DNA from: an uncultured Ignavibacteria bacterium
GTDB taxonomy: Bacteria > Zixibacteria > MSB-5A5 > SM1-73
Assembly: GCA_964588305.1 (NCBI GenBank)
Contig: CAZPOP010000004.1
Location: forward strand, 26,470-90,469
Reading direction: 5' to 3'
Length of the DNA: 64,000 nucleotides
In this document: positions 1-64,000 of the stretch, piece after piece
How the letters are laid out: each line of letters opens with the position of its first letter
Position numbering within the stretch: position 1 is the first letter of the stretch
Translations under genes and position numbers: made by a program
The notes under the pieces: model-generated
The model's input: only the letters and a program-made list of their open reading frames with translations
Told to the model about the DNA's origin: nothing
The model's database searches: none

Positions 1-1
1 G

Positions 2-466
2 TATTCCAACACTTCTGCACGCTGCTTGAGCATTTGCGCTGAATTGATCAAATTAGGAGCTGACCCCAAGATCCTGACCAATAGAATCTATTTTGACCAT
101 TCTCTTTCTTTTTTGAAACTTCTGGGGAGCCTTTTAGAAAGGTTGGAAGTCAGAAATGGGGGAAAAACGTGTTCGGTGGCCATTGGTCGGTCTTTGTTGT
201 CGAACTACGGGGTCAATCCCGAGGAGATCGAGGGAATCGCAGCTTATTCCCTCTTCTTAAGCGGGGTGGAAGTCGGAGTATTGTTTACAGAAATAGAGGA
301 ACGCAAAACCAAGGTCAGCCTGAGATCGCAAGACCATTTTGACGTGAGCAAACTGGCTAAGATCTTTGGGGGTGGGGGGCACAAGAATGCCGCTGGCTGC
401 ACCTTGAACTACGATTTGGAAAAAGCCAAGAAGGTCGTTTTTGACGAAATTCCGAAGCTATCATAG
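2..466 (+). CDS. DHH/DHHA1 phosphoesterase (NrnA-like), C-terminal fragment; 5' end lies outside the window
   Basis: Open frame from the window edge. DHHA1 signature GGGGHKNAAG near the C-terminus. Typical position upstream of truB. Confidence 0.7.
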   Translation, partial: YSNTSARCLSICAELIKLGADPKILTNRIYFDHSLSFLKLLGSLLERLEVRNGGKTCSVAIGRSLLSNYGVNPEEIEGIAAYSLFLSGVEVGVLFTEIEERKTKVSLRSQDHFDVSKLAKIFGGGGHKNAAGCTLNYDLEKAKKVVFDEIPKLS

Positions 467-491
467 ATTAGCTCTGCTCACTACAACAAAG

Positions 492-1424
492 ATGAACCTA
501 TCCGGATTATTAGTAGTCAATAAGAAAGCGAAGATGACCTCGCACGACGTGGTGGAAAAACTGAGGAGGGTTTTGAAATTCAAAAAGATAGGACACACGG
601 GGACATTAGATCCAGGCGCGCAAGGAGTTCTTTTAGCCTGCCTGGGAAAGGCGACAAAAATCGCGAAGCTTCTGACGGAATACGACAAAGAATATGAAGC
701 GGTGATCAGATTAGGGGTCACCACAGACACTTATGATGGAGAAGGGAAAGTCGTTCAGATAAGAGACAGTCTGAAGATTAGCGAAGACGAGATAAGAGAA
801 GCGGCACAGTCCTTCAAGGGAGAGATATGGCAGACGCCTCCTTTGTATTCAGCGGTTAAGCAGGGTGGTAAAAAGCTTTACCAGTATGCCCGGGCTGGCA
901 AGCAGGTGGAAAGGAAAAAGCGGAAGGTCTTCATAAAGGATGTGCAGGTATTGGAGGTTAGGCCCCCTTTCGTGAAATTAAAGGTCAATTGCTCCAAGGG
1001 AACTTATATCCGCAGCTTGGCGCATGACATGGGGGAGATGTTGGGATGCGGGGCGCATCTCTTTTCGCTCTTCCGAACCAGAGTAGGACCATTCGATGTC
1101 AAGGAGGCCCTGGACCTGAAAGCCATAGAAGAGATTAAACATGAGGGTAAGATGGGAGACTTTTTGATCTGCATTGAGAAGGTTTTGGCTCACCTTCCTT
1201 CCGTGGTGGTAAAAAACGGTTTTGCTCTGAGAATAAAGGAGGGTCCCAATCTTCTTCCCTCGTCCGTGCTATCATGGGAGAAGGAATTCGATAAGGATCA
1301 AGTGATTTGTATAAAAAACAATCAGGGGGAGATCATCGCCATAGGGAAGGCCTTATGTTGTTCCGGCGAGTTCTCAGATGAGAACCGGGAAGGCAGACTT
1401 TTTGAATATTCGCGGGTGCTTTAA
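492..1424 (+). CDS. truB: tRNA pseudouridine-55 synthase TruB
   Basis: GHTGTLDP catalytic-Asp motif and a PUA-like C-terminus. ATG at 492 (MNLSGLLVVNK...) preferred over the longer 441 start. Confidence 0.9.
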   Translation: MNLSGLLVVNKKAKMTSHDVVEKLRRVLKFKKIGHTGTLDPGAQGVLLACLGKATKIAKLLTEYDKEYEAVIRLGVTTDTYDGEGKVVQIRDSLKISEDEIREAAQSFKGEIWQTPPLYSAVKQGGKKLYQYARAGKQVERKKRKVFIKDVQVLEVRPPFVKLKVNCSKGTYIRSLAHDMGEMLGCGAHLFSLFRTRVGPFDVKEALDLKAIEEIKHEGKMGDFLICIEKVLAHLPSVVVKNGFALRIKEGPNLLPSSVLSWEKEFDKDQVICIKNNQGEIIAIGKALCCSGEFSDENREGRLFEYSRVL

Positions 1425-1438
1425 GCGACGTTTTCCGT

Positions 1439-2434
1439 TTGAAATTCTTAACCATCAAATTGCATTTTATGCACGTTTGTTTCGACATAAGAGAAGTTGA
1501 CCTCCGGGTTTTGGACAAACCGGTAGTGAGTCTTGGGACTTTTGACGGAGTCCATTTGGGTCATCAGGCGGTAATTAAGAAGCTTCTGGACAAAGCAAAA
1601 GAGAGAGACAAGATGGCGCTGGTGATCACCTATGAGCCGCATCCTCAGAGCGTGGTCGCACCACAGAGCACCCCTCAGATTCTAACCACCTTGGAAGAAA
1701 AACTTGACCTTTTCGAGAAGTTGGGAGTGAAGGAGACTTTGGTGGTGAACTTCGATCGCAAGTTCAGCCAACTTGCGGCGAAAGAGTTCATGGAAGAAAT
1801 TCTGGTGAGAGGACTAAGTGCGAGCGGCATTGTGGTAGGCCACGATCATGCTTTCGGAAGCAATAGATCCGGAAACGTCGAACTGCTTGCCCAGATTAGC
1901 AAGAAGTACAAGTTTGAGTTGGAGGTGCTGCCTCCGGTGCGTGCCCAGGTATCTCCTCGTGATTCTGCTCAGACAGGTGGTGGGGAGCGAATAAGCAGCA
2001 CCAAGATAAGGAGAGAACTTAAGGAAGGGGATTTCGAAAGAGGGATAAACATGCTGGGGCACAGCTATCCCATTTGGGGCGAAGCTACAAAAGGAAAGGG
2101 GAGAGGAAAGATTTTGGATTACCCCACCATCAATCTCCAGACCGCACCGGCGAAGCTTCTGCCCAAAGAAGGGGTATACGCCACCAAGGTGCAGATCCGA
2201 GACAAGAATCATTTCGGAATGTTGCACATCGGAGCTAAACCTACTTTCGGCGACAGCTCTCAATCAACTGAAGTTCACCTGTTGGACGCAGAGCCGGAGC
2301 AGATCGACTCTGAAGTACGTCTCTTGGTGGAGAGTTGGATTCGTGAAGTGCAGAGATTCGACACGCCCGCCCTGCTGAAAGATCAGTTAAGGGTAGACGA
2401 GAGGAAAATAAAGGAGATGTTTCACATAGATTAA
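1439..2434 (+). CDS. ribF: Bifunctional riboflavin kinase / FAD synthetase
   Basis: GTFDGVHLGHQ nucleotidyltransferase motif plus a C-terminal riboflavin kinase domain. Start uncertain (TTG 1439 or ATG 1469). Confidence 0.9.
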   Translation: MKFLTIKLHFMHVCFDIREVDLRVLDKPVVSLGTFDGVHLGHQAVIKKLLDKAKERDKMALVITYEPHPQSVVAPQSTPQILTTLEEKLDLFEKLGVKETLVVNFDRKFSQLAAKEFMEEILVRGLSASGIVVGHDHAFGSNRSGNVELLAQISKKYKFELEVLPPVRAQVSPRDSAQTGGGERISSTKIRRELKEGDFERGINMLGHSYPIWGEATKGKGRGKILDYPTINLQTAPAKLLPKEGVYATKVQIRDKNHFGMLHIGAKPTFGDSSQSTEVHLLDAEPEQIDSEVRLLVESWIREVQRFDTPALLKDQLRVDERKIKEMFHID

Positions 2435-2446
2435 AAGGAGGTTATC

Positions 2447-2716
2447 TTGCCACTCACCAGAGAAAAGAAGGAGAGGTTGATCAGAGAATACCGAATGCAT
2501 GATAACGATACCGGTTCACCAGAGGTGCAGATCGCTTTGCTCACCGAAAGGATCAGCCAGTTGACCGATCATTTGAAAATGCACCGTAAGGATTTTAGCT
2601 CCCGAAGAGGACTTCTGAAATTGGTGGGACAAAGGAGGAGACTTCTGGACTATCTGAAGGATACGGATCTGGATGGTTATCGGAAGATCGTGGAAGAGTT
2701 AGGTTTGAGAAGATAA
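2447..2716 (+). CDS. rpsO: 30S ribosomal protein S15
   Basis: 89 aa with a full-length S15-like sequence ([34 protein letters not shown]). TTG start preceded by AGGAGG. Confidence 0.95.
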
Positions 2717-2720
2717 CGAA

Positions 2721-2748
2721 AGTTGAGAGTCAAGAGTTAAGAGTTCAG
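2721..2748 (+). repeat. Four tandem degenerate heptamers in the rpsO-pnp spacer: AGTTGAG AGTCAAG AGTTAAG AGTTCAG
   Basis: Read directly from the sequence; period 7. Confidence 0.6.
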
Positions 2749-2812
2749 AGAAAAAGACCTTTACTCCGGAATTTTTACTCGCGACAATGGACTGAATCTC
2801 AGGAGCGTCAGA

Positions 2813-4900
2813 ATGGTTGAAAGAGTGGAAGTAGACTTAGGCGGAAGGAGTTTGATCGTAGAGACCGGCAAAGTTGCAAAACAGTCTCACGGAGCAACGA
2901 CTGTGCGCTCCGGAGATACCATCATCTTGGCCAGCGTGGTGGAGGCAAAAGATGTGGATCTGGAGCAGGATTTCCTCCCTCTGTTCGTAGACTACAGAGA
3001 AAAGGCCTATGCCGCCGGCAAGATTCCAGGCGGGTTTTTCAAAAGAGAAGGGAGACCCAGTGAAAAGGAGATCGTGAGTGCCAGATTGATTGACAGGTGT
3101 CTGCGCCCCTTGTTTCCGGAAGGGTACTTCAATGAGGTGCAGGTGATGGTGATGGTTCTCTCCTCTGATCAGGAGAATGATGCCGATGTTCTGGGATTGG
3201 TGGGGGCATCGGCAGCCTTAGGCATTTCGCCCATACCTTTCTATGAGCGAGTCGGAGCGGTTAGGGTGGGTCGGGTCAATGGTCGGTTTATCGCAAATCC
3301 CCTTTTCTCAGAGCTTGATGAGAGTGATATGAGTTTGGTGGTGGCGGGCACAAGGGATTCCATCAACATGGTGGAGGGAAGCTGCCAGGAAGTCTCCGAG
3401 GAGGATATCCTGGCCGCCCTGGAGTTTGGGCATGAAAAGGTAAAAATGATTGTCGAAATTCAGGAACAGCTCTTGAAAAGCTGCGGAAAGCCGAAACGAC
3501 AAGTAGAACCCCCTCCCAAGAATCCGGAATTGGTGGATGCGGTCACAAACCTAGCTTTCGAGAGAATAAAGGAGGCTGACCGTTCTCCAGACAAAACCGA
3601 AAGAGAAAACAAGCTGGACGAACTGTTGGATTCGGTGATGTTGGAGCTTCAAGAGAAATTCCCGGAAAGCGAGAGTCAAATCAAAGCGATTCTCCAGGAA
3701 CTGGAGAAACAGGATATGCGGGAGATGATTCTAACCGAAGGGAAAAGGGTGGACGGCAGGGACATTCATCAGATAAGGCCGATCTCCTGCGAGGTGGGGG
3801 TTTTGCCACGGACCCATGGCTCCGCGATTTTCACCCGAGGGCAGACCCAGTGTCTGGCCGTTGCCACTTTGGGTACCAAGATAGATGAACAGAGAGTTGA
3901 CGACTTGGAGGGCGAATCCTCCAAAAGCTACATGCTTCATTACAATTTTCCCCCTTTCAGCGTGGGGGAGATACGTCCCATTAGAGGGCCGGGAAGAAGG
4001 GAGATCGGCCATGGTGTATTAGCCGAAAGAGCCATCCAGCCGGTGGTTCCTAAAGAAGAGGTCTTCCCCTACACCATTCGACTCGTCTCCGATATCTTAG
4101 AGTCGAACGGCTCCTCCTCCATGGCCACGGTCTGTGGAGGGACCCTTTCTTTAATGGATGCGGGCGTCCCCATCAAAGCCCCGGTGGCTGGAGTGGCCTT
4201 AGGACTGATCAAGGACGGGGAAAAAGTTGCAATTCTCTCTGACATACTGGGGGTGGAGGATCACCTGGGAGATATGGATTTCAAGGTCACCGGCACCCGG
4301 GAGGGAATCACCGCCTTTCAGATGGACCTCAAGATGGCTGGGATAGATCTGAGCCTGTTGAGCCAAGCCCTGAAGCGAGCGAAAGAAGGCAGGCTTCACG
4401 TCCTGGATATAATGGAGCAGACCATTGCCAAGCCCAGACCGCAGCTCTCCGCCTACGCACCTCGGATAATCATCTTGAAGGTGAAACCGGACAAGATCGG
4501 TGAGATCATAGGTCCCGGGGGAAAGGTCATCAGAGGCATAATCGAGCAAAGCGGGGCGAAGATCGATATCGAGGACGATGGCTCCATCTTCATTGCCTCT
4601 GTCGATCAAAAAGCAGGCGAGCTGGCCCAGGAGCTCATATTGAAGCTGACCGAGGAACCAGAGATGGGCAAGGAGTATGTCGGCAAGGTGAAGAGGGTCA
4701 CCTCCTTTGGAGCATTTGTGGAGATCCTTCCCGGACAGGATGGTCTTGTGCACATATCGGAATTGGACACCCGAAGGGTGAATCGGGTGGAGGATATTCT
4801 GAATGTGGGGGATGAGGTGAAGGTTAAAATCATCGGCATTGATGTGGATGGAAAAATCAGGCTATCCAGAAAAGCTTGCTTTGCTGTCAGAAACAAATAG
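2813..4900 (+). CDS. pnp: Polynucleotide phosphorylase
   Basis: 695 aa with two RNase PH domains and C-terminal KH and S1 domains. Canonical rpsO-pnp synteny. Confidence 0.97.
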   Translation: MVERVEVDLGGRSLIVETGKVAKQSHGATTVRSGDTIILASVVEAKDVDLEQDFLPLFVDYREKAYAAGKIPGGFFKREGRPSEKEIVSARLIDRCLRPLFPEGYFNEVQVMVMVLSSDQENDADVLGLVGASAALGISPIPFYERVGAVRVGRVNGRFIANPLFSELDESDMSLVVAGTRDSINMVEGSCQEVSEEDILAALEFGHEKVKMIVEIQEQLLKSCGKPKRQVEPPPKNPELVDAVTNLAFERIKEADRSPDKTERENKLDELLDSVMLELQEKFPESESQIKAILQELEKQDMREMILTEGKRVDGRDIHQIRPISCEVGVLPRTHGSAIFTRGQTQCLAVATLGTKIDEQRVDDLEGESSKSYMLHYNFPPFSVGEIRPIRGPGRREIGHGVLAERAIQPVVPKEEVFPYTIRLVSDILESNGSSSMATVCGGTLSLMDAGVPIKAPVAGVALGLIKDGEKVAILSDILGVEDHLGDMDFKVTGTREGITAFQMDLKMAGIDLSLLSQALKRAKEGRLHVLDIMEQTIAKPRPQLSAYAPRIIILKVKPDKIGEIIGPGGKVIRGIIEQSGAKIDIEDDGSIFIASVDQKAGELAQELILKLTEEPEMGKEYVGKVKRVTSFGAFVEILPGQDGLVHISELDTRRVNRVEDILNVGDEVKVKIIGIDVDGKIRLSRKACFAVRNK

Positions 4901-5025
4901 ATCCCCCCGGTCCGAATTCTGGGTCCTTAAGAGAATCTTTGCTCTTTTTTGCCCAAACATGCGAGGAAGAGGGCAAAATACAGGTTGAGGTTTTTTGTTA
5001 CTTTGCTTCTAGAAAGGATACGGTT

Positions 5026-6297
5026 TTGAGAGGAATCCATAAGAAGACTGTTTTAAAAAACGGCATCCGTGTGTTGACGGAAAAGATCGGATATGTTCGG
5101 TCCGTGGCCATTGGGGTATGGATAGACGTTGGCTCCAGAGACGAAGCAAGCAACGAGACCGGAGTCTCTCACTTCATCGAGCATATGCTTTTCAAAGGAA
5201 CCAAGAAGAGGACCGCCAAGGAGATTGCCTCTTCTTTGGAATCGGTGGGAGGAGCCCTAAATGCTTTTACCGGGCGTGAACACACCTGCTACTTCGCGAG
5301 GATTTTGGATGAGCATTTGAGCATTGCCGTAGAAGTTTTGGCTGACATCCTAAAGAACTCTCTTCTGAATCCAACGGATGTGGAACGGGAAAAAACGGTG
5401 ATAGCCTCGGAGATCAGGGATTTGGAAGATTCGCCCGCGGATTTAGCTCACGATCGTCTGATGTCCGGCATGTGGCAGGATCATCCACTGGGAAGATCCA
5501 TCATGGGGGACGCGGAGAGCATTCTGAGGATGACCAGAGGTAAGCTTATCGATTTCACCAAGAGAAATTATGTCTCCCCCAAGGTGGTCATCGCCGCATC
5601 CGGCAATTTCAACCATAGGGATTTGGTTACGATGATCCAAGAGAAATTCCGGTTCAGTCAGACTGAGAGGACGCATCTGGCCGACCGATCCACTCCGGAG
5701 CCCAATCTAAACAGGATGGTGGTGAGCCGCCAAACGGCTCAGACTCACGTTAGTCTGGGAGTTCCTGCATTTCCCTATAAGGATAAGAGAAGATATGCCG
5801 CTATGCTCTTGAGCAATATCCTGGGTGGAGGAATGAGTTCTCGTCTTTTCCAGAGCATTAGGGAAGAACTGGGACTGGCCTATAATGTATATAGCTTCAT
5901 CGATTTTTTTGTAGATACCGGCGTTTTCGGCATCTATTTGGGAACTCACAAGAAAAACGCCGCCAGGGCGATTGATCTGGTCTTGAAAGAAATCAGAAAG
6001 ATAAAGAAGCATAGTGTATCCAGACAGGAACTCTCTAACTCCAAGTATCAGCTGAAGGGAAGTCTGATGTTGAGCCTGGAGAATACCTCTAACCGGATGA
6101 ATCGGCTGGCTCGACAGGAGCTCCTTTTGGGCAAATATGTGAACCTGGACGAGACTGCAAGCTCGATAAATAGGGTTAAGGCAAAAGAAGTGATCGACGT
6201 GGCGGTTGACCTTCTTGATTCCAACAAACTCTCCGCCCTGATCTTGGGACCAGTGGGAAAAAGAGTAGTCAATCAGATTGATTGGAGCCTCAGATAA
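5026..6297 (+). CDS. M16 (pitrilysin/insulinase) family zinc peptidase
   Basis: HFIEHMLFKGT inverted zinc-binding motif (HxxEH). The ORF opens at 4876 inside pnp; TTG 5026 with an upstream AAAGGA is a more plausible start (uncertain). Confidence 0.8.
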   Translation: MRGIHKKTVLKNGIRVLTEKIGYVRSVAIGVWIDVGSRDEASNETGVSHFIEHMLFKGTKKRTAKEIASSLESVGGALNAFTGREHTCYFARILDEHLSIAVEVLADILKNSLLNPTDVEREKTVIASEIRDLEDSPADLAHDRLMSGMWQDHPLGRSIMGDAESILRMTRGKLIDFTKRNYVSPKVVIAASGNFNHRDLVTMIQEKFRFSQTERTHLADRSTPEPNLNRMVVSRQTAQTHVSLGVPAFPYKDKRRYAAMLLSNILGGGMSSRLFQSIREELGLAYNVYSFIDFFVDTGVFGIYLGTHKKNAARAIDLVLKEIRKIKKHSVSRQELSNSKYQLKGSLMLSLENTSNRMNRLARQELLLGKYVNLDETASSINRVKAKEVIDVAVDLLDSNKLSALILGPVGKRVVNQIDWSLR

Positions 6298-6339
6298 TCT
6301 CGTCAGGTACACGAATCAACACCGCACGTACCGTGCCTG

Positions 6340-7251
6340 GTGCCCATGTTTGGCCATGCAATTTCGGCGGCAACAATCTCTTTTATGTTTTCTTGCCTTT
6401 GGGGACGGAAGGTGTGTAAGACAGACTCAGACAGAGGTATCCCGATTCTAACCTACCATAGAATAACCGATGATTTCGATTGGGGAATTACCAGGCAAAA
6501 AGTTGGTCAATTCGAGAAAGGGATAAAGTTTCTTCGTGATCAAGGGTATCAATCTGTTTCACTGGAGGAGGCCTTCAAACCCGCCAAGACCTGTGACAGA
6601 AAGGTTGTTATCACGTTCGATGACGGATATGAGGACGTTTACTTGAATGCTTTTCCGGTTTTGCAGAAATATGAGTTCACCGCTTTTGTTTTTGTGATCA
6701 CCGGGTTTGTTGGGAAATACAACAGCTGGGATTATAATCCGGGGAGAAGGAGAACCAGACACTTGGATTGGAAACAGATCAGGGAGATGTCCGAATTCGG
6801 ATTCGGGCTCGGATCTCACACGGTGAATCATCCCGACTTAACCAGAATCGATCGGAGATTTGTGGGATATGAGCTGGGAAAATCAAAAGAGATTTTGGAG
6901 CGGAAGTTGGGAAAAGAGGTAAATTTTCTGTCCTATCCTTTCGGCAGATATGACCGGTTCGCACAAGAGGAGGCCCAAAGGGTGGGTTATAAGAGAGCTT
7001 ATACATTATGTTCAAGGGATGAAGAGAACGGGTTTCAAGCGTTTGCACAAAAGAGATGGGGAATATATCTTTTTGACTCGCCTTTGACTTTGAACATGAA
7101 ATTAAACCAGAACAGGCTTTCTTGGATAGAGGATTTGAAGGGAAGGATCATCAATCGATTCGCCTCAGGAACGGCAATCTTGAAGGGTTCTCCCGATTAC
7201 GGTGCGCTGGAGAATGAGGCCGATGTGGAGCAGGTGGCTGCCCGCGAGTAA
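6340..7251 (+). CDS. Polysaccharide deacetylase (NodB-homology, CE4) family protein
   Basis: ITFDDGYEDVY and HTVNHPDL motifs. N-terminal hydrophobic segment. Confidence 0.75.
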   Translation: MPMFGHAISAATISFMFSCLWGRKVCKTDSDRGIPILTYHRITDDFDWGITRQKVGQFEKGIKFLRDQGYQSVSLEEAFKPAKTCDRKVVITFDDGYEDVYLNAFPVLQKYEFTAFVFVITGFVGKYNSWDYNPGRRRTRHLDWKQIREMSEFGFGLGSHTVNHPDLTRIDRRFVGYELGKSKEILERKLGKEVNFLSYPFGRYDRFAQEEAQRVGYKRAYTLCSRDEENGFQAFAQKRWGIYLFDSPLTLNMKLNQNRLSWIEDLKGRIINRFASGTAILKGSPDYGALENEADVEQVAARE

Positions 7252-7274
7252 GTCGGGTTTAACAGTTGCAGCAG

Positions 7275-7649
7275 ATGAAAGCTTTTTTGCTGAAATGGTT
7301 CGTCACCGCAGTTTCGATATTCATCGTGGCTAACGTATTTGGGGTGATTTACATTGAGAACTTGAAAGCACTGGTGCTGGCGGCTTTGATTCTGGGGGTT
7401 CTGAATGCCATCCTGAGACCAGTTCTGATAATCCTGACTTTGCCCATAACTCTCTTAACCCTGGGGCTTTCTACCCTGGCGATAAATGGCTTTCTTCTAT
7501 ATGTGGTATCGGGCCTGGTGTCGGGTTTTGAGATCGCCAGTTTTTGGAGAGCGTTCCTGGCGGCTCTTTTGATCAGTGCGGTTACTGCTTTGATAAATTT
7601 TCTGATACATAGGGAACCACAGGTGAGAATAACCTATACCAAGAGATGA
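7275..7649 (+). CDS. Small 4-TM membrane protein, phage-holin-4-like / DUF360 family
   Basis: About 124 aa and entirely hydrophobic, with a VLNAILRPVLIILTLPITLLTLGL segment typical of this family. Ends with TGA. Confidence 0.6.
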   Translation: MKAFLLKWFVTAVSIFIVANVFGVIYIENLKALVLAALILGVLNAILRPVLIILTLPITLLTLGLSTLAINGFLLYVVSGLVSGFEIASFWRAFLAALLISAVTALINFLIHREPQVRITYTKR

Positions 7650-7717
7650 AAAAGAGTGGTAGAGCCGAAGGTTGGAGAGTACTGTAGTCTTTTCGTCTTC
7701 CATTGAAGAGAGGTGAA

Positions 7718-9013
7718 ATGGATTTTTGTTACATTGAAGATATCGGGAAATTCGAAGGAAAAAAGGTGACCCTAAAAGGTTGGCTTTACAACAAAAGGTC
7801 CAAGGGCAAGATCCATTTTCTCTTGGTTCGAGACGGAACCGGCATCATTCAGTGTGTGATGACCAAAGGCGAGGTGGCAGATGAGGTTTTTGGGGCTTAT
7901 GACGCGCTTACTCAAGAATCATCCCTGGAAGTCACCGGAACGGTAAGGAAAGATAAAAGGGCTCCCGGTGGTTACGAATTGAACTTAGAAGATGTCAAAA
8001 TCGTCCAGATTGCTCAGGATTATCCCATTACTCCGAAGCCACACGGAGCGCCGTTCTTGTTTGAGCACCGGCATCTGCATTTGAGATCGACTCGTCCCCA
8101 TGCCATTCTGAGAGTCAGGAATGAACTTATCTGGGCGATAAGGAAGTTTTTTTACGATAACAAGTTTGTTCTCATCGATACTCCCATTTTGACCGGAGCC
8201 ATAGGGGAGACGGCAGCCACTTTGTTCGAGACAGAGTATTTCGATTTGGGAAAAGCCTATTTGGCTCAGACCGGGCAGTTGTACCTGGAAGCGGCTTGCG
8301 CCGCTTTCGGGAAGGTTTACTGCTTCGGGCCTACCTTCAGGGCGGAAAAATCCAAGACTCGAAGGCACCTGACTGAATTCTGGATGATGGAGGCAGAGGA
8401 GGCCTTCTACGATAATGAACAGAACATGGACTTGGAAGAGGATCTCTGCATCTATATTGTGGATTGGCTTTTGAATAATTGCAGGGAAGAATTCAAGATT
8501 TTAGAGAGAGATACCTCCCCTTTAGAGAATGTGAAAAAACCTTTTCCCAGAATCTCCTATGATGAAGCGGTGGAGAGGCTCAAAGGAGCCGGAAGCGAGA
8601 TTGAGTGGGGAATCGATTTCGGAGGCGAACATGAAACCATTTTGGCCAATATGTTCGACCGTCCAGTTTTCGTTTACAATTACCCAAAGAGAGCCCGGGC
8701 ATTTTACATGAAACCGCATCCCACCAGAGATGATTTAGTTCTGTGCGCTGATCTTTTGGCTCCTGAAGGATATGGGGAGATCATCGGTGGGTCGCAGAGG
8801 AATGACGATCATGACAGCTTGATTCAAAGAATAGAGGAGGAGAAACTGCCAAAAGATGCCTACAAGTGGTTCCTAGAGTTGAGAAAATACGGTTCGGTTC
8901 CGCATTCCGGTTTCGGCCTGGGGGTAGAAAGGGTCGTCACCTGGATTTGCGGCTTGCCTCACATAAGAGAGTCTGTCCCATTTCCCAGAACATTATATAG
9001 GTTGTATCCTTGA
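7718..9013 (+). CDS. asnS: Asparaginyl-tRNA synthetase (class IIb)
   Basis: FRAEKSKTRRHLTEFWMMEAE (motif 2 region) and GFGLGVERVV (motif 3). About 431 aa. ATG 7718 preceded by GAGGTG. Ends at TGA right after the conserved C-terminus. Confidence 0.88.
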   Translation: MDFCYIEDIGKFEGKKVTLKGWLYNKRSKGKIHFLLVRDGTGIIQCVMTKGEVADEVFGAYDALTQESSLEVTGTVRKDKRAPGGYELNLEDVKIVQIAQDYPITPKPHGAPFLFEHRHLHLRSTRPHAILRVRNELIWAIRKFFYDNKFVLIDTPILTGAIGETAATLFETEYFDLGKAYLAQTGQLYLEAACAAFGKVYCFGPTFRAEKSKTRRHLTEFWMMEAEEAFYDNEQNMDLEEDLCIYIVDWLLNNCREEFKILERDTSPLENVKKPFPRISYDEAVERLKGAGSEIEWGIDFGGEHETILANMFDRPVFVYNYPKRARAFYMKPHPTRDDLVLCADLLAPEGYGEIIGGSQRNDDHDSLIQRIEEEKLPKDAYKWFLELRKYGSVPHSGFGLGVERVVTWICGLPHIRESVPFPRTLYRLYP

Positions 9014-9105
9014 TTTGTCTGGATCGTCGGAGAGGTGCGTATCGAATACCGAGAGAACGTCAGCTTGGTGAGTGAATTGAGTCCGTTTGTCTTTCAAGAG
9101 GTATT

Positions 9106-11562
9106 ATGAAAAGCTATCCATTCAAAGAGATCGAATCCAAATGGCAGAAAATCTGGGCGGAATCGAAATTATACAAGGCTCCTGAGCACCCTGAAAAGAA
9201 ATACTACGTGCTAGTGATGTTTGCCTATCCCTCAGGCGACATCCACATAGGGCACTTCCGGAACTTCATCATCGGAGACGTGGTAGCAAGACATAAGATG
9301 ATGCAAGGGTATCAGATACTGCATCCGTTCGGCTGGGATTCGTTCGGCCTTCCCGCGGAGTTGGCGGCCATCAAAAGAGGGATTCATCCTCGGGAGTGGA
9401 CCGCGCAGAACATCAGCATCTCCAGATCAACTTTGAAAAAATGCGGCATCAGCTTTGACTGGGACCGGGAGGTTATCACCTCCAACCCGGATTACTATAA
9501 ATGGACCCAATGGATGTTTCTGAAACTCTATGAGAATAACTTGGCTTACAGGGAGAAATCGTATGTCAACTGGTGCCCTGACTGCAAGACGGTTCTGGCC
9601 AACGAACAGGTGGAGCAAGGTAGGTGCTGGAAGTGTGAATCTCCGGTAGGGAAGAAGGAGCTGGAACAGTGGTTTTTCCGCATCACCGCATACGCTGACA
9701 GGCTTCTGAAGGATCTGGAGAAGCTGGACGGGTGGGCCAAGAATGCCAAAATTCTTCAAAGAAATTGGATCGGAAGAAGTGAAGGGTTGGAGATCGACTT
9801 TGGCGTCGAGAATTCAGGTCAGAAGATATCAGTTTTTACCACCAGGCCAGATACCATTTATGGAGTTACGTTCATGGCCATCGCTCCGGAGAATAAGCTG
9901 CTTAGGAAGCTGAAAATGGATTCGAAGCATAAGAAGGCGGTGGAAGACTATATAGAAGAGGCAAGCAAGAAGACGGAGATAGAAAGGTCGGCGCTAGGGG
10001 AGAAGGATGGCGTTTTCACCGGAGTGTACGCAGTAAACCCGCTTTCAGGCGATAAGGTTCAACTCTGGGTGGCAGACTACGTTCTGGCAACCTACGGCAC
10101 GGGAATTGTGATGGGAGTTCCGGGACATGACCAGAGGGATTTTGAATTTTCCAAGAAATACGGCATACCGATTAAAGTTGTGATTCAGCCTCCCGGAGTT
10201 AAGCTGTTAGCTGACAATATGACAGAGGCCTACGTTGAACCCGGAACTATGGTCAACTCTGATATATTCGATGGCCTTTATTCTGTGGACGGAATTAAGA
10301 AGATAAATGAATATGTCGTTGAAAAGAAGCTGGGAAGGCTAAAGGTTAATTATAAGCTGAGGGACTGGCTGATTTCCCGCCAGAGGTACTGGGGTGCGCC
10401 CATTCCCATGATTCACTGCGAAAAGTGCGGAGTTATCCCGGTGGATGAATCAGATTTGCCGATCTTGCTTCCTGCAGGCGATGCGGACTTTCTGCCCAAA
10501 GGTCGGTCGCCGCTGGAAGACGCAGAGGAATTCATAAATACCGATTGCCCGAGGTGCGGAGGAAAGGCAAGAAGAGATACGGACACCATGGATACTTTTG
10601 TCTGCTCATCCTGGTATTTCCTGAGATATACGGATGCTCGTAATGAGAAAGAGCCCTTTTCCAAGGAGAAAGCCAGGCAATGGCTACCTGTGGACAAATA
10701 CATTGGTGGAATCGAGCATGCCTGCGGGCATTTGTTATACTTCAGGTTCTTCACCAAGTTCCTGCACGACATTGGCTGGCTGGACATAGATGAACCAGCT
10801 CTTGAGCTTTTTAATCACGGCATGGTCCTGGACAGAGGAGGGAAGGTGATGTCCAAGTCGGTGGGCAATGTCGTTTCTCCGATTGATATACTCGAAAAGC
10901 ACGGCGTAGATATCTCCCGAATAGCCATGTATTTTGCGGCGCCCTCCGAGAGAGAGATATTGTGGAGTGACGAGGGCATTGTGGGCGCAACCAGGTTCCT
11001 GAACAGGATATACACATTTGCTGAGAAGGCTTCCCCAAAGAAGATAATAGATACGATTAAGGTGGACGAGTTAACTGGCAGTGAATTACAGGCTTACAGA
11101 AAGCTGAACCAGACGATAAAGAAGGTCGAGGAGGATATCGGAGCCCTGCAATTGAATACCGCTGTTGCCTTTATGATGGAGCTTTTGAACGTGATGGATG
11201 ATCTGAATCCTGCGGCTTCCAAGGTTTTTTCGTTGTGCGTAGAGAGATTAGCTCAGATTTTGGCTCCATTCGCACCGCATTTAAGCGAAGAGATTTGGTC
11301 GAGATTGGGTCACATGGAAAGTATCTTCAAGTCTGAATGGCCAGCTTATGATGAAGATGCAATTCAGGAGGATGAAGTTACTATCGCCGTGCAGGTTAAC
11401 GGGAAGCTGAGGACTACAATCAGCTTTCCTATAAATACAGCCGAAGAAGAGGTTAAGAAGACCGCTTTGGAGGACGAGAGAGTCAAGAGATTCACTGATG
11501 ATAAGAAAATAGTGAAAACGATCTTCATTCCTGATAAGTTGATGAATGTGGTTGTGAGGTGA
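9106..11562 (+). CDS. leuS: Leucyl-tRNA synthetase
   Basis: 818 aa with a HIGH-type motif (DIHIGH), KMSKS and the CP1 editing domain. TGA stop. Confidence 0.97.
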   Translation: MKSYPFKEIESKWQKIWAESKLYKAPEHPEKKYYVLVMFAYPSGDIHIGHFRNFIIGDVVARHKMMQGYQILHPFGWDSFGLPAELAAIKRGIHPREWTAQNISISRSTLKKCGISFDWDREVITSNPDYYKWTQWMFLKLYENNLAYREKSYVNWCPDCKTVLANEQVEQGRCWKCESPVGKKELEQWFFRITAYADRLLKDLEKLDGWAKNAKILQRNWIGRSEGLEIDFGVENSGQKISVFTTRPDTIYGVTFMAIAPENKLLRKLKMDSKHKKAVEDYIEEASKKTEIERSALGEKDGVFTGVYAVNPLSGDKVQLWVADYVLATYGTGIVMGVPGHDQRDFEFSKKYGIPIKVVIQPPGVKLLADNMTEAYVEPGTMVNSDIFDGLYSVDGIKKINEYVVEKKLGRLKVNYKLRDWLISRQRYWGAPIPMIHCEKCGVIPVDESDLPILLPAGDADFLPKGRSPLEDAEEFINTDCPRCGGKARRDTDTMDTFVCSSWYFLRYTDARNEKEPFSKEKARQWLPVDKYIGGIEHACGHLLYFRFFTKFLHDIGWLDIDEPALELFNHGMVLDRGGKVMSKSVGNVVSPIDILEKHGVDISRIAMYFAAPSEREILWSDEGIVGATRFLNRIYTFAEKASPKKIIDTIKVDELTGSELQAYRKLNQTIKKVEEDIGALQLNTAVAFMMELLNVMDDLNPAASKVFSLCVERLAQILAPFAPHLSEEIWSRLGHMESIFKSEWPAYDEDAIQEDEVTIAVQVNGKLRTTISFPINTAEEEVKKTALEDERVKRFTDDKKIVKTIFIPDKLMNVVVR

Positions 11563-11852
11563 GGTAGGGGTAGGGGAAGGGGGTGGTATTTGAATAGACG
11601 CACGAAGTTGTGTTGGGTGGGTTTTTGTGTTTGGGTGTGTTTGGTATAAGGGGAGGTTTACATAATATATGTTATAGGACATTCATTTGTCGGAACAGCG
11701 AGGTAAGAGTGTCGGGTTCACATCAGGGAAAACATGTAAGAGGTGTCGGGTTTTGAAGGTTCATGCGGAGTGAAGTTTTACTGGAGAGAGATCAGCTGTA
11801 AGGGTTTGATCAGCTGACGAACGCAAGCAAACTGAAAGGAGGGTCTGTACCG

Positions 11853-12455
11853 ATGAAGAACCATCTCCGGCGTCTGTTTGAAAGGGGAGCAATCCCTCAA
11901 CGAACCGTGTTGCTTATGGGCATTCTTGTGGCGGTGACAGCAGCGGTGTGGATGGTTTTCTGGGGAGTTGGCACGTTTGCGATGCCTGTGGGGACTAGGG
12001 AAATATTCTTTCAGGCGATGCTTGAGGGAGGGACGGTGATGCTGACGGTCATGATTGGAGTGGCAACTGTGATTCTGATGTATGAGCAGACCAGGGCTAG
12101 CGCAAGACAGTGGAAAATTGCAGTGTGGGACAAGAGGTATACGATATACGAGGAAACCATGAAGTTTCTGGCAGGGGTGGCGCGTAGTGCTCGCACCACA
12201 CGGGAGGAACTGACGGGTTTCCTGAGGGGAACGCGGGCTAGGTCGTTTCTTTTCGGAGAAGATATCGAAAGACACTTAGAGGCGGTATATGAGACAGGGA
12301 ACCGCATGTTACTGCTGCAGGCAAAACTGGAGCATGGGCGGGTGGATGAGGTGAAGCTGGAGCTGGAACTACAAGACTTGGTTGAGTGGTGTATCAAGGC
12401 GGAAGAGATATCCAGGGAGATGTTCCAGGAGTATCTATCCGTCAGGGAAAAGTGA
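11853..12455 (+). CDS. Hypothetical membrane protein (two or more TM helices plus a charged helical C-terminal half)
   Basis: 200-aa ORF with AAAGGAGG 8 nt upstream of the ATG. No family recognised. Confidence 0.5.
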   Translation: MKNHLRRLFERGAIPQRTVLLMGILVAVTAAVWMVFWGVGTFAMPVGTREIFFQAMLEGGTVMLTVMIGVATVILMYEQTRASARQWKIAVWDKRYTIYEETMKFLAGVARSARTTREELTGFLRGTRARSFLFGEDIERHLEAVYETGNRMLLLQAKLEHGRVDEVKLELELQDLVEWCIKAEEISREMFQEYLSVREK

Positions 12456-12744
12456 AATACTCGGCGGTTCCTGATCCAGTCAGGTAAATGCGGATTTTAA
12501 GAACCGTTTTTGCACAACGATAGCGGTTTTCAGACCGCGTTGGGAGAACCGACGTCTTTTTTCGCTTATTCTGTTAAGCTGTTCCCCGGTATGGACCAAT
12601 GGGGGAAGATAGCTCGTGCCGAATCTCGGCGTGAGACAAGTCTCGCTACTCCGCCTTCGTACACCGTTGGAGAGAGGATAAGTCACACAAAGACAGACGA
12701 CCAAGGCTTTCGGCAGAGCAAGCTCTGCCACTACGGTCGCAGTG

Positions 12745-13134
12745 TCAGATATTAATCTTTTCTGCTAAATCGCCGATGAAGGGGATTTTCCAGTCTTTTC
12801 CCTGGACAGTGAAGTATATCCCGGTAACGGCAGAAGCCAAGCACAAAACTACTACCATACCCCAGAAGAGCTCGCTTATTCTGGGAAGAAGAAAGATGAC
12901 CGCTATTATCTCAATGATGAACAAGATCAAACCCTGCTTTCCGTGTTTTACCGCAAAAGGATTGTCCTTCATCTTGATCAGCGGCACAAAACACATGAAG
13001 GGAACGTATCCCAAAATAGCAGCCGCTTTTCCCTCCTCTATTATTTCTTTTTCCTTTTCGGGGTCCATCCCGGGCTCGGCAGGTCCTTTTGCTTTTTCAT
13101 TGGCCTCACTGGCACCACAAATCTGCTCAGACAT
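12745..13134 (-). CDS. Small membrane protein, DUF4870-like
   Basis: 129 aa with an acidic N-terminus followed by hydrophobic helices (ILGYVPFMCFVPLI...GLILFIIEIIAVIFL). Confidence 0.55.
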   Translation of the reverse strand: MSEQICGASEANEKAKGPAEPGMDPEKEKEIIEEGKAAAILGYVPFMCFVPLIKMKDNPFAVKHGKQGLILFIIEIIAVIFLLPRISELFWGMVVVLCLASAVTGIYFTVQGKDWKIPFIGDLAEKINI

Positions 13135-13230
13135 GATTGCCTCCTTATGTTCTTCTAATTCAAACGTAATGGAGTTTGTTGCCTTCTATTTCATTCCCCC
13201 TCGCCCCGAGCCTCTCCCCTACTGTAAATT

Positions 13231-15510
13231 CTATACTCCCCAGAAGAGCGGCTTGCCTTCCTGAACGGGAAGATCGAATCTGATCACGTCGACTGCAGGC
13301 CATCTCTCCTGCTCTTTTTCTGCCTTCATTACTATCAAACGAAACCACACGCCTTTTTGTTCCTTAAACTCTAAAAGCTCGATCGGGACGGACAACTCCA
13401 TTGTTTTAACAAACGAAAAGTCCAAATCAGAGGAAATCACCTTCCAGTCCGATTCGTCCATTCTTCTAAGAAGAGCGGCCTTGTCATTCTTGATTGATAT
13501 TCTATGCCGAGGTGGTTCGATGAATTCTAAGATGAATTCGTAAGCCTCGCTTATGTATTTTTCATTCGGCACAGCGGCATCGATTCTAAAATACAGGTTT
13601 TTGTGGTCGAACCCAAAGAATATTCTTGACGTCTCACTGACAGCCCGATGCATGGCGCCGCCTGATTTGAGGCAGTCAAAGACGCCGGCCTGTTGCCATT
13701 CGTAATAGTGGGTGTTCTTGCCATCTATGACTGGTCTCACATATCCGGTGGGAGATAGAAAATAGGTTGAGACAAACTTGGATTTTATTGATTGGTAGAG
13801 CATCTCCGGGGGTTCCTCACCAATCAACTCGTAAACATATAGGAGGTGCGACCTGAAGATGCGGTCAAATTCATCGGTGCCGGCTCCCTGGTGTTCGTCT
13901 CCATACCACCAACACCAATCACTTCCTTCGGCGATGTAAATCTCATTCCAGGCTTTTTCCAAAATCTCCTTCGTCCGGGGTTTTCCCTTCACCTTGTGTT
14001 GATACGAAACCAGAGCGTCTCTGCTCATCTTTAAAAGATCCCACGCCAAATTATCCTCCGGATGCCCGATCCAAATTCTGAAGTTGTGGTTTATCCAGGA
14101 GCCGGCGAAAAGCCGAGGGAGCCTCTCGAATTTTTCCGTCCTTTCCAGGAAGGCACTTACCGTGGTGGTCCTCAGAAGCTTGTCCTCTGATAATCCGGCA
14201 TACAGCGCGGAGAGAAAATCATGCCCATCGTTTTGATAATATTCCCAGCAATTCTCGCCGTCCAGAATCACGCTGACCAAACATTGGGATAGATCTTCTT
14301 GCGGAAGGCTCTCCCTTGTCTTGTGCAGTCTTTCGATGAAGTCATCTGCTGCACGCTGTGGATCCCAGCTGGAATAAACAAAGCCGATAAGATCGGAAAG
14401 GGTATGATCCCTGAAGATGATGGAGAGTTCGCTCCCCTCTGTCGATATTCTGTATGGTCTATAGAGGAGACCTGCTCCACGTGAAACGGATTTAGTCGAC
14501 CGTGCTCTTGCCAACATGTTGCTGTAATATAAAATCTCCTCATCCGTGGCAATCCATCTCACGCCGAATTTGGCCACTCGGGGAAGAATGTCTTCGCTTA
14601 CGCTTCCCTCGGAAGGCCACATCCCCTTAGGTCTTTGGCCAAAAGTCTTTTCGTATAGTTTTACACCCAGATCTATCTGGGCTTCAAGATCTTCGGGGTG
14701 GGAGAATCTGTCCTTTGGCAGCTGGATATTGGGGAGGGCAAGTCTGGCCACATCGGTATCGCATATCAAGGGTGAGATGGGGTGGAAATAAGGGGAAAAG
14801 GTCACCTCGATTTGCCCTTTGTCTTGCAGTTCCCGGTACTTGGGCAGGATCAGACCCAGTATTTCTCTCTGTTTGGATATCAGACGATTCTTGTCCTCTT
14901 CGGTGAAGCCTGCTCCTTTTTTCAGCAGGTAGGAGATCAGCCGGTCCTTCTTGAAAATGGGGTCCACCCAGGCCAGGTTTGACCATACCTGCAAATCCAA
15001 AAAATCCTGAACTTCAAAATCCTGCACCGCCGATTTTGAGTCATACGAATCCTCTCCCCTCTTCTTCAGAAGTTGGTAGAATCTTGGGTGGGGATAGATC
15101 ATGGTCTTATGATTGCAGCTGAAGAAGGTGGAAAGCATCTTCTCTTTTTCTGCCCGGGTCAGATCTTTGGCTGGTTTTTCGGTCAGGAGAAGATGTTCGT
15201 CATAGGCCTGGTTGGAGGCGTAATCCTGAATTTGCTCGATTAAGGAGGGGACCAGGTTGAAGGTTTGGCGGATGGAAGGATAATCGTCCAGTTTGGCTGC
15301 CATGTCGAAATAGTCTTTGAGCGAGTGCAGCCTCACCCAAGGCAGCTGATACTCATTGCTCTTTGCATCCTTGTAATAGGGTTGATGCATGTGCCATAAG
15401 AAAGCTACCCGAAGCACCTGCGATTCACCCTTTCCCCTGCCCTGCAAGACCGGGGAGGGACCTTCTTGAGAGGAGATATCTGGATCATCTGCGAATGCAT
15501 GTTGAGGCAT
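13231..15510 (-). CDS. Glycoside hydrolase family 57 alpha-glucan enzyme (amylase / 4-alpha-glucanotransferase type)
   Basis: FLWHMHQPYYKD N-terminal GH57 signature. 759 aa with a long C-terminal extension. Confidence 0.85.
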   Translation of the reverse strand: MPQHAFADDPDISSQEGPSPVLQGRGKGESQVLRVAFLWHMHQPYYKDAKSNEYQLPWVRLHSLKDYFDMAAKLDDYPSIRQTFNLVPSLIEQIQDYASNQAYDEHLLLTEKPAKDLTRAEKEKMLSTFFSCNHKTMIYPHPRFYQLLKKRGEDSYDSKSAVQDFEVQDFLDLQVWSNLAWVDPIFKKDRLISYLLKKGAGFTEEDKNRLISKQREILGLILPKYRELQDKGQIEVTFSPYFHPISPLICDTDVARLALPNIQLPKDRFSHPEDLEAQIDLGVKLYEKTFGQRPKGMWPSEGSVSEDILPRVAKFGVRWIATDEEILYYSNMLARARSTKSVSRGAGLLYRPYRISTEGSELSIIFRDHTLSDLIGFVYSSWDPQRAADDFIERLHKTRESLPQEDLSQCLVSVILDGENCWEYYQNDGHDFLSALYAGLSEDKLLRTTTVSAFLERTEKFERLPRLFAGSWINHNFRIWIGHPEDNLAWDLLKMSRDALVSYQHKVKGKPRTKEILEKAWNEIYIAEGSDWCWWYGDEHQGAGTDEFDRIFRSHLLYVYELIGEEPPEMLYQSIKSKFVSTYFLSPTGYVRPVIDGKNTHYYEWQQAGVFDCLKSGGAMHRAVSETSRIFFGFDHKNLYFRIDAAVPNEKYISEAYEFILEFIEPPRHRISIKNDKAALLRRMDESDWKVISSDLDFSFVKTMELSVPIELLEFKEQKGVWFRLIVMKAEKEQERWPAVDVIRFDLPVQEGKPLFWGV

Positions 15511-15516
15511 GTTAAA

Positions 15517-16188
15517 TCACAAGAGTTGGCTTTCTGCCAACTGCTCTCTGGCTTTGTGGAATTCTTTGGAATCCGGATATTGGTCGAGCAGGCGCTCGAA
15601 AGCTTGTTTTGCTTTCTCCTTTTGGTTGGCTTTCAGGTAGGCTCGCCCTGCAGAAAGGAGATACTGCGGAGCGAGTAAACCATCAGGTTTGGCGGAGACC
15701 GCCTTGAGGAAATTATCTCCTGCCGCCTCGAATGTCCCGCTCTGCATATCACATTCTGCAATTCCAGCTTGAGCTGAGGCTAGGGAGAGCGGGTCCTCCG
15801 AATACTCTTCCACAAACCTTTGAAAGGTGGCTTTGGCGGTGGCGTAATCCTTGGCGTAGAAGTAGGCAGTAGCTAGGTAAAAGGTTGCCGGCCCGCCGCT
15901 TTTGGTCCCGCCGTATTTCTCCGTCACCGTATGCAAGTCGGTTATCGCTTGACTGGCATTACCTGCCTGGAATTCCATGGTAGCTTTCCCGAAAAGATCA
16001 GCTGCCTTTTGCTCTCTCCTCGTCCGTGAGGAGAAAACAAAGAAAACCACGACGGCCACCAGCACCACCGCGCCAGCGACCATCAGCACCTGATTCAGGT
16101 GCTTTTGGAGCCATTCTGATAATTTGAATGCTGTGGTAACCAGCTTGTCTTCCTTCATGTCTTTTTTGGTTATCCTTCTGGGACTCAT
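15517..16188 (-). CDS. Membrane-anchored tetratricopeptide-repeat protein (YfgM-like architecture)
   Basis: One N-terminal TM helix followed by TPR-like helical repeats. Confidence 0.65.
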   Translation of the reverse strand: MSPRRITKKDMKEDKLVTTAFKLSEWLQKHLNQVLMVAGAVVLVAVVVFFVFSSRTRREQKAADLFGKATMEFQAGNASQAITDLHTVTEKYGGTKSGGPATFYLATAYFYAKDYATAKATFQRFVEEYSEDPLSLASAQAGIAECDMQSGTFEAAGDNFLKAVSAKPDGLLAPQYLLSAGRAYLKANQKEKAKQAFERLLDQYPDSKEFHKAREQLAESQLL

Positions 16189-16387
16189 CGCAGATTTCTC
16201 CTAATGATAAGTTTTCGAAAAAAGCGTCGTCTGAAAACGGGCGCGTCTTCGAGGTTTGATTTGAGAATAGAATCTTCTAGCATAGCTGATCGTAATCACA
16301 TTTAGAAAGAAGAATTGCTTAACCCGAGTTCCCTTATGCAAACAGTCCGTTCTGTAGGACATCATCAGTGTGTGTGCGGCTCGGCAC

Positions 16388-16436
16388 AAAAAAAGCGAAG
16401 CCCTCTCCCTTGTTGCGGAAGACTTCGCTTTTTTTC
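16388..16436 (-). terminator. Candidate bidirectional intrinsic terminator downstream of the OMP gene
   Basis: A-run, stem GCGAAG...CTTCGC, then T-run. Lies 16 nt past the stop at 16452. Confidence 0.5.
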
Positions 16437-16451
16437 TCAAAACCACATGCC

Positions 16452-18008
16452 CTAGAAAAATCCGGTGAAACTCACGATTACCCGACTGTAGTCGTAAGTT
16501 TTCTTGCTGGAAAATGTTTCTTCATACCACGATTCGGAAAATACCTTGTTTGCACGATCAAGAATCTTAAAGCTGGTAGAGACTATCCTTTCTACATCGT
16601 CATATCGGGCATGTTCATAAGTGACATCAAACCTTATCTGGCTCCAGCCTATACCTGTTCCGAAAGCAAGCACACTGCCATCCACCCACGATCCTTTCTC
16701 GACTCCGTAATTAGACTGTATATGGGTAGGCATATAGCTAGGCTCTCCACCAATGTAAGTCAGGTCCGTGCGAATGAAGACCTCACTTGAGTCAACTTGG
16801 GTTTTGAAAAGCTTGGGATCGTTTCTATAACCGGCTCTCAAAGGAATGCTTCCGAATTTGGTGTCTATGGTGTATTCACCCCCAACTCGAAACTGAGTTA
16901 CGTTCCTCCAGCCCAAGCTTGTGGTTACTTTTTCCGCAACGGGATTGGCCAGGTCTTCCCGATAGGTCAGCTCGGCCTTGGAGTAGTTTCTGAATTCCAC
17001 ATCTGCTGCAAGGGTCAGAGATTTTATCTGATACGAGGTGCCGAAGCCAATCATGCTGGGCATCTTCCATTCCCTGTCAGTCTTAAAAAGGGGTGATATG
17101 GAACGAGAGGTCGGCTCATTGACTATTCCGTATTCGATGTAATCAGCAAGAAGCTGGACGTCGTTATCCTCTTTCAAGGTGAAGGGGGTTTTAACAACGC
17201 CTGCCAGACAAAGTTTGTTTATCGAGTACATTGCCCCTATGGTGAAATTGAATCCGGAATAGTCGCTTTCGATGGTAGGATGAAACCTGAATCCGCTGCG
17301 CCCGAACGGATTGACTTCATCATCACCAACCGGCAAGAAGAAATCCACATCACTGGTGAAGTTTCCATTATAAATATTGACCCCGGCTCCCAGGGAAAGA
17401 GACCTAACCCCTATCCCTAAGGAGGCGACGATTTGATCCAATCTACCTGTGACGTTTTCATCTATCGGGGGAAGCAAATAATTCTGGACCGTATCGTAGT
17501 CCACCGCCGTAAGGTATTTGTTCTCCTGATAGACGTCCGCCAATCTCTGATAAAGCACACTTCCGACGACTTCTTTCTCTCCGAGCTTAAACGGGATGAC
17601 AACGCTGGCAAATGAAAGAGCGTTGAGATCATGCTCTAGCTCCACACTGGAGCTGTAGTCCCAAGTCTCCGAAATGGCCGCGGAGGTGTAATCTGTCCGG
17701 TGCTTGGTAGAGCTGAAGGTGAGGTTCATCTGAGATTTGTCCATGTGGGAAAGTCCGGCGGGATTCCACGAGGCGGCAGAGGGGTCATCAGAGACTGCAA
17801 AAAACGCACCTCCCATCCCCCTGGCCTTGGCTCCGCCACCCACAAAATTGTAGTCTGTCAGCTGCAAAGGTGAAAGAAAGAAATCCTGTACGGTAAAATA
17901 CCCAATGGTATCCACCTCCACCTCCCGCCCGAATTTCTGCCCCCCTGAGGCTGAGACAGAAACAAGCAATGAAACCGCTATGATCAGACCCGAAAGCTTT
18001 GACGTCAT
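16452..18008 (-). CDS. Outer-membrane beta-barrel protein (FadL/PorV-like N-terminal motif)
   Basis: Signal peptide, ARGMGGAFFAVSDDPSAASWNPAGL motif, alternating beta-strand pattern, C-terminal ...SFTGFF. TAG stop. Confidence 0.7.
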   Translation of the reverse strand: MTSKLSGLIIAVSLLVSVSASGGQKFGREVEVDTIGYFTVQDFFLSPLQLTDYNFVGGGAKARGMGGAFFAVSDDPSAASWNPAGLSHMDKSQMNLTFSSTKHRTDYTSAAISETWDYSSSVELEHDLNALSFASVVIPFKLGEKEVVGSVLYQRLADVYQENKYLTAVDYDTVQNYLLPPIDENVTGRLDQIVASLGIGVRSLSLGAGVNIYNGNFTSDVDFFLPVGDDEVNPFGRSGFRFHPTIESDYSGFNFTIGAMYSINKLCLAGVVKTPFTLKEDNDVQLLADYIEYGIVNEPTSRSISPLFKTDREWKMPSMIGFGTSYQIKSLTLAADVEFRNYSKAELTYREDLANPVAEKVTTSLGWRNVTQFRVGGEYTIDTKFGSIPLRAGYRNDPKLFKTQVDSSEVFIRTDLTYIGGEPSYMPTHIQSNYGVEKGSWVDGSVLAFGTGIGWSQIRFDVTYEHARYDDVERIVSTSFKILDRANKVFSESWYEETFSSKKTYDYSRVIVSFTGFF

Positions 18009-18097
18009 TTTATCTTGCTCCTTGCTTGAAGTTAACCTATAACTCTATTCAAATTTTCCTCTCCCGCGAGGCGGGACTGCGCATAAATCAGATATGC

Positions 18098-18125
18098 AAT
18101 ATATTTCTTTCCGAAAGATTGTCAA
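18098..18125 (-). promoter_or_regulatory. Sigma70-like promoter candidate for the OMP gene (TTGACA-N16-TATATT)
   Basis: Reverse complement reads TTGACAatctttcggaaagaaaTATATT, about 90 nt upstream of the ATG at 18008. Confidence 0.4.
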
Positions 18126-18213
18126 GCAGATTCTAACAAATCTCCATTTTCTTTTTGGGCAGCCGTTTTCATCCCGTATGACCCATTGTTTGATGATCGG
18201 AGACTGTTTTTCA

Positions 18214-18288
18214 TACCCCCGGCCCGACTCGAACGGGCGACCAAAGGTTTAGGAAACCTCTGCTCTATCCAAACTGAGCTACGGGGGC
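18214..18288 (-). tRNA. tRNA-Arg (anticodon CCT)
   Basis: Hand-folded cloverleaf: GCCCCCG/TA/GCTC-AGTTTGGATA-GAGC/A/GAGGT-TTCCTAA-ACCTT/TGGTC/GCCCG-TTCGAGT-CGGGC/CGGGGGT/A. CCA not encoded. Confidence 0.9.
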
Positions 18289-18296
18289 GCTAATTC

Positions 18297-18331
18297 GGTT
18301 CACAGGTCAAGGTTCATGCTTCACGGTTCCC
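18297..18331 (+). repeat. Five tandem degenerate heptamers: GGTTCAC AGGTCAA GGTTCAT GCTTCAC GGTTCCC
   Basis: Read directly; period 7. Begins 9 nt from the 5' end of tRNA-Arg. Confidence 0.6.
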
Positions 18332-18514
18332 CTTCCCTCGCTGCCGCTACTTCCTTTCACCTTACCCCCTATCTCCCCCTCTCCGTTTTTTGCAGACCCG
18401 GACGGGGGAGAGAGACTTGTAGGTCTACCATCCTCGCGTCTGATGAACTGTTGGCGATCCCTTTGTTTTGTCGAGCAGGTCTCGCCATGCTTGACCTACG
18501 GACCTTCTTTACGT

Positions 18515-19060
18515 TCACTCTTGGTCATATTTTATCAGGGTGAAGAGGTCGTAACTCCCTAATTTCTCGCGACCTTTCAAGAATGCCAATTCAATCATCA
18601 CCAAGACCCCAGCCACACCTCCACGCAATTTCTCCACCAGCTTGCAGGCGGCTTGGATGGTGCCGCCGGTGGCTAATAGATCGTCAACGATCAAAACACT
18701 CTGTCCGGGAAGGATGGCGTCCTTATGTATCTCCAGTGTATCCGTGCCATACTCCAAATCATATTTCTCGATCACCGTATCGGCCGGCAGCTTGCCAAAT
18801 TTCCTTATGGGAACAAAACCAACTTTAAGTTTATTGGCTAGGGCTCCCCCGAAAATGAAGCCCCTGGACTCGACCGCAGCAACTAAGTCCACCTTCTTGC
18901 CTTTGCATATCTCATAAAAGATGTTAATCACCTTATCAAAGGCGTCGCCGTCTTTTATCAGAGTGGTGATGTCCCTGAAAACCACACCCTTTTTGGGATA
19001 GTCAGGGACATTCCTTACAAGCTGGGTTAACCTTTCCGTGTCTAATTGAATTTCTCCCAT
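18515..19060 (-). CDS. apt: Adenine phosphoribosyltransferase
   Basis: YPKKGVVFRDIT and the VLIVDDLLATGGT PRPP-binding motif. ATG 19060 (MGEIQLD...) preferred over the extended 19186 start. Confidence 0.9.
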   Translation of the reverse strand: MGEIQLDTERLTQLVRNVPDYPKKGVVFRDITTLIKDGDAFDKVINIFYEICKGKKVDLVAAVESRGFIFGGALANKLKVGFVPIRKFGKLPADTVIEKYDLEYGTDTLEIHKDAILPGQSVLIVDDLLATGGTIQAACKLVEKLRGGVAGVLVMIELAFLKGREKLGSYDLFTLIKYDQE

Positions 19061-19263
19061 GTTCAATCCCTTCAGCAAGAAATGAAGAAGATACAGGCCG
19101 GGCGCCTCGTGCCGGACTTGGTCTCCCCCAAGCCCAGATATCGAAGGAAACCTAGGTTCGAGGCGAACGCGGCGATTCGCTTTCATCGGAGTTGCAGAGC
19201 GTGCCTTGGCTCTCGAGAGGCCCTTGTAGCCGGGCAGACGAGGCCGTCTGAGGGTCTCCGTGC

Positions 19264-19548
19264 TCAGAATCTGATGTCGAAATTCTTATATTCACCCTGG
19301 TAATCTTCCCATTGGATTTCTATGTCCGTCACCTGAGCCGCTCGTGAACCGATCCGCAGTTCCTTGACAAACTCCTGAATTAATCCCCTGTTCCCTTCTA
19401 CCTCCACCTCCACGTCATCAGTATACAGATTTCTTACATATCCTTTTAAACCATATTCATTAGCCTTCCTCATCACGAACCACCGGTAGCCCACTCCCTG
19501 AACCATACCGGATATCAAGAGATGAGCGCTGACCAATTCATCAGTCAT
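19264..19548 (-). CDS. acyP: Acylphosphatase
   Basis: 94 aa with the VQGVGYRWFV motif and GLKGYVRNL. Confidence 0.85.
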   Translation of the reverse strand: MTDELVSAHLLISGMVQGVGYRWFVMRKANEYGLKGYVRNLYTDDVEVEVEGNRGLIQEFVKELRIGSRAAQVTDIEIQWEDYQGEYKNFDIRF

Positions 19549-20011
19549 GCTTCATCACCCTGCTCAAAGCGATCCTGACCGCATCTTCTGCGTCTTCTGC
19601 CTTGATCATCTCTTTCGAGACATCCCAGGTGGAAAGGCCAACTATTGGTTTCCCAAGCGCCAGACAGAATCCGATCTCGGATAGGGTCCCGTACTTTCCT
19701 GGAAGAGCAATCACCGCATCAGAATTTCTGATCACCAGAAGATTCCTCCCCTCCCCCAATCCGGTGACGACCGGAAAATCTATATATGGATTTGCCTGAT
19801 TCTTGTCAATGCCCGGCAGAATCCCAATGGTAGTACCACCTTCCTTTTTCGCTCCCTTGGAGGCGGCTTCCATTACTCCGCCTAATCCGCCACAAACCAG
19901 CACCGCCCCCGCTTTGGCAATCCTCTCCCCTACCTGTTCCGCCAACTCATATATCTTTCCTGAACAATCACCGCCCCCAATTACCCCAATGAAGATTTCG
20001 CTTTCTTGCAT
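19541..20011 (-). CDS. TIGR00725-type Rossmann-fold protein (LOG/DprA-like, SLOG superfamily)
   Basis: IGVIGGG...VCGGLGGVMEAASKGAKKEGGTTIGILPG. The longer 20032 start would be encoded by the heptamer array, so ATG 20011 is preferred. Confidence 0.72.
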   Translation of the reverse strand: MQESEIFIGVIGGGDCSGKIYELAEQVGERIAKAGAVLVCGGLGGVMEAASKGAKKEGGTTIGILPGIDKNQANPYIDFPVVTGLGEGRNLLVIRNSDAVIALPGKYGTLSEIGFCLALGKPIVGLSTWDVSKEMIKAEDAEDAVRIALSRVMKHD

Positions 20012-20015
20012 TTGC

Positions 20016-20050
20016 GGTGAACAGTGAACCATGAACCATTGACTGAATTC
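20016..20050 (-). repeat. Five tandem degenerate heptamers; minus strand reads GAATTCA GTCAATG GTTCATG GTTCACT GTTCACC
   Basis: Read directly; period 7. Fills the gap between the tRNA-Pro 3' end and the ATG at 20011. Confidence 0.6.
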
Positions 20051-20053
20051 ACA

Positions 20054-20127
20054 TCGGGGCGACTGGATTTGAACCAGCGACTCCTTGGTCCCGAACCAAG
20101 TGCTCTACCAGGCTGAGCCACGCCCCG
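20054..20127 (-). tRNA. tRNA-Pro (anticodon CGG)
   Basis: Hand-folded: CGGGGCG/TG/GCTC-AGCCTGGTA-GAGC/A/CTTGG-TTCGGGA-CCAAG/GAGTC/GCTGG-TTCAAAT-CCAGT/CGCCCCG/A. Confidence 0.9.
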
Positions 20128-20193
20128 AAATACTGTAACCTCATAAGTTTATGCTTTCTTTTTGCAAAAGTCAACAGAAATAATTCGGGTGAG

Positions 20194-22131
20194 TTGATAG
20201 CTTTCCCCGACAATTTGCGTTTATTGTTGACATATTGTACCCTCCTAATTATGTTAACAAAAATGACTAGGATTGAAAAAGCCGTGGGCGTAGGCTGTGC
20301 TGCAGTTATTTTGATGCATCTGTTCGCCTCATTTTTCCCTGAATCCAGATTATGGGGGTTGAATTACTTTTTCTATTTTCCACCATATGTTAGATATGCC
20401 ATTTCGTTGGCGGGATTGCTCTTCTTGGTCCCTCCGGTTAACCGGGCGGTGATAGATTGGGTTAAGGGTATCCTGAAGCGACCAAGTGATTGGCTCTCGA
20501 GGATGAGTCGGTACATCAGTTACGCGTTGGGCAGCCTGCTGTGTGTACCGGTCTTTTGGGTTTTCAGGGAAAAAACGCATATTTTGGGAGATGGGAATCT
20601 GCGGGCAACAGAAATCGCGAAAGGGATTGTATTGAGCCCCACCGAGCCGCTGGACGTATTTCTTCACTCGCAAGCTTACCAGTTGTTTCGTTCCTGGTGG
20701 AACTGGGATGAATTCACCACCTATGCTTTCTTAAGCTGCCTGGCCGGTGCCATTTTTGTTTTCTTTACACTTCTCCTCTCCAGGGAAATCGGACAGAGCA
20801 AGAAGGGAAACCTGCTGGTATTGGGCATCATCGCAACCACCGGAGGGATTCAACTTTTCTTCGGCTATGTTGAAAGTTACACCTTTCTTTACGCAAGCAT
20901 AATAGCGTATCTGTTTTTCTGTGTGCGCTATCTGAAAGGAGAATGTTCATTTGCAGCACCGTGTTTAGTCTGCTTGATCAGCTCCAGCCTGCACGTTTCA
21001 GGATTCTTTCTGCTCCCCTCCTTGATCTATCTCTTCATACTGAGGAATAAGAAGGACACTGGGCAGTTCCAGAGGGGATTCGACGCTCGAGGAGTTGTTT
21101 TTATTTTGATCACTCTGTCTTTATCAATAGCCGGAATCTGGATGTTAGGGAGCATGGCGTTGAAGAGTCAGGAAGTCGGCCTGACTCATTTTCTCATTCC
21201 ACCTCTGGGGGAAACGGAGGGATCGTACACTCTTTTCTCCTGTTCCCATCTTCTGGATGTGTTAAACGAGCAATTGCTGATTTTTCCTTTAGCCATCGCG
21301 GTCTGGGCTGCAGTACTGCTTTTCCGGAGAAGAGGAGCAGTCAAAAGAGATAAGATGTCTTGGTTCTTCGCTTCCGTTGCCTTGAGCCTTTCGGTGTTCG
21401 CCGTGCTTGTGGACCCAAAATTGGGCTATGCCAGGGATTGGGATCTTTTCGCGGCATCCGGAATAGGCTATGCGGTTTGGGGAGCGTATTCATTGATTAA
21501 AGTGTTGAAATCAGAGGGATTGAAGAATCTGAACTATGCTGTTTCTGTCCTGATTTTCTCAGGACTCTTGTGTGTCACTCCGTGGGTGTTGGTCAACTCT
21601 TCACCGGATAGGTCTATCCGAAGATTCGAAGATCTCCTGCGTCTGGATAAAGAAAAGAGCGGCTACGGTCGCGAGATTCTAGCTCGTTATTACCAGAGAA
21701 CTAGCAAGTACCGACTGGCCATAAGGCAATATGAGCTTGCCGCACAGATCCAAAGGCACACCAGATATTTTCACGAGAAGGCCACGCTTCATTTCACACT
21801 GGGTGAGTATACCGAGGCCTTGGAGGCGGAAACTCAGGCCTTAGAGATAGATTCGAGTCATGTGGAAACGTACAACAGCAAGGGGGTGATTTTGCAGGCG
21901 ATGGGCTCTTACGAAGAGGCTGAGGAAGTATTTAAGAGGGGGTTGAGGTTAGATCCAGACGCATATCACGTTCATGGTAATTTGGGGAGGCTCTACGGCA
22001 AAATGCGCCGATATCAAGAGGCGCTTGAGCACTTGGAAATGTACCTGAAACTGGCGCCTCACGACCAGACGTACCCTTGGGTGAAACAGGAGGTGCAACG
22101 CTTAAAGACGTTTCTTCAAGAAAAAAGGTGA
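20194..22131 (+). CDS. Polytopic membrane protein with a C-terminal TPR domain (PMT/ArnT-like glycosyltransferase architecture, speculative)
   Basis: About 11 hydrophobic helices followed by TPR repeats (...AIRQYELAAQI..., EALEHLEMYLKLAP). Start uncertain (20194 or ATG 20263). Confidence 0.6.
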   Translation: MIAFPDNLRLLLTYCTLLIMLTKMTRIEKAVGVGCAAVILMHLFASFFPESRLWGLNYFFYFPPYVRYAISLAGLLFLVPPVNRAVIDWVKGILKRPSDWLSRMSRYISYALGSLLCVPVFWVFREKTHILGDGNLRATEIAKGIVLSPTEPLDVFLHSQAYQLFRSWWNWDEFTTYAFLSCLAGAIFVFFTLLLSREIGQSKKGNLLVLGIIATTGGIQLFFGYVESYTFLYASIIAYLFFCVRYLKGECSFAAPCLVCLISSSLHVSGFFLLPSLIYLFILRNKKDTGQFQRGFDARGVVFILITLSLSIAGIWMLGSMALKSQEVGLTHFLIPPLGETEGSYTLFSCSHLLDVLNEQLLIFPLAIAVWAAVLLFRRRGAVKRDKMSWFFASVALSLSVFAVLVDPKLGYARDWDLFAASGIGYAVWGAYSLIKVLKSEGLKNLNYAVSVLIFSGLLCVTPWVLVNSSPDRSIRRFEDLLRLDKEKSGYGREILARYYQRTSKYRLAIRQYELAAQIQRHTRYFHEKATLHFTLGEYTEALEAETQALEIDSSHVETYNSKGVILQAMGSYEEAEEVFKRGLRLDPDAYHVHGNLGRLYGKMRRYQEALEHLEMYLKLAPHDQTYPWVKQEVQRLKTFLQEKR

Positions 22132-22217
22132 TTAACTGAGGATCAGACTTGATTGTCCGTCTCGAGAATGATATCTGACCTGGAAATTTGCCTTATGCGC
22201 AGCTTATCTTGCCCTCA

Positions 22218-23021
22218 TCAGTGCAGGCTTATCCTCGTGGGGAAAGAGTAGATATTCATCTTGCTCCCGCGAGCGAAGCCGACCAGAGTAATTCCCAGCT
22301 TCTGGGCGTTTTTGATCGCTAAGCTGGTGGGAGCGGATCGAGACACGATTATGTTGACTCCGGATCTGGATGCTTTGGCCAGTATGTCAGAGGAGATTCT
22401 GCCACTCAAAAGAAGTACTTTGTCCGCACAGCTTTCCTCCTCTTGAAAGCATTTGCCGAACACCTTGTCCACGGCGTTGTGTCGACCGATATCTTCAAAA
22501 TAGATTATAATCCTCTCTTTGTTTGCTAAGCTGGCCGCATGGACTCCTCCGGTCTTGCGAAAAAGAACTGATCTTTTCTCGAATTCGGTCATCAGTTGTT
22601 GGATCTCCGGAGAGGCTACGGTGGTCTGAAGATCAATCAATATGTCTTTGGCCGGATCAATATCATCAGTGCTTGAAAAGGTTGCTCCTTTTGCACAGCC
22701 GGAGGTCAAGGTTTTAGGCTGCGAAAAGCTGGATGGAAGCCGCCTTTTGGATTTGGTTTGTATTTTGATCTCGCTTTTTCCCGGATCGAAACTGATCGCC
22801 CGGATGTCCTTTTTGTTTTGGATGAACCCTTCAGAAAAAAGAAAACCTACGGCCAGGTGTTCCTGATCTTGCGGAGTACAGAGAAGGGTTATTACCTCTT
22901 TGTCATTTAGAAAAATCGCAAGCGGTGCCTCGGTGGCAACCAGATCCTCGCTCTCCTCCTTTTTGCCCGAGGTGACCTTGATGATCTTTAACCGATCGAT
23001 CCTTTCGTCTTTCTCATTCAT
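22218..23021 (-). CDS. fdhD: Formate dehydrogenase accessory sulfurtransferase FdhD
   Basis: GGVHAAS and GRHNAVDK motifs. 267 aa. Confidence 0.9.
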   Translation of the reverse strand: MNEKDERIDRLKIIKVTSGKKEESEDLVATEAPLAIFLNDKEVITLLCTPQDQEHLAVGFLFSEGFIQNKKDIRAISFDPGKSEIKIQTKSKRRLPSSFSQPKTLTSGCAKGATFSSTDDIDPAKDILIDLQTTVASPEIQQLMTEFEKRSVLFRKTGGVHAASLANKERIIIYFEDIGRHNAVDKVFGKCFQEEESCADKVLLLSGRISSDILAKASRSGVNIIVSRSAPTSLAIKNAQKLGITLVGFARGSKMNIYSFPTRISLH

Positions 23022-23640
23022 TTTCTTCGGCCATTCCGATCCTTAGGCTCTCAGCTCTTTTCAGGTCCGCCTCGGTGTTGATATTGAAAAAGCTCAGATG
23101 CTGTGGGTCCACCCGGTCAATCTCATTTGCCCCAATTTTCTTCACATACAATTCTCCCAGGACCTCGCGCATTCTCAGATTTTGCGTTTGCAGATGTTCA
23201 AACATCACCGGGATGCAATCTTTGGAATATACGGCAAATAAGGGTTCGACCTCTCCGTTGACTTCTGGGATCACCACATCGAACCTATCCCTTTCCTGCA
23301 GGAGCAATCTAATCAAAGCAGGTTTGATAAATGGCATGTCACAAGCCACCACAAAACTACACCTGGATGAAGAAAAACATAATCCGGTGAAGATTCCCCC
23401 CAAAGGACCGCTCTCCTTTATCAAATCCTCCACCACTTGAACACCGAACTTCAGGTAGGCTTGCTTTTGATCGGTGACGATGATGATTTCCGAAAAGATC
23501 TTCTGCAAAACACTCAGGGTGTTCTGAAGTATGCTCTCTCCCGTGGGAAGTTGAATGAAAGCTTTATTTCTGGCAATTCTGCTATTCTTTCCCCCGGCAA
23601 GGATTATACCGCTTGCTTCTATCATGTCTTCGGAGTTCAC
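23014..23640 (-). CDS. mobA: Molybdenum cofactor guanylyltransferase MobA
   Basis: GIILAGGKNSRI N-terminal motif. About 208 aa. Overlaps fdhD by 8 nt. Confidence 0.85.
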   Translation of the reverse strand: MNSEDMIEASGIILAGGKNSRIARNKAFIQLPTGESILQNTLSVLQKIFSEIIIVTDQKQAYLKFGVQVVEDLIKESGPLGGIFTGLCFSSSRCSFVVACDMPFIKPALIRLLLQERDRFDVVIPEVNGEVEPLFAVYSKDCIPVMFEHLQTQNLRMREVLGELYVKKIGANEIDRVDPQHLSFFNINTEADLKRAESLRIGMAEENE

Positions 23641-23709
23641 GTTCCTTTAATGAATTATGCGGAGGAGTGCTGGTCTTAATGCTGAACCGCTTATCTCCTT
23701 TGATCTCTA

Positions 23710-24204
23710 TTATTCTACGAAATGATGTTCCACGAATTCAATTAGGGAATCAATTTGGCTAGGCAGAAAGTAAGGAACCGCAGAAGAAGGGTCGACGTCC
23801 CCTACCACTGCGACTAAATTATCTTCTGTAGAGCAGAGCAATCCCGAATGTTTCTTGGAGTCGAACACCTCAATCTTGGGGAAGACGGAGTTCTTGAAAC
23901 CTTCCCCAATCACCAGATCACAGTCAGCAAATGCGAAATCCAGAAGCTGTTCAAACTTCCTGCTTCTTAAAGTGCGGGAAAAGAGCGCGATTTTAGTGGG
24001 CGAAAGGATGAGGGTAGATTCTGCTCCGGCTTGAGCATGTCTGAAGGAGTCCTTTCCGGGAGTATCGAATTCATGATCCTGCGTGGTGTACTTCATGCTC
24101 CCAATTCTGTGGCCTTTGCTCTTCAGGCCGGTGATCAGATTCTCAATCAGAGTGGTCTTTCCAACCTTCTTTTTGCCCACGATCAACAGGATTTTCATGC
24201 TCAA
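23710..24204 (-). CDS. mobB: Molybdopterin-guanine dinucleotide biosynthesis adaptor MobB
   Basis: P-loop GKKKVGKTT, then HEFDTPGKDSFRH. Confidence 0.85.
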   Translation of the reverse strand: MSMKILLIVGKKKVGKTTLIENLITGLKSKGHRIGSMKYTTQDHEFDTPGKDSFRHAQAGAESTLILSPTKIALFSRTLRSRKFEQLLDFAFADCDLVIGEGFKNSVFPKIEVFDSKKHSGLLCSTEDNLVAVVGDVDPSSAVPYFLPSQIDSLIEFVEHHFVE

Positions 24205-24283
24205 AGAGATAGTTTTTGGTCTTGATATATTCGAGCCTTTTCAGCCCTATTTCCACATCAGCCCGTCCCATAATCCTGATCTC

Positions 24284-24457
24284 TTACTGGGATAGCTTGA
24301 TTTCAATCCGATTGGGTTTCTCTTCAAGCTTAAGGGATGAGATCATCGTCCAGATAGTATTTCCTAATAGGTGAGTGGCAAAGGGATTGAGACAGACATC
24401 TTTTCCATTCACCTTGACCTCTATGGATCGGGCTTCTTCCTTTTCATAGCTTGCCAT
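24284..24457 (-). CDS. Hypothetical 57-aa protein at the head of mobB-mobA-fdhD
   Basis: ORF MASYEKEEARSIEVKVNGKDV... with GGAG 9 nt upstream. No family recognised. Confidence 0.35.
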   Translation of the reverse strand: MASYEKEEARSIEVKVNGKDVCLNPFATHLLGNTIWTMISSLKLEEKPNRIEIKLSQ

Positions 24458-24477
24458 CTTACGCACTCCCGCAAATC

Positions 24478-24513
24478 AAAAGAGGGGGAGGTGAAGTTCC
24501 TCCCCCTCTTTTT
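24478..24513 (-). terminator. Intrinsic terminator (bidirectional form) ending the fdh transcription unit
   Basis: Perfect 11-bp stem AGAGGGGGAGG/CCTCCCCCTCT with a 7-nt loop, flanked by A- and T-runs. Lies 32 nt past the stop at 24545. Confidence 0.65.
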
Positions 24514-24544
24514 AGGTTATAATTCGGGTCTTGGGTCAGAGAGA

Positions 24545-25192
24545 TCAGAACCGATACGCGAAGACTCCCAACACCCAGAAACCTAATGAGAGCAAAAGGA
24601 GTCCCCTGCCGTATGCTCTTTCCCCGATCTCCTGCCACCTGGTGAATGCTGGCGCTATCTTTCTTCCCAGATTGACTCCAGCTATGATGCCCAAGAAGCT
24701 CAGAAGCGCGGCGAAGCTCCCTTGGGTGAAAACCCAACTGAAGAGTCCGGAAAGACCTCTTTCGGCCCAGTAGGGATTGGCGAATATATAAGCTTGAGAA
24801 AGCGAAAAGACCGTATAGTTCACATAGCTTCCCACAAATCCCACCAGTCCCAGATGAACGGGGCGAGACATCCACTCTTTCTTCTCCGCCAGAGAGAAGG
24901 CCAAATCAAATATGGCGGCCTGCGCCACCACTGCAAATATCTGGCAGTAAAAAATCTGGGACAGGCCCAGCAGTTTGATCCCTGCCGCTATCACCCCGAT
25001 GGCCAGGGTGGAACCAGGTTTCCGAATAACCATTCTGCCGGCCGCCAAAATCAATATTCCGACGAAAGCTAGGATGGGAGAACTGGAATGCAAGCCGACC
25101 TTTCGCATGATATCGATCCCCAAGGCTTCCAGACCTCCCCAGATAGACCCAAAGAGTATGATGCCCAAAATCAACTTCTTCTTCTGTGTCAT
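24545..25192 (-). CDS. Unknown polytopic membrane protein (about 6 TM, 215 aa)
   Basis: Hydrophobic throughout. Only two His, so it is unlikely to be a dihaem cytochrome b. Start lies 16 nt after the porin stop. Confidence 0.5.
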   Translation of the reverse strand: MTQKKKLILGIILFGSIWGGLEALGIDIMRKVGLHSSSPILAFVGILILAAGRMVIRKPGSTLAIGVIAAGIKLLGLSQIFYCQIFAVVAQAAIFDLAFSLAEKKEWMSRPVHLGLVGFVGSYVNYTVFSLSQAYIFANPYWAERGLSGLFSWVFTQGSFAALLSFLGIIAGVNLGRKIAPAFTRWQEIGERAYGRGLLLLSLGFWVLGVFAYRF

Positions 25193-25207
25193 GTGCTACT
25201 CCTCCTC

Positions 25208-26368
25208 TTAAAAGGTGATCTGCACCTGAGCTTGCACGACATCGTTGTCGACCTCTCTTTCTTCTTTGACCCACTCGTAGGTCTCTTCGTCAAACACGTT
25301 CTTGTATCCCGGCTCCATTTTGTGGATAAAGTTCAAGTAGAACATGGCATTGATTCCCTCGAGGTAGTAATTCAGGCCTGCGGTTATCCAGGCTTCCTCG
25401 TCATCATCGCATACTTCGCAGATGTCATTTGAGAACGCAGCTGTCCCATAGCCCATGTCGAAGGTAGCCTCCTCATAACTTGCATCAGTGTCGGGATCGT
25501 GAAAATCGTACCGGGCCAAGAATTCCACCTTTGGGTGCGGTTGAACTCCGACGTGAGCGAAAAAGGCCTGACCATCGACGCTGCTGACGGTGTCGATGTG
25601 GCTGGGAGCATATTCGGTGGAAGCCATAAGGAATTCACCTCTAAACTTCAGGGTGAGGTCATCGGTAGCCTTATAATCTACCAGGGCAAACCCGCCGAAA
25701 CGTTTCATCTCCAGTGTCTCTTCGTCGGGGTTTGACACGCCAGTTGGAGGGGCAGCACTGCCGATCCAGGCGTAACCGCCGGCCCTTATTGTGGCCTGAT
25801 CCAGCGGAGGCTTGAACTCTGCGCGCGCCAGGAAGTCCTTAGCATCGTTGTTGTCCGCGAAGTTATTTGCCGGGTATCCGTTGAAGATTCCCAGGTTGAA
25901 ATCCAGATAGTCCGTTTTGGTCGTGCTCTGGATTCCCACCTGTCGCCACACGGCAAATCTCAGCGTGGTTAGAGGATAGTTTATCATCTCCAACTTCGCA
26001 GTTGAATATGGCATATAGATGGTGAAGTTGGGCAAGAACCTACCGAAGGCGATTTCGGTCTGGGGAATATAGAAAAACTGCGCCTTATAGTCCAATACGC
26101 TTATGCTTCCTCTATGATCAAGCTGGACGAAATACTTGACCTTGTCGGGGACAATGACTCCCCAGAAGAGGAAACGGGCCCGGTTCAGAGTGAAGGAGTC
26201 AAAGCCTGCCTCATCCTCCACATTGTAGATGAAGCCCGCCTGAAGTATGCCTCCCACCTTCAAGGTACCTTTACCGACCTTGATCTCAGCCATCTCTGAG
26301 ATGGCTGAGCTTGAGAGTAACAAAGAAAACAGGATACCCACGATGGCTAAAAAGGTGAGTTTTTTCAT
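25208..26368 (-). CDS. Outer-membrane beta-barrel porin (possibly OprO/P-like anion porin)
   Basis: Signal peptide, alternating beta-strand pattern, C-terminal ...QVQITF. Start lies 6 nt after the fdnH stop. Confidence 0.65.
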   Translation of the reverse strand: MKKLTFLAIVGILFSLLLSSSAISEMAEIKVGKGTLKVGGILQAGFIYNVEDEAGFDSFTLNRARFLFWGVIVPDKVKYFVQLDHRGSISVLDYKAQFFYIPQTEIAFGRFLPNFTIYMPYSTAKLEMINYPLTTLRFAVWRQVGIQSTTKTDYLDFNLGIFNGYPANNFADNNDAKDFLARAEFKPPLDQATIRAGGYAWIGSAAPPTGVSNPDEETLEMKRFGGFALVDYKATDDLTLKFRGEFLMASTEYAPSHIDTVSSVDGQAFFAHVGVQPHPKVEFLARYDFHDPDTDASYEEATFDMGYGTAAFSNDICEVCDDDEEAWITAGLNYYLEGINAMFYLNFIHKMEPGYKNVFDEETYEWVKEEREVDNDVVQAQVQITF

Positions 26369-26373
26369 TTAGT

Positions 26374-27192
26374 CTATCCCTCCTCCGTTTTTGTAACCAG
26401 ATCATCCTTTTTGTCTTTAACTTCTTTCACTTTCCCTAAAACGATTCCCACCAGAGCGGCAGTCAGGGTTAAAGTGCCGAAAGGCTTCAAAAGGTCGTGG
26501 AACAAGCCCAGATCCTCGGATACCTGGGGATCTTTGGGAAGGTCTGGATAGAGGTCCAGAGGTTCCGGAAGGACAAATATCTTCTTGGTTCCGGTTCCCA
26601 ATTCCTTCTCGCCGTAAATCACCGGCTGTCTTCCCTTTTTGGTCAGCCTTTCCACAGCCTTGTAGGCCATTTGTACAATCTTGTCCCGATCTCCAAAGAC
26701 CAGGCAATCGGTGGGACATGCCTTGGCACAGGCCGGCTCTAAGCCGTTTCCCGTTCGGTCGAAGCAGAAGGTACACTTGGTGGATTTTTCCGCTTGGGTG
26801 TCGATCACGGGAATGGTGAAAGGACAGTATTCCCGGCATGCTCCGCAGCCAATGCATAGCTCGCGGTTAACGTATACGGCTCCGGTCTTTTTGTCGTGGG
26901 TCATGGCCTTCACCGGAGTCACCGGGCAAGCCTTGACGCAAGCCGGATCGACGCACTGCATGCAGCGGTGCACCCGGAAGAGCCATTTTAGCTTATCCTT
27001 CTCCTCCTTCTCGTGAAACTTGACCAAGGTGTAGGTGGAGGGGGAGAGCCCAATGGGGTTCTGATATCCTCCGGCCGCCGCGAAAAAGGTGGTCTTCTCT
27101 GCGGGAAGTTCGTTCCACTGCTTGCAGGCCACCTGACAAGCCCGGCAGGCTATGCATTTTTCCATATCCAATAGCAATGCTTTTTCTGCCAT
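26374..27192 (-). CDS. fdnH: Formate dehydrogenase iron-sulfur subunit (FdnH/DmsB family) with a C-terminal TM anchor
   Basis: Four Cys clusters (CIACRACQVAC, CMQCVDPACVKACP, CIGCGACREYCP, CTFC...CAKACP) and the hydrophobic tail LTLTAALVGIVLG. ATG 27192 sits immediately after the fdnG stop. Confidence 0.85.
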   Translation of the reverse strand: MAEKALLLDMEKCIACRACQVACKQWNELPAEKTTFFAAAGGYQNPIGLSPSTYTLVKFHEKEEKDKLKWLFRVHRCMQCVDPACVKACPVTPVKAMTHDKKTGAVYVNRELCIGCGACREYCPFTIPVIDTQAEKSTKCTFCFDRTGNGLEPACAKACPTDCLVFGDRDKIVQMAYKAVERLTKKGRQPVIYGEKELGTGTKKIFVLPEPLDLYPDLPKDPQVSEDLGLFHDLLKPFGTLTLTAALVGIVLGKVKEVKDKKDDLVTKTEEG

Positions 27193-27193
27193 C

Positions 27194-30169
27194 TTATCCC
27201 ACCTCCTTTGCAACGTCGCAGAGGAACGCCTTATATTCAGGAATGTTGGTGTTGGCATCCCCCACGTGGGGAGTCAAACGGTTAGCACTATCTCCCTTTG
27301 CTAATCCCTTAAATCCGAAATGCCAGGGAAGACCGATCTGTTCATAGGCCTTTCCATTCAGCTTGAATGGCTTGAAACGCCTGGTCACCACCGCGTAAGC
27401 AACTATGTGTCCTCGCGCGGTCGATATCCGCACCTTATCCCCGTTCTTAACGCCCTTGGATTTGCCCAAAGATTCGCTCATCTCCACGAACATATCAGGC
27501 ATGAGCTCAACCAGCCAAGGATTGTTTCTGGTCATCTGGCCTGCCTGCCAGTGCTCGGTGACCCGATAAGTGGTAGCGATAATGGGGTATTTGTCAGGCG
27601 AGCCAACCGCGTCCATTTCCCCCGCCCAGATCTTAATGGTAGGATTGCTCTGCTGAGAGGACATGGCATTCTTCACCGGCGCTTCGAGGGGCTCGTAGTG
27701 CTCCGGGAAGGGACCATCTGCAAGACCGAAGCCAAAAAGGCGAGCGTGTCCCTCCGGCTTCATGATGAATGAGTATTTCTCTCCCGGAGGCCATCCTCCG
27801 TCTGGGACGTCTCCGGCCCATTTGGTCTCGGGACCGGTCCACTTAACCACCCACTTATTGGGAGCATAAGGATTGCCCTGAAGGTCGCAGGAAGCTCGAT
27901 TATAGATTATCCTGCGATTCACCGGCCAACACCAAGCCCATCCGGGATATAGCCCAATCTTGTTGGGAGCATCCTCCAGGCCCCGACGGGCTGCCATATT
28001 TCCATCTTCGGTGTAGCTAGCACAATAGAGCCAGTTGCCTGACGAGGTGGTGCCATCGTCCATGAGTTTGGCAAAGGAGGCAGCCAATTTGCCGGTTGTG
28101 AGATGATAACCATTGATATCTTTGGCTACCAGGTGTACGTCAGGCTCTTCTCCCTCACCATAATTCCAATTTAGATTCACGATAGGATCAGGGAACGCGC
28201 CACCCTCGCCTGCATACAGCTTTTTCAGTTCTTTGGCTATTCGATTCAGGATCCACAAGTCGGACTTGGCATTGCCCGGAGGATGGACCGCCGCGTATCT
28301 CCACTGCATCCAACGACCGCTGTTAGTAATGCTCCCCTCCTTCTCCATTGACGCGGCCGCCGGGAGCATAAAGACCTCTGTCTTTATGTTCTTGGGATCC
28401 ACTGCGGGATCAGCCCAGAAACCAGCAGTCTCAGTCTCCCAGAGGTCTGCTGCGATCAGCCAATCCAACCTTTCCAGCGCCTTTCTCTCCTTCAAGACGT
28501 TGGGTCCCGCCACCGCCGGATTCTGACCCATACAGATCAGCCCCTTGATCACTCCATCATACATGGCTTCGAACAAGGCTATGTGATCACAATTAGCACT
28601 CACCTTGGGAAGATACTGATAGCAGAATTCGTTATCCTTCTGAGCCTTGTCTCCCCAGAAAGCCTTCAACAGGCTAACCATGTACTTGGGAGTGTGCTGC
28701 CACCAATTAGCGCTCTTGGGATCATTCGACTTGGGCGTCCAGTGCTCCAAATACTGAGCCAAGGTTTGGTCCTTAACCCGAGGAGTCTTGAGATAGCCGG
28801 GAATGATGTGGAATAGGAGAGCGTAATCAGTGGAACCTTGCACGTTCGATTCGCCACGTAGGGCATTGATTCCTCCGCCAGCCACTCCCACGTTTCCCAA
28901 CAGCAGCTGAAGCATGGCGTAGGTGCGCACGTTCTGAGTACCCACAGTATGCTGAGTGGTCCCCATAGCGTACATGATAGTGCCTGATTTTTCCTTGGCA
29001 CCGGTCGCTCCGTAGGTCTTCGCCACCTCCACCATCAGCTCCGAAGGACATCCAGTAATGCTGGACACCTTCTCGGGGGTGTAACGGGAGAGGTGCTTCT
29101 TGAGAAGCTGAAACACGCACCGCGGGTCCTGCAGGGTCGGATCCTTTTTCGGATTTCCATCCGCATCCAGCTGGTAGATCCAGGTTTCTTTCCTATACAT
29201 TCTTTTGGCTTGATCGTAACCGGTGAAAAGCCCGTCATCGAATCCGAAACCCTCATCCACCATGAAGCTAGCGTTGGTGTGATCCACCAGGTAGTCCTTA
29301 TTGTAAAGATTGTTCTGGATGATGTAGTTCATCAGCCCATCGACGAATGCGATATCGGATCCCGATCTTATGGGTGCGTAGATGTCTGCTCTGGCCGAGG
29401 TGCGAGTGAAACGGGGATCGACGCTGATCAGCTTCGCCCCGTTATCCATAGCTTTGCTCACCCAACGGAAAGAAATGGGATGATTCTCTGCCGCATTGGA
29501 ACCGATGATCATGATGCAGTCAGCATTCTTGATGTCAATCCAGTGATTGGTCATGGCCCCTCTGCCGTAAGTCTCCGCCAAACTGGCGACTGTGGCAGAG
29601 TGTCATATGCGTGCCTGATGTTCCAAGTAAACGATGCCCAGGGCCCGAGCCAGCTTGGACCAGAGGTAGCACTCCTCATTGTCCAACGCGGCTCCGCCCA
29701 AACCTGCCAAGGCCTCGACCCGGTTCACCACGCGTCCCTGATCATCCGCTGCCGCCCAGCCTTCATCCCTGGTCTTCTTTATTCTCTTGGCCATCTCCGG
29801 TATGGCCCAATCCCAGCTTTTCTCCTCCCATTTGTCACTGTAGGGAGCTCTATAGAGAACCTTGGTCATCCGCCTTTCATTATTGGCTATCTGAATCAAG
29901 GCCTCTCCCTTACTGCAGAGCGATCCCTGATTTATGGGATGGTCCGGATCGCCTTCAATGTTTATCACTTTTCCATTGCTGACCGAAACGATCTGTGAGC
30001 ATCCCACTCCGCAATAAGGGCAAATGGTGGTGCTCTCCTTGGCATACTGGGTCTTAAGGTTCTGCGCATATGCTTCAGAAGTTCGCAAGTGAACCCCCAG
30101 ACCGCCTAAGATCGCCCCGCCCGTGACCCCTCCGGAGACTTTTAGAAAACCTCTTCTCGAGATTTTCAT
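27194..30169 (-). CDS. fdnG: Periplasmic formate dehydrogenase catalytic subunit (FdnG-type molybdopterin enzyme), selenocysteine at codon 189
   Basis: ORFs 29603..30169 and 27194..29581 are in one frame, joined by TGA 29603-29605. The junction ...LEHQARI-U-HSATVASLAETYGRGAMTNHW matches the FdnG Sec site (QARVUHGPTVA...FGRGAMTNHW). Twin-arginine signal SRRGFLK. N-terminal Cys cluster CPYCGVGC. Confidence 0.92.
29560..29600 (-). promoter_or_regulatory. SECIS-type hairpin following the fdnG UGA
   Basis: Lower stem CUCUGCC/GGCAGAG (nt 3-9 / 37-43 after UGA). Upper stem CGCC/GGCG (nt 15-18 / 24-27). Apical loop AGUUU. Confidence 0.6.
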
Positions 30170-30202
30170 ATGCTTCGTTCACCTCCTTCTTGAAGTTTGT
30201 GT

Positions 30203-30721
30203 TTATTTGTTCTCTTTCTTCTCTTCTTCTTTTTTCATCAATTCGACATCCGGTTCATATATCTCGTTAAGCATAAACATGGATCTGTTTATTTTTTCGA
30301 TTTCCTCCTCTGAAATTCCTGACTTCTCCTTTTTGGCCATCCTCTCTATGATTGCGTTCATCTCAGCTTGGTCTTTGGTCTGGTGAGCCTTGACCACTAC
30401 GGCCAGAGAATGGCATTTTCCGCACTTCTCCTGGAATAGGTTCTTGTGAGGTTCTTCCACGGGAAGCAAGGTAAAGGTTGCCTCTATCTCCTTTAGAGAT
30501 TGTTCGCTTATGTTTATCCCTGCCTTGTCGTGCATTTCCTTCATGATTTTCTCCATCCCCGTCCTCACGTCCTGCAGGGTATGGCAGATCGAGCATCTCT
30601 GCTCGAAGGCGGTCGGCTCTGACTTCTTGGGAGCCACCTGCTGTGTCGTCTGAGCAAACACCCAGACCAATGCAGCAGTCGACATCAGCAGAATACCACC
30701 ACAGATCCTGACTGCTTTCAT
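30203..30721 (-). CDS. Dihaem c-type cytochrome (172 aa, signal/anchor helix)
   Basis: Two CXXCH motifs (CSICH, CGKCH), each in a similar repeated module. N-terminal hydrophobic helix, Lys/Glu-rich tail. Confidence 0.72.
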   Translation of the reverse strand: MKAVRICGGILLMSTAALVWVFAQTTQQVAPKKSEPTAFEQRCSICHTLQDVRTGMEKIMKEMHDKAGINISEQSLKEIEATFTLLPVEEPHKNLFQEKCGKCHSLAVVVKAHQTKDQAEMNAIIERMAKKEKSGISEEEIEKINRSMFMLNEIYEPDVELMKKEEEKKENK

Positions 30722-30820
30722 AGCGTTTCACCTCCTCAACGTTTTTGTGTTACCGTACGTGTTCAGAGTTATGCCACTTTGTGATTCTTTTCACATGGGC
30801 GCTCAAAGGGACCCTTGCTC

Positions 30821-31678
30821 CTATGAGACGATGATCGAGCCCGAAATCTGGGTCTTGAGATAGTTGGGGTTTTGGTATCCGTCCTTTTGGGCCAGGATGT
30901 CCAAATAAAGAGTGTTTATGTTCTCTTTGGAAAAATCTGGAGTCTCGTTTTCGGGCATCTTTCTTTCGTCGATCGTCTTAATGTACTTCTTGCATTTGTC
31001 GCATACATCTACCCTGAAGGGCCCCTTATCCGAGGATGAATCTCCCTCGGTGAAGAAGTATCTCAAAGTGTTGTGATCTTCATTGCCACAGAAGGGACAC
31101 ATTATTCTCTTGTAGTGCCACTGAGTGCCACAGAGACTGCACCACAGAATCCTTTTACCGTCCTCTCTTCTCAGTTTTTCCATCGCCGGCAAACTTCCAC
31201 AAAGAGGGCAATTCCCCTTAAGCCAACTTTCACGGTCGATTTTGTCCTGAAATTTCTCAGCGAAAACCTCAAAGAACGTCTGCACCAGATTCAGCCCCAA
31301 AAACAAAAGCAGATCCGGGTTCAAATTGAGCTGATTAGCAAGAGATTTAATCTCCTGTGGATCTCCGATCAGAACCGACCTGGTGAGCCTGGTGATATCC
31401 ATCTTTTCTCTCTTCTGCATTAGATCCTGGATTTCCGAAGGAGTGAAGGCCTGGTATTTTTCCAGAATGGGACACAGGATTCCGAGAAGCTCTTCTGAGA
31501 GTTTTCCATCAAGTTCTATCTTCTCTCTGGCGAGCAGGGGCCGCCCTTCTTTTGCTCGTTTTTGAATGCTTTCATGATCAACAACTATTGTCTCCCGGTG
31601 GACGCTTCTGAAATTATCTTTAGCGCCATTCAGCTCAGCAAGGAATTCGGAATGTTGTTTAGTACCTTCTTGTGTCAT
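30821..31678 (-). CDS. fdhE: Formate dehydrogenase accessory protein FdhE
   Basis: Four CXXC pairs (CPLCGS, CSLCGT, CPFCGN, CDKCKKY) in FdhE spacing. 285 aa. TAG stop. Confidence 0.85.
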   Translation of the reverse strand: MTQEGTKQHSEFLAELNGAKDNFRSVHRETIVVDHESIQKRAKEGRPLLAREKIELDGKLSEELLGILCPILEKYQAFTPSEIQDLMQKREKMDITRLTRSVLIGDPQEIKSLANQLNLNPDLLLFLGLNLVQTFFEVFAEKFQDKIDRESWLKGNCPLCGSLPAMEKLRREDGKRILWCSLCGTQWHYKRIMCPFCGNEDHNTLRYFFTEGDSSSDKGPFRVDVCDKCKKYIKTIDERKMPENETPDFSKENINTLYLDILAQKDGYQNPNYLKTQISGSIIVS

Positions 31679-31765
31679 TTTTCCTCTTGGAATTTGATTT
31701 TAACTGACGACTCCTGGTGCTAGAAACCCAGTCAAAAAGCAAAACTAACCCAACGAATTTTCAGG

Positions 31766-31794
31766 AATATAAAATCTACCCTGGTATTTGTCAA
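31766..31794 (-). promoter_or_regulatory. Sigma70-like promoter candidate for the fdh operon (TTGACA-N17-TATATT)
   Basis: Reverse complement reads TTGACAaataccagggtagatttTATATT, about 90 nt upstream of the fdhE ATG. Confidence 0.45.
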
Positions 31795-32002
31795 CAAAAA
31801 AATACTCAAATCTTACTAAGGTCGGGTGAGGGGTACCGGACGACGAGCGTATTCTCCATAAGCGCTTATAAGACAGCAGGTTACTTGAGGCCATTGGTTG
31901 TCTGTTCACAGCCCTTTTGAGAGTTCCTCAGCCCCTTGCAGACTGGTCTTGGTGATGATTTTGGAGCAAAAGTTCTTTCTACCAGACATTGTTATTATAA
32001 GC

Positions 32003-32037
32003 AAAAACCGGACAGATTTTCGATCCGTCCGGTTTTT
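32003..32037 (-). terminator. Intrinsic terminator after the MtrB-like gene
   Basis: AAAAACCGGAC...GTCCGGTTTTT stem with flanking A/T runs, 29 nt past the TAA at 32066. Confidence 0.65.
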
Positions 32038-32065
32038 GGGTTATTCGTTTTTTCGACCTGTAAGC

Positions 32066-34246
32066 TTAGAAACCAATTCTCACGCCGCTTCGAATCACAA
32101 ACAAAAAGCCGGTCTCGATGCCGTAGACATATCCCTTGTCATCGGTCAAATCATAGTATGCTGCATCTGCGGTCAGCGAGATTCTTGGAGAAAGTGCATA
32201 CTCTGCTCCCGCGGAGATGTTGAACTGGGTATAGGCCAGATCAGAGTATTGGTTGATCGAGCTGAAATCGTAATCGGCTGCGGCAATATCGTCCGTCACC
32301 TCCTGTGGGACCTTGGTCATTCTACCCATGGTCAAAGTGCCTTTACTGTCGATGTAGTTTCCGTCCAGAGTGAGGCTTATCTTTTCGTTAGCCAGAAACA
32401 GAATGCCGGCGGAGAATGAAAGTGCTTCGTTTTGGTATTCGGTCTCAGCGAAAAAGGAACCATAATGCTTGGGATCGCCACTACCTGTGGCGGCAAGATG
32501 ACCCCCTCACCCATCCATCATGGCCACTGCGGCCAGCCCGTTTGATTTGTGATAAACATAGGCCACGCTGCCGAAGACATTCGACTTCAGAGTCGGGGCG
32601 AAACTGACCAAAACCTGAGGGTGCAACTGGGTGCGCTCGAAATCCAGACTGTCTGTGTCACCGTTTGTTCCCAAGCTGGCCTTTAAGGTCGCGGAGAGGG
32701 AGATCTTATGGTCGGGCTTGAAGTTCAGATCAAGCTCAACCCCATGCAAGTTCGTTGGCTGATTGGTTATGCTGCCATAGCGTAACGTATCTCGCTGGAA
32801 ATAATACCACCAATTGTTGTCAGGCAGCTTTTCCAAAACATCCTGGCCAGCTCTCTCAAATAGCTGCTCATATGGCGAAAAAGGGTCATCGGTGTTTTCG
32901 AAGAAATACTTGAGGCGTCCGGAATATCTCAGGTTGGGCCGGTATTTTCCCCCGGCTGAAAACCGAAGCTTGGTTGTTTTTCCTTCAGCCCCATAGTAAG
33001 GATAGTCATCCCTTTTCGTCCCTTCGTAACCAGCGGACAAAAAGACCCTGTATTTTCTGCTGGGCTGATAGATGAGCTCGGCAGAACCTTTTGCCACTGT
33101 CCGGGTGAGATTGGAATAACGGGTCCAATCAAAATCCTGACCGCCCCCGGTCAATCCGTCACGCCATAACGGTAGGTCTACGGGTACCTCATCACTCTCG
33201 ACCCGGGAGAGCGAAGCCAAAGCAATCATCTTGGTTTTCAGGTTCGGTCGGAATACATACTTGAAAATGCCACCATTGCTGTTTGCTTCGATTCCGGCAG
33301 AGACATTCTTGGCCTGAGAGTGAGTGAAACTTCCCGAAATCTCGCTTTTTTCCCCGAGATCAGCCTTCACCTTGGCGGTATGAGACATCTTCTGGGTTTC
33401 AGGAGTGGTGCCGAATTCGACCACCTCACCATTGAAGACGGTCCGGGTACCGAACTCATCCAGCAGAGTGCCATTCACGGGGTGCTGGGCGGTGTCGTAA
33501 AACGCCTCCGGGCCAGGCACCTCCGATTTGAAAGTGCGGAAGCTTCCCACATAGGAGAAAAACAGAGGCCCCGGGTCGATTTCAATCCCAGCAGATGCCG
33601 TGTGCGTGCGGCGATCAACCTTCACGGACTTGGAGATCATATGGCAGGAGGAACAGTGCATGGAGATCACCTTCTGCTCATCTCCCTTCTCCAAGATGGA
33701 ACGATGTGCGGCGATGATTTTCAGCATGACAGAGCCCGGGATTTTAACCTGGAAGTCCGATTTTATCTCGTACCGGGTATAGCCGAAATTGGCGTCCGGC
33801 ACCTCGTGCTCGTAGGTGAACATTTTTCCACCAGGTTTGTTCTGCTGATCCACTGCCTCACGAGCCATCAGATTCTCCAGAAGGTCCGTCGCGCGGTGTC
33901 GGTAAAAAGAGCGGTAGGAAACCAGACCAGAAAAACCGTCTTTTGATTTTCCCGCCAGGTCAAAAGAGATTCTCTTGGGATCATAATAATGGCCAAGGAA
34001 ATCCAGGCTTTGATCTTTTCGGTATCCGGAAAAGCTGAGAGATATCTCTGGAACCGCTTCCTCTTTTCCCCGGTCGAACTCTCCGACTTTTTTTGAGAAA
34101 TCCTGGTAGCCGGTATAGTGACTCCCCAGCCAGAGACTCCAAACAGAATGAGCGGCCTCCTCTTCAGAAAAAGCAAGTAAGGAAAAAATCGGCAAAACCA
34201 AACCTAGTGATAAAATGAAAAGGGATCTTAAGAACGATGTTTTCAT
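32066..34246 (-). CDS. MtrB/PioB-like giant outer-membrane beta-barrel, 726 codons with one in-frame TGA (32507-32509)
   Basis: Signal peptide and AAGGAG RBS. ORFs 32507..34246 and 32066..32335 plus the stretch between them form a single frame. Ends ...SGVRIGF. Lies 10 nt downstream of the decahaem cytochrome gene. Contains CSSCH. Confidence 0.7.
32468..32497 (-). promoter_or_regulatory. SECIS-like hairpin downstream of the in-frame UGA of the barrel gene (hypothetical function)
   Basis: CUUG-C-CGCCAC-[AGGUA]-GUGGCG-AUCC-CAAG. The upper stem begins at nt 15 after UGA, as in fdnG. Confidence 0.35.
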
Positions 34247-34256
34247 ATTTCTCTCC

Positions 34257-35216
34257 TTATCTTGTTAATGCTCTTCCTCCACCCGAAATGGACTGGGACG
34301 GCAGATCACTTCCGTGAATCTCCGAGTGACACTGAGTGCATTTGGTCAACATCGCCCTCTTCATGCCGTCGCGAGTGGAGATGCCCTCTCGCTCGGGATG
34401 CATTGGAGCATTGAACTCTCCCTCATACCCCACCAGAGTAACATGGAAGTGCATGGGATGACAGGATAAGCAGAGAAAAGGCTCATTCTGCAAAAGCATC
34501 TTGTCGGCGACGGTTCCGTGTGGATCATGACAGATTCCGCAGTCCTCGTTAACCGGTTGGTGCTCGAAGATGAATGGGCCCTGCAGCGAGGCATGACAGG
34601 ACAAGCAGAGTTCACGACCGTCGTCCCCTACCGCATACTTGACCTCTCCCGAATGAATGGGGTGACAGTCCGAACAGCTCACTAAGCCTTCCATAACCGG
34701 ATGATGGGAGGGCATTCGGGCCTGGGCACGTTTGTCTGCGTGACAGTCAAAACAGAGTGAGGGCTCCTGCTTTGTTAAAAGATGTTTACCCTCGGAATGA
34801 ATCCTGTGACAATCGCCACAGCCTTCTGCTGTCTCGAAATGAGTCGATCCGTGCCAGGAGGCGAAAGCCGGGCCCTTGTGGCAATTGGTGCACAGATTGG
34901 TTCCCGTGGCGGTATAATCTTTAGGCGGATTATAAATCAGCGTGGGATCTCCTTCTTCGGCATGCGCCGAGCCCGGCCCATGACAAGCCTCACAGGTGTT
35001 TTCATCCCCCACCGATAATCTGGCATGAATGTTTTTTTCAAATTTCTCAGAGACTTCCTCATGGCATGCTGAACAGAGCTCATCACCCACTTCCACCGCA
35101 TCAGGAGGCAAACCACCCGTTACGTATGCCGCTGGAAGAAGAAGCAGGCAGAAAACAAAAACCAACAGTGGGCCGGTTGAGTTCTTGGCTGTAAGGTATT
35201 TGAGAGACCTAAACAT
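34257..35216 (-). CDS. Periplasmic decahaem c-type cytochrome, MtrA/DmsE/PioA/MtoA family
   Basis: 319 aa with a signal peptide and ten CXXCH motifs: CSACH, CEACH, CTNCH, CGDCH, CFDCH, CSDCH, CLSCH, CGICH, CLSCH, CTQCH. Confidence 0.88.
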   Translation of the reverse strand: MFRSLKYLTAKNSTGPLLVFVFCLLLLPAAYVTGGLPPDAVEVGDELCSACHEEVSEKFEKNIHARLSVGDENTCEACHGPGSAHAEEGDPTLIYNPPKDYTATGTNLCTNCHKGPAFASWHGSTHFETAEGCGDCHRIHSEGKHLLTKQEPSLCFDCHADKRAQARMPSHHPVMEGLVSCSDCHPIHSGEVKYAVGDDGRELCLSCHASLQGPFIFEHQPVNEDCGICHDPHGTVADKMLLQNEPFLCLSCHPMHFHVTLVGYEGEFNAPMHPEREGISTRDGMKRAMLTKCTQCHSEIHGSDLPSQSISGGGRALTR

Positions 35217-35355
35217 ATGCCTCCTTTCCTAAATTTGACGTGATTTCGGTATACTTAACGTTGATGCACGAATCAATAGTCTTCCACCGGTTGACTGAAA
35301 AACACCCTGTCATAAACGAAGTCTGTGAAGGCACAGATTCGCTATGTTGACGTTG

Positions 35356-35384
35356 AATTTAAGGAACCTCATAATCGGTGTCAA
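35356..35384 (-). promoter_or_regulatory. Sigma70-like promoter candidate for the cytochrome-barrel operon (TTGACA-N17-TAAATT)
   Basis: Reverse complement reads TTGACAccgattatgaggttcctTAAATT, about 140 nt upstream of the ATG at 35216. Confidence 0.35.
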
Positions 35385-35565
35385 GAAAAAAACTAACTTA
35401 TCTGAGAAATAATATGCCTATTGCGATTCCTGATGGAGGAGGGAGTTTCCAAGAATAGAGGAAAAGAAGACAAAGAAGACTTGCATGGTCTTAATGCTCT
35501 CGTTAACTCAACACGGGCGGACAAATCCTCGATGCGGGGGATTTAATAATGAATCGCAGCGGATA

Positions 35566-36306
35566 CTAAAGAATCTTCCATTTCTTAATCTGTTGTATGG
35601 TGTCGTAGTCGGTCGTGTCCAAGTGAAGGGGGGTGATGGAGACGTATCCTGCTTTTACAGCAGAAAAATCAGAGCCTTTTTCCTTTACCCAGGTAGGCGA
35701 TTGCCCTCCAATCCAGAAGTACTTCTTGCTACGAGGATCGATCTTCTGGATCACCACCTCGTTATACAACCTCTTGCCCAGATGAGTGATTTTGTACCTC
35801 TTCATGGTCTCTCTTCTGTCCGGAATATTCACGTTCAGATAGGTATACTTGGGAAGGCCATTTTTGGATACGAACGAGGCTAGTTTTCTCACGAACCGGG
35901 CAGCGGAATTAAAATGCTCAGGATTCCATTTTGCGATCGAAACCGCTATAGAGGGGATATTCAATATGGTTCCTTCCATAGCGGCCGCCACCGTTCCCGA
36001 GTAAGAAACGTCATCTCCTAGATTGGGTCCATGATTGATGCCGGAAATCACTATGTCTGGCCTCTTCCTCATAATACTGTAAATTGCCAGCATCACGGCG
36101 TCCGTCGGGGTGCCGTCTATGCTGAAGGATTTGTCCGCAATTCTGTTTACGCGGAGAGGATAGCGCAGGGTCAGGGAATGGCTGGAGGCGCTCTGTTCCC
36201 TATCCGGTGCAACCACCCAGACCTGGGCGATTCTGGAAATTTCCCTTTTCAGAGTCAAAAGACCCTTGGCGTTGATACCGTCGTCGTTGGTAAGCAGAGC
36301 CAGCAA
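35566..36306 (-). CDS. surE: 5'/3'-nucleotidase SurE
   Basis: N-terminal LLTNDDGINAKGL motif. TTG start with GGAGG upstream. Confidence 0.9.
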   Translation of the reverse strand: MLALLTNDDGINAKGLLTLKREISRIAQVWVVAPDREQSASSHSLTLRYPLRVNRIADKSFSIDGTPTDAVMLAIYSIMRKRPDIVISGINHGPNLGDDVSYSGTVAAAMEGTILNIPSIAVSIAKWNPEHFNSAARFVRKLASFVSKNGLPKYTYLNVNIPDRRETMKRYKITHLGKRLYNEVVIQKIDPRSKKYFWIGGQSPTWVKEKGSDFSAVKAGYVSITPLHLDTTDYDTIQQIKKWKIL

Positions 36307-36422
36307 TTCTTTTCCTCCCTATCCTGGAGTCGCCCAGCTTGCTGGGTGTCGAGTTGTTTAAGACGCGACACGAGTGTCGCTACTCCTATGTCACTACGCC
36401 TCTTTCACTCTCCCTCGGTTTT

Positions 36423-37097
36423 CTACCACCACAGAGTTCTCCACATCAATTTGATAAACCTTCCCGTGTCCACAAAGGGATTGATGAAGCTTTTCCCTCC
36501 TCGATAGATGGTCTTTATGGGAACTGAGTCTATTTTAAATCCACTTCTTCCTGCTTTCACCAAAATCTCCGATTCCAGATCGTATTTCTTGCCCTTCAAC
36601 TTAATCCGTTCCAGGACTCGAGTTGAAATGAACCGGTAGCCGGATTGACTATCCCTGATGGTTTGGCCGGACAGGATCGAGAGGATAGCAGAGGTTAAGT
36701 TGTTGGTCAACCATCTGGGTAAAGGCACCTTCTTCAAACTGATATCCCTGGTTCCAATTATGATGCCACTAGAATCCTTGTTGGCTTTTTGAAGGAGATC
36801 CCTGATGGAGGAGGGATCGTGCTGCAGGTCCGCATCTATGGTGACGACTGCCTCATAATTCCTCTCGAGTGCGTATCTGAATCCGGTCTTCAAGGCTTCT
36901 CCCTTGCCTTCATTTATCCTATGCTTTAAAGCCACTGCCCCGCTTGCTTTGGCGGTGACAGAAGTCTGGTCTTCGGAGCCGTCGTCGACCACGACAATAT
37001 CATTTTTATCCGCGAATTCCGAAGTTTTCTCTATTAGCTCGGAGATGGTTGAACCGGCATTGTAGGCGGGAATAAGCACCAAAAAAGCTTTAGGCAT
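36423..37097 (-). CDS. Family 2 glycosyltransferase (polyprenol-phosphate sugar transferase-like)
   Basis: LIPAYNAG...VVVDDGSEDQT and TIDADLQHDP motifs. Confidence 0.8.
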   Translation of the reverse strand: MPKAFLVLIPAYNAGSTISELIEKTSEFADKNDIVVVDDGSEDQTSVTAKASGAVALKHRINEGKGEALKTGFRYALERNYEAVVTIDADLQHDPSSIRDLLQKANKDSSGIIIGTRDISLKKVPLPRWLTNNLTSAILSILSGQTIRDSQSGYRFISTRVLERIKLKGKKYDLESEILVKAGRSGFKIDSVPIKTIYRGGKSFINPFVDTGRFIKLMWRTLWW

Positions 37098-37116
37098 GAA
37101 CTCTTGCTTGAAAAAA

Positions 37117-37191
37117 TCGGGGCGAGCCGATTTGAACGGCCGACCACTTGCACCCCAAGCAAGTGCGCTAACCAGGCTGCGCTACGCCCCG
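37117..37191 (-). tRNA. tRNA-Pro (anticodon GGG)
   Basis: Hand-folded: CGGGGCG/TA/GCGC-AGCCTGGTTA-GCGC/A/CTTGC-TTGGGGT-GCAAG/TGGTC/GGCCG-TTCAAAT-CGGCT/CGCCCCG/A. Confidence 0.9.
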
Positions 37192-37221
37192 ATAGGCTTT
37201 GAGTAACCCGTAGTTTCTAAA

Positions 37222-37587
37222 TCAAGACAAAGTCTTCAAAAGCTCGGTAAGCTCCTTTCTGATCTCCATCAAAAGATTCTTGAGCCGCATCTTCTCGGTA
37301 ACCAACTTGGCCTCGTCATCCTCGTGCCGCAGGCTCCTAAGCCTGGATCTTGCCCCCTCAATGGTGTAACCCTCGTCATATAGAAGATGCTTGATCTGGT
37401 TGATTAAGTCGATGTCTTTCTGCTGATAGGAACGATTCCCGGCCCTATTCTTCTTGGGTTTAAGAAAAGAGAATTCCTTCTCCCAGAACCTTAAGACATA
37501 AGGTTTGAGCCCGTTCATCTCCGCAACCTCGCTTATAGAATAGTACATCTTTTCAGCGAGTTTCGGGGCTGGATTTTTGGGTCCCAT
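37222..37587 (-). CDS. MerR-family transcriptional regulator
   Basis: HTH region YSISEVAEMNGLKPYVLRFWEKEF, then ...RSYQQKDIDLINQIKHLL and a coiled-coil tail. Confidence 0.8.
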   Translation of the reverse strand: MGPKNPAPKLAEKMYYSISEVAEMNGLKPYVLRFWEKEFSFLKPKKNRAGNRSYQQKDIDLINQIKHLLYDEGYTIEGARSRLRSLRHEDDEAKLVTEKMRLKNLLMEIRKELTELLKTLS

Positions 37588-37648
37588 TTTGTATCCGCTG
37601 ATTAAGCCCGCGTTTTCATAGACTAAAATACAAATTCTGCTGTGTATG

Positions 37649-38656
37649 TCAACCCCAAATCTCGGATTTCGGATCTCTTGTCATGAGTTGGGCTATTGCC
37701 CGGTGGGGTTCCTTATCCTCGAACAGAACCTTATAAACCTGTTCTGTAATTGGCATCTCCACTTCATGTCTTAGGGAAAGCTTGTAAGCTGATTCTGTGG
37801 TCTTGACTCCCTCTGCCACCATGACCATTCCTTTCAGAACCTTATCCAGAGTTTCTCCTTTCCCGATCTGTTCTCCCACGTACCGGTTTCTTGAGTATTT
37901 GCTGATGCAAGTGGTTACTAAATCGCCCAGCCCTGAGAGCCCGGCAAAGGTTTCCCTTTTCGCTCCCATTTTCTCACCGAGTCTAATTATCTCAGCCAGT
38001 CCTCTGGCAATCAAAGCTCCCCTGCTGTTGTCTCCCAATCCCATTCCGTCGCAAATCCCTGCGGCGATGGCGATTACGTTCTTCAAAGACCCTCCCAGCT
38101 CTACCCCGATGATGTCGCTATTGGTATAGACCCTGAAGTAGGGGTTCATGAAAGTTTCTTGAACCTTTTTGGCGATTTCCTCCCGAAAGCCCGCTACCAC
38201 CACGGTCGTAGGAATTTTCGCTGCAACCTCTTCTGCATGACTTGGTCCGGACAAAGTGGCAATTCTCTTATGCAGTTTCAATGGCAATTCCTGTTTCAAA
38301 ATCTCAGACATGCGGCAAAGAGTTTCGTTTTCAATGCCTTTGGCCAGGTTGACTATTACCGAGTCCGCCAAATTCAACTCCGCCAATTTCCTGGCAACCC
38401 CCCTTACAGTATGGGAAGGCAAGGCTAAGACCAAGAGTTCAGCTTCTGAAGCAACAGTGGTCAGGTCATCGGTGATTCCTATCTCTTGGGGGATCACAAT
38501 GCCCGGTAATTTCCGTTTATGCTCCCTCTGCTGGAGGAGCTTGGTCAGTTCCATGCGGTCAAATTCCCACAAAATCACTTGATGCCCGTTGGAACAAAGA
38601 AGTACGGAGGTAGCTATGCCCCAACTTCCCGCACCTAAGACTGTTATTCTTGCCAT
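37649..38656 (-). CDS. gpsA: NAD(P)H-dependent glycerol-3-phosphate dehydrogenase
   Basis: ITVLGAGSWG Rossmann motif, GLKNVIAIAAG. gpsA-plsY synteny. Confidence 0.92.
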   Translation of the reverse strand: MARITVLGAGSWGIATSVLLCSNGHQVILWEFDRMELTKLLQQREHKRKLPGIVIPQEIGITDDLTTVASEAELLVLALPSHTVRGVARKLAELNLADSVIVNLAKGIENETLCRMSEILKQELPLKLHKRIATLSGPSHAEEVAAKIPTTVVVAGFREEIAKKVQETFMNPYFRVYTNSDIIGVELGGSLKNVIAIAAGICDGMGLGDNSRGALIARGLAEIIRLGEKMGAKRETFAGLSGLGDLVTTCISKYSRNRYVGEQIGKGETLDKVLKGMVMVAEGVKTTESAYKLSLRHEVEMPITEQVYKVLFEDKEPHRAIAQLMTRDPKSEIWG

Positions 38657-38729
38657 GAATTGGTTTTTATCTAATCATCCGAACACAGGGGTCCAGTGAT
38701 GTGTCCATTCCAGAATTCGTGTCCGTTTC

Positions 38730-39371
38730 TTATCTCATCCGCATCGCCTTCTGGCCGAATTTATTTTCCGTTCCATTCAATAGTCTTTTGATATTTGTTC
38801 TATGATTGTAAAAGATAAAAACCGTTAGAAAAAACATCATGCCGGTCAACTCTGTGGGCACGCTCCTGCTAAGATAATATCTTTCGAACAGCAAGGCAAG
38901 AAGTATAAAACTGGCAGCTGCAAGTGAGGCAAGAGAGACATATCTGGTAATGGCCACTATTGCTATGAATACGGCTAATGCCAGTGCGGTCTCTGCAGGG
39001 ATCAGGGACAAAAGGGCACCCAGTCCGGTGCCGATTCCTTTGCCACCTTTGAATCCTGCAAACACGGGAAACACGTGACCCAGAATGACCGAAATCGCTG
39101 CCAGTATCTTCAGGCTCACCAAATTCAACCCCACGGGACCAAGAGATATCTGGGTTAAGAGAAGCACAGCTGCCATTCCCTTTCCGACATCCACAAGCAA
39201 GACGATGGCGGCAGGCAAAGGTCCCAGGACCCGGTAGACGTTGGTGAATCCGGCGTTTTTTGAGCCATACTCTCTTATGTCTATTCCCTTGAATGCCTTG
39301 CTGATGATTACGGCCGATGGAATCGAACCTAAAAGGTAGCTGAGAATTACGCTCGCTAAAATCGTTAGCAT
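38730..39371 (-). CDS. plsY: Acyl-phosphate:glycerol-3-phosphate acyltransferase PlsY
   Basis: YLLGSIP...SKNAGFTNVYR...FKGGKGIGT motifs. 213 aa. Confidence 0.9.
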   Translation of the reverse strand: MLTILASVILSYLLGSIPSAVIISKAFKGIDIREYGSKNAGFTNVYRVLGPLPAAIVLLVDVGKGMAAVLLLTQISLGPVGLNLVSLKILAAISVILGHVFPVFAGFKGGKGIGTGLGALLSLIPAETALALAVFIAIVAITRYVSLASLAAASFILLALLFERYYLSRSVPTELTGMMFFLTVFIFYNHRTNIKRLLNGTENKFGQKAMRMR

Positions 39372-39394
39372 GGTTAGATAGCCTCACCAAAAGT

Positions 39395-39458
39395 GGAGTG
39401 TCTGTTTGGAGTGTTTGCCTTTAGGCAAACCCAGGTTGGGCTAAAGCCAAACACTTCC
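39395..39458 (+). repeat. REP-like element copy A (double hairpin)
   Basis: GGAGTGTCTGTTTGGAGTGTTTGCCTTTAGGCAAACCCAGGTTGGGCTAAAGCCAAACACTTCC. The first hairpin GTTTGCC/GGCAAAC is intact; the second is degraded. Confidence 0.7.
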
Positions 39459-39464
39459 TTGAGA

Positions 39465-40028
39465 TCAGAATCCATCGTTTTTATCTGTGAAGTCGATGAT
39501 TGGATATTGGGCAAAAATGCTTCCCATATACTCCTCACCGAATTTTCTCAAATAGTAATTATAACTCGAGAATTCGTAATCCTCGCATTTCTTCCCATAA
39601 CCGTGTTTCACTGGATTATGATGTATATAGTTGAATCTTTTGTAAAATGTCTGTTCATTCCTTATGCAATTATCCCAGTAATTCCACCAGACTTGTCTTC
39701 CCCTTTTACTCTCAGAAAAATTGAGGTCGAAAGAACTACCACCATGCACAAAACCGACAAACTCTCCCAGATTTTCTTCTTCTTTGAACTGAAAAAGAAA
39801 ATGATAGTGATTGGACAAAATCACCCAGGCAAAAATTCTAACCTTATACCGGATTGCACCAGATTTCAATTTGCTTTTTATGATTTCCTTTTTAGCCGGG
39901 GTATTAAAGAAATTTTCCTTGTTTAATGTGGATGCCGTTACGAAATATATTTTGTCATCCAAATACAAATGGAATGGTTTATGACGTTTGAATCTTGTAT
40001 CCTTCAGCATATTCGAATTTTTATTCAT
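39465..40028 (-). CDS. IS200/IS605-like Y1 (HUH) transposase of the REP-associated (RAYT) type
   Basis: 187 aa with the HUH motif NHYHFLF and catalytic-Tyr region YIHHNPVKHGY. Flanked on both sides by REP-like repeats. Confidence 0.75.
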   Translation of the reverse strand: MNKNSNMLKDTRFKRHKPFHLYLDDKIYFVTASTLNKENFFNTPAKKEIIKSKLKSGAIRYKVRIFAWVILSNHYHFLFQFKEEENLGEFVGFVHGGSSFDLNFSESKRGRQVWWNYWDNCIRNEQTFYKRFNYIHHNPVKHGYGKKCEDYEFSSYNYYLRKFGEEYMGSIFAQYPIIDFTDKNDGF

Positions 40029-40042
40029 CTTCTGTGTTATTT

Positions 40043-40093
40043 GGAGTGTCTGTCTTCAGGCGGACCTTTGGTTCGGCTAAAGCCGAACACTCC
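40043..40093 (+). repeat. REP-like element copy B
   Basis: GGAGTGTCTGTCTTCAGGCGGACCTTTGGTTCGGCTAAAGCCGAACACTCC. Shares the GGAGTGTCTGT head and the GTTCGGCT/AGCCGAAC hairpin with copies A and C. Confidence 0.65.
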
Positions 40094-40100
40094 AAAGGCA

Positions 40101-41501
40101 CTATTTTTCCATCCTCCTTCGGAAAACGTATATGAAAAGACCAATCATAAAAGCGCCTAAAAGAAATTCTATCCCAGCAACAAGATTAGCAAAATCGCCA
40201 ATCACCTTATATTGCTGAAATCTCCACAAAGAGAAAAAGCCTTTGATGCTAAAGACCAATGAGGTCCAAAAATCTCTCGAGCTTGCACTCTCATTTGCAT
40301 TGTGAAGCCCCAAGAACATGTAGCCAAGCGCAAATAGAAAGATCAAAACGATGGAACTCAACCCGACATTCCTTAACTTCTCTCCATATCCGCATGATAA
40401 TTCAAAAACCCATAAGAAAATCCAGTTGAAGAAATCCCAGGAAAGCGGTTTGAATGCTTTTCTTTTGCACTCCTGTTCTCTAAAATGGAACGTCCCGGCT
40501 TTGGCAAAATCTCGCTTATTATGAAACTGAACTCTTAGCTGCCTGTATGTCTCACCCACTCTGGTATAGTTCTCGTTTCTACGTTTTCTCCTAAAATACC
40601 TTTCCTCTTCTGAGTTGATTTTTCTTAATGTATCTTCTAATAATACTTCATCTCTCAACTTATCCTTCCAATCCCATATCATTAAGCTAAAATCAATATT
40701 TTTCAGATCGACCCCCTTCAAAATACAGTTTCGTAAATCCACCTTTGAAAAAACGGTCTTGGCTTGGAAGATACACTTACTAAACTGCATTTTCCCTTTG
40801 AACGTACAATCATCAAACAGAACTCTCTTACCAACAAATTTAACCCCTGTAAAGTCAATATTATCCGCTAAAAATTTCGCTTGAGAAAAGTCTGTATTCC
40901 TGCCCAGAAATTCTGCTTGTGAAAACCGCAGATTCTTTCCCTAAAATCGAACATCATCAAAGTTTACCGTTTCTCCAGAAAAATCTGATCCGCTAAAGAC
41001 TATGTTCTCTCCTGAAAAGGTCACATCTTCGAACTTCGAGGTTCACCCTGAAAATTGCGCTAGGCCAAATTCCGTATTCTTTCCCAAGAACTCCACACCA
41101 GAAAAAGAAGTCCGCTCTGCTCGGAATTTAGTTTTCCAAAATGAAGAATTACTTCCCCAAAAGCGTACTCCGGCGAACCTGGTAATTTCTCCACGAAATT
41201 CCGCATCTTCAAAATGGACATCCTTATGGACATCTTTTTCGAATTTAACCTCTACAAAACGAAATGTATTTCCAGGGAAGCAGAAGCCTTCGAAATGATA
41301 TGCATCAGATTCTTGATCTTCCAATATCTTTTTTATCCCTTCATTGAATTTCTCAATATTCTTATCTTCTCTTTTCTCGTGAAAGATACAGAAGCCCTCT
41401 TTTGAGTCTTCCAAGGCTTCGTAAGGACATTCCCAGCTTGTCTGTTCACATTTGTATTTACATTTATTCTTAACCTCGCTCATCTTATCTCCGTCTTTCA
41501 T
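40101..41501 (-). pseudogene. Pentapeptide-repeat protein with an ion-channel-like C-terminal TM domain; single frame broken by TGA (41043-41045) and TAG (40941-40943)
   Basis: ORFs 41043..41501 and 40101..40790 plus the stretch between them are one frame of 466 codons. The repeat register continues through both stops. Confidence 0.65.
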
Positions 41502-41531
41502 AAAGCTAAAGCTCTATATTCCAATGCCTCT

Positions 41532-41582
41532 GGGGTGTTTGCCTTTAGGCAAACCCAGGTTCGGCTGAAGCCGAACACTCCC
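41532..41582 (+). repeat. REP-like element copy C (both hairpins intact)
   Basis: GGGGTGTTTGCCTTTAGGCAAACCCAGGTTCGGCTGAAGCCGAACACTCC. Confidence 0.7.
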
Positions 41583-41607
41583 AAGTCTTTCGATCCGGCT
41601 GTTATGA

Positions 41608-41889
41608 TCATTCCAACTTTGCATACAATATCCACTCTGGTTCTTTGGCACCACGGTCGAAATAAATTTCGAAGACTTGATCCTCGTCGGTCAATATCCG
41701 GTAATAATTCCGGTGTCGTCTCTGCCACCATGTCCTTGTTTTGGCCCCGGATTTTGGAAAGCTGTAATCGGGCCAAAAGGCAATGATCTCTTTTATTTTG
41801 TGCTCCCTATCCTTCTATACAAACGAAACCGGATTTTTCGTTTTCTCGTCCCGAACCACGTCGATTTTTTTAGAATAGAACTCCGGCAT
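41608..41889 (-). pseudogene. 93-codon small ORF of unknown family with an in-frame TAG (41815-41817)
   Basis: Hand translation: MPEFYSKKIDVVRDEKTKNPVSFV*KDREHKIKEIIAFWPDYSFPKSGAKTRTWWQRRHRNYYRILTDEDQVFEIYFDRGAKEPEWILYAKLE. Confidence 0.45.
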
Positions 41890-41939
41890 ACAGCTGAACT
41901 CAAACAGTAAACTTGTGTCACGGAGCCGTGAAGGCTCCG

Positions 41940-42051
41940 CTACGCGACTTGCTTGATCTCGTAACCTCTATCTCTCAACGGGAATAGAACCGGATTTTTC
42001 GCTTTCTCATCCCGGCCCACTTCGATTTTTTCCAGGATAAAATTCAGGCAT
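41940..42051 (-). pseudogene. Degenerate frameshifted 5' paralog fragment of the 41608-41889 ORF
   Basis: ATGCCTGAATTTTATCC... aligns to ATGCCGGAGTTCTATTC... After a 1-nt indel it reads ..IEVGRDEKAKNPVLFPLRDRGYEIKQVA*. Confidence 0.4.
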
Positions 42052-42107
42052 TCGCTATCCCGCTTAATTTCCCCCTCTCCCTCCAAGGAAGAGGGAATGA
42101 TCTGAGT

Positions 42108-43421
42108 TCATTCTCGTCTTTTTGTCTTTATTCTGATGGGGGTTCCCATAAATCCAAAATGGTCTCTGATTCTATTTCCCAGGTATCTCAGATAGGACTT
42201 TTGCAGGAGTTCGGGGTAATTGCAGAAGAAGACAAAGGTTGGTGGCTCGACGTCAGTCTGAGTGCAGTAGTATATCTTAATGTATTTGCCTTTGACCGCA
42301 GCAGGTGGTTTTCTCTTTATCTCCTTTCCCAACTCCTCGTTCAGCTTCCCTGTGTCTATCCTCTTCTTTCTTTCCCGGTACACCTGGGTAATCAAGTTCA
42401 AAGTTGTTCTGACTCTCTGTCTGGTCTTGGCTGAGACAAATATCAAAGGAACATAATCGACGAAGGGAAGCTCTTGTCTTAATCCTTTGGTATAATGGTC
42501 GGCGGTTGCCCCGTTTTTTTCTACAAGGTCCCATTTGTTTAGTCCAATCACCATTCCCTTCTTTAGATCATCAACCTCGCTCATTATCTTGATGTCCTGG
42601 TTTATCAGCCCGGCCTGTGCTTCGATCAGGATCAAAGCCACGTCGCATCGCTGAATCGCCCTTAAAGTTCTAAGCGAGGTATAGTATTCTATTCCATTCT
42701 TGATCTTTGCCTTACGCCTCAGCCCAGCGGTGTCTATTAATGTAAAGGCTTGATCATCAATCTCAATATCCGTGTCGATGGAATCACGAGTGGTTCCCGG
42801 GGACTCAGCCACGATGAGCTTATCCCGACCTAAGAGGGCGTTGACGAAGGAGGACTTTCCCACATTCGGTCTTCCGACGACCGCCACCTTGATGCCTTTC
42901 TCCTTTCCCTCTCTCACGGGTTCTTCGGGCAAAGCGTGGGCAACAAGATCGAGCAAGTCCCCGATGTTTCTTCCATTCAAGGAGGAAATGGCGGCTGGCT
43001 CTCCAAGTCCCAATTTGTTCAAAAGAGAAGCATCGGCCTCGTCTTTTTGGCTGTCCACTTTGTTAGCCACCAGCAGAACCTTCTTTTCCATTTTCCTTAA
43101 CCGGTCAGCAATCTCCAAATCAATATTCTGTGCCCCCACCTTAGCATCTACCAGGAAGAGAACCATATCCGCCTCGGATATGGCAATCTCTGCCTGAGCT
43201 TTGACCAATGTCTCCATCTCCGTTCTGCTGTCCGGAACGAAACCTCCGGTATCCACCAAGTAGAACTCCTTTCTGTTCCAGGTGGTGGAGGCGTAATTTC
43301 GGTCGCGGGTGACTCCGGGTTCATCATCCACCACCGCCATCCTTCTTTTCAGAAGCCGGTTGAATAGCGTGGACTTACCCACATTCGGTCTTCCGATTAT
43401 GGCAACGATTGGTAAAGACAT
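42108..43421 (-). CDS. der: Ribosome-associated GTPase Der (EngA)
   Basis: Two tandem GTPase domains (GRPNVGKST twice, DTGG/DTAG) and a KH-like C-terminus. Confidence 0.95.
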   Translation of the reverse strand: MSLPIVAIIGRPNVGKSTLFNRLLKRRMAVVDDEPGVTRDRNYASTTWNRKEFYLVDTGGFVPDSRTEMETLVKAQAEIAISEADMVLFLVDAKVGAQNIDLEIADRLRKMEKKVLLVANKVDSQKDEADASLLNKLGLGEPAAISSLNGRNIGDLLDLVAHALPEEPVREGKEKGIKVAVVGRPNVGKSSFVNALLGRDKLIVAESPGTTRDSIDTDIEIDDQAFTLIDTAGLRRKAKIKNGIEYYTSLRTLRAIQRCDVALILIEAQAGLINQDIKIMSEVDDLKKGMVIGLNKWDLVEKNGATADHYTKGLRQELPFVDYVPLIFVSAKTRQRVRTTLNLITQVYRERKKRIDTGKLNEELGKEIKRKPPAAVKGKYIKIYYCTQTDVEPPTFVFFCNYPELLQKSYLRYLGNRIRDHFGFMGTPIRIKTKRRE

Positions 43422-43438
43422 GGTCAGCTGTCAACGGA

Positions 43439-44314
43439 TTAAACGGATGGAACGGATTTCAAGACTTTTTTGACTTCCCCGCCTCCGGCGGGATTCTCAA
43501 CATCCCAAGATGGCATTCTGTTATAGATGACCTTTCCATCTATTCTTAGCCCAAAGGTGATGCCACTTTTTTCCAGAGTTTTTCTGTCATCAGTATTTAC
43601 GAAACTTGATTCGAGGTTTCCGGATTTACCGAACTCCTCCTCGGTCAACGTTTTCACCCACCAGGAATAGGGACATTGTCCCCTCCAGAATAGTCCGGCT
43701 GTTACCCTTCCGGGTTTCGAGGTGGATTTCCGTTGGGGCAAAATGAATTTGGGTAGTTTGGCAGTCCCGAAATTCTTAAGCATAAGGATCGAATTTCCGT
43801 CTCTTTGAACCTGCCTGAATCCGACCTTCTGAAAAAACCAACTGGGCATGTAGTCGAAGAATCCCCACCAGGACTCCTTTTCATAAGCGATCACCGCCGC
43901 GCCTGAGAAGTTTCGAAGGTGCGCTCTTTTAAGGAGGGTTTCCATCAGACTTGTAGCGATGCCCTTTTTCCAAAAGGGAGGTATTACCCAGATACAGTCG
44001 ATGAAAGCCAGATTCTTTCCGCGCGCAGGGAAATTGGTCTCTTCAATCGGCAGATATTCGATCAGTCCAGCAACGATCTTTCCTTTCAGGGACAAATCTT
44101 TAGTCCTGACCTGGCCAACGCCCGGATAATCCATCTTTTCTTCTTTCCCTTCATCTTCCAAAGCCACTAATATGCAAAGTCCTTTTGCCATCATCTTCTT
44201 CAAAAACTCCTTCCTCAGACTCATCCCCTGCTTCAAAGTCTTTCTAAATCCGGGATCCGCGCCGGGAATAGTGGCGAAGTCAAACTCATCTTTTCTTAGC
44301 TCTCTGATTTGCAT
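43439..44314 (-). CDS. GNAT-like acetyltransferase fused to a YoaP-like C-terminal domain (tentative)
   Basis: Central region resembles a GNAT acetyl-CoA site (WVIPPFWKKGIATSLMETLL). C-terminal CPY...W segment. Low-confidence family call. Confidence 0.5.
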   Translation of the reverse strand: MQIRELRKDEFDFATIPGADPGFRKTLKQGMSLRKEFLKKMMAKGLCILVALEDEGKEEKMDYPGVGQVRTKDLSLKGKIVAGLIEYLPIEETNFPARGKNLAFIDCIWVIPPFWKKGIATSLMETLLKRAHLRNFSGAAVIAYEKESWWGFFDYMPSWFFQKVGFRQVQRDGNSILMLKNFGTAKLPKFILPQRKSTSKPGRVTAGLFWRGQCPYSWWVKTLTEEEFGKSGNLESSFVNTDDRKTLEKSGITFGLRIDGKVIYNRMPSWDVENPAGGGEVKKVLKSVPSV

Positions 44315-45641
44315 TCTTTTTGGTCTGCCTAAAGGCAGACACTCCAGATTCTTGAGTGAATATTTTGGTTAGAGTTTCCACCAGATCGTATGATCCGATT
44401 CTCACCTTTCGCCCAAGTTGGTTTTCCATATCTCGTGGAGTCATATTATCCAGAAGAAGACCATCTTGATTTATGCAATTCGGCGGAAGAAGAATTAAAT
44501 CTCCCATTTTCCTCTGTTTTCCTAAAGCCTCGATCATATCCACGCCAGTCAAAAGACCTGTAACGGTAACGCTTGATCCGAAGAAATCATTTTTTGCGGC
44601 TACAACTTCGATGTTCAGTCCTGGTATTGTGTTCAGCCTGTCCCTCACAATCTCCCTGATCAGGCTGAAGGCTGATACTCCAGTAATCAGTGTTATGCCT
44701 AACTTTCTGCTTAAGCTTTGAGGTAATAGTCTCTGTCTTGCTTGAAATTGGTCCAAGAATTTCCGCATCATCCCCACGCCGTTTTCTATCTGCTCAAAAT
44801 CATCATAATATTTCTTCTTCGGAATGTCAAGCTCACCCTTTATGAAGAACTCATCCGAAGCGTAGACGAAACCAGCCTTGAACTTTTTCCTGAATGTTTT
44901 TTGCCATCGTTCTACCAGCTTGACAAGGTTTGAAGAATACTTCCTGCCTATTGGTCTTATTCGGGGTAGATTCTGCCTGTGTCGAGTCAGGCCGACCGGC
45001 ACCAATGCCAAAGATTTCACCTGGGGATAAAAGGCGGTCAACTCTGCAACTGACTTTTCCAGGTACTCTCCGTCGTTTACGCCCGGACACAAGACAATCT
45101 GAGTGTGCATTTCTATCCCACCTTTTGCTAATTTTCTGATGATTGGCATCACGTCAGGAATCTTGTGATTTCGCATAAGCTCCTTGCGCAGGTTTTCGTC
45201 GGTGGTGTGAACGGAAACGTAAAGGGGGCTCAGTCTTTGTTCAATGATCCGATCGATGTCCGCATCCGAAGTGTTGGTCAGAGTAATGAAGTTGCCATGT
45301 AAGAACGATAGCCGATAGTCTTCATCTTTGAAATAAAGGGACCTTCTGATTCCCTTGGGAAGCTGATGAACGAAGCAAAAAATACAATTGTTCTTGCAGT
45401 TTTTGTATTTTATCTCGCAAAACTCCAATCCCAAGTCCTGATCAGGTGCCTTTCTCAGTTTTATCTTTTTTGTCTTGCCTTTTTTGTCCTTCAGTTTCAG
45501 GGAGAGGGTAGGCTCAGATGAATAGAATCTGTAATCGATAATGTCATTTATGGGATGCGCGTTTATCTCCAGGAGTTCATCTTCCGGCGAAATGAGATGA
45601 CCAGAGGCAATGCTTCCACTTTGAACGGACTTGATTTTCAT
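44286..45641 (-). CDS. DUF512 Fe-S protein (PDZ plus radical-SAM-like CxxxCxxC)
   Basis: CKNNCIFCFVHQLPKG...LSFLHGNFITLTN. The last ~20 codons run through REP copy D and overlap the next gene. Confidence 0.75.
   Translation of the reverse strand: MKIKSVQSGSIASGHLISPEDELLEINAHPINDIIDYRFYSSEPTLSLKLKDKKGKTKKIKLRKAPDQDLGLEFCEIKYKNCKNNCIFCFVHQLPKGIRRSLYFKDEDYRLSFLHGNFITLTNTSDADIDRIIEQRLSPLYVSVHTTDENLRKELMRNHKIPDVMPIIRKLAKGGIEMHTQIVLCPGVNDGEYLEKSVAELTAFYPQVKSLALVPVGLTRHRQNLPRIRPIGRKYSSNLVKLVERWQKTFRKKFKAGFVYASDEFFIKGELDIPKKKYYDDFEQIENGVGMMRKFLDQFQARQRLLPQSLSRKLGITLITGVSAFSLIREIVRDRLNTIPGLNIEVVAAKNDFFGSSVTVTGLLTGVDMIEALGKQRKMGDLILLPPNCINQDGLLLDNMTPRDMENQLGRKVRIGSYDLVETLTKIFTQESGVSAFRQTKKNANQRAKKR
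44322..44345 (-). repeat. REP-like element copy D (single hairpin, inverted orientation)
   Basis: Minus strand reads GGAGTGTCTGCCTTTAGGCAGACC, compared with GGAGTGTTTGCCTTTAGGCAAACC in copies A and C. Confidence 0.6.
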
Positions 45642-45692
45642 GGTGAAGTGTGCGTGATGTAAGTTGCAGCTGTGCTGGCAAGGAAGACTTGA

Positions 45693-46253
45693 TTATCGTC
45701 TACCCACAGCACCGAGCCGATACAGGTTGAAAAACATCCTCAAATATTGAACGGTGCAATTTAGCACGGTCAGTGTGGCGAGAACCAGAAATACGTCTTT
45801 CACGTAATTGAGGTCAACTAGATAGAAAACGACGGTGAGTGCCCAGACCCAGGAGTTTAGCTTTCCCCAATTGTTGGACACGGGAAATAGATCTTTTCTC
45901 TTCACCAATACAATTGCACCAATAAGCGTCAAGAAGTCCTTGAAAAACAGAAGGCATGCCGCCCAGATGGGAAACCCTCGATGGAAGATTATGAATATTA
46001 CAAAGATTCCCAAGCCCAGCTTGTCGGCTAGGGGATCTAAAAGCTTCCCCAAATCGGTGATCTGGTCAAACTTTCTGGCCAGATAACCATCTAATACGTC
46101 GGAGAAGACTGCGAGTGCGATCAGAAGAACCGCGACGTAGAGACCCGACTGGGTATCTTGAGCCAAAAAGTAAAATATGAAAGGCAATAGTAAAATGCGA
46201 AGAATGCCCAGGAGATTGGGAACTAACAGAAAATCCTTTTTTCTTATGACCAT
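45693..46253 (-). CDS. pgsA: CDP-alcohol phosphatidyltransferase (PgsA-like)
   Basis: DVLDGYLARKF....G..LDPLADK motif. Confidence 0.8.
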   Translation of the reverse strand: MVIRKKDFLLVPNLLGILRILLLPFIFYFLAQDTQSGLYVAVLLIALAVFSDVLDGYLARKFDQITDLGKLLDPLADKLGLGIFVIFIIFHRGFPIWAACLLFFKDFLTLIGAIVLVKRKDLFPVSNNWGKLNSWVWALTVVFYLVDLNYVKDVFLVLATLTVLNCTVQYLRMFFNLYRLGAVGRR

Positions 46254-46353
46254 TGTCTATGCTTAAGGAGCGAAGTTCTTCTCCGTGTTCCTGTGGCGCG
46301 CAACAAGTTGCGCTACTCCAGGTCTTTCTTGCCCGTTTAGCCCACTGGTTCAA

Positions 46354-48072
46354 TCATCCCTGTGACCGGTTGTTTGAGGTTTTAATCATCTCCCTGGCTT
46401 GCTTCAAGGCCAGCTCTCCTATCCTCTCACCTGAGATCATGCGGGCAATTTCTTCCACCCTCTCCCCTTCCTTCAGTTTTTTTATTTTGGTAACCGTTCT
46501 CCCTTTTGAGCTCTCCTTGAATACCTTGAAATGATGGTCTGCCTGAGAGGCAATCTGCTGCAGGTGAGTAATTACGATTACCTGGTGCGAGGAGGCTAAT
46601 TTCTTCAGACTCTTCCCCACTGCAGACGCTACCTCCCCGCCGATTCCCACATCTATTTCGTCAAAAATCATGGTGAAAACCTGATCTGCTTTGGCCAGGA
46701 TCGATTTGAGCGCCAACATTATCCTGGATATCTCCCCGCCGGAGGCAATCTTGGCCAAGGGCTTCAACTCCTCCCCCGGATTTGGAGATACGAAGAACTC
46801 GACCTGATCCATCCCTTTCTCGTCCACCGAATATCTTTTGCCAGCTATTTCAAGCAGACCGTTTTCATCTTCTGCGGATGTGATTTGAACTTCAAACTTG
46901 GTCTTATCCATTCCCAATTCACTCAGGGTGGCCTGAGTCTTTTTGGCCAAATCAGATGCCCTTGCGTTTCTTTCTCGAGAAAGCAAGAGGCATTCCTTTT
47001 TGAGAATGCCCGAAAGCCTTTCAATATCTTCTTTTAATTCACTGACGATTTGATCCTTATCTTCGATCCTATTCAATTCTTCTTTTATCTTCTGTGCGTA
47101 TGCTAGGATTTCATCGATTGAGTTCCCATATTTTTTCTTCAGGGTACCAATCAGGTTCAGCCTCTCCCTTATCGCTTCCAGTTTCTCGGGATCGAACTCG
47201 AGGGAGTCCTTGTAGCTTTCTAAGAATCTTGACAGCTCCTGAAGCTGGATCATGGAGGAATCCAGATTTTCTTTCGTCTCCTTCAATCTTGGATCTAATT
47301 GGGTCCCCCTCTTTATCTCTTTTGAAGCAAGGGACAGTCTCTCCTGTATTGATCCCTCCCCCCCATAAAGATTTTGATAAACAGATGAGGATAACTGGCA
47401 CAGCTCCTCTGTGTTCTCCAATATCCTCTTATCCTGAATTAGCCTCTCCTCTTCCGGCAAAGTCAGATTTGCCCTTTCGATTTCCTTTATCTGAAAGTCA
47501 TAGAGAGTCTTTCTTTCCTGATCCAGTTTCCTGCCTTTCTCCACCTCCCCCAGGCGTTTTTGTTTTTCTTTAAGTGCGTTATAATTCTGAGATACTGAAG
47601 CTAAGGAATGGTTCAGATTACCGAAATCGTCTAAGTATTCTATGTGTCTGGTTACGTTGAGAAGCGACTGGTGCTCATGTTGTCCATGCAGATCGGCCAA
47701 TCTATCTCCGATTAGCTTCAGAGTTCCCAGGGTGATCTGTCTATCGTTGACGAAACCGCGGCTGATCCCTTTGCTCGAGACCTCTCTTCGGATTATCAGG
47801 GTGTTGTTGGGGCAGTTTAGTCCCAGTTGGCTCAGAAAGCTCTCAAAAACGGGATTCGGCTTCGGCTCAAAACTTGCCTCCACCATTGCCGTATCAGAGC
47901 CGCTCCTGATCATGTCCGAGCTTGCCCTCTCTCCCAGTATCAAATTCAGTGCCCCCAGTATGATTGATTTCCCGGCGCCCGTAGCCCCGGTGAGTACATT
48001 CAACCCCGGATAAAACTCCACCTCTAAATCTTCAACCAAAGCGTAATTCCTTATTCGGAGATTTCTTAACAT
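46354..48072 (-). CDS. recN: DNA repair protein RecN
   Basis: Walker A GATGAGKS, long coiled coil, C-terminal SGGE signature and Walker B IFDEID. Confidence 0.93.
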   Translation of the reverse strand: MLRNLRIRNYALVEDLEVEFYPGLNVLTGATGAGKSIILGALNLILGERASSDMIRSGSDTAMVEASFEPKPNPVFESFLSQLGLNCPNNTLIIRREVSSKGISRGFVNDRQITLGTLKLIGDRLADLHGQHEHQSLLNVTRHIEYLDDFGNLNHSLASVSQNYNALKEKQKRLGEVEKGRKLDQERKTLYDFQIKEIERANLTLPEEERLIQDKRILENTEELCQLSSSVYQNLYGGEGSIQERLSLASKEIKRGTQLDPRLKETKENLDSSMIQLQELSRFLESYKDSLEFDPEKLEAIRERLNLIGTLKKKYGNSIDEILAYAQKIKEELNRIEDKDQIVSELKEDIERLSGILKKECLLLSRERNARASDLAKKTQATLSELGMDKTKFEVQITSAEDENGLLEIAGKRYSVDEKGMDQVEFFVSPNPGEELKPLAKIASGGEISRIMLALKSILAKADQVFTMIFDEIDVGIGGEVASAVGKSLKKLASSHQVIVITHLQQIASQADHHFKVFKESSKGRTVTKIKKLKEGERVEEIARMISGERIGELALKQAREMIKTSNNRSQG

Positions 48073-48142
48073 ACGAGGGATTGGCTTCTATTTGAGAAGT
48101 TGCTGAGTCGGAGAATCATGACCTTCGAGCACGCGGGTAGAA

Positions 48143-48190
48143 AAGAACCCGTGAACTTCTGAGTCTTTGAACTCTTGAACCTTTCAACCA
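48143..48190 (-). repeat. Six tandem degenerate octamers; minus strand reads TGGTTGAA AGGTTCAA GAGTTCAA AGACTCAG AAGTTCAC GGGTTCTT
   Basis: Read directly; period 8. Lies between the nadK stop and the recN start. Confidence 0.6.
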
Positions 48191-48193
48191 GAT

Positions 48194-49060
48194 TCATTCC
48201 CCCATCTTCGGTCTGGCGCCCCAATGAAGTTTCCTTCTTAAGATATCGTAGAATGATCTCTGTTTGAATTTGATCAAGTTTACCGAATGTGTGGCTTTGC
48301 GGACCAAGACCGAACTGCCGGATTTCAAGGCGAAAGCCACCTGTCCGTCGATGGTCAGGACGGCTTCCCGTCCAGCGAGCTCAACCACCACCTTCAATTC
48401 TTCGTTTTCAGAGAAGATTATGGGGCGCGAGGCAAGGGTATGAGGGCAGATGGGAGACACGATGATTACGCCTGTCTTCGGATTTATTATCGGGCCCCCC
48501 GCTGCCAGACAATAGGCGGTCGAACCCGTTGGCGTGGAAATTATCAAACCATCTGCGGAGTAGGAACATATGAATTCATCGTTGGCGTAAAGATGCATTT
48601 GGAACAACCGCGCCACTTCACCTTTATCGATAACCACGTCATTTAAGGCATACTGGTCGGATTTTTTCAAGTTCTCCACCTCAGCCTCCAGCACCATCCT
48701 TTTCTCAATCAGAAAGTCCTTCTGCTTCAACCGGTCCAAAGTCTTGTCTAAATCGTTTGAAGTGATCTCCGTCAGAAAACCCAAACCACCCAAGTTTATC
48801 CCCAGGATTGGGGTCTGGTGCTCACCCACCGCTCGAGCAGAGGAAAGCATGGTTCCGTCTCCTCCCAGGGAAACAATCATTTCGCAAAGTTCCCAGAGCT
48901 TTTCTCTGGGAGATAGTCTCTCTCCGTAATCAACCAAATCGGAAAGCTCCTCGTCCAAGAAGAAATCCACTTCATTCTGTTTTGCCCAGCGGACGATATC
49001 CTCCACCACGTGTTTGGTTTGGGGCTTTTTGATGTTGGCGATGATACCGATGCTTTTCAT
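48194..49060 (-). CDS. nadK: NAD+ kinase
   Basis: GGDGTML motif. 288 aa. Confidence 0.9.
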   Translation of the reverse strand: MKSIGIIANIKKPQTKHVVEDIVRWAKQNEVDFFLDEELSDLVDYGERLSPREKLWELCEMIVSLGGDGTMLSSARAVGEHQTPILGINLGGLGFLTEITSNDLDKTLDRLKQKDFLIEKRMVLEAEVENLKKSDQYALNDVVIDKGEVARLFQMHLYANDEFICSYSADGLIISTPTGSTAYCLAAGGPIINPKTGVIIVSPICPHTLASRPIIFSENEELKVVVELAGREAVLTIDGQVAFALKSGSSVLVRKATHSVNLIKFKQRSFYDILRRKLHWGARPKMGE

Positions 49061-49080
49061 TTTGGATTCGAGACGTCAAA

Positions 49081-50985
49081 TTATCGTGGAGATGTAACTA
49101 CTGTTTTGTCAGATTTTGACTGCAAAACGCTTCTTACCGTTTCTGCGATCCCATCTTTGTCCAATCCCAGAATACTCAGAAGCTTCGTTCTAGGCCCGTG
49201 CTCGATGAACTTGTCGGGAATTCCCATTCTTTTGATGAGCACATGGTTCATAGAATGAGCCTCGGCGAATTCCAGGATGGCTGACCCAAAACCAGCCGGA
49301 AGAGCGTTTTCCTCAACGGTAATTATTTTGTCAAATTCCCGTAGAATAGAGAGAAGCATACCCTGGTCCAATGGCCTGGCAAAGCGTGCATTCACCACCT
49401 CCGGATTTATACCGTTTGTCCTGAGCTGCTCAGAAGCCTCCACAGCAGGATAGACCATTGAGCCGATCGCCAGGATGGCCAGGTTCTTCCCTTTCTTTAG
49501 CCTTTCCCAACTGCCGATCTCTATTTGCTTGAAATCATTTTTGGCACGGTCTGGAATCGAACCCCGCGGATATCTGATGGCCACAGGGCCCTTTTGCCAC
49601 TTGACTGCCGTGTACAACATATTCTTCAACTCATTCCCGTCTTTCGGAGCCATCACCACCCAGTTGGGAATCTGACGGAGGTAAGAAAGGTCAAAGGTTC
49701 CATGATGGGTGGGACCGTCCTCCCCCACCAGGCCGGCTCTGTCTATTGCCAAAATCACGGGCAGATTCTGAAGGGCGATATCATGGACTAACTGATCAAA
49801 GGCCCTTTGAAGAAAGGTTGAATAGATTGCAAAGACCGGTTTCAGACCCTGGGATGCCAACCCACAGGCGAACGTGGCCCCATGCTGCTCGGATATCCCT
49901 ACGTCATAGAATCTCTCCCCGAAGAGCTTGGCGAAATCGACCAAGCCAGTTCCCAGAGTCATGGCAGCGGTGATGGAGACGATTTTGTGATCCCGTTGGG
50001 CCAATTTCACCATGGTGCTCCCGAAGACTTCGGTATAGGTCGTTTTCCCGACCTGCCCGTTGGAATTTCCGGTTACCTTGTCAAAAGCCCCAATGCCGTG
50101 AAAACGGGGAGCGTCCTCCTCCGCGAACTTATACCCCTTACCCTTCTTGGTCAGCACGTGAAGTAAGACGGGGCCGTTCAAGGTCTTCATATCCTCCAAA
50201 GTCCTTATCAGGTCAGCTATATCGTGACCATCCAAAGGTCCGAAATATCGGAAGCCCAACTTTTCAAAAAGAATTCCGGGGACAAGGAACCCTTTGATGC
50301 TCTCCTCTACCCTAGCCACCGCCGCTCTGATCTTATCCCTCCTTTTGAACCTCCCCACCATTTCCCAAACTTCCGCTTTCAGCTTATTGTATTTTTCGTC
50401 TGTTAACAGATCAGTTAGATATTTAGACATTGCCCCCACGTTCCTGGAGATGGACATCCTGTTGTCATTTAGGATTACAATGAGATTCTTTCTCATGGCA
50501 CCGGCGTTGTTCAATCCCTCAAAGGATAAGCCGCTGGTCAGGGCTCCGTCGCCCACCACCGCAACGACAGAGAATTTCTCCTTTTTCTGATCTCTGGCAC
50601 AGGCCATGCCTAAAGCTGCCGAAATGGAGGTGGAGGCGTGACCCACATCATAGATGTCATGCTGGCTTTCGGATTTCTTGGGAAAACCACTTATTCCTTC
50701 GTACTTTCTCAAACTCTCGAATCTGTCTTTCCTCCCGGTCAAGAGCTTATGGGCGTAACACTGATGTCCCACATCCCAGATGAGCTTGTCTTTCGGAGAA
50801 TCGAAGACATAATGAAGCGCCAGAGTGAGTTCGACCACTCCCAAGCTAGGGGCCAAGTGCCCACCGTTCTTCGACACCACCGTTATGATCCTCTCCCTAA
50901 TTTCCCCAGCCAACTCTTTCAGATTCTCGACGGGAATTCTTTTCAGGTTCTCTGGAGAGTCTATTTGATCCAACCATCCGCTCAT
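49081..50985 (-). CDS. dxs: 1-deoxy-D-xylulose-5-phosphate synthase
   Basis: 634 aa with GHASTSISAALG and the GDGALTSG ThDP motif. Confidence 0.95.
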   Translation of the reverse strand: MSGWLDQIDSPENLKRIPVENLKELAGEIRERIITVVSKNGGHLAPSLGVVELTLALHYVFDSPKDKLIWDVGHQCYAHKLLTGRKDRFESLRKYEGISGFPKKSESQHDIYDVGHASTSISAALGMACARDQKKEKFSVVAVVGDGALTSGLSFEGLNNAGAMRKNLIVILNDNRMSISRNVGAMSKYLTDLLTDEKYNKLKAEVWEMVGRFKRRDKIRAAVARVEESIKGFLVPGILFEKLGFRYFGPLDGHDIADLIRTLEDMKTLNGPVLLHVLTKKGKGYKFAEEDAPRFHGIGAFDKVTGNSNGQVGKTTYTEVFGSTMVKLAQRDHKIVSITAAMTLGTGLVDFAKLFGERFYDVGISEQHGATFACGLASQGLKPVFAIYSTFLQRAFDQLVHDIALQNLPVILAIDRAGLVGEDGPTHHGTFDLSYLRQIPNWVVMAPKDGNELKNMLYTAVKWQKGPVAIRYPRGSIPDRAKNDFKQIEIGSWERLKKGKNLAILAIGSMVYPAVEASEQLRTNGINPEVVNARFARPLDQGMLLSILREFDKIITVEENALPAGFGSAILEFAEAHSMNHVLIKRMGIPDKFIEHGPRTKLLSILGLDKDGIAETVRSVLQSKSDKTVVTSPR

Positions 50986-51070
50986 TAGATTTCCACCCCA
51001 GCCGAGTGTGGCTGCAATTCTCGGTGAGAACTCTTAGTGCGGCTAACCCAGCAGCCATCAATATTTTTGT

Positions 51071-51934
51071 TCAATTCATTCTATTAATCATATGACCTGT
51101 TAATTCTTTCAGTATCTGTCCATCACCACTGAATACTCTTAGTTCAGCTTCAGCCTCTTCTAAGAGTTTTCTCGCTATTCTCTTGGACTCTCCCACGCCC
51201 AATACCTTTGGGTAAGTCGCTTTTCCTTTGGATGCATCTGCTTTGGTCTTCTTGCCCAACATTTCGGTCTTCCCGGTGGCATCCAGAATGTCGTCCACGA
51301 TCTGAAACGCCAGTCCGAATCTTTCCCCATATGACGTCAGAGCTTTCAGTTTTTTCCCGGTTGCCCCAGCCATGATGGCTCCAGCTCTAATTGAGGCCTT
51401 CATCAAGGCGCCGGTCTTATGGGCGTGAATGAAATTCACTCGGGAGATAGTGACTTTCTTACCCTCTGCCTGCAAGTCGGCAGCTTGTCCTCCGACCATT
51501 CCATAGGTCCCTATTTGGTGAGCTACTTCTGAAACCAGCTTAGGATTTTTGGCTTTGGACAGAAGCTCAAATGCCAGAGCGTGCAAGGCATCACCCGCTA
51601 AGACCGCCATTCCATCTCCGAAGACTTTGTGCGATGTGGGCTTTCCTCTTCTTAGGTCATCATCATCCATACAAGGGAGGTCGTCGTGTATCAAAGAGTA
51701 GGTATGAATCAACTCCAAAGCACAGGCAACCGGCAGAATGGCATTTCCCTTGCCTCCGGCCAATTCAAAGGTGGCAATGGCCAATATGGGGCGAAGCCTC
51801 TTGCCCCCAGCGAAAACGGAATACCGCACAGCCTGGTGAAGAGAAACCGGCGTGTTCTTCACTGACGGAAGATACCCATTAAGAGCTTTCTCGATTATTT
51901 TCCTTTTCCTCTTCAAGTAGTTCTCTAACGTCAT
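51071..51934 (-). CDS. ispA: Polyprenyl (farnesyl/geranylgeranyl) diphosphate synthase
   Basis: LIHDDLPCMDDDDLRRGKPT (FARM) and DDILD (SARM). Confidence 0.88.
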   Translation of the reverse strand: MTLENYLKRKRKIIEKALNGYLPSVKNTPVSLHQAVRYSVFAGGKRLRPILAIATFELAGGKGNAILPVACALELIHTYSLIHDDLPCMDDDDLRRGKPTSHKVFGDGMAVLAGDALHALAFELLSKAKNPKLVSEVAHQIGTYGMVGGQAADLQAEGKKVTISRVNFIHAHKTGALMKASIRAGAIMAGATGKKLKALTSYGERFGLAFQIVDDILDATGKTEMLGKKTKADASKGKATYPKVLGVGESKRIARKLLEEAEAELRVFSGDGQILKELTGHMINRMN

Positions 51935-52022
51935 GTCTCAACCGGATGTTTTGGATTGGTTCTGGGAGCCATCAAGACTCCACTGTGGCTTGAGAATCTC
52001 AAGCGATGGCATTATACCAGCC

Positions 52023-52271
52023 CTATCTGGGGGCGTCTTTTCCTTTTTTCAGTTCCAAAGGCTCAGTCTTATACTTGCCCTCTTGGATCTTGATCAACCT
52101 CTGAACTTTGGCTTCGGCTTTGCCCAATTTCTGAGTTAAGAAAGTAGAAAGATTGACACCTTCCTCAAAGACTTTCAAAGACTCCTCCAAAGATAGTTCG
52201 CCCTCTTCGAGTTTCTGAACTATCTCTTCCAACCTTTTCATCGCCTTTTCAAAGCTCTTTTCCTTGGCCAC
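52023..52271 (-). CDS. xseB: Exodeoxyribonuclease VII small subunit
   Basis: 82 aa with FEKAMKRLEEIVQKLEEGELSLEESL. Confidence 0.85.
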   Translation of the reverse strand: MAKEKSFEKAMKRLEEIVQKLEEGELSLEESLKVFEEGVNLSTFLTQKLGKAEAKVQRLIKIQEGKYKTEPLELKKGKDAPR

Positions 52272-52373
52272 TTTCTTCTCCCATCAAATTCTCTCTGCAC
52301 GACTTCTGTGCCTTGAGGTTGGCATTCCACCGCTTACTGTGCGCGAAGTCGAGCCGTCGCAACACAACTCGAT

Positions 52374-53597
52374 TTACTCTGAATTGACTTGCTCCACTTT
52401 GGATTTGACTTTTCCTTTGAAGAATTTTACCTCTAATCTGTCTTCCTTTTCAAGCAAGACAGCGTCCTTGATTATCTCTAGTTTCGGCAGCTTTCGGGCG
52501 ATGGAGTAACCTCTCTTCAACACGGATAGAGGAGACATAGCCTTGAGTTTTTCGTCGTTTAAAGATAAACTGTTTTTCTGAAATTCAAAGTAGTTTTTTA
52601 TTTTTTCCAGAAGGAATCGAGTGAGATCGTCTACTCTCTGCGATACCTGGCTGACAAGATCCGAGGGTCTTTTCAAACCATAGCTTTGTTGGGCAGCTCT
52701 TAATCGTTGCTTTGAATATTCGATCAAGGAGCTTTGATAGTAGGTCAGCTTCTCGGTACCCGATCTCAATTCCTTCAAGAGTTCCTGCTTGTCTCTTACC
52801 ACCATTTGCGCGGCCGCAGAGGGAGTGGGGGCTCTTAAGTCTGCAACAAAATCGGAGATGGTGAAATCTATCTGGTGTCCCACCGCTGAGATTACGGGAA
52901 TCTTAGAATCATAGATGGCTCTGGCAACTATCTCCTCGTTGAACGCCCACAAGTCCTCCAACGATCCTCCGCCCCTTCCCACTATCAACACGTCGATATT
53001 GGCGAATTGATTGAACTCTGCGATAGCCCGCGCGATTTCCTCTGAGGCGGCCTCGCCTTGAACTCTAACCGAATTCACTATAATTCGTACGCAGGGAAAA
53101 CGGCCTTGAATGATCTCTAGCATATCTTTTATGGCGGCTCCGGTAGGCGAGGTCACCAGTCCGATACTCTCCGGGAATTCTGGAATCGGCTTCTTGTGCT
53201 CTTCGTCGAAGAGTCCTTCTTTCCAAAGCTTCTCTTTCAGCCGCTGGAATTGGATTTCCAATTTGCCTATTCCAGCCGGGATGAGCTTTGTCACATCCAA
53301 CTGGTACTGTCCGTTTCTTTCGTAAACTGAAATGCTTCCTAAGGCGATCACCTGTATTCCGTCCTCGGGTTCGAACCGAAGCCAGTCTCCTCGGAATCTC
53401 CACAGGGTACACTTTATCTGGGCATTCTCGTCTTTCAGGGAGAAATAGCGATGTCCTGATGAATGTAGGGTATAATTAGAGATTTCTCCTTCCACCCAGA
53501 CAGTGGTAAAACTTTCCTCTAATATGCCCTTGATCTCCCGGGTAATCTCAGTGACGCTATAGATCTTTTCCGGTCTTACGGATTCGAATTCGGACAT
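52374..53597 (-). CDS. xseA: Exodeoxyribonuclease VII large subunit
   Basis: N-terminal OB fold (VWVEGEISN), VGRGGGSLEDLW motif. Confidence 0.9.
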   Translation of the reverse strand: MSEFESVRPEKIYSVTEITREIKGILEESFTTVWVEGEISNYTLHSSGHRYFSLKDENAQIKCTLWRFRGDWLRFEPEDGIQVIALGSISVYERNGQYQLDVTKLIPAGIGKLEIQFQRLKEKLWKEGLFDEEHKKPIPEFPESIGLVTSPTGAAIKDMLEIIQGRFPCVRIIVNSVRVQGEAASEEIARAIAEFNQFANIDVLIVGRGGGSLEDLWAFNEEIVARAIYDSKIPVISAVGHQIDFTISDFVADLRAPTPSAAAQMVVRDKQELLKELRSGTEKLTYYQSSLIEYSKQRLRAAQQSYGLKRPSDLVSQVSQRVDDLTRFLLEKIKNYFEFQKNSLSLNDEKLKAMSPLSVLKRGYSIARKLPKLEIIKDAVLLEKEDRLEVKFFKGKVKSKVEQVNSE

Positions 53598-54162
53598 TCT
53601 GGGCTCCTGTCACACAATTACGGACGTCGCCTCCGGCGCCATCTTCCGTGAAGCACTTGTGTTGTGGGGTAGGGTACCCCGCAACAACGGTTAAGAGCGT
53701 AGATCTTTTCGTGTCCTACGGATTCACATTCGGATATTTCGGCATATGCCTTGTACGGGCAAGCCTTCTCTGCCAGAGCCGCCCGCGTGGCGGACGGGCA
53801 GGAATGGACCTTCGGCGGAAGATTCACGCATTTCACTTCAGAAATCCAACGACTGCAGAATGCCACTGGTGGAACTGAAGTTCCACCAGTGCACTCTCTT
53901 CCAAAATATATGATTGCTGAAACTGTTTGTCAAACAATATGTTGAGGGCGGCATAGGTTATGAGTGCTTGGGGGAATTGGGAGTTGATTCTTGCAGGGAT
54001 TCCCGGCCAACAGAGAAACTCCGCTTTACGCGAGGATAATGGAACCACGAGACATTCTTACAACTAGTGACGCTTCCGTGGAGAATAGGAGAAGTGGGTT
54101 CCTGCAAACGGGAGGTATTTTCTTTGTATTCTAAGATTTTCTATCTATTGTCGAGCATAGAA

Positions 54163-56655
54163 CTATATGCGGATGCTACGGGTGACCACGAAACTAGAGA
54201 TAAACTCCCGGAGAGTCCTCTCGATCTCCTCTGAGTCCTGATACCTCTCCTCCGGATTCTTGGCCATAGCTCTTGAGATTATTCGATCAAAGACCACGGG
54301 GGTTTTTTCATCAAGGGCGGAAGGTGAAGTAGGAGTGTTGTTCAATATGTTATACATGAGAGAGCTGATACTTTCTCCCTTGAATGGTTTGTCTCCGGTC
54401 AGAAATTCATAAATTACCACTCCTAATGAGAAAATATCTGAACGTTTATCTGCCGGTCTTCCTTCCAGTTGCTCCGGAGAGATGTAATGAGGCGTTCCTA
54501 AGGCCACGTTACTTTTCGTCATGGAGGACGTCGCCAGCCTGGCAATCCCGAAGTCCATTACCTTCACTGCGAAATCCTCCAAGAGCATGATGTTGGCCGG
54601 TTTGATGTCCCGGTGCACGATTCCCTTTTGATGTGCGTAATTTAAAGCCGCACAAACCTGCATGATGATTTTGGCTACGATTCTGTAATTCAGCTCCTTC
54701 TTTTTCTTGATGAAGCTCTCCAAAGTGTAACCGGAAAGATACTCCATGGCGATATATTGCAGCCCCTCCTCTTCGCCTACATCATAGATGGTGACTATAT
54801 TGGGATGAGACAATTTTCCAGCCGCTTTTGCCTCGCGGACCAATCTCTCTTTCAGTTCAGAAACTTCATCAGCTGAAACGGCGAAATCCAATCTGATAGT
54901 TTTAAGAGCCACCAGTCTGTCCAGGGCAGGGTCCAAACCTTTATACACCGTCCCCATCCCCCCTTTTCCGATAAGCTCCAGAATCTTGTAGCGACCAAAT
55001 TGAGTCAAGGAGAGATGATCCGTGGATTTCTTCGGAATATCCTTGGGTGTTTCCTCCGATGGCGATCCAGTTGCCTGTGGTCCTGGCGAAGGAGTGGCAG
55101 GCGTGGACACAGTCGAGACTTCTTCTCCAGCCTGTATATCCGGAATCCTCTCAGGAGTCCGTTCTGGAACTGGGGGAGTGCCCTTTTGGGCTAGCGGAGA
55201 GCCAGGTGGGGTTGACATAACCATGGTCTTTTCTTCAGTGCCGATCTTCTCGGATGCCGATTCGTCGGCCGGCTCAGCTGAGTCCGGTGGAGGCTCTCCC
55301 GAGTTAGGAGTTCCCGGGACTGCCCTGGTCTGGACTTTTTCTTTGAGTTCTTTATGTTGTTTTTCCGGTATTGTGTGATCCCATTCCGTCTTGTCTTCCG
55401 GACGAATCTCTTCGGTGCCCGGCCATTCTTCTCTCTCTTCCTTTTGCGCTCTTTTGGGTTTGATGAGGGCAGCGACGGCCAGGAAAACTAAAAGCTCTGA
55501 AATGGGATAGAGGGGCTTGGTCAAAATGCCAAAAGAAGAGAACAGAATATAATTCAGATTAAACATGACGAACAAGAAGACCAAAAGGATGACTATCCTA
55601 TAAGTCAGGGACACCTTGGGCAAAACCAAAGCACAGAAGACTCCAATCATGATCAGAATCAGAAGATTCCACCCTGCGGAAAGCGGGCGTAATGAGTTAT
55701 GGCGGATGATGTTTTCGACTACGTTGGCGATCCTCTCTACCTCATTCAAAGCTCCATAAGAAGGAACCTTCACCCAGGTTTTGGATTCCACGGCAGTCAA
55801 GCCGACCAAGACTATCTTATCAGAGAAAGCCCTTGAGGCAGTCTCTCCATTCAGTATATCCAAAGCAGAGACGCGGTCGAAAGTCAGATTTGGGCCGTGG
55901 TAGTTTATCATCATCTGTTTCTTCCTGTCCGTGGGGATCAAACTACCTCCCAGGTTCAGACCTTCCTTGAGCAGCCCAACTTCTGTTCTGTCGATCCCCA
56001 AATACCGCCTGGCCGTCTGCAGAGCCAGTGAAGGATAGAGGTATCCATCATATTCGATCAATGTTGGCTCTCGTCGGATCTGGTTATCCGGGTCGTAAGT
56101 AATATTGATGTGCCCAAAGTCTGAAGCAGATCCAAGCAGAAGCTTGTCAGGGCAATATACTTGCTTAGCAGAAACCGAAACCTCCGGGTCAAGATCATTT
56201 ACTTGGGCTAACGCTGACCTCAGAACAGCTGGAGGGGAAGGAGTAGGGGACATCCCCACCTCCGATAGATTGAAGTATATGGGGAGGATCACATTTTCGG
56301 AATAATATACCTCATCGGCCAGAAGCTGCGTCCTTCCCGAGGTATCCTCGTCAATCTCCTCTCCAAGGAAAATGTCCAACACCAAAACCTTTGGAGACGC
56401 CTGGGAGATGGCAAATACCAATTGAGCCAGTCTGTCTCGTGACCAGGGCCACTTGCCGATCTGATCAAGCGTTTTTTCATCTATGCCCGCAATTATGATA
56501 TCCTCTTGCGGACTGATGCTTCCTCTTAGTTTGAACATCGCATCCTGCATCCGAAGATCAAGCCTCTCTAGGAAGCCGTACTTTCCTGCATAGAGCGAAA
56601 TCATCAGGATGGTGATCAAGACGTATAGTATGAACCCCGAAAACTTTCTTAACAT
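54163..56655 (-). CDS. CHASE2 sensor-domain membrane Ser/Thr protein kinase
   Basis: N-terminal CHASE2-like domain (GIDEKTLDQIGKWPWSRD), TM cluster, Pro/Ser/Thr-rich linker. C-terminal Hanks kinase (GKGGMGTVYKG, HRDIKPAN, DFG, SPE). Confidence 0.85.
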   Translation of the reverse strand: MLRKFSGFILYVLITILMISLYAGKYGFLERLDLRMQDAMFKLRGSISPQEDIIIAGIDEKTLDQIGKWPWSRDRLAQLVFAISQASPKVLVLDIFLGEEIDEDTSGRTQLLADEVYYSENVILPIYFNLSEVGMSPTPSPPAVLRSALAQVNDLDPEVSVSAKQVYCPDKLLLGSASDFGHINITYDPDNQIRREPTLIEYDGYLYPSLALQTARRYLGIDRTEVGLLKEGLNLGGSLIPTDRKKQMMINYHGPNLTFDRVSALDILNGETASRAFSDKIVLVGLTAVESKTWVKVPSYGALNEVERIANVVENIIRHNSLRPLSAGWNLLILIMIGVFCALVLPKVSLTYRIVILLVFLFVMFNLNYILFSSFGILTKPLYPISELLVFLAVAALIKPKRAQKEEREEWPGTEEIRPEDKTEWDHTIPEKQHKELKEKVQTRAVPGTPNSGEPPPDSAEPADESASEKIGTEEKTMVMSTPPGSPLAQKGTPPVPERTPERIPDIQAGEEVSTVSTPATPSPGPQATGSPSEETPKDIPKKSTDHLSLTQFGRYKILELIGKGGMGTVYKGLDPALDRLVALKTIRLDFAVSADEVSELKERLVREAKAAGKLSHPNIVTIYDVGEEEGLQYIAMEYLSGYTLESFIKKKKELNYRIVAKIIMQVCAALNYAHQKGIVHRDIKPANIMLLEDFAVKVMDFGIARLATSSMTKSNVALGTPHYISPEQLEGRPADKRSDIFSLGVVIYEFLTGDKPFKGESISSLMYNILNNTPTSPSALDEKTPVVFDRIISRAMAKNPEERYQDSEEIERTLREFISSFVVTRSIRI

Positions 56656-56745
56656 TCTTGATGTTGATTTGGGTTAAGAGGCAAATTCTCCGGCACCCAA
56701 CTTGACTCAGATGCTGGACATCCTACAAATCGAGCTGAACTCCTT

Positions 56746-57474
56746 TTACCTTCCGGAGGCCAACCGTTCAATCAGAAACGGGGGTAGCTCCCTTTTTTTC
56801 ATCTTTGCTTGGGTTTTCTTGTAATCGTAGGGGAGTCTTTTTAAAGCCGCCCTTTTTTGCTGGGCGTCATATACAAAATAGCAGGCTTCATTAGATCCGT
56901 CTCTGGGTTGCCCCACTGAACCTACATTTATGATATATCTAAATCCCTCCTCTATCACTACCTCGGGCTCACCGTGCAGAAAGCAGTGTTTGTCCTTGTA
57001 CTTTTCTATAATGACCGGATGGTGAGAATGACCTATAAGACAAACCTGTTTTTTGAAAAAGTTGAAATTCTCTTCGGCGTCATCCAGATCGAAGATATAA
57101 TTCCATTCCTGTGGTTCTTTGGGAGTTGAGTGGACTAAATAGAACTGATCAAACCTGTGATCCATTGAAAAGCCCGACAATATCCGTAAGCTCTTCTCAT
57201 TCAGAACCTCTTTGGTCCATTCCATGGCCCTCTGCGCATAGGGGTTGAAAAGATTGGTCTCTATCAAACCCAACCCTGCGTAGTCGTGGTTTCCCATTAA
57301 CTTTATCTCCGCAACGTCGTCGATTATGGAGGTGCATTCGTTTGGGTTGGGACCGTACCCCACCACATCTCCCAAAAAGAAAACCCTATCCAGCTTTTCC
57401 TTTTTGAAGTCCGCGACCGCCACCTTCAAAGCCTCGAGGTTGGCGTGAACGTCAGAAAAGAAACCATATCTCAT
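56746..57474 (-). CDS. Calcineurin-like metallophosphoesterase (possible partner phosphatase)
   Basis: SDVHAN, GDVVGYGP, GNHD and GHSH motifs. Confidence 0.75.
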   Translation of the reverse strand: MRYGFFSDVHANLEALKVAVADFKKEKLDRVFFLGDVVGYGPNPNECTSIIDDVAEIKLMGNHDYAGLGLIETNLFNPYAQRAMEWTKEVLNEKSLRILSGFSMDHRFDQFYLVHSTPKEPQEWNYIFDLDDAEENFNFFKKQVCLIGHSHHPVIIEKYKDKHCFLHGEPEVVIEEGFRYIINVGSVGQPRDGSNEACYFVYDAQQKRAALKRLPYDYKKTQAKMKKRELPPFLIERLASGR

Positions 57475-58166
57475 TTATTCTTCCCTTGAATGAACCGAAA
57501 AACAGATTTGCCTACCTCAACCAAGTCGTCATTTTTCAATTGACACCTTTGAACTTCCTCTCCATTAACTTTGGTCTTCCGCCTTCGCCCCAAATTCATC
57601 AGAAGAAAGTTGTCTTTCTGCTTGACTATTTTTGCCTGAATCTTGGGAATGAAAAACCCTTTGACTCTCACGTTCACATACTTTGATTTGCCAAAGGTGA
57701 CCACCGGCCTGTCCAGAGTGAGCGCCTTTATATTGGTGTTTTCCTCTCCCTGAAGGACCGAGCAACCAGCCTGGGCTATCATCTCTTTTTCTTTTTTATC
57801 CCTCTCCAATAGCTGTTTTTGTTTTTTGGTGCGCAGGACCATGGTGCCGTCCAACTCAGTCAACTTAACGTCCTTGGGAGTGTCTCGGTGATAGATCAAA
57901 TCGAATTTGCCAATGGTGATCCGGTCCTGGTCCTTTAACGTATCCTCCGTTATCTTCCGGTTGTTCACGAAGGTGCCGTTCAAACTCTCGTTATCGATTA
58001 TTAAGGCGGAATCATCACCGAATTCAATCTGCGCATGTTTTCTTGAAACCCCCTTATTGTCCAACACTATGTCGTTATCCGAGGTTCTCCCGACGCTGAT
58101 TCTCTTCTTTTGGGTCACGACTCTCTCTACCACCTTGTCGTCATACCTGACCACAATCTCCGGCAT
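57471..58166 (-). CDS. Protein with two FHA domains
   Basis: ISVGRTSDNDIVLDNKGVSRKHAQIEF...NGTFVNNRKI, plus a second FHA-like module at the C-terminus. Overlaps the phosphoesterase gene by 4 nt. Confidence 0.8.
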   Translation of the reverse strand: MPEIVVRYDDKVVERVVTQKKRISVGRTSDNDIVLDNKGVSRKHAQIEFGDDSALIIDNESLNGTFVNNRKITEDTLKDQDRITIGKFDLIYHRDTPKDVKLTELDGTMVLRTKKQKQLLERDKKEKEMIAQAGCSVLQGEENTNIKALTLDRPVVTFGKSKYVNVRVKGFFIPKIQAKIVKQKDNFLLMNLGRRRKTKVNGEEVQRCQLKNDDLVEVGKSVFRFIQGKNK

Positions 58167-58410
58167 TTTTGCCCCCTTTGTTTAGAATTGAAGATAGAAG
58201 GACAGCTTTCTTGATTTTGTCAACCTCTTTTATTGAAGTAACCTCATTAAACAACCCCAAGAAACAGAGGAACTTATCCCCGCCCGCTGGGGCCTTTTTT
58301 CACTTAATTATATTGTCGACACAAAAATCCAAAAACTTCATCTTAGTCGCCAAAGTAATCTTAAGCCTTAGGCCGACGTGTGAAAGGCTGGTTGAGTCCA
58401 AGACATTACG

Positions 58411-58440
58411 CAAAAAGGTCAGGATAATCTTCCCGACCTT
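58411..58440 (-). terminator. Candidate intrinsic terminator downstream of the lipoprotein gene
   Basis: Minus strand reads AAGGTCGGG-aagattat-CCTGACCTT followed by TTTGCG. Confidence 0.4.
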
Positions 58441-58579
58441 CTTTTGCCTATCAGATAGAGCAAGGACAAGCCGATTTACTTCTTGGATTTCTTTGTTGAC
58501 TTGGAATTCGCCGTTTTCTTTTTGCAGGGCATCCGTTCACCTCCCCTCGAGGAATGGCTTTCACGAAAGAAGTTGTCAC

Positions 58580-59155
58580 CTATTTCTTTTGCTTACCCAT
58601 GATGAGTTCGCTCAGCTCTTCGTTTTTGGCGATGATCTGCTGATATACCTCACCAGCTATTTCCTTAGCCACATCGAAGTTTCCACTGTCTAGCTCTTCT
58701 TGAGCCTCCTTCAATTGGCCCTCCCAGGTGGGTATTTGCTTGGACAGATCGGTCTTTGCCTTAGGGATTTTCCAATCTCCAGCTATTTTCTGTGTCCCTT
58801 TAAGCTGTTCCATAGCCTTTCGGGACTCGCTGATGGCATCTTCTGCGATCACCTTCACATCATCCTTGTTGATTGGGGCTTGGGAAGCAGCTGAGTCAGC
58901 CATTGCCTTGGCTTCTGTCAACAGTTTCTTGGCTTCCCGATAGTTTTTCTGGGCAATCAGGTTCTCGGCCTCCGTTATGGAGTTCCCCGCCTCAGCAAAA
59001 AGGTCTGATGCATATCTGTCTGCCTCCGCTTCTCTTGCCTTCTCCAGGGCATCCTTGGCAGCATTCAACTCCGTTTGCGGTTCGCCTGCGCACCCCAGCA
59101 TTACCAAAAAAAGAGCAAGGATAATCAGCTGGACGACTAAGATCTCCTTTTTCAT
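58580..59155 (-). CDS. Helical lipoprotein (DUF4398-like)
   Basis: Lipobox LVMLGC, then an Ala/Glu/Lys-rich helical sequence (AKDALEKAREAEADRYA...). Confidence 0.6.
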   Translation of the reverse strand: MKKEILVVQLIILALFLVMLGCAGEPQTELNAAKDALEKAREAEADRYASDLFAEAGNSITEAENLIAQKNYREAKKLLTEAKAMADSAASQAPINKDDVKVIAEDAISESRKAMEQLKGTQKIAGDWKIPKAKTDLSKQIPTWEGQLKEAQEELDSGNFDVAKEIAGEVYQQIIAKNEELSELIMGKQKK

Positions 59156-59427
59156 ATCAGCCCTTCACTCCTTTCTGTGCTTCTGGTTTTTGGGTTTATT
59201 TGGCTATTAGCTGGATACGAAATTTCGAAAGCCTGAAGCGCAAAACCTTCTGGGCATTCTTTTTGTTAACTGAACGCAGTTAAGCCTCCTTCGGATTTGG
59301 TTTTCAAAAAAGCCAATGGTCCAGCTATAACTTGGTCGGGCACCAATATATGAGCCTGACTGTTCTTGTCAAGAGAAATCTTTCAGCTTTTGAGGATACG
59401 TTTTCACGGTGGAGAAGATAACCCGGG

Positions 59428-60162
59428 TCATTTGTCGCCTTCGACTACCTGAAGTATCCCTTGATAACTTGAGGTTTTTCTGATATTCCTGAAACCCGCT
59501 CGTTTCACCTCATTCTCGAGACCATGCCTCAACATGTCTTTGCGGGTAGGCGTTTCGAAGTTGAGGGGAAGCCAATAGAAAAACCAGAATCCTATGAATA
59601 CACGAATGAAGAAATTCTTCGGGTGATCCACCTCCAAGACAATTACCCTTCCTTGTTCTTTCAATACCCGTTTTGCCTCTCTTAACGTATCCAATCGTTC
59701 CTCTTCTCTCGTTTCATGAAGAGCATGAGTGATGAACACCTTATCAAAATATGTGTCCTTGAAGCAGGTTTTGGTCACATCTCCTTCAATGAATTTAACG
59801 TTGTTGAAATTGACTCTCGTTGTTGCGAGCTTCTTGATTCGTCTTTGAGCGATCTTTATCTGGCCCCGAGAAAGGTCCATTCCAGTTATCTCCGTCCCAT
59901 CCCCTGCCTTTTCAGCTACAGCAAAAGTGGCACCGCCAGTGCCGCAGCACATATCAAGAATCTTATCCCCTTTTTTGAGGCTTATTGGCTCTATCAACCT
60001 CCGTCTGCACCTTTTCTCGCGCCCAAAAGGCAGAAAGCACCATTTCATGGCAAGGTTGTAATAACGAGATTGGATGTTGTCGTAAAACCACTTGTACGAT
60101 TTTCTGCTTAGTGCCGCTTCATTTGTGCTTTTGTTCACAATGCGACGATAGTATGACTTCAA
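59428..60162 (-). CDS. Class I SAM-dependent methyltransferase
   Basis: ILDMCCGTGG motif I. Hydrophobic C-terminal segment. Confidence 0.75.
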   Translation of the reverse strand: MKSYYRRIVNKSTNEAALSRKSYKWFYDNIQSRYYNLAMKWCFLPFGREKRCRRRLIEPISLKKGDKILDMCCGTGGATFAVAEKAGDGTEITGMDLSRGQIKIAQRRIKKLATTRVNFNNVKFIEGDVTKTCFKDTYFDKVFITHALHETREEERLDTLREAKRVLKEQGRVIVLEVDHPKNFFIRVFIGFWFFYWLPLNFETPTRKDMLRHGLENEVKRAGFRNIRKTSSYQGILQVVEGDK

Positions 60163-60409
60163 GTAATGTTGATATTCTTTTCAAAATAGGAATCGGAGTC
60201 TTTTTTGAAAAAATGCAGGCCCTAAATCGAACCTGGGCATTACTGATTTCACATAAATTTCGGAGCCATCCTTCGAAATCCCGCCTTTGGCGGGAGACGA
60301 AAGGAGAGGGCTTCGCTGTGCATCTGATCCACGGAATCAGTCCAGAGGGTCGACGGGGACTCGTCTGAGCCAGGCTGAGCCTTTGATCCGTTGGCATGAA
60401 CCATACGGT

Positions 60410-61294
60410 TCATGCCTCGGACTGTATCTTGCATGCTTTGACCGTATTGGAGAGGAGCATGGCGATGGTCATGGGGCCCACGCCGCCGGGCACGGGAGTG
60501 ATGGCTTTGGCCACCTCTTTGACCGAATCAAAATCCACGTCTCCCACCAGCCTGTATCCGGATTTCGTCGAAGGATCCTCTATCCTGTTGGTGCCCACAT
60601 CAATGACCACCACTCCCGGCTTGACCATGGCAGCGGTTACGAATTTAGCCTTTCCCATAGCCGCAATGAGGATATCGGCCTGCAGGGTCAGATTGGTCAA
60701 GTTCCTTGTGGCAGTATGACAGATAGTCACCGTGGCATTCGCCCCTTTTGACTTCTGGAACAGCATGGAAGCAAGGGGTCTTCCCACCAGGCTGCCTCTG
60801 CCTAAAATGACCACATGCTTACCGGAAGGATCATTTCCCGATCTCATCAGAAGCTCCTGAATGCCCAACGGGGTACAGGGCAGAAAGGTCGGTTTTCCGG
60901 CCAACATCATTCCTACGTTGAAAGGATGAAATCCATCCACGTCCTTCTTGGGATCAACAGCTAGAATGACCTTCTCTTCGCTTATCTGGGCCGGAGTGGG
61001 AAACTGCACCAATATCCCGTGAATGCTCTCCTTGCCATTGAGTTCCTCGATCCTGTTGAGAAGATCGGACTCGGGCAATTCCTTGGGGTACCGGTCAACC
61101 TCAGAACGAATTCCAACCTTATCACAGGCTTTTACCTTCATGTTCACGTAAACCTGGGATGCCGGATTGTCGCCCACCAATATGGCGGCCAGCCCAGGGA
61201 CGATTTCTTTCCTCTTGAGATCTTCCAGTTTTTCCTTAAGACTCTCTTTGATTTCGGATGAGATCATCTTCCCATCGATTATTTCGGCAGGCAT
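60410..61294 (-). CDS. folD: Bifunctional methylene-THF dehydrogenase / methenyl-THF cyclohydrolase
   Basis: GDNPASQVYV, ILGRGSLVGRP and PGGVGPMT motifs. Confidence 0.93.
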   Translation of the reverse strand: MPAEIIDGKMISSEIKESLKEKLEDLKRKEIVPGLAAILVGDNPASQVYVNMKVKACDKVGIRSEVDRYPKELPESDLLNRIEELNGKESIHGILVQFPTPAQISEEKVILAVDPKKDVDGFHPFNVGMMLAGKPTFLPCTPLGIQELLMRSGNDPSGKHVVILGRGSLVGRPLASMLFQKSKGANATVTICHTATRNLTNLTLQADILIAAMGKAKFVTAAMVKPGVVVIDVGTNRIEDPSTKSGYRLVGDVDFDSVKEVAKAITPVPGGVGPMTIAMLLSNTVKACKIQSEA

Positions 61295-61349
61295 TTTCTG
61301 TCCCCTTGAATAGAAATGGGGAGGAGATGAACTCCTCCCTTACTTATGT

Positions 61350-62162
61350 CTAGTTGTCTCTGCCATTATCGTCTTCGGAGGGTGGCAGATCTATCTTGAC
61401 TCTTTCGATGCTCAGGGCTTTGCCGGAGTCCGGGTCGATCTTGACCAACGCCGCGGAAAACTTGACGTCAGTTTTGGCTACTGTGAACCTTCTGGGAATT
61501 TGAGTTAGGAAGCGGCCGATAGCATCTTCCTTGATTATCCCGATTACTGAGTTATGAGGACCGGTCATACCCACATCGGTGATGTAAGCAGTTCCTTGGG
61601 GAAGAATGACCTCGTCTGCAGTTTGCACGTGGGTGTGAGTCCCCAGGACCGCAGAGACCCTTCCGTCCAGGTACCATCCCAAGGCCACTTTCTCCGAAGT
61701 AGCTTCAGCATGCAGGTCCACGATAATGACCTTGGTTTCCCGTCTGAGCTTTTCTATCTCTTTATCTGCCGTCCTGAAGGGACAATCGATCTCCTTGACA
61801 TAAACTCTGCCCTGAATGTTCAGAACTCCGATTCTGGAATTATCGGTTAGATCAAAAACAGCTGCTCCTCTTCCCGGGGCATCCGGGGGATAGTTGGCCG
61901 GTCTCAAGATACGCAAGGTCTCGTTTAAGTAAGGGTAGATATCCTTTCGATCCCAGATGTGATTTCCACTGGTCAGGCAGTCCACCCCGTAATGGCGAAT
62001 TTTCTGCGCAATCTCCTTGGTCAAGCCAAATCCTCCAGCAGCATTTTCTGCGTTGGCGATTGTGAAATCGACCTGGTGGGTTCTTTTAAACTCCGGCAGG
62101 ATCTGAGAAACCGCCCACCTTCCAGGCTTGCCCATTATGTCCGCAATCAATAGGATATTCAA
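61350..62162 (-). CDS. ymdB: YmdB-type (TIGR00282) metallophosphoesterase
   Basis: ILLIADIMGKPGR, NAENAAGG and GNHIWD motifs. Canonical position downstream of rny. Confidence 0.85.
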   Translation of the reverse strand: MNILLIADIMGKPGRWAVSQILPEFKRTHQVDFTIANAENAAGGFGLTKEIAQKIRHYGVDCLTSGNHIWDRKDIYPYLNETLRILRPANYPPDAPGRGAAVFDLTDNSRIGVLNIQGRVYVKEIDCPFRTADKEIEKLRRETKVIIVDLHAEATSEKVALGWYLDGRVSAVLGTHTHVQTADEVILPQGTAYITDVGMTGPHNSVIGIIKEDAIGRFLTQIPRRFTVAKTDVKFSAALVKIDPDSGKALSIERVKIDLPPSEDDNGRDN

Positions 62163-62266
62163 ATCTCAACCCCAAGTTCTTGTTTTTGCATTTCTCTCAA
62201 TAGGGTTGCTGCCAGCCACCGCACAGGTGGTGCCTTTCGAGACCATTCATGTTTCACCTGAGGCGG

Positions 62267-63829
62267 TTATTTGGCATATTCTACCGCCCTGGTTTCCCTG
62301 ATTACGGTGACCTTGATTTGACCCGGATACTCCAGTTCTGCCTCGATCTTTCTGGCAATCTCGTCGGCCAGCTCCCCTGCTCCCCTATCATCGATATGCT
62401 CGTGCTCCACTATGATTCTGATCTCTCTCCCGGCCTGAATGGCATACGATTTAGCCACACCCTTTGAGGAATCAGCCAATTCCTCCAGTTTCTCCAGTCT
62501 TTTGATGTAACCTTCTAAGCTTTCTCTTCTGGCACCGGGTCTGGCACCGGAAATGGCATCTGCTGCCTGGACCAGAACGGAATAGGCAGATTCTTGGGGA
62601 ACGTCTTCATGATGAGCGGCGATAGCATTCAGGACAATGGGGTTTTCCCCGTATTTCTGTGCTACACTATAGCCTATTTGGCTGTGGGTTCCTTCGGTTT
62701 CACGATCCACTGCCTTCCCGATATCGTGCAAAAGCCCGGCCCGTTTTGCCAAATTTGCGTCCAGACCCAACTCCGCGGCCATCAGGCCGCAAAGATATGC
62801 CACTTCCTTGGCATGCTGCAGAACGTTCTGTCCGTAACTGGTTCTAAACTGCAGTTTTCCCAAAAGCTTAATCATCTCCGGATGAATCCCGTGTATTCCC
62901 ACGTCAAAACAGGTCTGTTCTCCGGTCTCCCGTATGATGACCTCCATCTCCTTTTCGCATTTGACCACCACCTCTTCGATCCGAGCGGGATGAATTCTGC
63001 CGTCCACAATCAGTTTCTCCAAAGACATGCGGGCGATCTCTCTTCTCACCGGGTCGTAACCGGATAATATGACCGCCTCGGGGGTATCGTCCACAATCAC
63101 ATCAATGCCGGTCGCCGTTTCGAAGGAACGAATGTTTCTTCCCTCCCTTCCGATGATCCTTCCCTTCATCTCTTCATTGGGGAGATTAACCACGGAGACG
63201 GTAGATTCCACAGTGTGATCCGCAGCGCATCTCTGAACCGCAGAGATGATGATATTTTTTGCCTCCCTCTCCGCAGTCTGTTCAGCCTGCTCCTTGATCT
63301 CCTTTATGAGCTGAGCGGCGTCCTGTTTGGCTTGACTCTCCAGATTTTCCATCAAGAGTTTTTTAGCCTCATCCGTGGTCATCTGGGCAATCTTTTCCAG
63401 CTGCTTGTTCTGCTCAGCAATCAATCGCCTGAGCTCGTCATCTTTTGCCCTTGAGGCTTTGTCTCGAGCGTAGAGGACCTTTTCTTTGTTTTGATTTTCC
63501 CTCTCTTTTCGGTTCAGAATATCGACCTTTCGGTCCAGATTTGACTCCCTGTCAGAAAGCTTTTTCTCCAACCTCTGAATCTCTAGTTTCTTAGTTTGCG
63601 TCTGCCGGTCAAAATTAACCTTGGCTTTGTACCATTCATCTTTGGCTTCCAAAATGGCTTCTTTTTTCTTAATCTCCGCTTCCTTGGCTGCCTCCTGCAG
63701 AATCTTTTTTGCTAACTCATCAGCCCTGCCCAGTTTTGCCTCTCCGATCTTTCTGCTGACAAACCACCCCAAAAAGAAGAATAGGAGTGCAGATCCGAAA
63801 GCGATGGCGATAATCACTATGCTGTTCAT
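62267..63829 (-). CDS. rny: Ribonuclease Y
   Basis: N-terminal TM helix, coiled coil, KH domain and HD domain (LLHDIGKA). ATG 63829 preceded by AAGGAGG; the longer 63901 start is rejected. Confidence 0.93.
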
Positions 63830-64000
63830 ACCGGATTCCTCCTTGCCGAAGGCATGATACAGATGTTTCATACCTTTCGGACCAAAAATGAAAAACCCCA
63901 CGTGTTTTTGTAAGATTTTGCCCTGCTTTTCAGGAAGGGAGAGCTACACGTCCTCCTAAAACACTACCAGCCAAAGCAAAATCGAACAAACCTTGTGGGG

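Follow-up and report, generated by a model that had tools for sequence, protein, structure and literature searches.

A periplasmic formate dehydrogenase operon with a dihaem cytochrome c next to a decahaem cytochrome and putative selenoprotein barrel pair in a Zixibacterium

RESULTS

Organization of the locus

The 64,000-nucleotide (64-kb) stretch of DNA that was analysed, referred to here as the window, comes from a Zixibacterium. The genes listed by the original prediction were recovered from motifs and profile matches at the positions proposed for them, all on the minus strand. In the order of transcription, the locus contains the following features:

35356–35384, minus strand: promoter upstream of the decahaem gene, sigma-70-like TTGACA-N17-TAAATT after a T run
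34257–35216, minus strand: decahaem cytochrome, periplasmic c-type, GSU2203 (OmcK) family, related to MtrA/DmsE
32066–34246, minus strand: GSU2204-family putative outer-membrane barrel, a CXXCH-containing selenoprotein of 726 aa, putatively MtrB/PioB-like, ending ...VRIGF
32003–32037, minus strand: terminator of the conduit operon, intrinsic hairpin and U run
31766–31794, minus strand: promoter of the fdh operon, TTGACA-N17-TATATT after a T run
30821–31678, minus strand: fdhE, formate dehydrogenase accessory protein (Pfam FdhE_central and FdhE_C)
30203–30721, minus strand: dihaem cytochrome c, periplasmic, with a signal peptide and CSICH and CGKCH motifs
27194–30169, minus strand: fdnG, Tat-exported catalytic subunit, Sec TGA at 29603–29605 and downstream hairpin
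26374–27258, minus strand: fdnH, iron-sulfur subunit with predicted C-terminal membrane helix; alternative start codon at 27192
25208–26368, minus strand: putative OprO/OprP-like outer-membrane porin, 386 aa, with a signal peptide and C-terminal ...QITF
24545–25192, minus strand: TM215, a 215-aa membrane protein with a predicted fold like an ECF S component
23710–24204, minus strand: mobB (Pfam MobB, E = 4e-37)
23014–23640, minus strand: mobA (Pfam NTP_transf_3, E = 3e-33)
22218–23021, minus strand: fdhD, sulfurtransferase (TIGR00129, 225 bits against a cut-off of 141)

Two details of the proposed layout needed correction. The mobB-mobA-fdhD genes had been placed directly after fdnH, but two conserved genes, encoding the 386-aa porin and TM215, intervene. 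The distance from the stop codon of the MtrB-like gene to the start of fdhE, given as ∼330 nt, is 387 nt.

Formate dehydrogenase subunits and accessory proteins

FdnG exceeds the cut-off of TIGR01553 by a wide margin (1417 against 814 bits), carries an RRGFLK Tat motif and has an in-frame TGA with a hairpin. When compared with the PDB, it was closest to the periplasmic FdhA of Desulfovibrio (1h0h_A, 1183 bits; 6sdr_A, 1165 bits), with Escherichia coli FdnG (1kqf_A, 993 bits) below both. In contrast, the best PDB match of FdnH was E. coli FdnH (1kqf_B), over residues 20–286 and including the C-terminal helix, where residues 256–274 are hydrophobic and the hydropathy (19-residue window) peaks at 1.77. 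The match of FdnH to TIGR01582 (229 bits) lies under the NCBIfam equivalog cut-off of 335, and that of FdhE to TIGR01562 (E = 1e-20) is likewise under its equivalog cut-off. A membrane helix of the FdnH type usually has FdnI to pack against, and FdnH may have a membrane partner that is encoded beyond the 64-kb window.

The 386-aa protein itself has no Pfam match. PF07396 is present in many of its homologues at 55–89% identity, one of which is called an OprO/OprP porin, suggesting that the protein is an outer-membrane porin distantly related to OprO/OprP; the gene is retained in the operon in nine loci. TM215 is an orphan restricted to the Zixibacteria and present in 12 of 14 operons. Its model (pLDDT 84.7) has 5edl as its best PDB match, with a probability of 0.99 and a TM score of ∼0.5, yet with E = 0.097. 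The match to Pfam ABC_cobalt (19.8 bits) is under the cut-off of 25.2 and there are no ECF A or T genes near TM215, which could be a cofactor-less anchor.

A dihaem cytochrome c in place of cytochrome b

The predicted gene order fdhE, dihaem cytochrome c, fdnG(Sec) and fdnH with its transmembrane tail forms a core that is retained in all 23 of the Zixibacteria genome loci. In every one of these the dihaem gene is flanked by fdhE and fdnG, as it is in all the additional metagenome loci whose length allows its position to be seen. The family to which it belongs has 148 members and is essentially limited to the Zixibacteria. Counted over 60 sequences, both CxxCH motifs and two methionines are invariant (C43, C46, H47, M63, C100, C103, H104 and M128).

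No c3 domain is recognized in the protein. Behind the signal peptide it has two duplicated class-I-like domains, each with one CxxCH motif and one of the invariant methionines, the internal repeat (E = 7e-6) aligning M63 with M128. The AlphaFold model is of moderate confidence (pLDDT 75, pTM 0.48); the folds that resemble it most are those of the His/Met cytochromes c-z (3a9f, with a probability of 1.0 and an rmsd of 2.0) and of SorB (2blf_B, with a probability of 0.72), and the match to the NCBIfam SorB family (E = 1.4e-6) is under the cut-off. Judged from the sequences and the model, both haems are probably His/Met-ligated.

Pfam scans of essentially all open reading frames of at least 150 aa gave no cytochrome b in the operon or in the 64-kb window, so that the predicted lack of an FdnI-type gene holds over this range, and there was no cytochrome b domain in the 23 related loci. 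TM215, the only other membrane protein of the operon, lacks a conserved histidine. Given also the constant presence of the dihaem gene, the replacement of an FdnI-type cytochrome b by a dihaem cytochrome c, as originally put forward, is well supported.

The haem ligation also bears on a further suggestion, that extracellular electrons arriving through the neighbouring conduit could drive the reduction of CO2 to formate at FdnG. Desulfovibrio FdhAB and other metal-dependent formate dehydrogenases of the same clade work in both directions in vitro (PMC13397495), and the alpha subunit is closest to these reversible enzymes. However, any His/Met cytochrome c would have a potential far above that of the CO2/formate couple (∼−430 mV), the final transfers would run steeply uphill and the locus appears to have no coupling site; the putative anion porin of the operon could serve the import of formate no less well than its export. 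Because of the probable His/Met ligation, we consider operation in this direction extremely improbable.

The decahaem cytochrome and the putative selenoprotein barrel

The pair of genes upstream of fdhE are members of the described GSU2203 (OmcK) decahaem and GSU2204 selenoprotein families. The decahaem protein has 10 CxxCH motifs and passes the cut-offs of both NF041028 (GSU2203 family; 348 against 325 bits) and TIGR03508 (DmsE family; 211 against 192 bits), and its residues 44–308 match chain A of 6r2q, MtrA, with E = 1.5e-37. The open reading frame of the barrel reads through an in-frame TGA (Sec) at 32507–32509. The match to NF041027 (GSU2204 family) is 524 bits against a cut-off of 350, with the model stopping at the TGA. 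The TGA and a downstream hairpin are present in seven of seven Zixibacteria copies, with base changes that preserve the pairing, and the HCSSCHM motif of the GSU2204-type protein is invariant. A signal peptide and the C-terminal ...RIGF fit an outer-membrane barrel. The match to Pfam MtrB_PioB (PF11854), which spans the TGA, is under the cut-off (19.4 against 23 bits), and a profile search of the PDB gave no MtrB match. The GSU2204 family has been listed as a selenoprotein (PMC13188914).

The window contains no MtrC-like gene. It also has no extracellular multihaem gene, which would suit a conduit that runs inwards, as in MtoAB/PioAB, for the oxidation of Fe(II) or of an electrode, with the conduit and FdnGH both donating to a periplasmic c-type pool, from which a terminal oxidase or reductase in the inner membrane would draw its electrons. 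The adjacency would then reflect a shared periplasmic electron-transfer neighbourhood, or plain inherited synteny. A dihaem cytochrome of mid to high potential, as expected from probable His/Met ligation, is consistent with such parallel inputs, as is the autonomy of the two units described below. Castelle et al. (2013; PMC3903129) also proposed iron oxidation as one role open to the MtrAB homologues of Zixibacteria RBG-1, in view of the lack of extracellular cytochromes there. Against this, the families are named after an iron reducer, Geobacter, in which GSU2203 and GSU2204 both rise with haematite and magnetite (PMC4070692), there is no terminal oxidase gene nearby, and some related loci do have extracellular cytochromes beside the operon (below). 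We rate this reading, with the conduit and FdnGH as parallel inputs, as improbable.

Separate transcription of the two units

The predicted terminator after the barrel gene folds into a hairpin (−23.8 kcal/mol, z = −6.5) with a U run directly behind it, and an equivalent hairpin is found in 11 of 11 loci where the conduit and fdh genes adjoin. The predicted fdh promoter scores 11/12 and is the best promoter-like site of the region; there are three exact TTGACA-N17-TAWATT sites in the 64 kb, this one among them, where 0.01 would be expected. Like the terminator, it is conserved in every one of the 11 adjoining loci. Since both elements are conserved in all of these loci, they are not mere chance matches. 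The promoter precedes fdhE in clade-A loci regardless of the upstream genes, including where the conduit is absent. These sequence features support the view, already part of the original prediction, that the conduit and fdh operon are neighbouring units rather than a single transcript.

Conservation of the neighbourhood in relatives

For the proposed test of whether the two units co-occur as neighbours in related genomes, 21 species-level loci were informative. Of these, 6 have the conduit pair no more than 6 kb from fdhE, and they belong to a single clade; the others lack this arrangement, and the adjacency is never seen in clade B. Where present, the pair is directly upstream of fdhE in the window, in five species-level genome loci and in five metagenome loci, and 4.6–6 kb upstream in three further loci.

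These counts bear on a direct route in which electrons would pass from FdnGH to the dihaem cytochrome, the decahaem cytochrome, the GSU2204 barrel and the outside, ending on extracellular Fe(III), Mn(IV), humics or partner cells. If true, this would be a quinone-free chain from formate to the exterior. Apart from the directly adjacent loci, several observations are in its favour. Among nine informative loci that were picked by their GSU2204-type barrel, seven have an fdh operon downstream. The conduit–fdh junction is kept even where the outer flank differs (surE versus TauE/ComEC). Pentahaem extracellular cytochromes fill the slot of the conduit in L007 and L013 (both with a T9SS tail) and in L028 (with a dockerin-like tail), in L028 together with the conduit pair. 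Lastly, the dihaem protein is the sole small soluble cytochrome near the conduit.

However, most of the informative loci lack the adjacency, and L026 and L033 are stand-alone pairs with no fdh operon downstream. An unrelated downstream flank (FadL-like, TPR and GH57 genes) is present in five of five clade-A loci and is thus kept at least as well as the conduit adjacency, so that synteny alone proves little. The separate, conserved promoter and terminator also count against the direct route. In addition, His/Met haems are usually more positive than the bis-His haems of MtrA type, which would disfavour transfer in this direction, and a route that bypasses quinone would move no charge across the inner membrane and so conserve no energy by itself. 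We therefore regard a direct connection as possible but rather unlikely.

DISCUSSION

We favour the reading, with a probability of roughly 0.6, that the locus comprises two independent transcription units, of which the downstream one encodes a quinone-independent periplasmic formate dehydrogenase and the conduit is an optional neighbour. Formate would probably enter through the operon's own OprO/P-like anion porin and be oxidized by Tat-exported FdnG, with its selenocysteine and Mo or W bis-MGD cofactor. FdnH, anchored in the inner membrane by its single C-terminal helix, would carry the electrons onwards through its iron-sulfur clusters to the dedicated soluble dihaem cytochrome c, rather than to a dihaem cytochrome b and quinone. 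This cytochrome would supply the periplasmic c-type cytochrome pool and, from there, whatever sink the cell has. The OmcK/GSU2204-type conduit would be one candidate sink or a parallel input, and not an obligatory part of the enzyme.

The conduit resembles MtrAB/MtoAB/PioAB in having a decahaem protein that aligns with MtrA of 6r2q, but differs in that its barrel has no detectable PDB match to MtrB and an MtrC-like gene is absent from the window. It is also like Geobacter GSU2203 (OmcK)/GSU2204, where both family cut-offs are passed and the partner combines CXXCH with Sec. The MtrAB homologues of Zixibacteria RBG-1 are reported to share a cluster with PetAB and further cytochromes rather than with fdh (PMC3903129).

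The haem domains of the dihaem cytochrome share their fold with SorB and with the C-terminal domain of Chlorobium cytochrome c-z (PscC), although in sequence they are only marginally similar (E = 0.0035 to 0.13). In SorAB, a sulfite:cytochrome c oxidoreductase, a periplasmic molybdoenzyme likewise has a small cytochrome c dedicated to accepting its electrons. Here, however, there are two tandem domains and a different enzyme partner.

The E. coli FDH-N (FdnGHI, 1kqf) is matched by the alpha subunit at 993 bits and by the beta subunit, for which it is the best PDB match, over 267 residues, and maturation by FdhE and FdhD is shared. In contrast to FDH-N, the operon, the 64-kb window and the 23 related loci gave no sign of a dihaem cytochrome b of the FdnI type; with FdnI absent, the locus has no evident quinone site or redox loop.

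Desulfovibrio (Nitratidesulfovibrio) FdhAB, FdhABC3 and FdhM have a Tat-exported selenocysteine catalytic subunit of the same kind (best PDB matches 1h0h and 6sdr), and c-type cytochromes accept the electrons of these periplasmic enzymes instead of cytochrome b and quinone. FdhABC3 likewise has its own cytochrome c within the operon, and the FdhM cluster has genes for an alpha-beta enzyme associated with the membrane, for a multihaem cytochrome c and for another membrane protein (PMC13397495). In place of the tetrahaem c3 of FdhAB and FdhABC3, the cytochrome here has two class-I, PscC/SorB-like domains in tandem, each with a haem that is probably His/Met-ligated. The beta subunit of FdhAB and FdhABC3 is short and lacks a membrane helix, whereas the one encoded here resembles E. 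coli FdnH and has a predicted helix. The present operon also adds fdhE, the OprO/P-like porin and the ECF-S-like protein, and its lineage is the Zixibacteria. The fdh operon is a variation on the Desulfovibrio FdhABC3/FdhM theme.

Gene content of the conduit and fdh units

The conduit (a decahaem cytochrome gene and a barrel gene, together the pair) and the fdh operon are encoded entirely on the minus strand of the window.

Features of the conduit and fdh units
35384-35356, minus: promoter-like site upstream of the decahaem cytochrome gene
35216-34257, minus: decahaem cytochrome (319 aa, ten CxxCH)
34246-32066, minus: barrel gene (726 aa; in-frame TGA at 32509-32507 read through; C-terminus ...VRIGF)
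about 32037-32003, minus: hairpin and U run (−23.8 kcal/mol, z = −6.5)
31794-31766, minus: TTGACA-N17-TATATT promoter before fdhE
31678-30821, minus: fdhE (Pfam)
30721-30203, minus: dihaem cytochrome (172 aa; CSICH and CGKCH)
30169-27194, minus: fdnG (RRGFLK Tat motif; in-frame TGA at 29605-29603)
27258-26374, minus: fdnH (hydrophobic C-terminal segment)
26368-25208, minus: 386-aa protein, the porin (signal peptide; C-terminus ...QITF)
25192-24545, minus: TM215, a multi-helix membrane protein of 215 aa
24204-22218, minus: mobB, mobA and fdhD (Pfam/NCBIfam)

The original prediction had read these genes largely correctly but had omitted those for the 386-aa and 215-aa proteins. Because these two genes lie between fdnH and mobB, the maturation genes mobB-mobA-fdhD do not directly follow fdnH, contrary to what had been stated. 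The gap between the conduit and fdhE, put at ∼330 nt, is 387 nt when counted from the barrel stop codon to the fdhE start. The first ATG of fdnH gives a 65-nt overlap with the end of fdnG (27194-27258); the gene could also begin with an ATG at 27192, one base past the fdnG stop, and the true start is uncertain.

The remaining genes of the window have housekeeping functions (truB, pnp, leuS, surE, gpsA, plsY, der, dxs, recN and others). Amid them, ∼4 kb upstream of the conduit, is an IS200-like Y1 transposase gene (39465-40028, minus strand). An Rfam scan of the locus returned three tRNAs only, with no riboswitch or other RNA element.

A dihaem cytochrome c, probably in place of cytochrome b

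A scan using one genome per species yielded 23 Zixibacteria loci, which were compared by tblastn with the window's proteins and by clustering of all open reading frames. The order fdhE, dihaem cytochrome, fdnG, fdnH was found in all 23. At one of them, L014 on the complete chromosome CP070839.1, the FdnG match (10538-12418) ends at residue 627 and is followed by unrelated genes; the gene is disrupted there or the assembly is at fault. The window's FdnG scored 1417 bits against TIGR01553 (NCBIfam). FdhD and MobB are clear matches in Pfam/NCBIfam, as is MobA to its own Pfam domain; FdnH and FdhE are recognisable yet fall under their NCBIfam equivalog cut-offs. The alpha subunit is nearest to the periplasmic enzymes of Desulfovibrio (1h0h, 1183 bits; 6sdr, 1165 bits; E. 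coli FdnG, 993 bits), whereas the beta subunit is nearest to E. coli FdnH, including its C-terminal helix (195 bits, against 140 bits for the short Desulfovibrio FdhB). By sequence similarity the enzyme is thus a hybrid of a Desulfovibrio-like alpha and an E. coli FdnH-like beta subunit.

The dihaem cytochrome has 148 relatives, and those that are named all derive from Zixibacteria-type bins. In 60 sequences both CxxCH motifs, M63/H64 and M128 are invariant. The two halves of the protein are an internal duplication (E = 7e-6) in which M63 aligns with M128. The second half resembles the C-terminal domain of Chlorobium cytochrome c-z in sequence (E = 0.0035), and its predicted fold gave 3a9f as the best match (probability 1.0, rmsd 2.0 Å over 58 columns; model pLDDT 75), with SorB next. 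Since cytochrome c-z and SorB are His/Met cytochromes of the class-I type, we infer from the alignments and the model that both haems are His/Met-ligated. The conserved N-terminus (...FVWAFA-QT) resembles a signal peptide that is cleaved off, which probably leaves a soluble periplasmic protein.

No cytochrome b gene, and no further multihaem gene, was found in the 64-kb window. We considered TM215, which matches FdnI in size, as a disguised FdnI; this was ruled out by the lack of any conserved histidine in 36 sequences and by its fold. The TM215 model (pLDDT 84.7) most resembles the S component of an ECF transporter (5edl, probability 0.99, TM about 0.5). The locus presents a Tat-exported selenocysteine enzyme, a membrane-tethered iron-sulfur subunit and a dihaem cytochrome c that is always co-encoded, with no cytochrome b in reach. 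The proposal that a cytochrome c stands in place of cytochrome b is accordingly well supported. Formate would be oxidised in the periplasm, and the electrons would leave through the dihaem cytochrome to a periplasmic c-type pool.

Accessory genes of the operon

TM215 belongs to an orphan family that is restricted to Zixibacteria and has no Pfam domain; no ECF A or T genes were found near it. It follows fdnH or the porin gene in 12 of 14 operons. Porin and TM215 together stand behind fdnH in about ten loci, three further loci have TM215 without the porin, and L004 and L024 have neither; conservation of the porin gene within the operon was counted in 9 loci. The 386-aa protein has no Pfam match itself, and searches by sequence or profile found no solved relative; among its homologues, many contain PF07396 and one bears the name OprO/OprP porin. 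At L020 (6163-7383) a non-homologous outer-membrane protein occupies the porin slot. The two proteins plausibly serve uptake, of formate or of oxyanions for the cofactor, and the OprO/OprP-like porin may admit formate or molybdate/tungstate. Five loci (L011, at 14484-16472, L016, L019, L020 and L021) carry between mobB and mobA a gene for a TonB-dependent receptor (Plug and barrel domains). The window does not encode this receptor, whose substrate may be a metal or cofactor.

The decahaem cytochrome and the selenoprotein barrel

By NCBIfam the decahaem protein is a member of the GSU2203 family (348 bits; cut-off 325), and it also exceeds the NCBIfam cut-off of the DmsE family. Its whole haem core aligned with chain A of PDB 6r2q (E = 1.5e-37), which we take to be MtrA in the Shewanella MtrCAB structure; the chain is labelled differently in the file.

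The barrel protein was identified as a 'GSU2204 family CXXCH-containing (seleno)protein' (524 bits, NCBIfam), and the end of the family model coincides exactly with the in-frame TGA. All seven Zixibacteria copies recovered have the TGA, in the context ...AMMDG-U-GG..., and downstream of it a hairpin of the type GCCAC-AGGUA-GUGGC in which base changes preserve pairing. An error or a pseudogene was ruled out by this 7/7 conservation with the hairpin and by membership of a known selenoprotein family. The haem motif HCSSCHM is invariant. The Pfam MtrB_PioB match is sub-threshold and no PDB relative was found by sequence or profile, so that 'MtrB-like' is a reasonable but not proven label. The family is listed as a selenoprotein and termed an MtrB/PioB-family barrel in a 2026 review (PMC13188914). 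GSU2203 is OmcK, and both GSU2203 and GSU2204 are up in Geobacter cultures on haematite or magnetite (PMC4070692).

Adjacency of the conduit and the fdh operon

Adjacency was scored from both sides: from the cytochrome, in the 21 species-level genome loci with enough upstream sequence, and from the barrel, in nine informative loci of a metagenome scan, some of which duplicate genome loci.

Position of the pair relative to the fdh operon
Genome loci, pair immediately upstream of fdhE: L001, L002, L004, L008, L011 (5)
Genome loci, pair 6 kb upstream of fdhE, serpin genes inserted: L005 (1)
Genome loci, pair absent from 5-9 kb upstream: L007, L010, L013, L014, L018, L019, L022, L024 (8)
Genome loci, pair not adjacent, 1.7-3 kb of upstream sequence: L003, L006, L012, L015, L016, L017, L021 (7)
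Metagenome loci, fdh operon directly downstream of pair: L025, L027, L028, L029, L035 (5)
Metagenome loci, fdh operon 4.6-6 kb downstream of pair: L030, L034 (2)
Metagenome loci, unrelated genes next, fdh operon not downstream: L026, L033 (2)

In a neighbour-joining tree built on FdhE, the cytochrome and the FdnG N-terminus, every adjacent locus lies within one group, clade A, interleaved with loci that have no pair; the pair never occurs in the second group, clade B. The adjacency is kept in loci of clade A, but 15 of the 21 genome loci are without it. At L005 (5241-7840), L030 and L034, the two units are 4.6-6 kb apart, the gap from barrel gene to fdhE being taken up by one or two opposite-strand serpin genes.

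All 11 adjacent loci have a hairpin of the type ACCGAACGG...CCGTTCGG-TTTTT behind the barrel gene and TTTTT-c-TTGACAA-N16/17-TAaATT about 90-150 nt before fdhE. This bears out the earlier view that the conduit and fdh genes are separate units. The same promoter also stands ahead of fdhE in those clade-A loci that lack the pair or have other genes in its stead, indicating that the fdh operon is an autonomous unit. The exact sequence TTGACA-N17-TAWATT occurs three times in the window, against an expectation of 0.01: one copy each ahead of fdhE and of the decahaem gene, and a third at 53933-53905. This third copy, on the minus strand, is upstream of the gene for the exonuclease VII large subunit.

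The periplasmic c-type pool may feed the neighbouring conduit. In favour of a link is the junction between barrel and fdhE, which is kept although the outer flank varies (surE in the window, L025, L027 and L029; ComEC/TauE elsewhere). Also in favour, at three loci the slot ahead of the fdh operon is occupied by an extracellular pentahaem cytochrome that is not homologous. In L007 (5908-8157) and L013 (3088-5334) this protein has FN3 domains and a T9SS sorting tail; in L028 (274-2727) it has cadherin-like repeats and a dockerin-like tail, and is encoded upstream of the decahaem/barrel pair. L018 and L021 were rejected as carriers of the pentahaem family, the likeness being confined to the T9SS sorting tail. 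Against a link, all five clade-A loci with enough sequence also retain a downstream flank of unrelated function (FadL-like, TPR and GH57 genes), and background synteny is therefore at least as strong as the adjacency of conduit and fdh operon. With comparative support thus mixed, the link is a reasonable hypothesis, with a chance that we put near one in four.

Direction of electron flow

His/Met haems usually lie above MtrA-type bis-His haems, so that electrons would not necessarily run downhill from dihaem to decahaem cytochrome; flow from decahaem to dihaem, or to an oxidase or reductase, would be easier. The original prediction had also raised reverse use, in which incoming electrons reduce CO2. 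With CO2 reduction near −430 mV and electrons arriving through a His/Met cytochrome, this would be strongly uphill.

The fullest reading is a clade-specific, quinone-independent chain of FdnGH, the dihaem cytochrome c, the OmcK-like decahaem cytochrome and the haem- and selenocysteine-bearing GSU2204 barrel, joined in some members by the extracellular pentahaem cytochrome. Through such a chain, electrons from formate oxidised in the periplasm would pass directly to extracellular acceptors or partner cells; we give this reading a chance of about one in four. A formate-to-outside chain without a quinone step transfers no charge over the inner membrane. Its use would lie in getting rid of electrons, such as those of fermentative formate, and not in respiration.

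Comparison with known systems

Zixibacteria are widespread, uncultured inhabitants of sediments and aquifers, in which formate ranks among the main carriers of electrons between species. If the conduit is the sink, formate turnover in sediments could have a direct tie to metal reduction or to electron transfer between cells, with the quinone pool bypassed. If the complete chain is true, it would be a dedicated formate-to-outside electron-disposal module of a kind not known from any organism. The compact unit of alpha subunit, beta subunit and cytochrome c could in addition be of use as a component of bioelectrochemical formate/CO2 devices.

In sulfate reducers, it is well known that periplasmic formate dehydrogenases can work with c-type cytochromes; FdhABC3 has a tetrahaem cytochrome among its subunits. 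In the FdhM cluster, a membrane-associated alpha-beta enzyme is encoded with a multihaem cytochrome c and a membrane protein yet to be identified (PMC13397495). For Zixibacteria RBG-1, a 2013 study described MtrAB homologues in a different gene context (PMC3903129), and FeGenie reported porin-cytochrome operons in the phylum (PMC7005843). Our literature search, outside which most subscription journals lie, returned no formate dehydrogenase with a dihaem cytochrome c and no fdh operon neighbouring an Mtr-type conduit. The enzyme follows a known design in a new, lineage-specific version, and shows that the cytochrome-c-linked arrangement of sulfate reducers arose also in the FCB lineage, with a different cytochrome.

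Follow-up and report, generated by a model that had tools for sequence, protein, structure and literature searches.

A two-gene operon for a probable OmcK/OmcL-type porin-cytochrome conduit with a predicted haem- and selenocysteine-bearing barrel

Porin-cytochrome conduits serve mineral and electrode respiration as well as electron exchange with partner cells. A cytochrome gene followed by a barrel gene, with no gene for a surface cytochrome, is the arrangement of PioAB and MtoAB in Fe(II) oxidisers. A two-gene operon of this layout lies on the minus strand of the window, by which we mean the whole 64,000-nucleotide stretch of DNA that was analysed. The locus raises the question of whether it encodes a plain pair of the PioAB/MtoAB kind, as a sequence-only reading had proposed, or a conduit whose barrel carries redox sites of its own.

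The operon and its decahaem cytochrome

The features of the operon are collected in Table 1. The sequence-only reading had described a secreted decahaem protein, a short gap with a ribosome-binding site ahead of the barrel gene, and a strong terminator behind it. The ORF and motif count of the cytochrome agree with that description, the gap and the ribosome-binding site can be read directly in the sequence, and the terminator was borne out as a 16-bp hairpin followed by a U-run (-24.6 kcal/mol, z = -4.5 against shuffles). The stop codon of the cytochrome gene (TAA, 34259-34257) overlaps the AAGGAG of the barrel gene (34258-34253), and the ATG of the barrel is found at 34246, ten nucleotides past the cytochrome stop. 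Upstream of the cytochrome gene, a consensus scan gave a promoter candidate with 10 of 12 consensus matches, which is a pattern match only. No surface-cytochrome gene and no further CXXCH-containing ORF was found in the operon, as expected from the earlier statement that no MtrC/OmcA-type gene belongs to the unit. The 64 kb contain just one other ORF with CXXCH, a dihaem gene of a formate dehydrogenase (fdh) operon, which lies about 2 kb from the pair. A functional tie between the pair and this adjacent operon is unsupported; the neighbourhood is common only to the closest relative (L001).

Table 1 Features of the operon and of its two genes in the window
Feature	Position	Strand	Remarks
Candidate sigma-70-like promoter, 5' of cytochrome gene	35356..35384	-	TTGACA-17-TAAATT
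Cytochrome gene (OmcK-like, GSU2203-family decahaem)	34257..35216	-	319 aa, ten CXXCH
Ribosome-binding site of barrel gene	34253..34258	-	AAGGAG, read off sequence
Barrel gene (OmcL-like, GSU2204-family)	32066..34246	-	about 726-727 codons including one in-frame UGA
Haem-c attachment motif of barrel, CSSCH	33641..33655	-	residues 198-202, predicted site
In-frame UGA of barrel gene	32507..32509	-	codon 580, context MMDG-U-GGH, predicted selenocysteine
SECIS-like hairpin	32476..32492	-	CGCCAC-AGGUA-GUGGCG, 14 nt past UGA
Intrinsic terminator, operon end	32003..32038	-	hairpin + U-run

The cytochrome has exactly ten CXXCH motifs and a Sec-type signal peptide without a lipobox. It scored above the cut-off of both NF041028, the NCBIfam model of the GSU2203 family decahaem cytochrome OmcK (348.4 bits, cut-off 325), and TIGR03508, the model of the DmsE/MtrA family (210.6 bits, cut-off 192.2). 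Moreover, residues 44-308 align to residues 63-328 of MtrA in the solved MtrCAB complex (6r2q_A, E 1.5e-37), and the two proteins are collinear across all ten haem motifs. The MtrA/DmsE-type assignment made earlier was therefore upheld by the profile check and by an end-to-end match to 6r2q_A, which identifies the protein, on sequence grounds, as a periplasm-exported decahaem homologue of MtrA.

Family and fold of the barrel

In translation, the barrel protein begins with a signal peptide and ends in a C-terminal beta-signal (...VRIGF). It scored 518.2 bits against NF041027 (cut-off 350), with profile positions 3-580 of 580 covered; this NCBIfam model is named "GSU2204 family CXXCH-containing (seleno)protein" and corresponds to OmcL. 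The two MtrB/PioB models remained below their cut-offs, with 12.5 bits for TIGR03509, which matched a C-terminal piece only (cut-off 240.05), and 20.2 bits for PF11854 (cut-off 23). The barrel family alignment, run as a profile against PDB sequences, returned no match, and MtrB was detected by fold comparison only. In that comparison, the AF2 model of residues 1-579 of the window barrel (pLDDT 88.6) had MtrB (6r2q_B) as the top Foldseek match in the PDB (E 2.2e-11, TMq 0.65). The full-length model is that of P0189, a homologue with cysteine at the UGA position that shares just 22% identity with the window protein (pLDDT 90.2); its top Foldseek match was likewise 6r2q_B (E 1.9e-22, TM 0.68/0.75). 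The next-best folds after MtrB reached TM values of about 0.35-0.46. These models establish the barrel as a predicted outer-membrane protein of MtrB fold with about 26 strands, a count that takes the short strand of loop 3 not to cross the membrane.

The earlier description of an MtrB/PioB-type barrel thus stands for the fold of about 26 strands and falls for the family models TIGR03509 and PF11854. The assignment to PioAB/MtoAB is not supported, as both proteins score in the GSU2203/GSU2204 families instead. According to the curated models, both would belong to the OmcK/OmcL families, a lineage distinct from PioAB/MtoAB. This family is already known and catalogued, and by its sequence the window pair appears to be a further member.

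The nearest relatives come from Zixibacteria and "Ignavibacteria" MAGs, with 72-84% identity, and the family occurs widely in Zixibacteria, Ignavibacteria, Calditrichota, and Desulfobacterota. About 40 loci strictly preserve the decahaem-barrel pair, and the decahaem gene lies directly upstream wherever upstream DNA exists. GSU2203/2204 were found to be up-regulated with hematite and magnetite (PMC4070692), and OmcKL, which has been proposed as a conduit, is highly expressed in the syntrophic HotSeep-1 (PMC10553843).

In-frame UGA and haem motif of the barrel

The barrel of about 726 codons ending in ...VRIGF had been read as one uninterrupted frame. Its length and end were recovered, but the frame is broken by the TGA at codon 580, and both this codon and the barrel's own CSSCH had been overlooked. 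The mechanical ORF list splits the barrel into a protein of 579 aa and a separate tail. Because the identical TGA-bearing locus is present in two independent assemblies, the TGA is not an assembly error. All of the 43 loci compared, with identities as low as 21%, have TGA at the corresponding codon, and in every one of them it is followed by an open frame of 137-165 codons with an OMP-type terminus. These loci span five phyla (Zixibacteria, Ignavibacteria, Calditrichota, one deltaproteobacterium, and one acidobacterium). Cysteine occupies the same position in P0189 (VLEG-C-GGG) and P0161 (VIEG-C-GAG); these Cys forms are single ORFs of 723-725 aa, P0189 being called as one ORF of 725 aa. The annotated protein ends at the UGA in every one of the 100 close homologues and in almost all 185 matches of an exhaustive search, and the tails are annotated as orphan ORFs of 84-148 aa. 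The GSU2204 family itself has been curated as a (seleno)protein (PMC13188914).

Folding of the region past the UGA gave a SECIS-like hairpin with a 6-bp stem and an AGGUA loop. In the median case, this region is more stable than about 96% of windows of the same length taken from its own gene, and 26 of the 44 regions rank in the top 5%. Across the alignment, 81.7% of cells were paired compared with 63% in shuffles, none of the 500 shuffles being as high, and double-sided changes numbered 51 against 15.7 expected among 43 sequences. Stability was ranked by energy, and pairs were counted in an unfitted MAFFT alignment; picking the longest stem gave inconsistent hairpins. No Rfam family matches the barrel hairpin. 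A second selenocysteine gene of the window encodes an FdnG-type FdhA, with a UGA at 29603-29605 and a Rfam SECIS_3-like element. Genes for tRNA-Sec and selA/B/D were not found within the 64 kb (about 32 ORFs scanned); the canonical Sec-type FdhA with its SECIS_3-like element, 2 kb away, would imply Sec machinery in the genome. From the conservation of the codon we infer that the UGA is probably decoded as selenocysteine, giving the full barrel of 726 aa. Without read-through, the barrel would lose its last five strands and the beta-signal.

Residues C198, C201, and H202 of the barrel are invariant in alignments of 16, 22, and 96 sequences, and the CXXCH is also retained in distant relatives that have neither Sec nor Cys. 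In both models, DSSP puts the CSSCH at the tip of a long hairpin made of strands 7 and 8, and codon 580 maps to the loop that joins strands 21 and 22. Every turn on one side of the modelled barrel has at most 5 residues, and the loops of 13-44 residues all lie on the opposite side. By the topology rules of outer-membrane proteins, the haem motif (tip of beta7-beta8) and the Sec (in the Gly-rich beta21-beta22 loop) would both be extracellular. Positions with at least 90% conservation make up 15.4% of the extracellular-side loops, 6.8% of the strands, and 0% of the periplasmic turns. The haem-motif loop and the Sec loop are about 14 strands apart in the model, that is, on opposite barrel walls, and the pLDDT of the Sec loop is below 50. 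Sec as an obligatory distal ligand of the haem is unsupported, as is the idea that a ligand-type residue is always present at its position, where Lys occurs in just two distant homologues. Because distant homologues hold the CXXCH although their residue in place of Sec is G, T, S, or K, Sec is dispensable for haem attachment.

Proposed conduit, alternatives, and known systems

The two genes probably form an operon that encodes a porin-cytochrome conduit of the OmcK/OmcL type. Judging from the homology to MtrAB, the decahaem cytochrome would thread through the barrel and electrons would cross the outer membrane. The idea of an electron conduit put forward in the sequence-only reading was thus broadly right, while its family assignment and its uninterrupted ORF were not; we agree with it that the direction, export or uptake, cannot be read from the sequence. 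Its argument, by analogy with Fe(II) oxidisers, that an outer partner is absent does not follow, because the barrel is itself a predicted c-type haem selenoprotein. The covalently bound haem of the barrel, with Sec nearby, may form an eleventh and outermost redox site. Such a site would stand in for a distinct surface cytochrome of the MtrC type, with electrons passing between haem 10 of the cytochrome and a partner outside the cell, for example a mineral, a soluble species, or another cell. A bolder form of this proposal, which we put forward tentatively and regard as unlikely in its entirety, is that the barrel is a true outer-membrane selenoprotein in which haem and Sec together make up a conserved active site exposed at the cell surface. 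In that case, Sec would be either a switchable axial ligand of the eleventh haem or a selenolate catalytic residue fed by the haem, and the pair would be a self-contained eleven-haem conduit, or a terminal oxidoreductase for extracellular substrates, without an MtrC-type partner. A counterpoint is that a loop with covalently bound haem would need a hypothetical assembly route to reach the outer face.

A plain pair of the MtrAB/PioAB/MtoAB type, in which the 726-aa barrel is a passive sheath without cofactor or special residue as in Fe(II) oxidisers, would be in line with the MtrB-like fold of the barrel, the MtrA-like cytochrome, and the weak, sub-threshold PF11854 match, and a 2013 paper proposed an MtrAB interpretation for Zixibacteria RBG-1 (PMC3903129). 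It is nonetheless very improbable, given that the barrel sequence contains an in-frame TGA and an invariant CXXCH, that the GSU2204 model scores far above its cut-off where the MtrB/PioB models stay below theirs, and that the extracellular-side loops are the best-conserved part of the barrel, which is unexpected for a passive sheath. The place of the cytochrome has also been seen differently: OmcK would be extracellular and docked to the outside of OmcL, with the barrel filled by a periplasmic cytochrome from an unlinked gene (Murali et al. 2023). OmcK was called extracellular, with no adjacent periplasmic cytochrome gene (PMC10553843), and a localisation table gives it as "Extracellular" (PMC13194489). 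The window cytochrome, however, matches MtrA, which is the subunit inserted in the barrel of 6R2Q, collinearly across all ten haem motifs. It also scores above the DmsE/MtrA cut-off, and its signal peptide is an ordinary one without a lipobox. Taken together, this leaves such docking improbable here.

Gene callers everywhere treat the TGA as a genuine stop, which would mean either a pseudogene with a 579-aa product or a split barrel whose C-terminal 90-146 aa or so are translated separately; an in-frame TTG at 32335 could begin an ORF of 89 aa. This is scarcely credible in view of the identical TGA codon and the 137-165 open codons behind it at all 43 loci, a pattern unlike that of a decaying pseudogene. 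The tail keeps 58-92% identity at the protein level and bears the beta-signal, the called tail starts vary (84-148 aa), and the tail could not be exported alone because it has no signal peptide. In addition, the SECIS-like hairpin covaries, and the Cys forms are single ORFs of 723-725 aa.

Of the known systems, OmcK/OmcL of Geobacter sulfurreducens (GSU2203/GSU2204) have the same gene order, decahaem then barrel, and OmcL, like the window barrel, contains a CXXCH and Sec or Cys at the conserved position. The host lineage differs, and the likeness is one of sequence and architecture only. Compared with the Shewanella MtrCAB core (6R2Q), the window cytochrome is homologous to MtrA and the barrel has an MtrB-like fold (TM 0.65-0.75) at about 10-12% identity to MtrB, whereas an adjacent gene for an MtrC-type lipoprotein is lacking. 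The window barrel also differs from MtrB by its CXXCH and predicted Sec, which are not known features of MtrB. PioAB and MtoAB share with the window pair the two-gene cytochrome-barrel unit without a surface-cytochrome gene, but the best models for that pair are GSU2203/GSU2204, and the window barrel bears haem and Sec motifs. Cyc2 of Fe(II) oxidisers is a fused cytochrome-porin with a single c-type haem motif on an outer-membrane beta-barrel polypeptide; its cytochrome domain is N-terminal, its barrel is small, with about 16 strands, and it has no partner decahaem. Cyc2 and the window barrel are thus both barrel polypeptides with a single c-type haem motif of their own, whereas the motif of the window barrel is at a hairpin tip inside a 26-strand MtrB-like barrel predicted to house a decahaem. 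ExtKL of the Geobacter ExtHIJKL cluster (NF040886) is, by description, also a predicted selenoprotein of a porin-cytochrome cluster and is listed beside the GSU2204 family (PMC13188914). However, ExtKL is a cytochrome, whereas the predicted selenoprotein of the window pair is the porin.

Since gene callers truncate at the UGA almost everywhere, the barrel is mis-annotated as two ORFs, and the ecological literature consulted handles the OmcL barrel as an ordinary MtrB-like porin. A barrel with haem and selenium, both on a conserved outer face, would offer a concrete, testable idea of how a conduit might work without a surface cytochrome, and it would link selenium availability to extracellular electron transfer. 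A haem-Sec active site on the surface, if true, would be the first selenoenzyme site known on the outside of a bacterial cell. OmcK/OmcL have been reported as highly expressed in the syntrophic partner of methane-oxidising archaea (PMC10553843). In about 25 more distant loci of the family, large cytochromes with 6 to 21 haems are encoded directly after the barrel gene.

Family of the cytochrome–barrel pair

The sequence-only reading is borne out in the arrangement of the two genes. The decahaem cytochrome ORF is present, an AAGGAG overlaps its stop codon TAA, the barrel ATG (34246) follows ten nt further on, and the barrel ends in its proposed C-terminus ahead of a strong terminator. However, that reading took the ~726-codon barrel for an uninterrupted ORF, whereas codon 580 is TGA, and it overlooked the predicted selenocysteine (Sec) and the haem motif of the barrel.

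Features of the gene pair and the neighboring fdh operon (window positions)
Feature	Position	Strand	Detail
Promoter-like site	35384-35356	-	
Cytochrome ORF	34257-35216	-	319 aa, ten CXXCH (ORF list and translation)
Barrel frame	32066-34246	-	727 codons to 32066, C-terminal ...VRIGF (translation)
Barrel CXXCH (CSSCH)	residues 198-202		translation
In-frame TGA, barrel codon 580	32507-32509	-	MMDG-TGA-GGH (translation)
Separately called tail of split barrel	32066-32335	-	cf. 87-aa gene called in related loci L045/L046
Terminator	32003-32038		hairpin and U-run, -24.6 kcal/mol, z = -4.5
fdh operon	22218-31678	-	fdhE-like, dihaem cytochrome, fdhA (Sec), fdhB, two ORFs, mobB, mobA, fdhD
Dihaem c-type cytochrome	30203-30721	-	172 aa
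fdhA	27194-30169	-	FdnG-type formate dehydrogenase alpha subunit, Tat-exported
fdh-operon ORF	25208-26368	-	386 aa, no Pfam/NCBIfam match
fdh-operon ORF	24545-25192	-	215 aa, no Pfam/NCBIfam match

When compared with NCBIfam profiles, the cytochrome exceeds the cut-offs of NF041028, the "GSU2203 family decaheme c-type cytochrome" (348.4 bits, cut-off 325), and of TIGR03508, the DmsE family (210.6 bits, cut-off 192.2). Barrel residues 1–579 score 518.2 bits (cut-off 350) with NF041027, the "GSU2204 family CXXCH-containing (seleno)protein", and the end of this model coincides exactly with the barrel TGA. However, the barrel falls below the cut-offs of TIGR03509 (MtrB/PioB, 12.5 versus 240 bits) and Pfam MtrB_PioB (20.2 versus 23). 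The earlier idea of a conduit is right as far as fold and superfamily go, but its analogy to PioAB and MtoAB is wrong. The pair, found here in a Zixibacteria-like genome, adds a member to the GSU2203/GSU2204 family, a genuine system that has already been catalogued.

In the literature, GSU2203 and GSU2204 are named OmcK and OmcL. The pair is upregulated with hematite and magnetite (PMC4070692), and "OmcKL", strongly expressed in HotSeep-1, a syntrophic sulfate reducer, has been proposed as a conduit (PMC10553843); family expression data span mineral-reducing and electron-accepting settings (PMC4070692, PMC10553843). A list of prokaryotic selenoprotein families includes the GSU2204 family, without motif or function (PMC13188914), and Zixibacteria MtrAB homologues without surface cytochromes were noted already in 2013 (PMC3903129).

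Predicted read-through of the barrel UGA

Two assemblies, one from JGI and one from Logan, carry the identical locus, which shows that the barrel TGA is not an assembly artefact. All 100 closest database barrel homologues (down to 28% identity) are 565–610 aa long and end in ...DG, and when 1.84 billion representatives were searched exhaustively, 185 barrel relatives were found, nearly all of which end at the same point. With the C-terminal 146 aa of the barrel as query, only orphan ORFs of 84–148 aa were matched (58–92% identity). In 43 of 43 genome loci, drawn from Zixibacteria, "Ignavibacteria", Calditrichota, one deltaproteobacterium, and one acidobacterium, TGA stands right after the homologous Gly, and the frame past it is open for 137–165 codons and closes in an OMP-type terminus.

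Nearly all 43 loci have a 5–8 bp hairpin with a loop containing G/U, which begins ~14–18 nt past the UGA. The folding of this segment beats ~96% (median) of equal-sized windows from its own gene and is in the top 5% in 26 of 44. In an unfitted MAFFT alignment, this SECIS-like hairpin is paired in 81.7% of cells versus 63% in shuffles, with 51 double-sided changes observed versus 15.7 expected. Its covariation score is 0.471, and slid controls reach at most 0.096. Moreover, Cys occupies the Sec position in two full-length homologues, P0189 (725 aa) and P0161 (723 aa), and the P0189 gene call is one single ORF. As an internal control, the window organism is predicted to decode UGA as Sec elsewhere too: two kb downstream of the barrel, fdhA is interrupted at its canonical Sec codon (TGA 29603–29605, ...EHQARI-U), and its SECIS (29550–29608) resembles SECIS_3 of Rfam, with 30.9 bits where the gathering score is 63. 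Because of the shared TGA and open extension, the covarying hairpin, the Cys forms, and UGA decoding elsewhere, the barrel gene is very probably a selenoprotein gene. In public gene calls, the barrel appears as two separate ORFs, a 579-aa "hypothetical protein" and, as an orphan, an 84–148-aa "predicted porin"; this annotation error recurs across metagenome databases.

Modelled barrel fold and its predicted extracellular side

Models were built for P0189, a natural Cys form (118-row alignment; pLDDT 90.2, pTM 0.86), and for window barrel residues 1–579 (pLDDT 88.6). In agreement with the proposed MtrB-like fold, MtrB of the Shewanella MtrCAB complex (6r2q_B) is by far the best PDB match for both (P0189, E 1.9e-22, TM 0.68/0.75; window barrel, E 2.2e-11, TMq 0.65); the runner-up folds are 22-strand TonB-dependent receptors with TM ~0.35–0.46. 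Cytochrome residues 44–308 align with MtrA (6r2q_A, E 1.5e-37). DSSP gives 26 long strands, a short strand within loop 3 being left uncounted. All turns on one barrel side are five residues or fewer, and the loops of 13–44 residues are all found on the opposite side.

Sidedness was counted back from the periplasmic C-terminus by standard OMP topology. On this basis, the CXXCH lies at the tip of the long beta7–beta8 hairpin (window residues 175–195 and 201–225) and Sec-580 within loop 11, between beta21 and beta22, so that both would be extracellular-side; in the model, the two loops stand on opposite barrel walls. Positions conserved at 90% or more make up 15.4% of extracellular-side loops, 6.8% of strands, and 0% of periplasmic turns. 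Ordinary porins show the reverse pattern, and this conservation points to a functional site on the extracellular side.

By homology, the decahaem cytochrome inside the barrel would form a wire across the outer membrane, and we hypothesize that the barrel's own haem and Sec act as the outermost redox site in place of a surface cytochrome. Seven distant homologues (P0209, P0218, P0232, P0237, P0221, P0230, and P0243; 718–783 aa) retain the barrel CXXCH but lack Sec/Cys at the homologous position, where they have G, T, S, or K (K in two). Sec is therefore dispensable for haem attachment, and haem-bearing MtrB-like barrels appear, from these sequences, to extend beyond the selenoprotein subfamily. 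Sec may serve as a ligand, as a redox or catalytic residue, or in metal binding. The predicted selenocysteine together with the barrel haem motif makes the OmcK/OmcL family unusual and worth experimental testing.

Surrounding genes

The decahaem–barrel gene pair is strictly conserved among related loci. Apart from the fdh operon, the flanks scanned in the window hold mostly housekeeping genes. About 25 more distant loci (within L009–L037) have multihaem cytochromes with 6 to 21 haems after the barrel gene, mostly with ordinary signal peptides and mostly without a lipobox, some being anchored by a transmembrane helix; these may be periplasmic, inner-membrane, or external partners. Among them, ~0.5 kb past the barrel gene, are large cytochromes (11, 17, 19, or 21 haems, 600–990 aa) and 6-haem proteins (~505 aa) that have a transmembrane helix at the N-terminus. 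Such downstream cytochromes were not found in the window's subclade, nor was a further multihaem gene within the 64-kb window; in this subclade, they may be encoded elsewhere or absent.

The fdh operon lies next to the conduit only in the window and its closest relative. Its periplasmic formate dehydrogenase, with its own c-type cytochrome, could feed electrons into the conduit, and the 386-aa and 215-aa ORFs are possibly membrane subunits. A weak IS200/Y1-transposase-like ORF (Pfam Y1_Tnp, 27 bits; 39465–40028, minus strand) stands among housekeeping genes and adjoins the window's lowest-G+C region (40–42 kb, 40.6%). A FadL/TodX-type outer-membrane transporter homologue at 16452–18008 (minus strand) is consistent with a diderm host.

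Follow-up and report, generated by a model that had tools for sequence, protein, structure and literature searches.

A conserved UGA with a hairpin of its own, very probably a selenocysteine codon, in the MtrB-like barrel gene of an OmcKL-type pair

The MtrA-MtrB module of Shewanella (PDB 6R2Q) is encoded by two genes, one for a decahaem cytochrome of ~320 residues and one for an outer-membrane barrel of ~700 residues. A comparable pair, GSU2203/OmcK and GSU2204/OmcL, occurs in Geobacter sulfurreducens and in HotSeep-1 (‘OmcKL’). Both Geobacter genes show raised expression on hematite and magnetite (PMC4070692), and the OmcK/OmcL pair of Geobacter and HotSeep-1 has been treated as a porin:cytochrome conduit (PMC10553843), in a paper that terms OmcK an extracellular cytochrome and nowhere mentions selenocysteine (Sec). 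The Sec of this family is known only from selenoprotein catalogues: two reviews (PMC9312934, PMC13188914) include the GSU2204 family among their (predicted) selenoproteins. The source that these reviews cite for the family, Zhang and Gladyshev 2008 (PMC2398784), is silent on it in its main text, and a literature search returned no published experimental Sec incorporation for any GSU2204-family member. Like the barrel described here, the multihaem cytochrome ExtKL (NF040886) is a component of extracellular electron transfer (EET) gene clusters and is listed as a predicted selenoprotein without a recognised Sec motif; compared by description, ExtKL differs in being a soluble or lipoprotein multihaem cytochrome of an unrelated, non-barrel family.

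A pair of the OmcKL type lies on the minus strand of the window, i.e., the whole 64,000-nt stretch of DNA analysed here. The full-length barrel gene (32066..34246; GSU2204/OmcL family, MtrB/PioB-like) extends from ATG 34246 to TAA 32066-32068 over 726 sense-or-TGA codons: 579 codons, a UGA (codon 580, Sec580), 146 sense codons, and the TAA. Translation bore out the report, in a first-pass annotation of this DNA, of one TGA in an otherwise open frame: the sole internal stop is TGA 32509-32507 (minus strand, 32507..32509), in the context AVAMMDG-*-GGHLAATGSGDPKHY. The NCBIfam model NF041027 (GSU2204_Se_pt_1, “GSU2204 family CXXCH-containing (seleno)protein”) matches residues 16-579 with its positions 3-580 of 580 (523.6 bits against a cutoff of 350, E = 7.6e-157). 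Its profile ends one residue before the UGA, and the model was thus built for a selenoprotein. The first-pass annotation knew of no precedent for Sec in such an outer-membrane protein, which was wrong given this dedicated model and the listings in PMC9312934 and PMC13188914. Sec in the barrel family is therefore the confirmation of a predicted selenoprotein, not a discovery. The protein also harbors a single c-type haem attachment motif, CSSCH (residues 198-202, codons at 33641..33655, minus strand), of which C198, C201, and H202 do not vary among 34 homologues. The family displays no conserved partner cysteine for Sec580.

The decahaem c-type cytochrome gene (34257..35216, minus strand) comprises 319 codons, its translation contains 10 CXXCH motifs by count, and its stop is located 10 nt upstream of the barrel ATG. 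Its product belongs to the GSU2203/OmcK family and is MtrA/DmsE-like, as it matches NF041028 (348.4 bits, cutoff 325) and the DmsE-family decahaem model TIGR03508 (210.6 bits, cutoff 192.2). A decahaem gene is found immediately 5' of the barrel gene in 18/18 related loci with upstream DNA. The pair hence shares with OmcKL, whose Geobacter side is taken here from family models and papers, a decahaem gene directly upstream and a single CXXCH in the barrel. Conversely, the lineage is different, being represented by metagenome-assembled genomes (MAGs) labelled Zixibacteria or Ignavibacteria and not by Desulfuromonadia, and in the window and its closest relatives the pair adjoins fdhE, a cytochrome c gene, and an fdnGH cluster. 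Whereas OmcK is termed extracellular in PMC10553843, the family models group the window cytochrome with periplasmic decahaems of the MtrA/DmsE type.

Passing the TIGR03508 cutoff likens the cytochrome to MtrA. The barrel, in contrast, with 19.4 bits over residues 381-702, a segment that spans the UGA, stays below the gathering threshold of 23 for the Pfam family MtrB_PioB (PF11854), and a PDB sequence-profile search with the family alignment returned no match, MtrB included. Precomputed PF11854 matches are nevertheless present on several homologues and on a sister clade that does not use Sec. A predicted model of one member of that clade, P0135, at 23% identity to the window barrel, comprises ~26 strands (pLDDT 78.4, pTM 0.73). 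Its best PDB match by far is the MtrB chain 6R2Q_B, with E = 2.2e-22 and TM-scores of 0.60/0.69, obtained with a relative at this low identity. By analogy with MtrAB and from that model, the window protein is probably a large MtrB-like outer-membrane barrel of ~26 strands. The haem motif and Sec580 would each cap an unusually long hairpin, both on one face of the barrel, probably the outer one; the loop at the position of Sec580 has a pLDDT below 50 in the P0135 model. To our knowledge, solved MtrB possesses neither a CXXCH haem motif nor Sec, whereas the window barrel family has both. A further difference from the Mtr system is that no MtrC-like gene adjoins the pair in the window.

The UGA is deeply conserved. 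Profile search of genome contigs with a 13-sequence alignment found related loci, and TGA occupies the identical column in 22/22 loci read (19/19 genome loci and three further loci of the most distant members). These loci belong to MAGs labelled Zixibacteria, Ignavibacteria, Calditrichaeota, KSB1, and Cytophagia, and to metagenome contigs; the closest matches to the window barrel, at 71-72% identity, come from MAGs labelled Zixibacteria or Ignavibacteria. The column is held down to 28-30% protein identity. At the protein level, 100/100 database homologues (28-84% identity) end at it, as pieces of 415-610 residues, most of them of ~570-590, and the preceding residue, G579, is invariant. The first-pass annotation had left open a very recent nonsense mutation, which would make the gene a pseudogene, or a base-call error, here extended to any sequencing or assembly error in the window. 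Such an accident has nothing more in its favor than the bare presence of a stop codon. Both forms are excluded since a TGA constant in one column is shared by 22 independent loci from different assemblies and several phylum-level groups, and since the 100 protein clusters end there. The purifying selection described below for the downstream frame stands against them as well, so that their probability is practically nil.

The 146 codons located 3' of the UGA (32069..32506, minus strand) encode the last barrel strands and a C-terminal β-signal (...VIRSGVRIGF). The frame stays open for 130-156 codons in all 22 loci, the value of 130 coming from the N-masked record L014, and is closed by an aromatic β-signal in the window and in most relatives. 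This part is conserved as strongly as the upstream part: the relative L001, for example, displays 74% identity downstream against 71% upstream. Nucleotide differences are in excess at third codon positions, with 24/17/59 by codon position for L001 and 15/21/67 for L003. By this substitution pattern, the post-UGA frame is under purifying selection, and its conservation and third-position differences uphold its original assignment to the C-terminus of the barrel. The sequence comparisons further indicate that the 146 codons are translated in frame.

In-frame translation could in principle be replaced by a split barrel, in which translation really ends at the conserved UGA and the 579-residue piece is complemented by a separately initiated piece of ~100-146 residues. 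This is how gene callers treat the family almost everywhere, leaving 100 truncated N-terminal pieces and, for the post-UGA part, almost only orphan C-terminal fragments, ~80 in number and 55-157 residues long. These called fragments, however, start at scattered internal Met codons, and neither a conserved start codon nor a Shine-Dalgarno sequence follows the UGA. Conservation is in frame from the first post-UGA codon onwards ([GA][GA]H[LVIM]...), and nucleotides inserted between the UGA and the hairpin that follows it always come in multiples of 3. The N-terminal piece by itself would be devoid of the C-terminal β-signal. Two polypeptides would also leave unexplained a covarying SECIS-type hairpin that is missing from relatives with a sense codon in the UGA column. 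A split barrel is accordingly considered very improbable. Read as Sec-containing, the pieces 32507-34246 and 32066-32506 belong joined in annotation as one selenoprotein gene.

The RNA downstream of the barrel UGA reads GGGGGUCAU-CUUG-C-CGCCAC-AGGUA-GUGGCG-AUCC-CAAG, exactly as first written out. Its upper stem-loop, CGCCAC-AGGUA-GUGGCG (32476..32492, minus strand), covers nt +15 to +31 after the UGA and is identified by folding and by covariation. This 17-nt hairpin folds at -9.2 kcal/mol (z = -3.9), and 0/200 shuffles are equally stable. A SECIS extended by a lower stem, CUUG...CAAG (32468..32497, minus strand), as proposed in the first-pass annotation, is possible and can be drawn, but minimum-energy folds choose other lower pairings, among which GGGGUC/GAUCCC is an alternative; L001 has CUUA at the position of the window's CUUG.

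The hairpin agrees in every sequence and folding feature with the bacterial SECIS (bSECIS) consensus as quoted in PMC13188914. In this consensus, an upper stem of 4-16 bp is capped by an apical loop of 3-9 nt; the barrel hairpin combines a 6-bp stem with the 5-nt loop AGGUA. The consensus also places a G at loop position 1 or 2, mostly with G or U as the next base: G is at loop position 2 in the window, and N-G-[G/U] opens the loop in all members, while in some of them loop position 1 is paired with the last loop base, leaving G-G-[U/A]. The UGA and the apical loop are 16-37 nt apart in the consensus; the spacing is 20 nt in the window and either 20 or 23 nt among the relatives. The consensus minimum free energy is at most -7.5 kcal/mol, a value passed by the 17-nt hairpin alone. 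Rfam families SECIS_2 to SECIS_5, run on positions 32400-32540, gave no SECIS family at E ≤ 10, which weighs little because the Rfam SECIS families are gene-specific.

Pairing is retained in the relatives while the encoded peptide varies (AATGSG, FGAGST, DAVSVD, and PVGDGT over the hairpin). A MAFFT alignment of the 55 nt after the UGA placed five hairpins out of register owing to codon insertions, and covariation was run on the ungapped subset and then on a covariance-model alignment, in which L018 is misplaced. Among the 14 ungapped sequences, 96.4% of the cells are paired and 5/6 pairs show compensatory changes, slid registers reaching at most 0.30. With 21 sequences these values are 96.7% and 6/6; the covariation score of 0.74 is attained by 0/500 shuffles, which score 0.25, and slid registers stay at or below 0.15. 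A covariance model built from 14 sites recovers 7/7 held-out sites, five at 16.5-28.2 bits and the two most distant at 15.3 and 13.1 bits (E of 0.1 and 0.37), with no other site below E ~1 in 271-278 kb of background. By covariation, recovery of the held-out sites, and absence from sense-codon relatives, the hairpin is kept by selection and tied to the UGA. The element is predicted to bind SelB and to work as a bacterial SECIS by the standard bacterial mechanism.

A canonical selenoprotein gene is located in the same window. The gene fdnG is split by TGA 29605-29603, followed by CACUCUGCCACAGUCGCCAGUUUGGCGGAGACUUACGGCAGAG, and its Sec codon and SECIS (29550..29608, minus strand) are identified by site alignment, Rfam SECIS_3, and TIGR01553. 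In alignment with formate dehydrogenases of solved structure that contain Sec, this TGA falls on the HQARI-U-HS site; TIGR01553 matches with profile positions 1-194 before it and 203-1009 after it, and SECIS_3 scores 30.9 bits (E = 1.4e-5, below the gathering score of 63). With its UGA at the canonical Sec site, fdnG shows that the host decodes UGA as Sec. The genes for tRNA-Sec and SelA/B/D were sought within the 64,000-nt window and none is present there; at gathering thresholds, Rfam finds three tRNAs only.

The first-pass annotation had likened the barrel hairpin to the fdnG SECIS. The observation behind it holds, as CGCC occupies nt 15-18 after the UGA in fdnG too, and both the barrel element and the fdhF/fdnG SECIS (Rfam SECIS_3) are coding-region stem-loops just 3' of a UGA, comparably spaced and carrying G-U in their small apical loop. 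The specific resemblance does not hold: the covariance model of the barrel family does not match the fdnG element, SECIS_3 does not match the barrel hairpin, and what is shared is limited to generic bacterial SECIS features. Common descent is thus undetectable, and a specific common origin was rejected; the barrel element is also shorter, with a conserved stem of 6 bp.

Elsewhere in the window, TGA is an ordinary stop, as initially stated. It terminates 19/41 long ORFs and is the commonest true stop, ending for instance recN, folD, der, the FPP synthase gene, and gpsA at full profile length. A reading by an alternative genetic code was rejected. Among TGA-ended ORFs of the window with a long open frame after the stop, all are ordinary full-length housekeeping genes, and no other selenoprotein candidate was found.

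The orthologous column had been proposed as a check, with Cys or Sec as the expected residue. The Sec-type UGA is indeed present throughout the clade, and no sense codon occurs in the column among >120 barrel-family members; Cys, in contrast, is found nowhere. The C-terminal 146 residues, searched against 1.84 billion representatives, returned no Cys-form homologue, nor did a search with a sister-clade protein as query, so that the usual Sec/Cys pair behind most computational selenoprotein calls is missing here. The only full-length non-Sec relatives found belong to the sister clade, with Ser or Lys in the UGA column. This clade is small and distant (21-23% identity) and retains the CXXCH haem motif, and two of its genes, with TCC (Ser) or AAG (Lys) in the column, have no SECIS-type hairpin. 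A non-Cys residue in orthologues had been named as a refutation; being distant and also without the hairpin, the Ser/Lys relatives are no argument against Sec in the barrel clade.

The missing Cys homologue, and the fact that the inserted residue is not readable from sequence alone, leave some room for a read-through without Sec, in which a near-cognate or suppressor tRNA, stimulated by the hairpin, would insert Trp, Cys, Arg, or Gly. Against it, every member has a hairpin spaced and sized like a SelB-binding element and with its loop G-[G/U], FdnG gives the host at least one canonical selenoprotein, and TGA terminates normally elsewhere in the window. Were an ordinary residue adequate, a sense codon would moreover be expected in some lineage, and none of the >120 members has one. 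Read-through of this kind is judged highly unlikely.

Sec, one of the options first listed for this UGA, is strongly supported by the conserved UGA, the covarying hairpin, and the downstream frame: the UGA is very probably a genuine, deeply conserved Sec codon with its own insertion hairpin, in an MtrB-like barrel paired with a decahaem cytochrome. SelB, loaded with Sec-tRNA(Sec), would be brought to the ribosome by the SECIS hairpin, and translation would continue past the UGA to yield a single 726-residue protein. Besides one selenocysteine, this barrel would carry a single c-type haem, covalently attached at CSSCH 198-202, and, together with the co-transcribed decahaem cytochrome, may form a porin-cytochrome conduit across the outer membrane, by analogy with MtrAB. 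Sec would be obligatory in the family, given the apparent absence of a Cys form. A rather improbable extension is that the barrel itself is no passive sheath but acts at the cell surface as a redox or catalytic site dependent on selenium, where the selenolate might for example ligate or tune the haem, or bind metal(loid) or chalcogen substrates. If so, such chemistry would be new for outer-membrane electron conduits.

A Sec-containing barrel family ties selenium to extracellular electron transfer, and selenium supply could limit the OmcKL-type route. Knock-outs, heterologous expression, and structural work on OmcKL-type systems are expected to fail or mislead if the Sec and the hairpin are ignored. 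New relative to the catalogue entries are a family-specific SECIS with formal support from covariation, the apparent lack of a Cys form, and a small Ser/Lys sister clade without the hairpin.

Downstream of the barrel gene, ~35 nt 3' of its TAA, a terminator-like hairpin, CCGGAC...GUCCGG followed by UUUUU (32003..32032, minus strand), was read by eye from the sequence. It is missing from the list of the pattern scanner, which is limited to 8-nt loops, while the loop as drawn has 13 nt. Its position suggests that the decahaem and barrel two-gene unit terminates at this hairpin.

On the minus strand, the frame of the barrel gene runs from ATG 34246 to TAA 32068-32066 and holds a sole internal stop, TGA 32509-32507 (codon 580, context AVAMMDG-*-GGHLAATGSGDPKHY), as the first-pass annotation had claimed and as translation of the window confirms. 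The 146 codons 3' of this TGA end in ...FVIRSGVRIGF. The protein matches NCBIfam NF041027 ("GSU2204 family CXXCH-containing (seleno)protein", model GSU2204_Se_pt_1) with 523.6 bits (cutoff 350) over residues 16-579, the final profile position being the residue that precedes the UGA. Pfam MtrB_PioB spans the UGA (residues 381-702) with 19.4 bits, under its threshold of 23. A single haem-attachment motif is present, CSSCH at residues 198-202. The gene directly upstream (34257-35216) encodes a decahaem cytochrome with ten CXXCH motifs and passes the GSU2203-family decahaem model NF041028 (348.4 bits vs 325) as well as the DmsE/MtrA-family decahaem model TIGR03508 (210.6 bits vs 192.2). The window pair therefore passes both family models of the GSU2204/OmcL and GSU2203/OmcK system.

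Two selenoproteome reviews (PMC9312934, PMC13188914) count the GSU2204 family among the selenoproteins, with one Sec and without a recognised motif. On both hematite and magnetite, expression of GSU2203 (OmcK) and GSU2204 rises (PMC4070692). The pair was named OmcK/OmcL in PMC10553843, where OmcKL is taken as a putative porin:cytochrome conduit with high expression in HotSeep-1 and where selenocysteine goes unmentioned. No experimental demonstration of Sec incorporation or Sec function in the family was found in the literature. The in-frame UGA and its hairpin are a real finding, and reading this UGA as Sec is very probably right. The gene is a routine member of an already catalogued selenoprotein family and its novelty is low; its Sec would be a lone selenol in an outer-membrane barrel to which a haem is bound too.

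The joined 726-residue sequence, used as query, matched 100 homologues (28-84% identity), nearly all of 560-610 residues with ~80% query coverage, and all 100 share the same end point: in an alignment of 34 of them, G579 is the final residue and is invariant (consensus end ...KSNGLAxVAMMDG). Nineteen related loci were drawn from one-per-species genomes, with MAGs labelled Zixibacteria, Ignavibacteria, Calditrichaeota/Calditrichia, KSB1, Cytophagia and others. In 19/19, the TGA directly follows ...MMDG or ...LFDG and precedes 130-156 open codons, the 130-codon case (L014) being masked with N in its downstream stretch. The blocks KHYGS, YSDL.Y and GYVYG.E.GS are conserved 3' of the TGA, and most loci end in an aromatic residue, as in ...RIGF of the window. 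The TGA and the open downstream frame recur in three loci from the most distant members (28-30% identity). The downstream part is conserved equally with the upstream part (74% vs 71% identity in locus L001), and the third codon position dominates nucleotide differences (24/17/59 by codon position in L001, 15/21/67 in L003), which bears out the earlier reading of the post-TGA codons as part of the barrel. A recent nonsense mutation or a base-call error, both left as options by the first-pass annotation, and a pseudogene are thus excluded by a TGA kept at the same place across loci and by the conserved downstream frame. To note, the N-terminal part of the barrel gene of a KSB1 MAG (L019, 4521-5881) is split into two ORFs, the matched stretch 4557-5878 holding five stop codons in one frame. 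An assembly frameshift or decay of this copy would explain the split; the Sec UGA, hairpin and downstream frame of this locus are all intact.

TGA was also described as an ordinary stop elsewhere. Indeed, no other true stop is as frequent in the window as TGA, which terminates 19/41 long ORFs and ends RecN, FolD, Der, an FPP synthase and GpsA at full profile length; the genetic code is therefore standard. At 13231-16188 (minus strand), a 223-aa TPR/YbgF-like ORF ends in TGA and is followed two codons on, in the same frame, by a 759-aa ORF that starts with ATG and shows weak similarity to glucan-branching enzymes. Each appears to be a complete gene of its own, and the arrangement is probably chance rather than recoding.

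The RNA 3' of the barrel UGA reads GGGGGUCAUCUUGC-CGCCAC-AGGUA-GUGGCG-AUCCCAAG; the upper stem-loop proposed from the sequence alone is present as written and folds stably. The isolated 17-nt hairpin has a free energy of -9.2 kcal/mol (z = -3.9), equalled in 0/200 shuffles. According to the bacterial SECIS consensus (PMC13188914), the loop has 3-9 nt with G in one of its first two positions, the stem 4-16 bp, the UGA-to-loop distance is 16-37 nt and the free energy -7.5 kcal/mol or lower. The barrel hairpin agrees on every count, with a 5-nt loop (AGGUA), a 6-bp stem and a spacing of 20 nt. Stem sequences vary among relatives, as does the peptide coded across the hairpin, and pairing is retained: CGCCAC/GUGGCG, CACCAC/GUGGUG, AGCCAC/GUGGCU, GGUGC/GCACC, CGACGC/GCGUCG, UGAUGC/GCAUCA, GGCGCC/GGCGCC and UCCUGUC/GACGGGA. 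The loop starts 20 or 23 nt past the UGA, with N-G-[G/U] at its start in all members.

When 14 sites are aligned over 40 nt with no gaps, 96.4% of the cells are paired and five of six pairs show two-sided changes; the covariation score is 0.678 vs 0.272 in shuffles (0/500 as high), and slid registers reach <=0.30. A 21-sequence alignment gives 96.7% paired cells, compensatory changes in 6/6 pairs and a score of 0.740 vs 0.250 (0/500); since it was fitted to the covariance model, the ungapped result is the cleaner one. The model built from the 14 sites recovered 5/5 held-out genome-locus sites (16.5-28.2 bits), with no other match below E ~1 over 271 kb. The two most distant sites came out of a second search with lower scores (15.3 and 13.1 bits; E 0.1 and 0.37). 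Among the SECIS searches that had been suggested, the consensus and covariation speak for the element; Rfam SECIS families gave it no score. These families carry little weight here because the genuine fdnG element also falls below their threshold (30.9 bits on SECIS_3, gathering score 63).

The fdnG gene (27194-30169, minus strand) is split by a canonical Sec UGA (TGA 29605-29603), which aligns with the HQARI-U-HS site of solved selenocysteine-containing formate dehydrogenases; its two pieces cover profile positions 1-194 and 203-1009 of TIGR01553. Its element was accurately described, CGCC lying 15-18 nt past the TGA. The likeness claimed between the two hairpins holds for this offset, but the resemblance is generic, as the barrel-family covariance model does not match the fdnG element. 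Neither tRNA-Sec nor sel genes were found within the window.

With the 146 downstream residues as query, HMMER searched 1.84 billion representatives in full and returned 86 matches, nearly all orphan fragments of 55-157 residues, which are downstream pieces annotated as separate genes. The only genuine full-length relatives among them, P0135 and P0165 (21-23% identity), belong to a sister clade of eight proteins that retains the CXXCH and the upstream decahaem gene. The first-pass annotation had asked whether orthologous barrels carry Cys or Sec at the aligned position; these eight have S, S, S, S, S, K, K and K, and neither they nor the scan yielded a Cys form. Two sister-clade genes, read as a negative control, have TCC (Ser) and AAG (Lys) there; even with filters off, the covariance model finds no match at the site, and no fold there is comparable. 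In the 34-homologue alignment, the two haem-binding cysteines alone are invariant, hence no CxxU-type redox motif exists. With its haem motif intact and neither Sec nor Cys at the column, the sister clade speaks against Sec as an indispensable haem ligand.

Some side observations concern these branches. In the most distant Sec-containing members only (P0096, P0098, P0100; L020 ~5690-5716, L021 ~5804-5830), a Cys, absent from the rest of the family, lies seven residues before Sec (e.g. ALFCIPVMDG-U) and could be a lineage-specific partner thiol. In L023 (GCA_964509835.1, 1-8328), the sister-clade barrel and decahaem genes lie among arsenic- or thiol-handling-like genes (ArsP_1 permease, thioredoxin, DsbD_TM, HTH_5 (ArsR-type) regulator, LMWPc phosphatase or arsenate reductase), which hints at a metalloid-related role for this branch. 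In L024, a sister-clade barrel gene whose Sec column holds a Lys codon in place of UGA is followed ~2 kb downstream by selB (7493-8334), which encodes EF-Tu GTPase, SelB barrel and winged-helix domains.

The P0135 model (pLDDT 78.4, pTM 0.73) is a large barrel of ~26 strands. In the PDB, MtrB (6R2Q_B, E = 2.2e-22, TM 0.60/0.69) is by far its closest match, and the next ones have TM <0.4; this likeness is that of a relative at 21-23% identity. Strands 189-214 and 216-241 form a very long hairpin with the CXXCH at its tip; the Sec-equivalent residue falls within loop 623-637, modelled with low confidence, which joins long strands 603-622 and 638-659. With strands counted both from the N-terminus and back from the beta-signal strand at the C-terminus, and residues 511-543 treated as loop, parity on this distant model would place the haem motif and the Sec site on the same, nominally extracellular, face.

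The decahaem-barrel pair is kept in 18/18 loci. The downstream cluster of fdhE (30821-31678), a small cytochrome c gene (30203-30721, two CXXCH in its relatives), fdnG, fdnH (26374-27258) and a 386-aa ORF without family match (25208-26368) has its fdhE, cytochrome c and fdnGH part in common with the closest relatives only; other lineages have large multihaem cytochrome genes in place of the formate dehydrogenase cluster. A promoter-like site (TTGACA-17-TAAATT, 35356-35384, minus strand) upstream of the decahaem gene and a terminator-like hairpin with a U-run (32003-32032, minus strand) just past the barrel gene, both consensus matches only, would bound a transcription unit of two genes. Among more distant members with Sec (L016 8428-11088, L018 8307-13096, L013 10585-12659), the multihaem genes after the barrel gene encode 8, 11, 19, 13 and 4 CXXCH, and their products are possible extracellular conduit partners.
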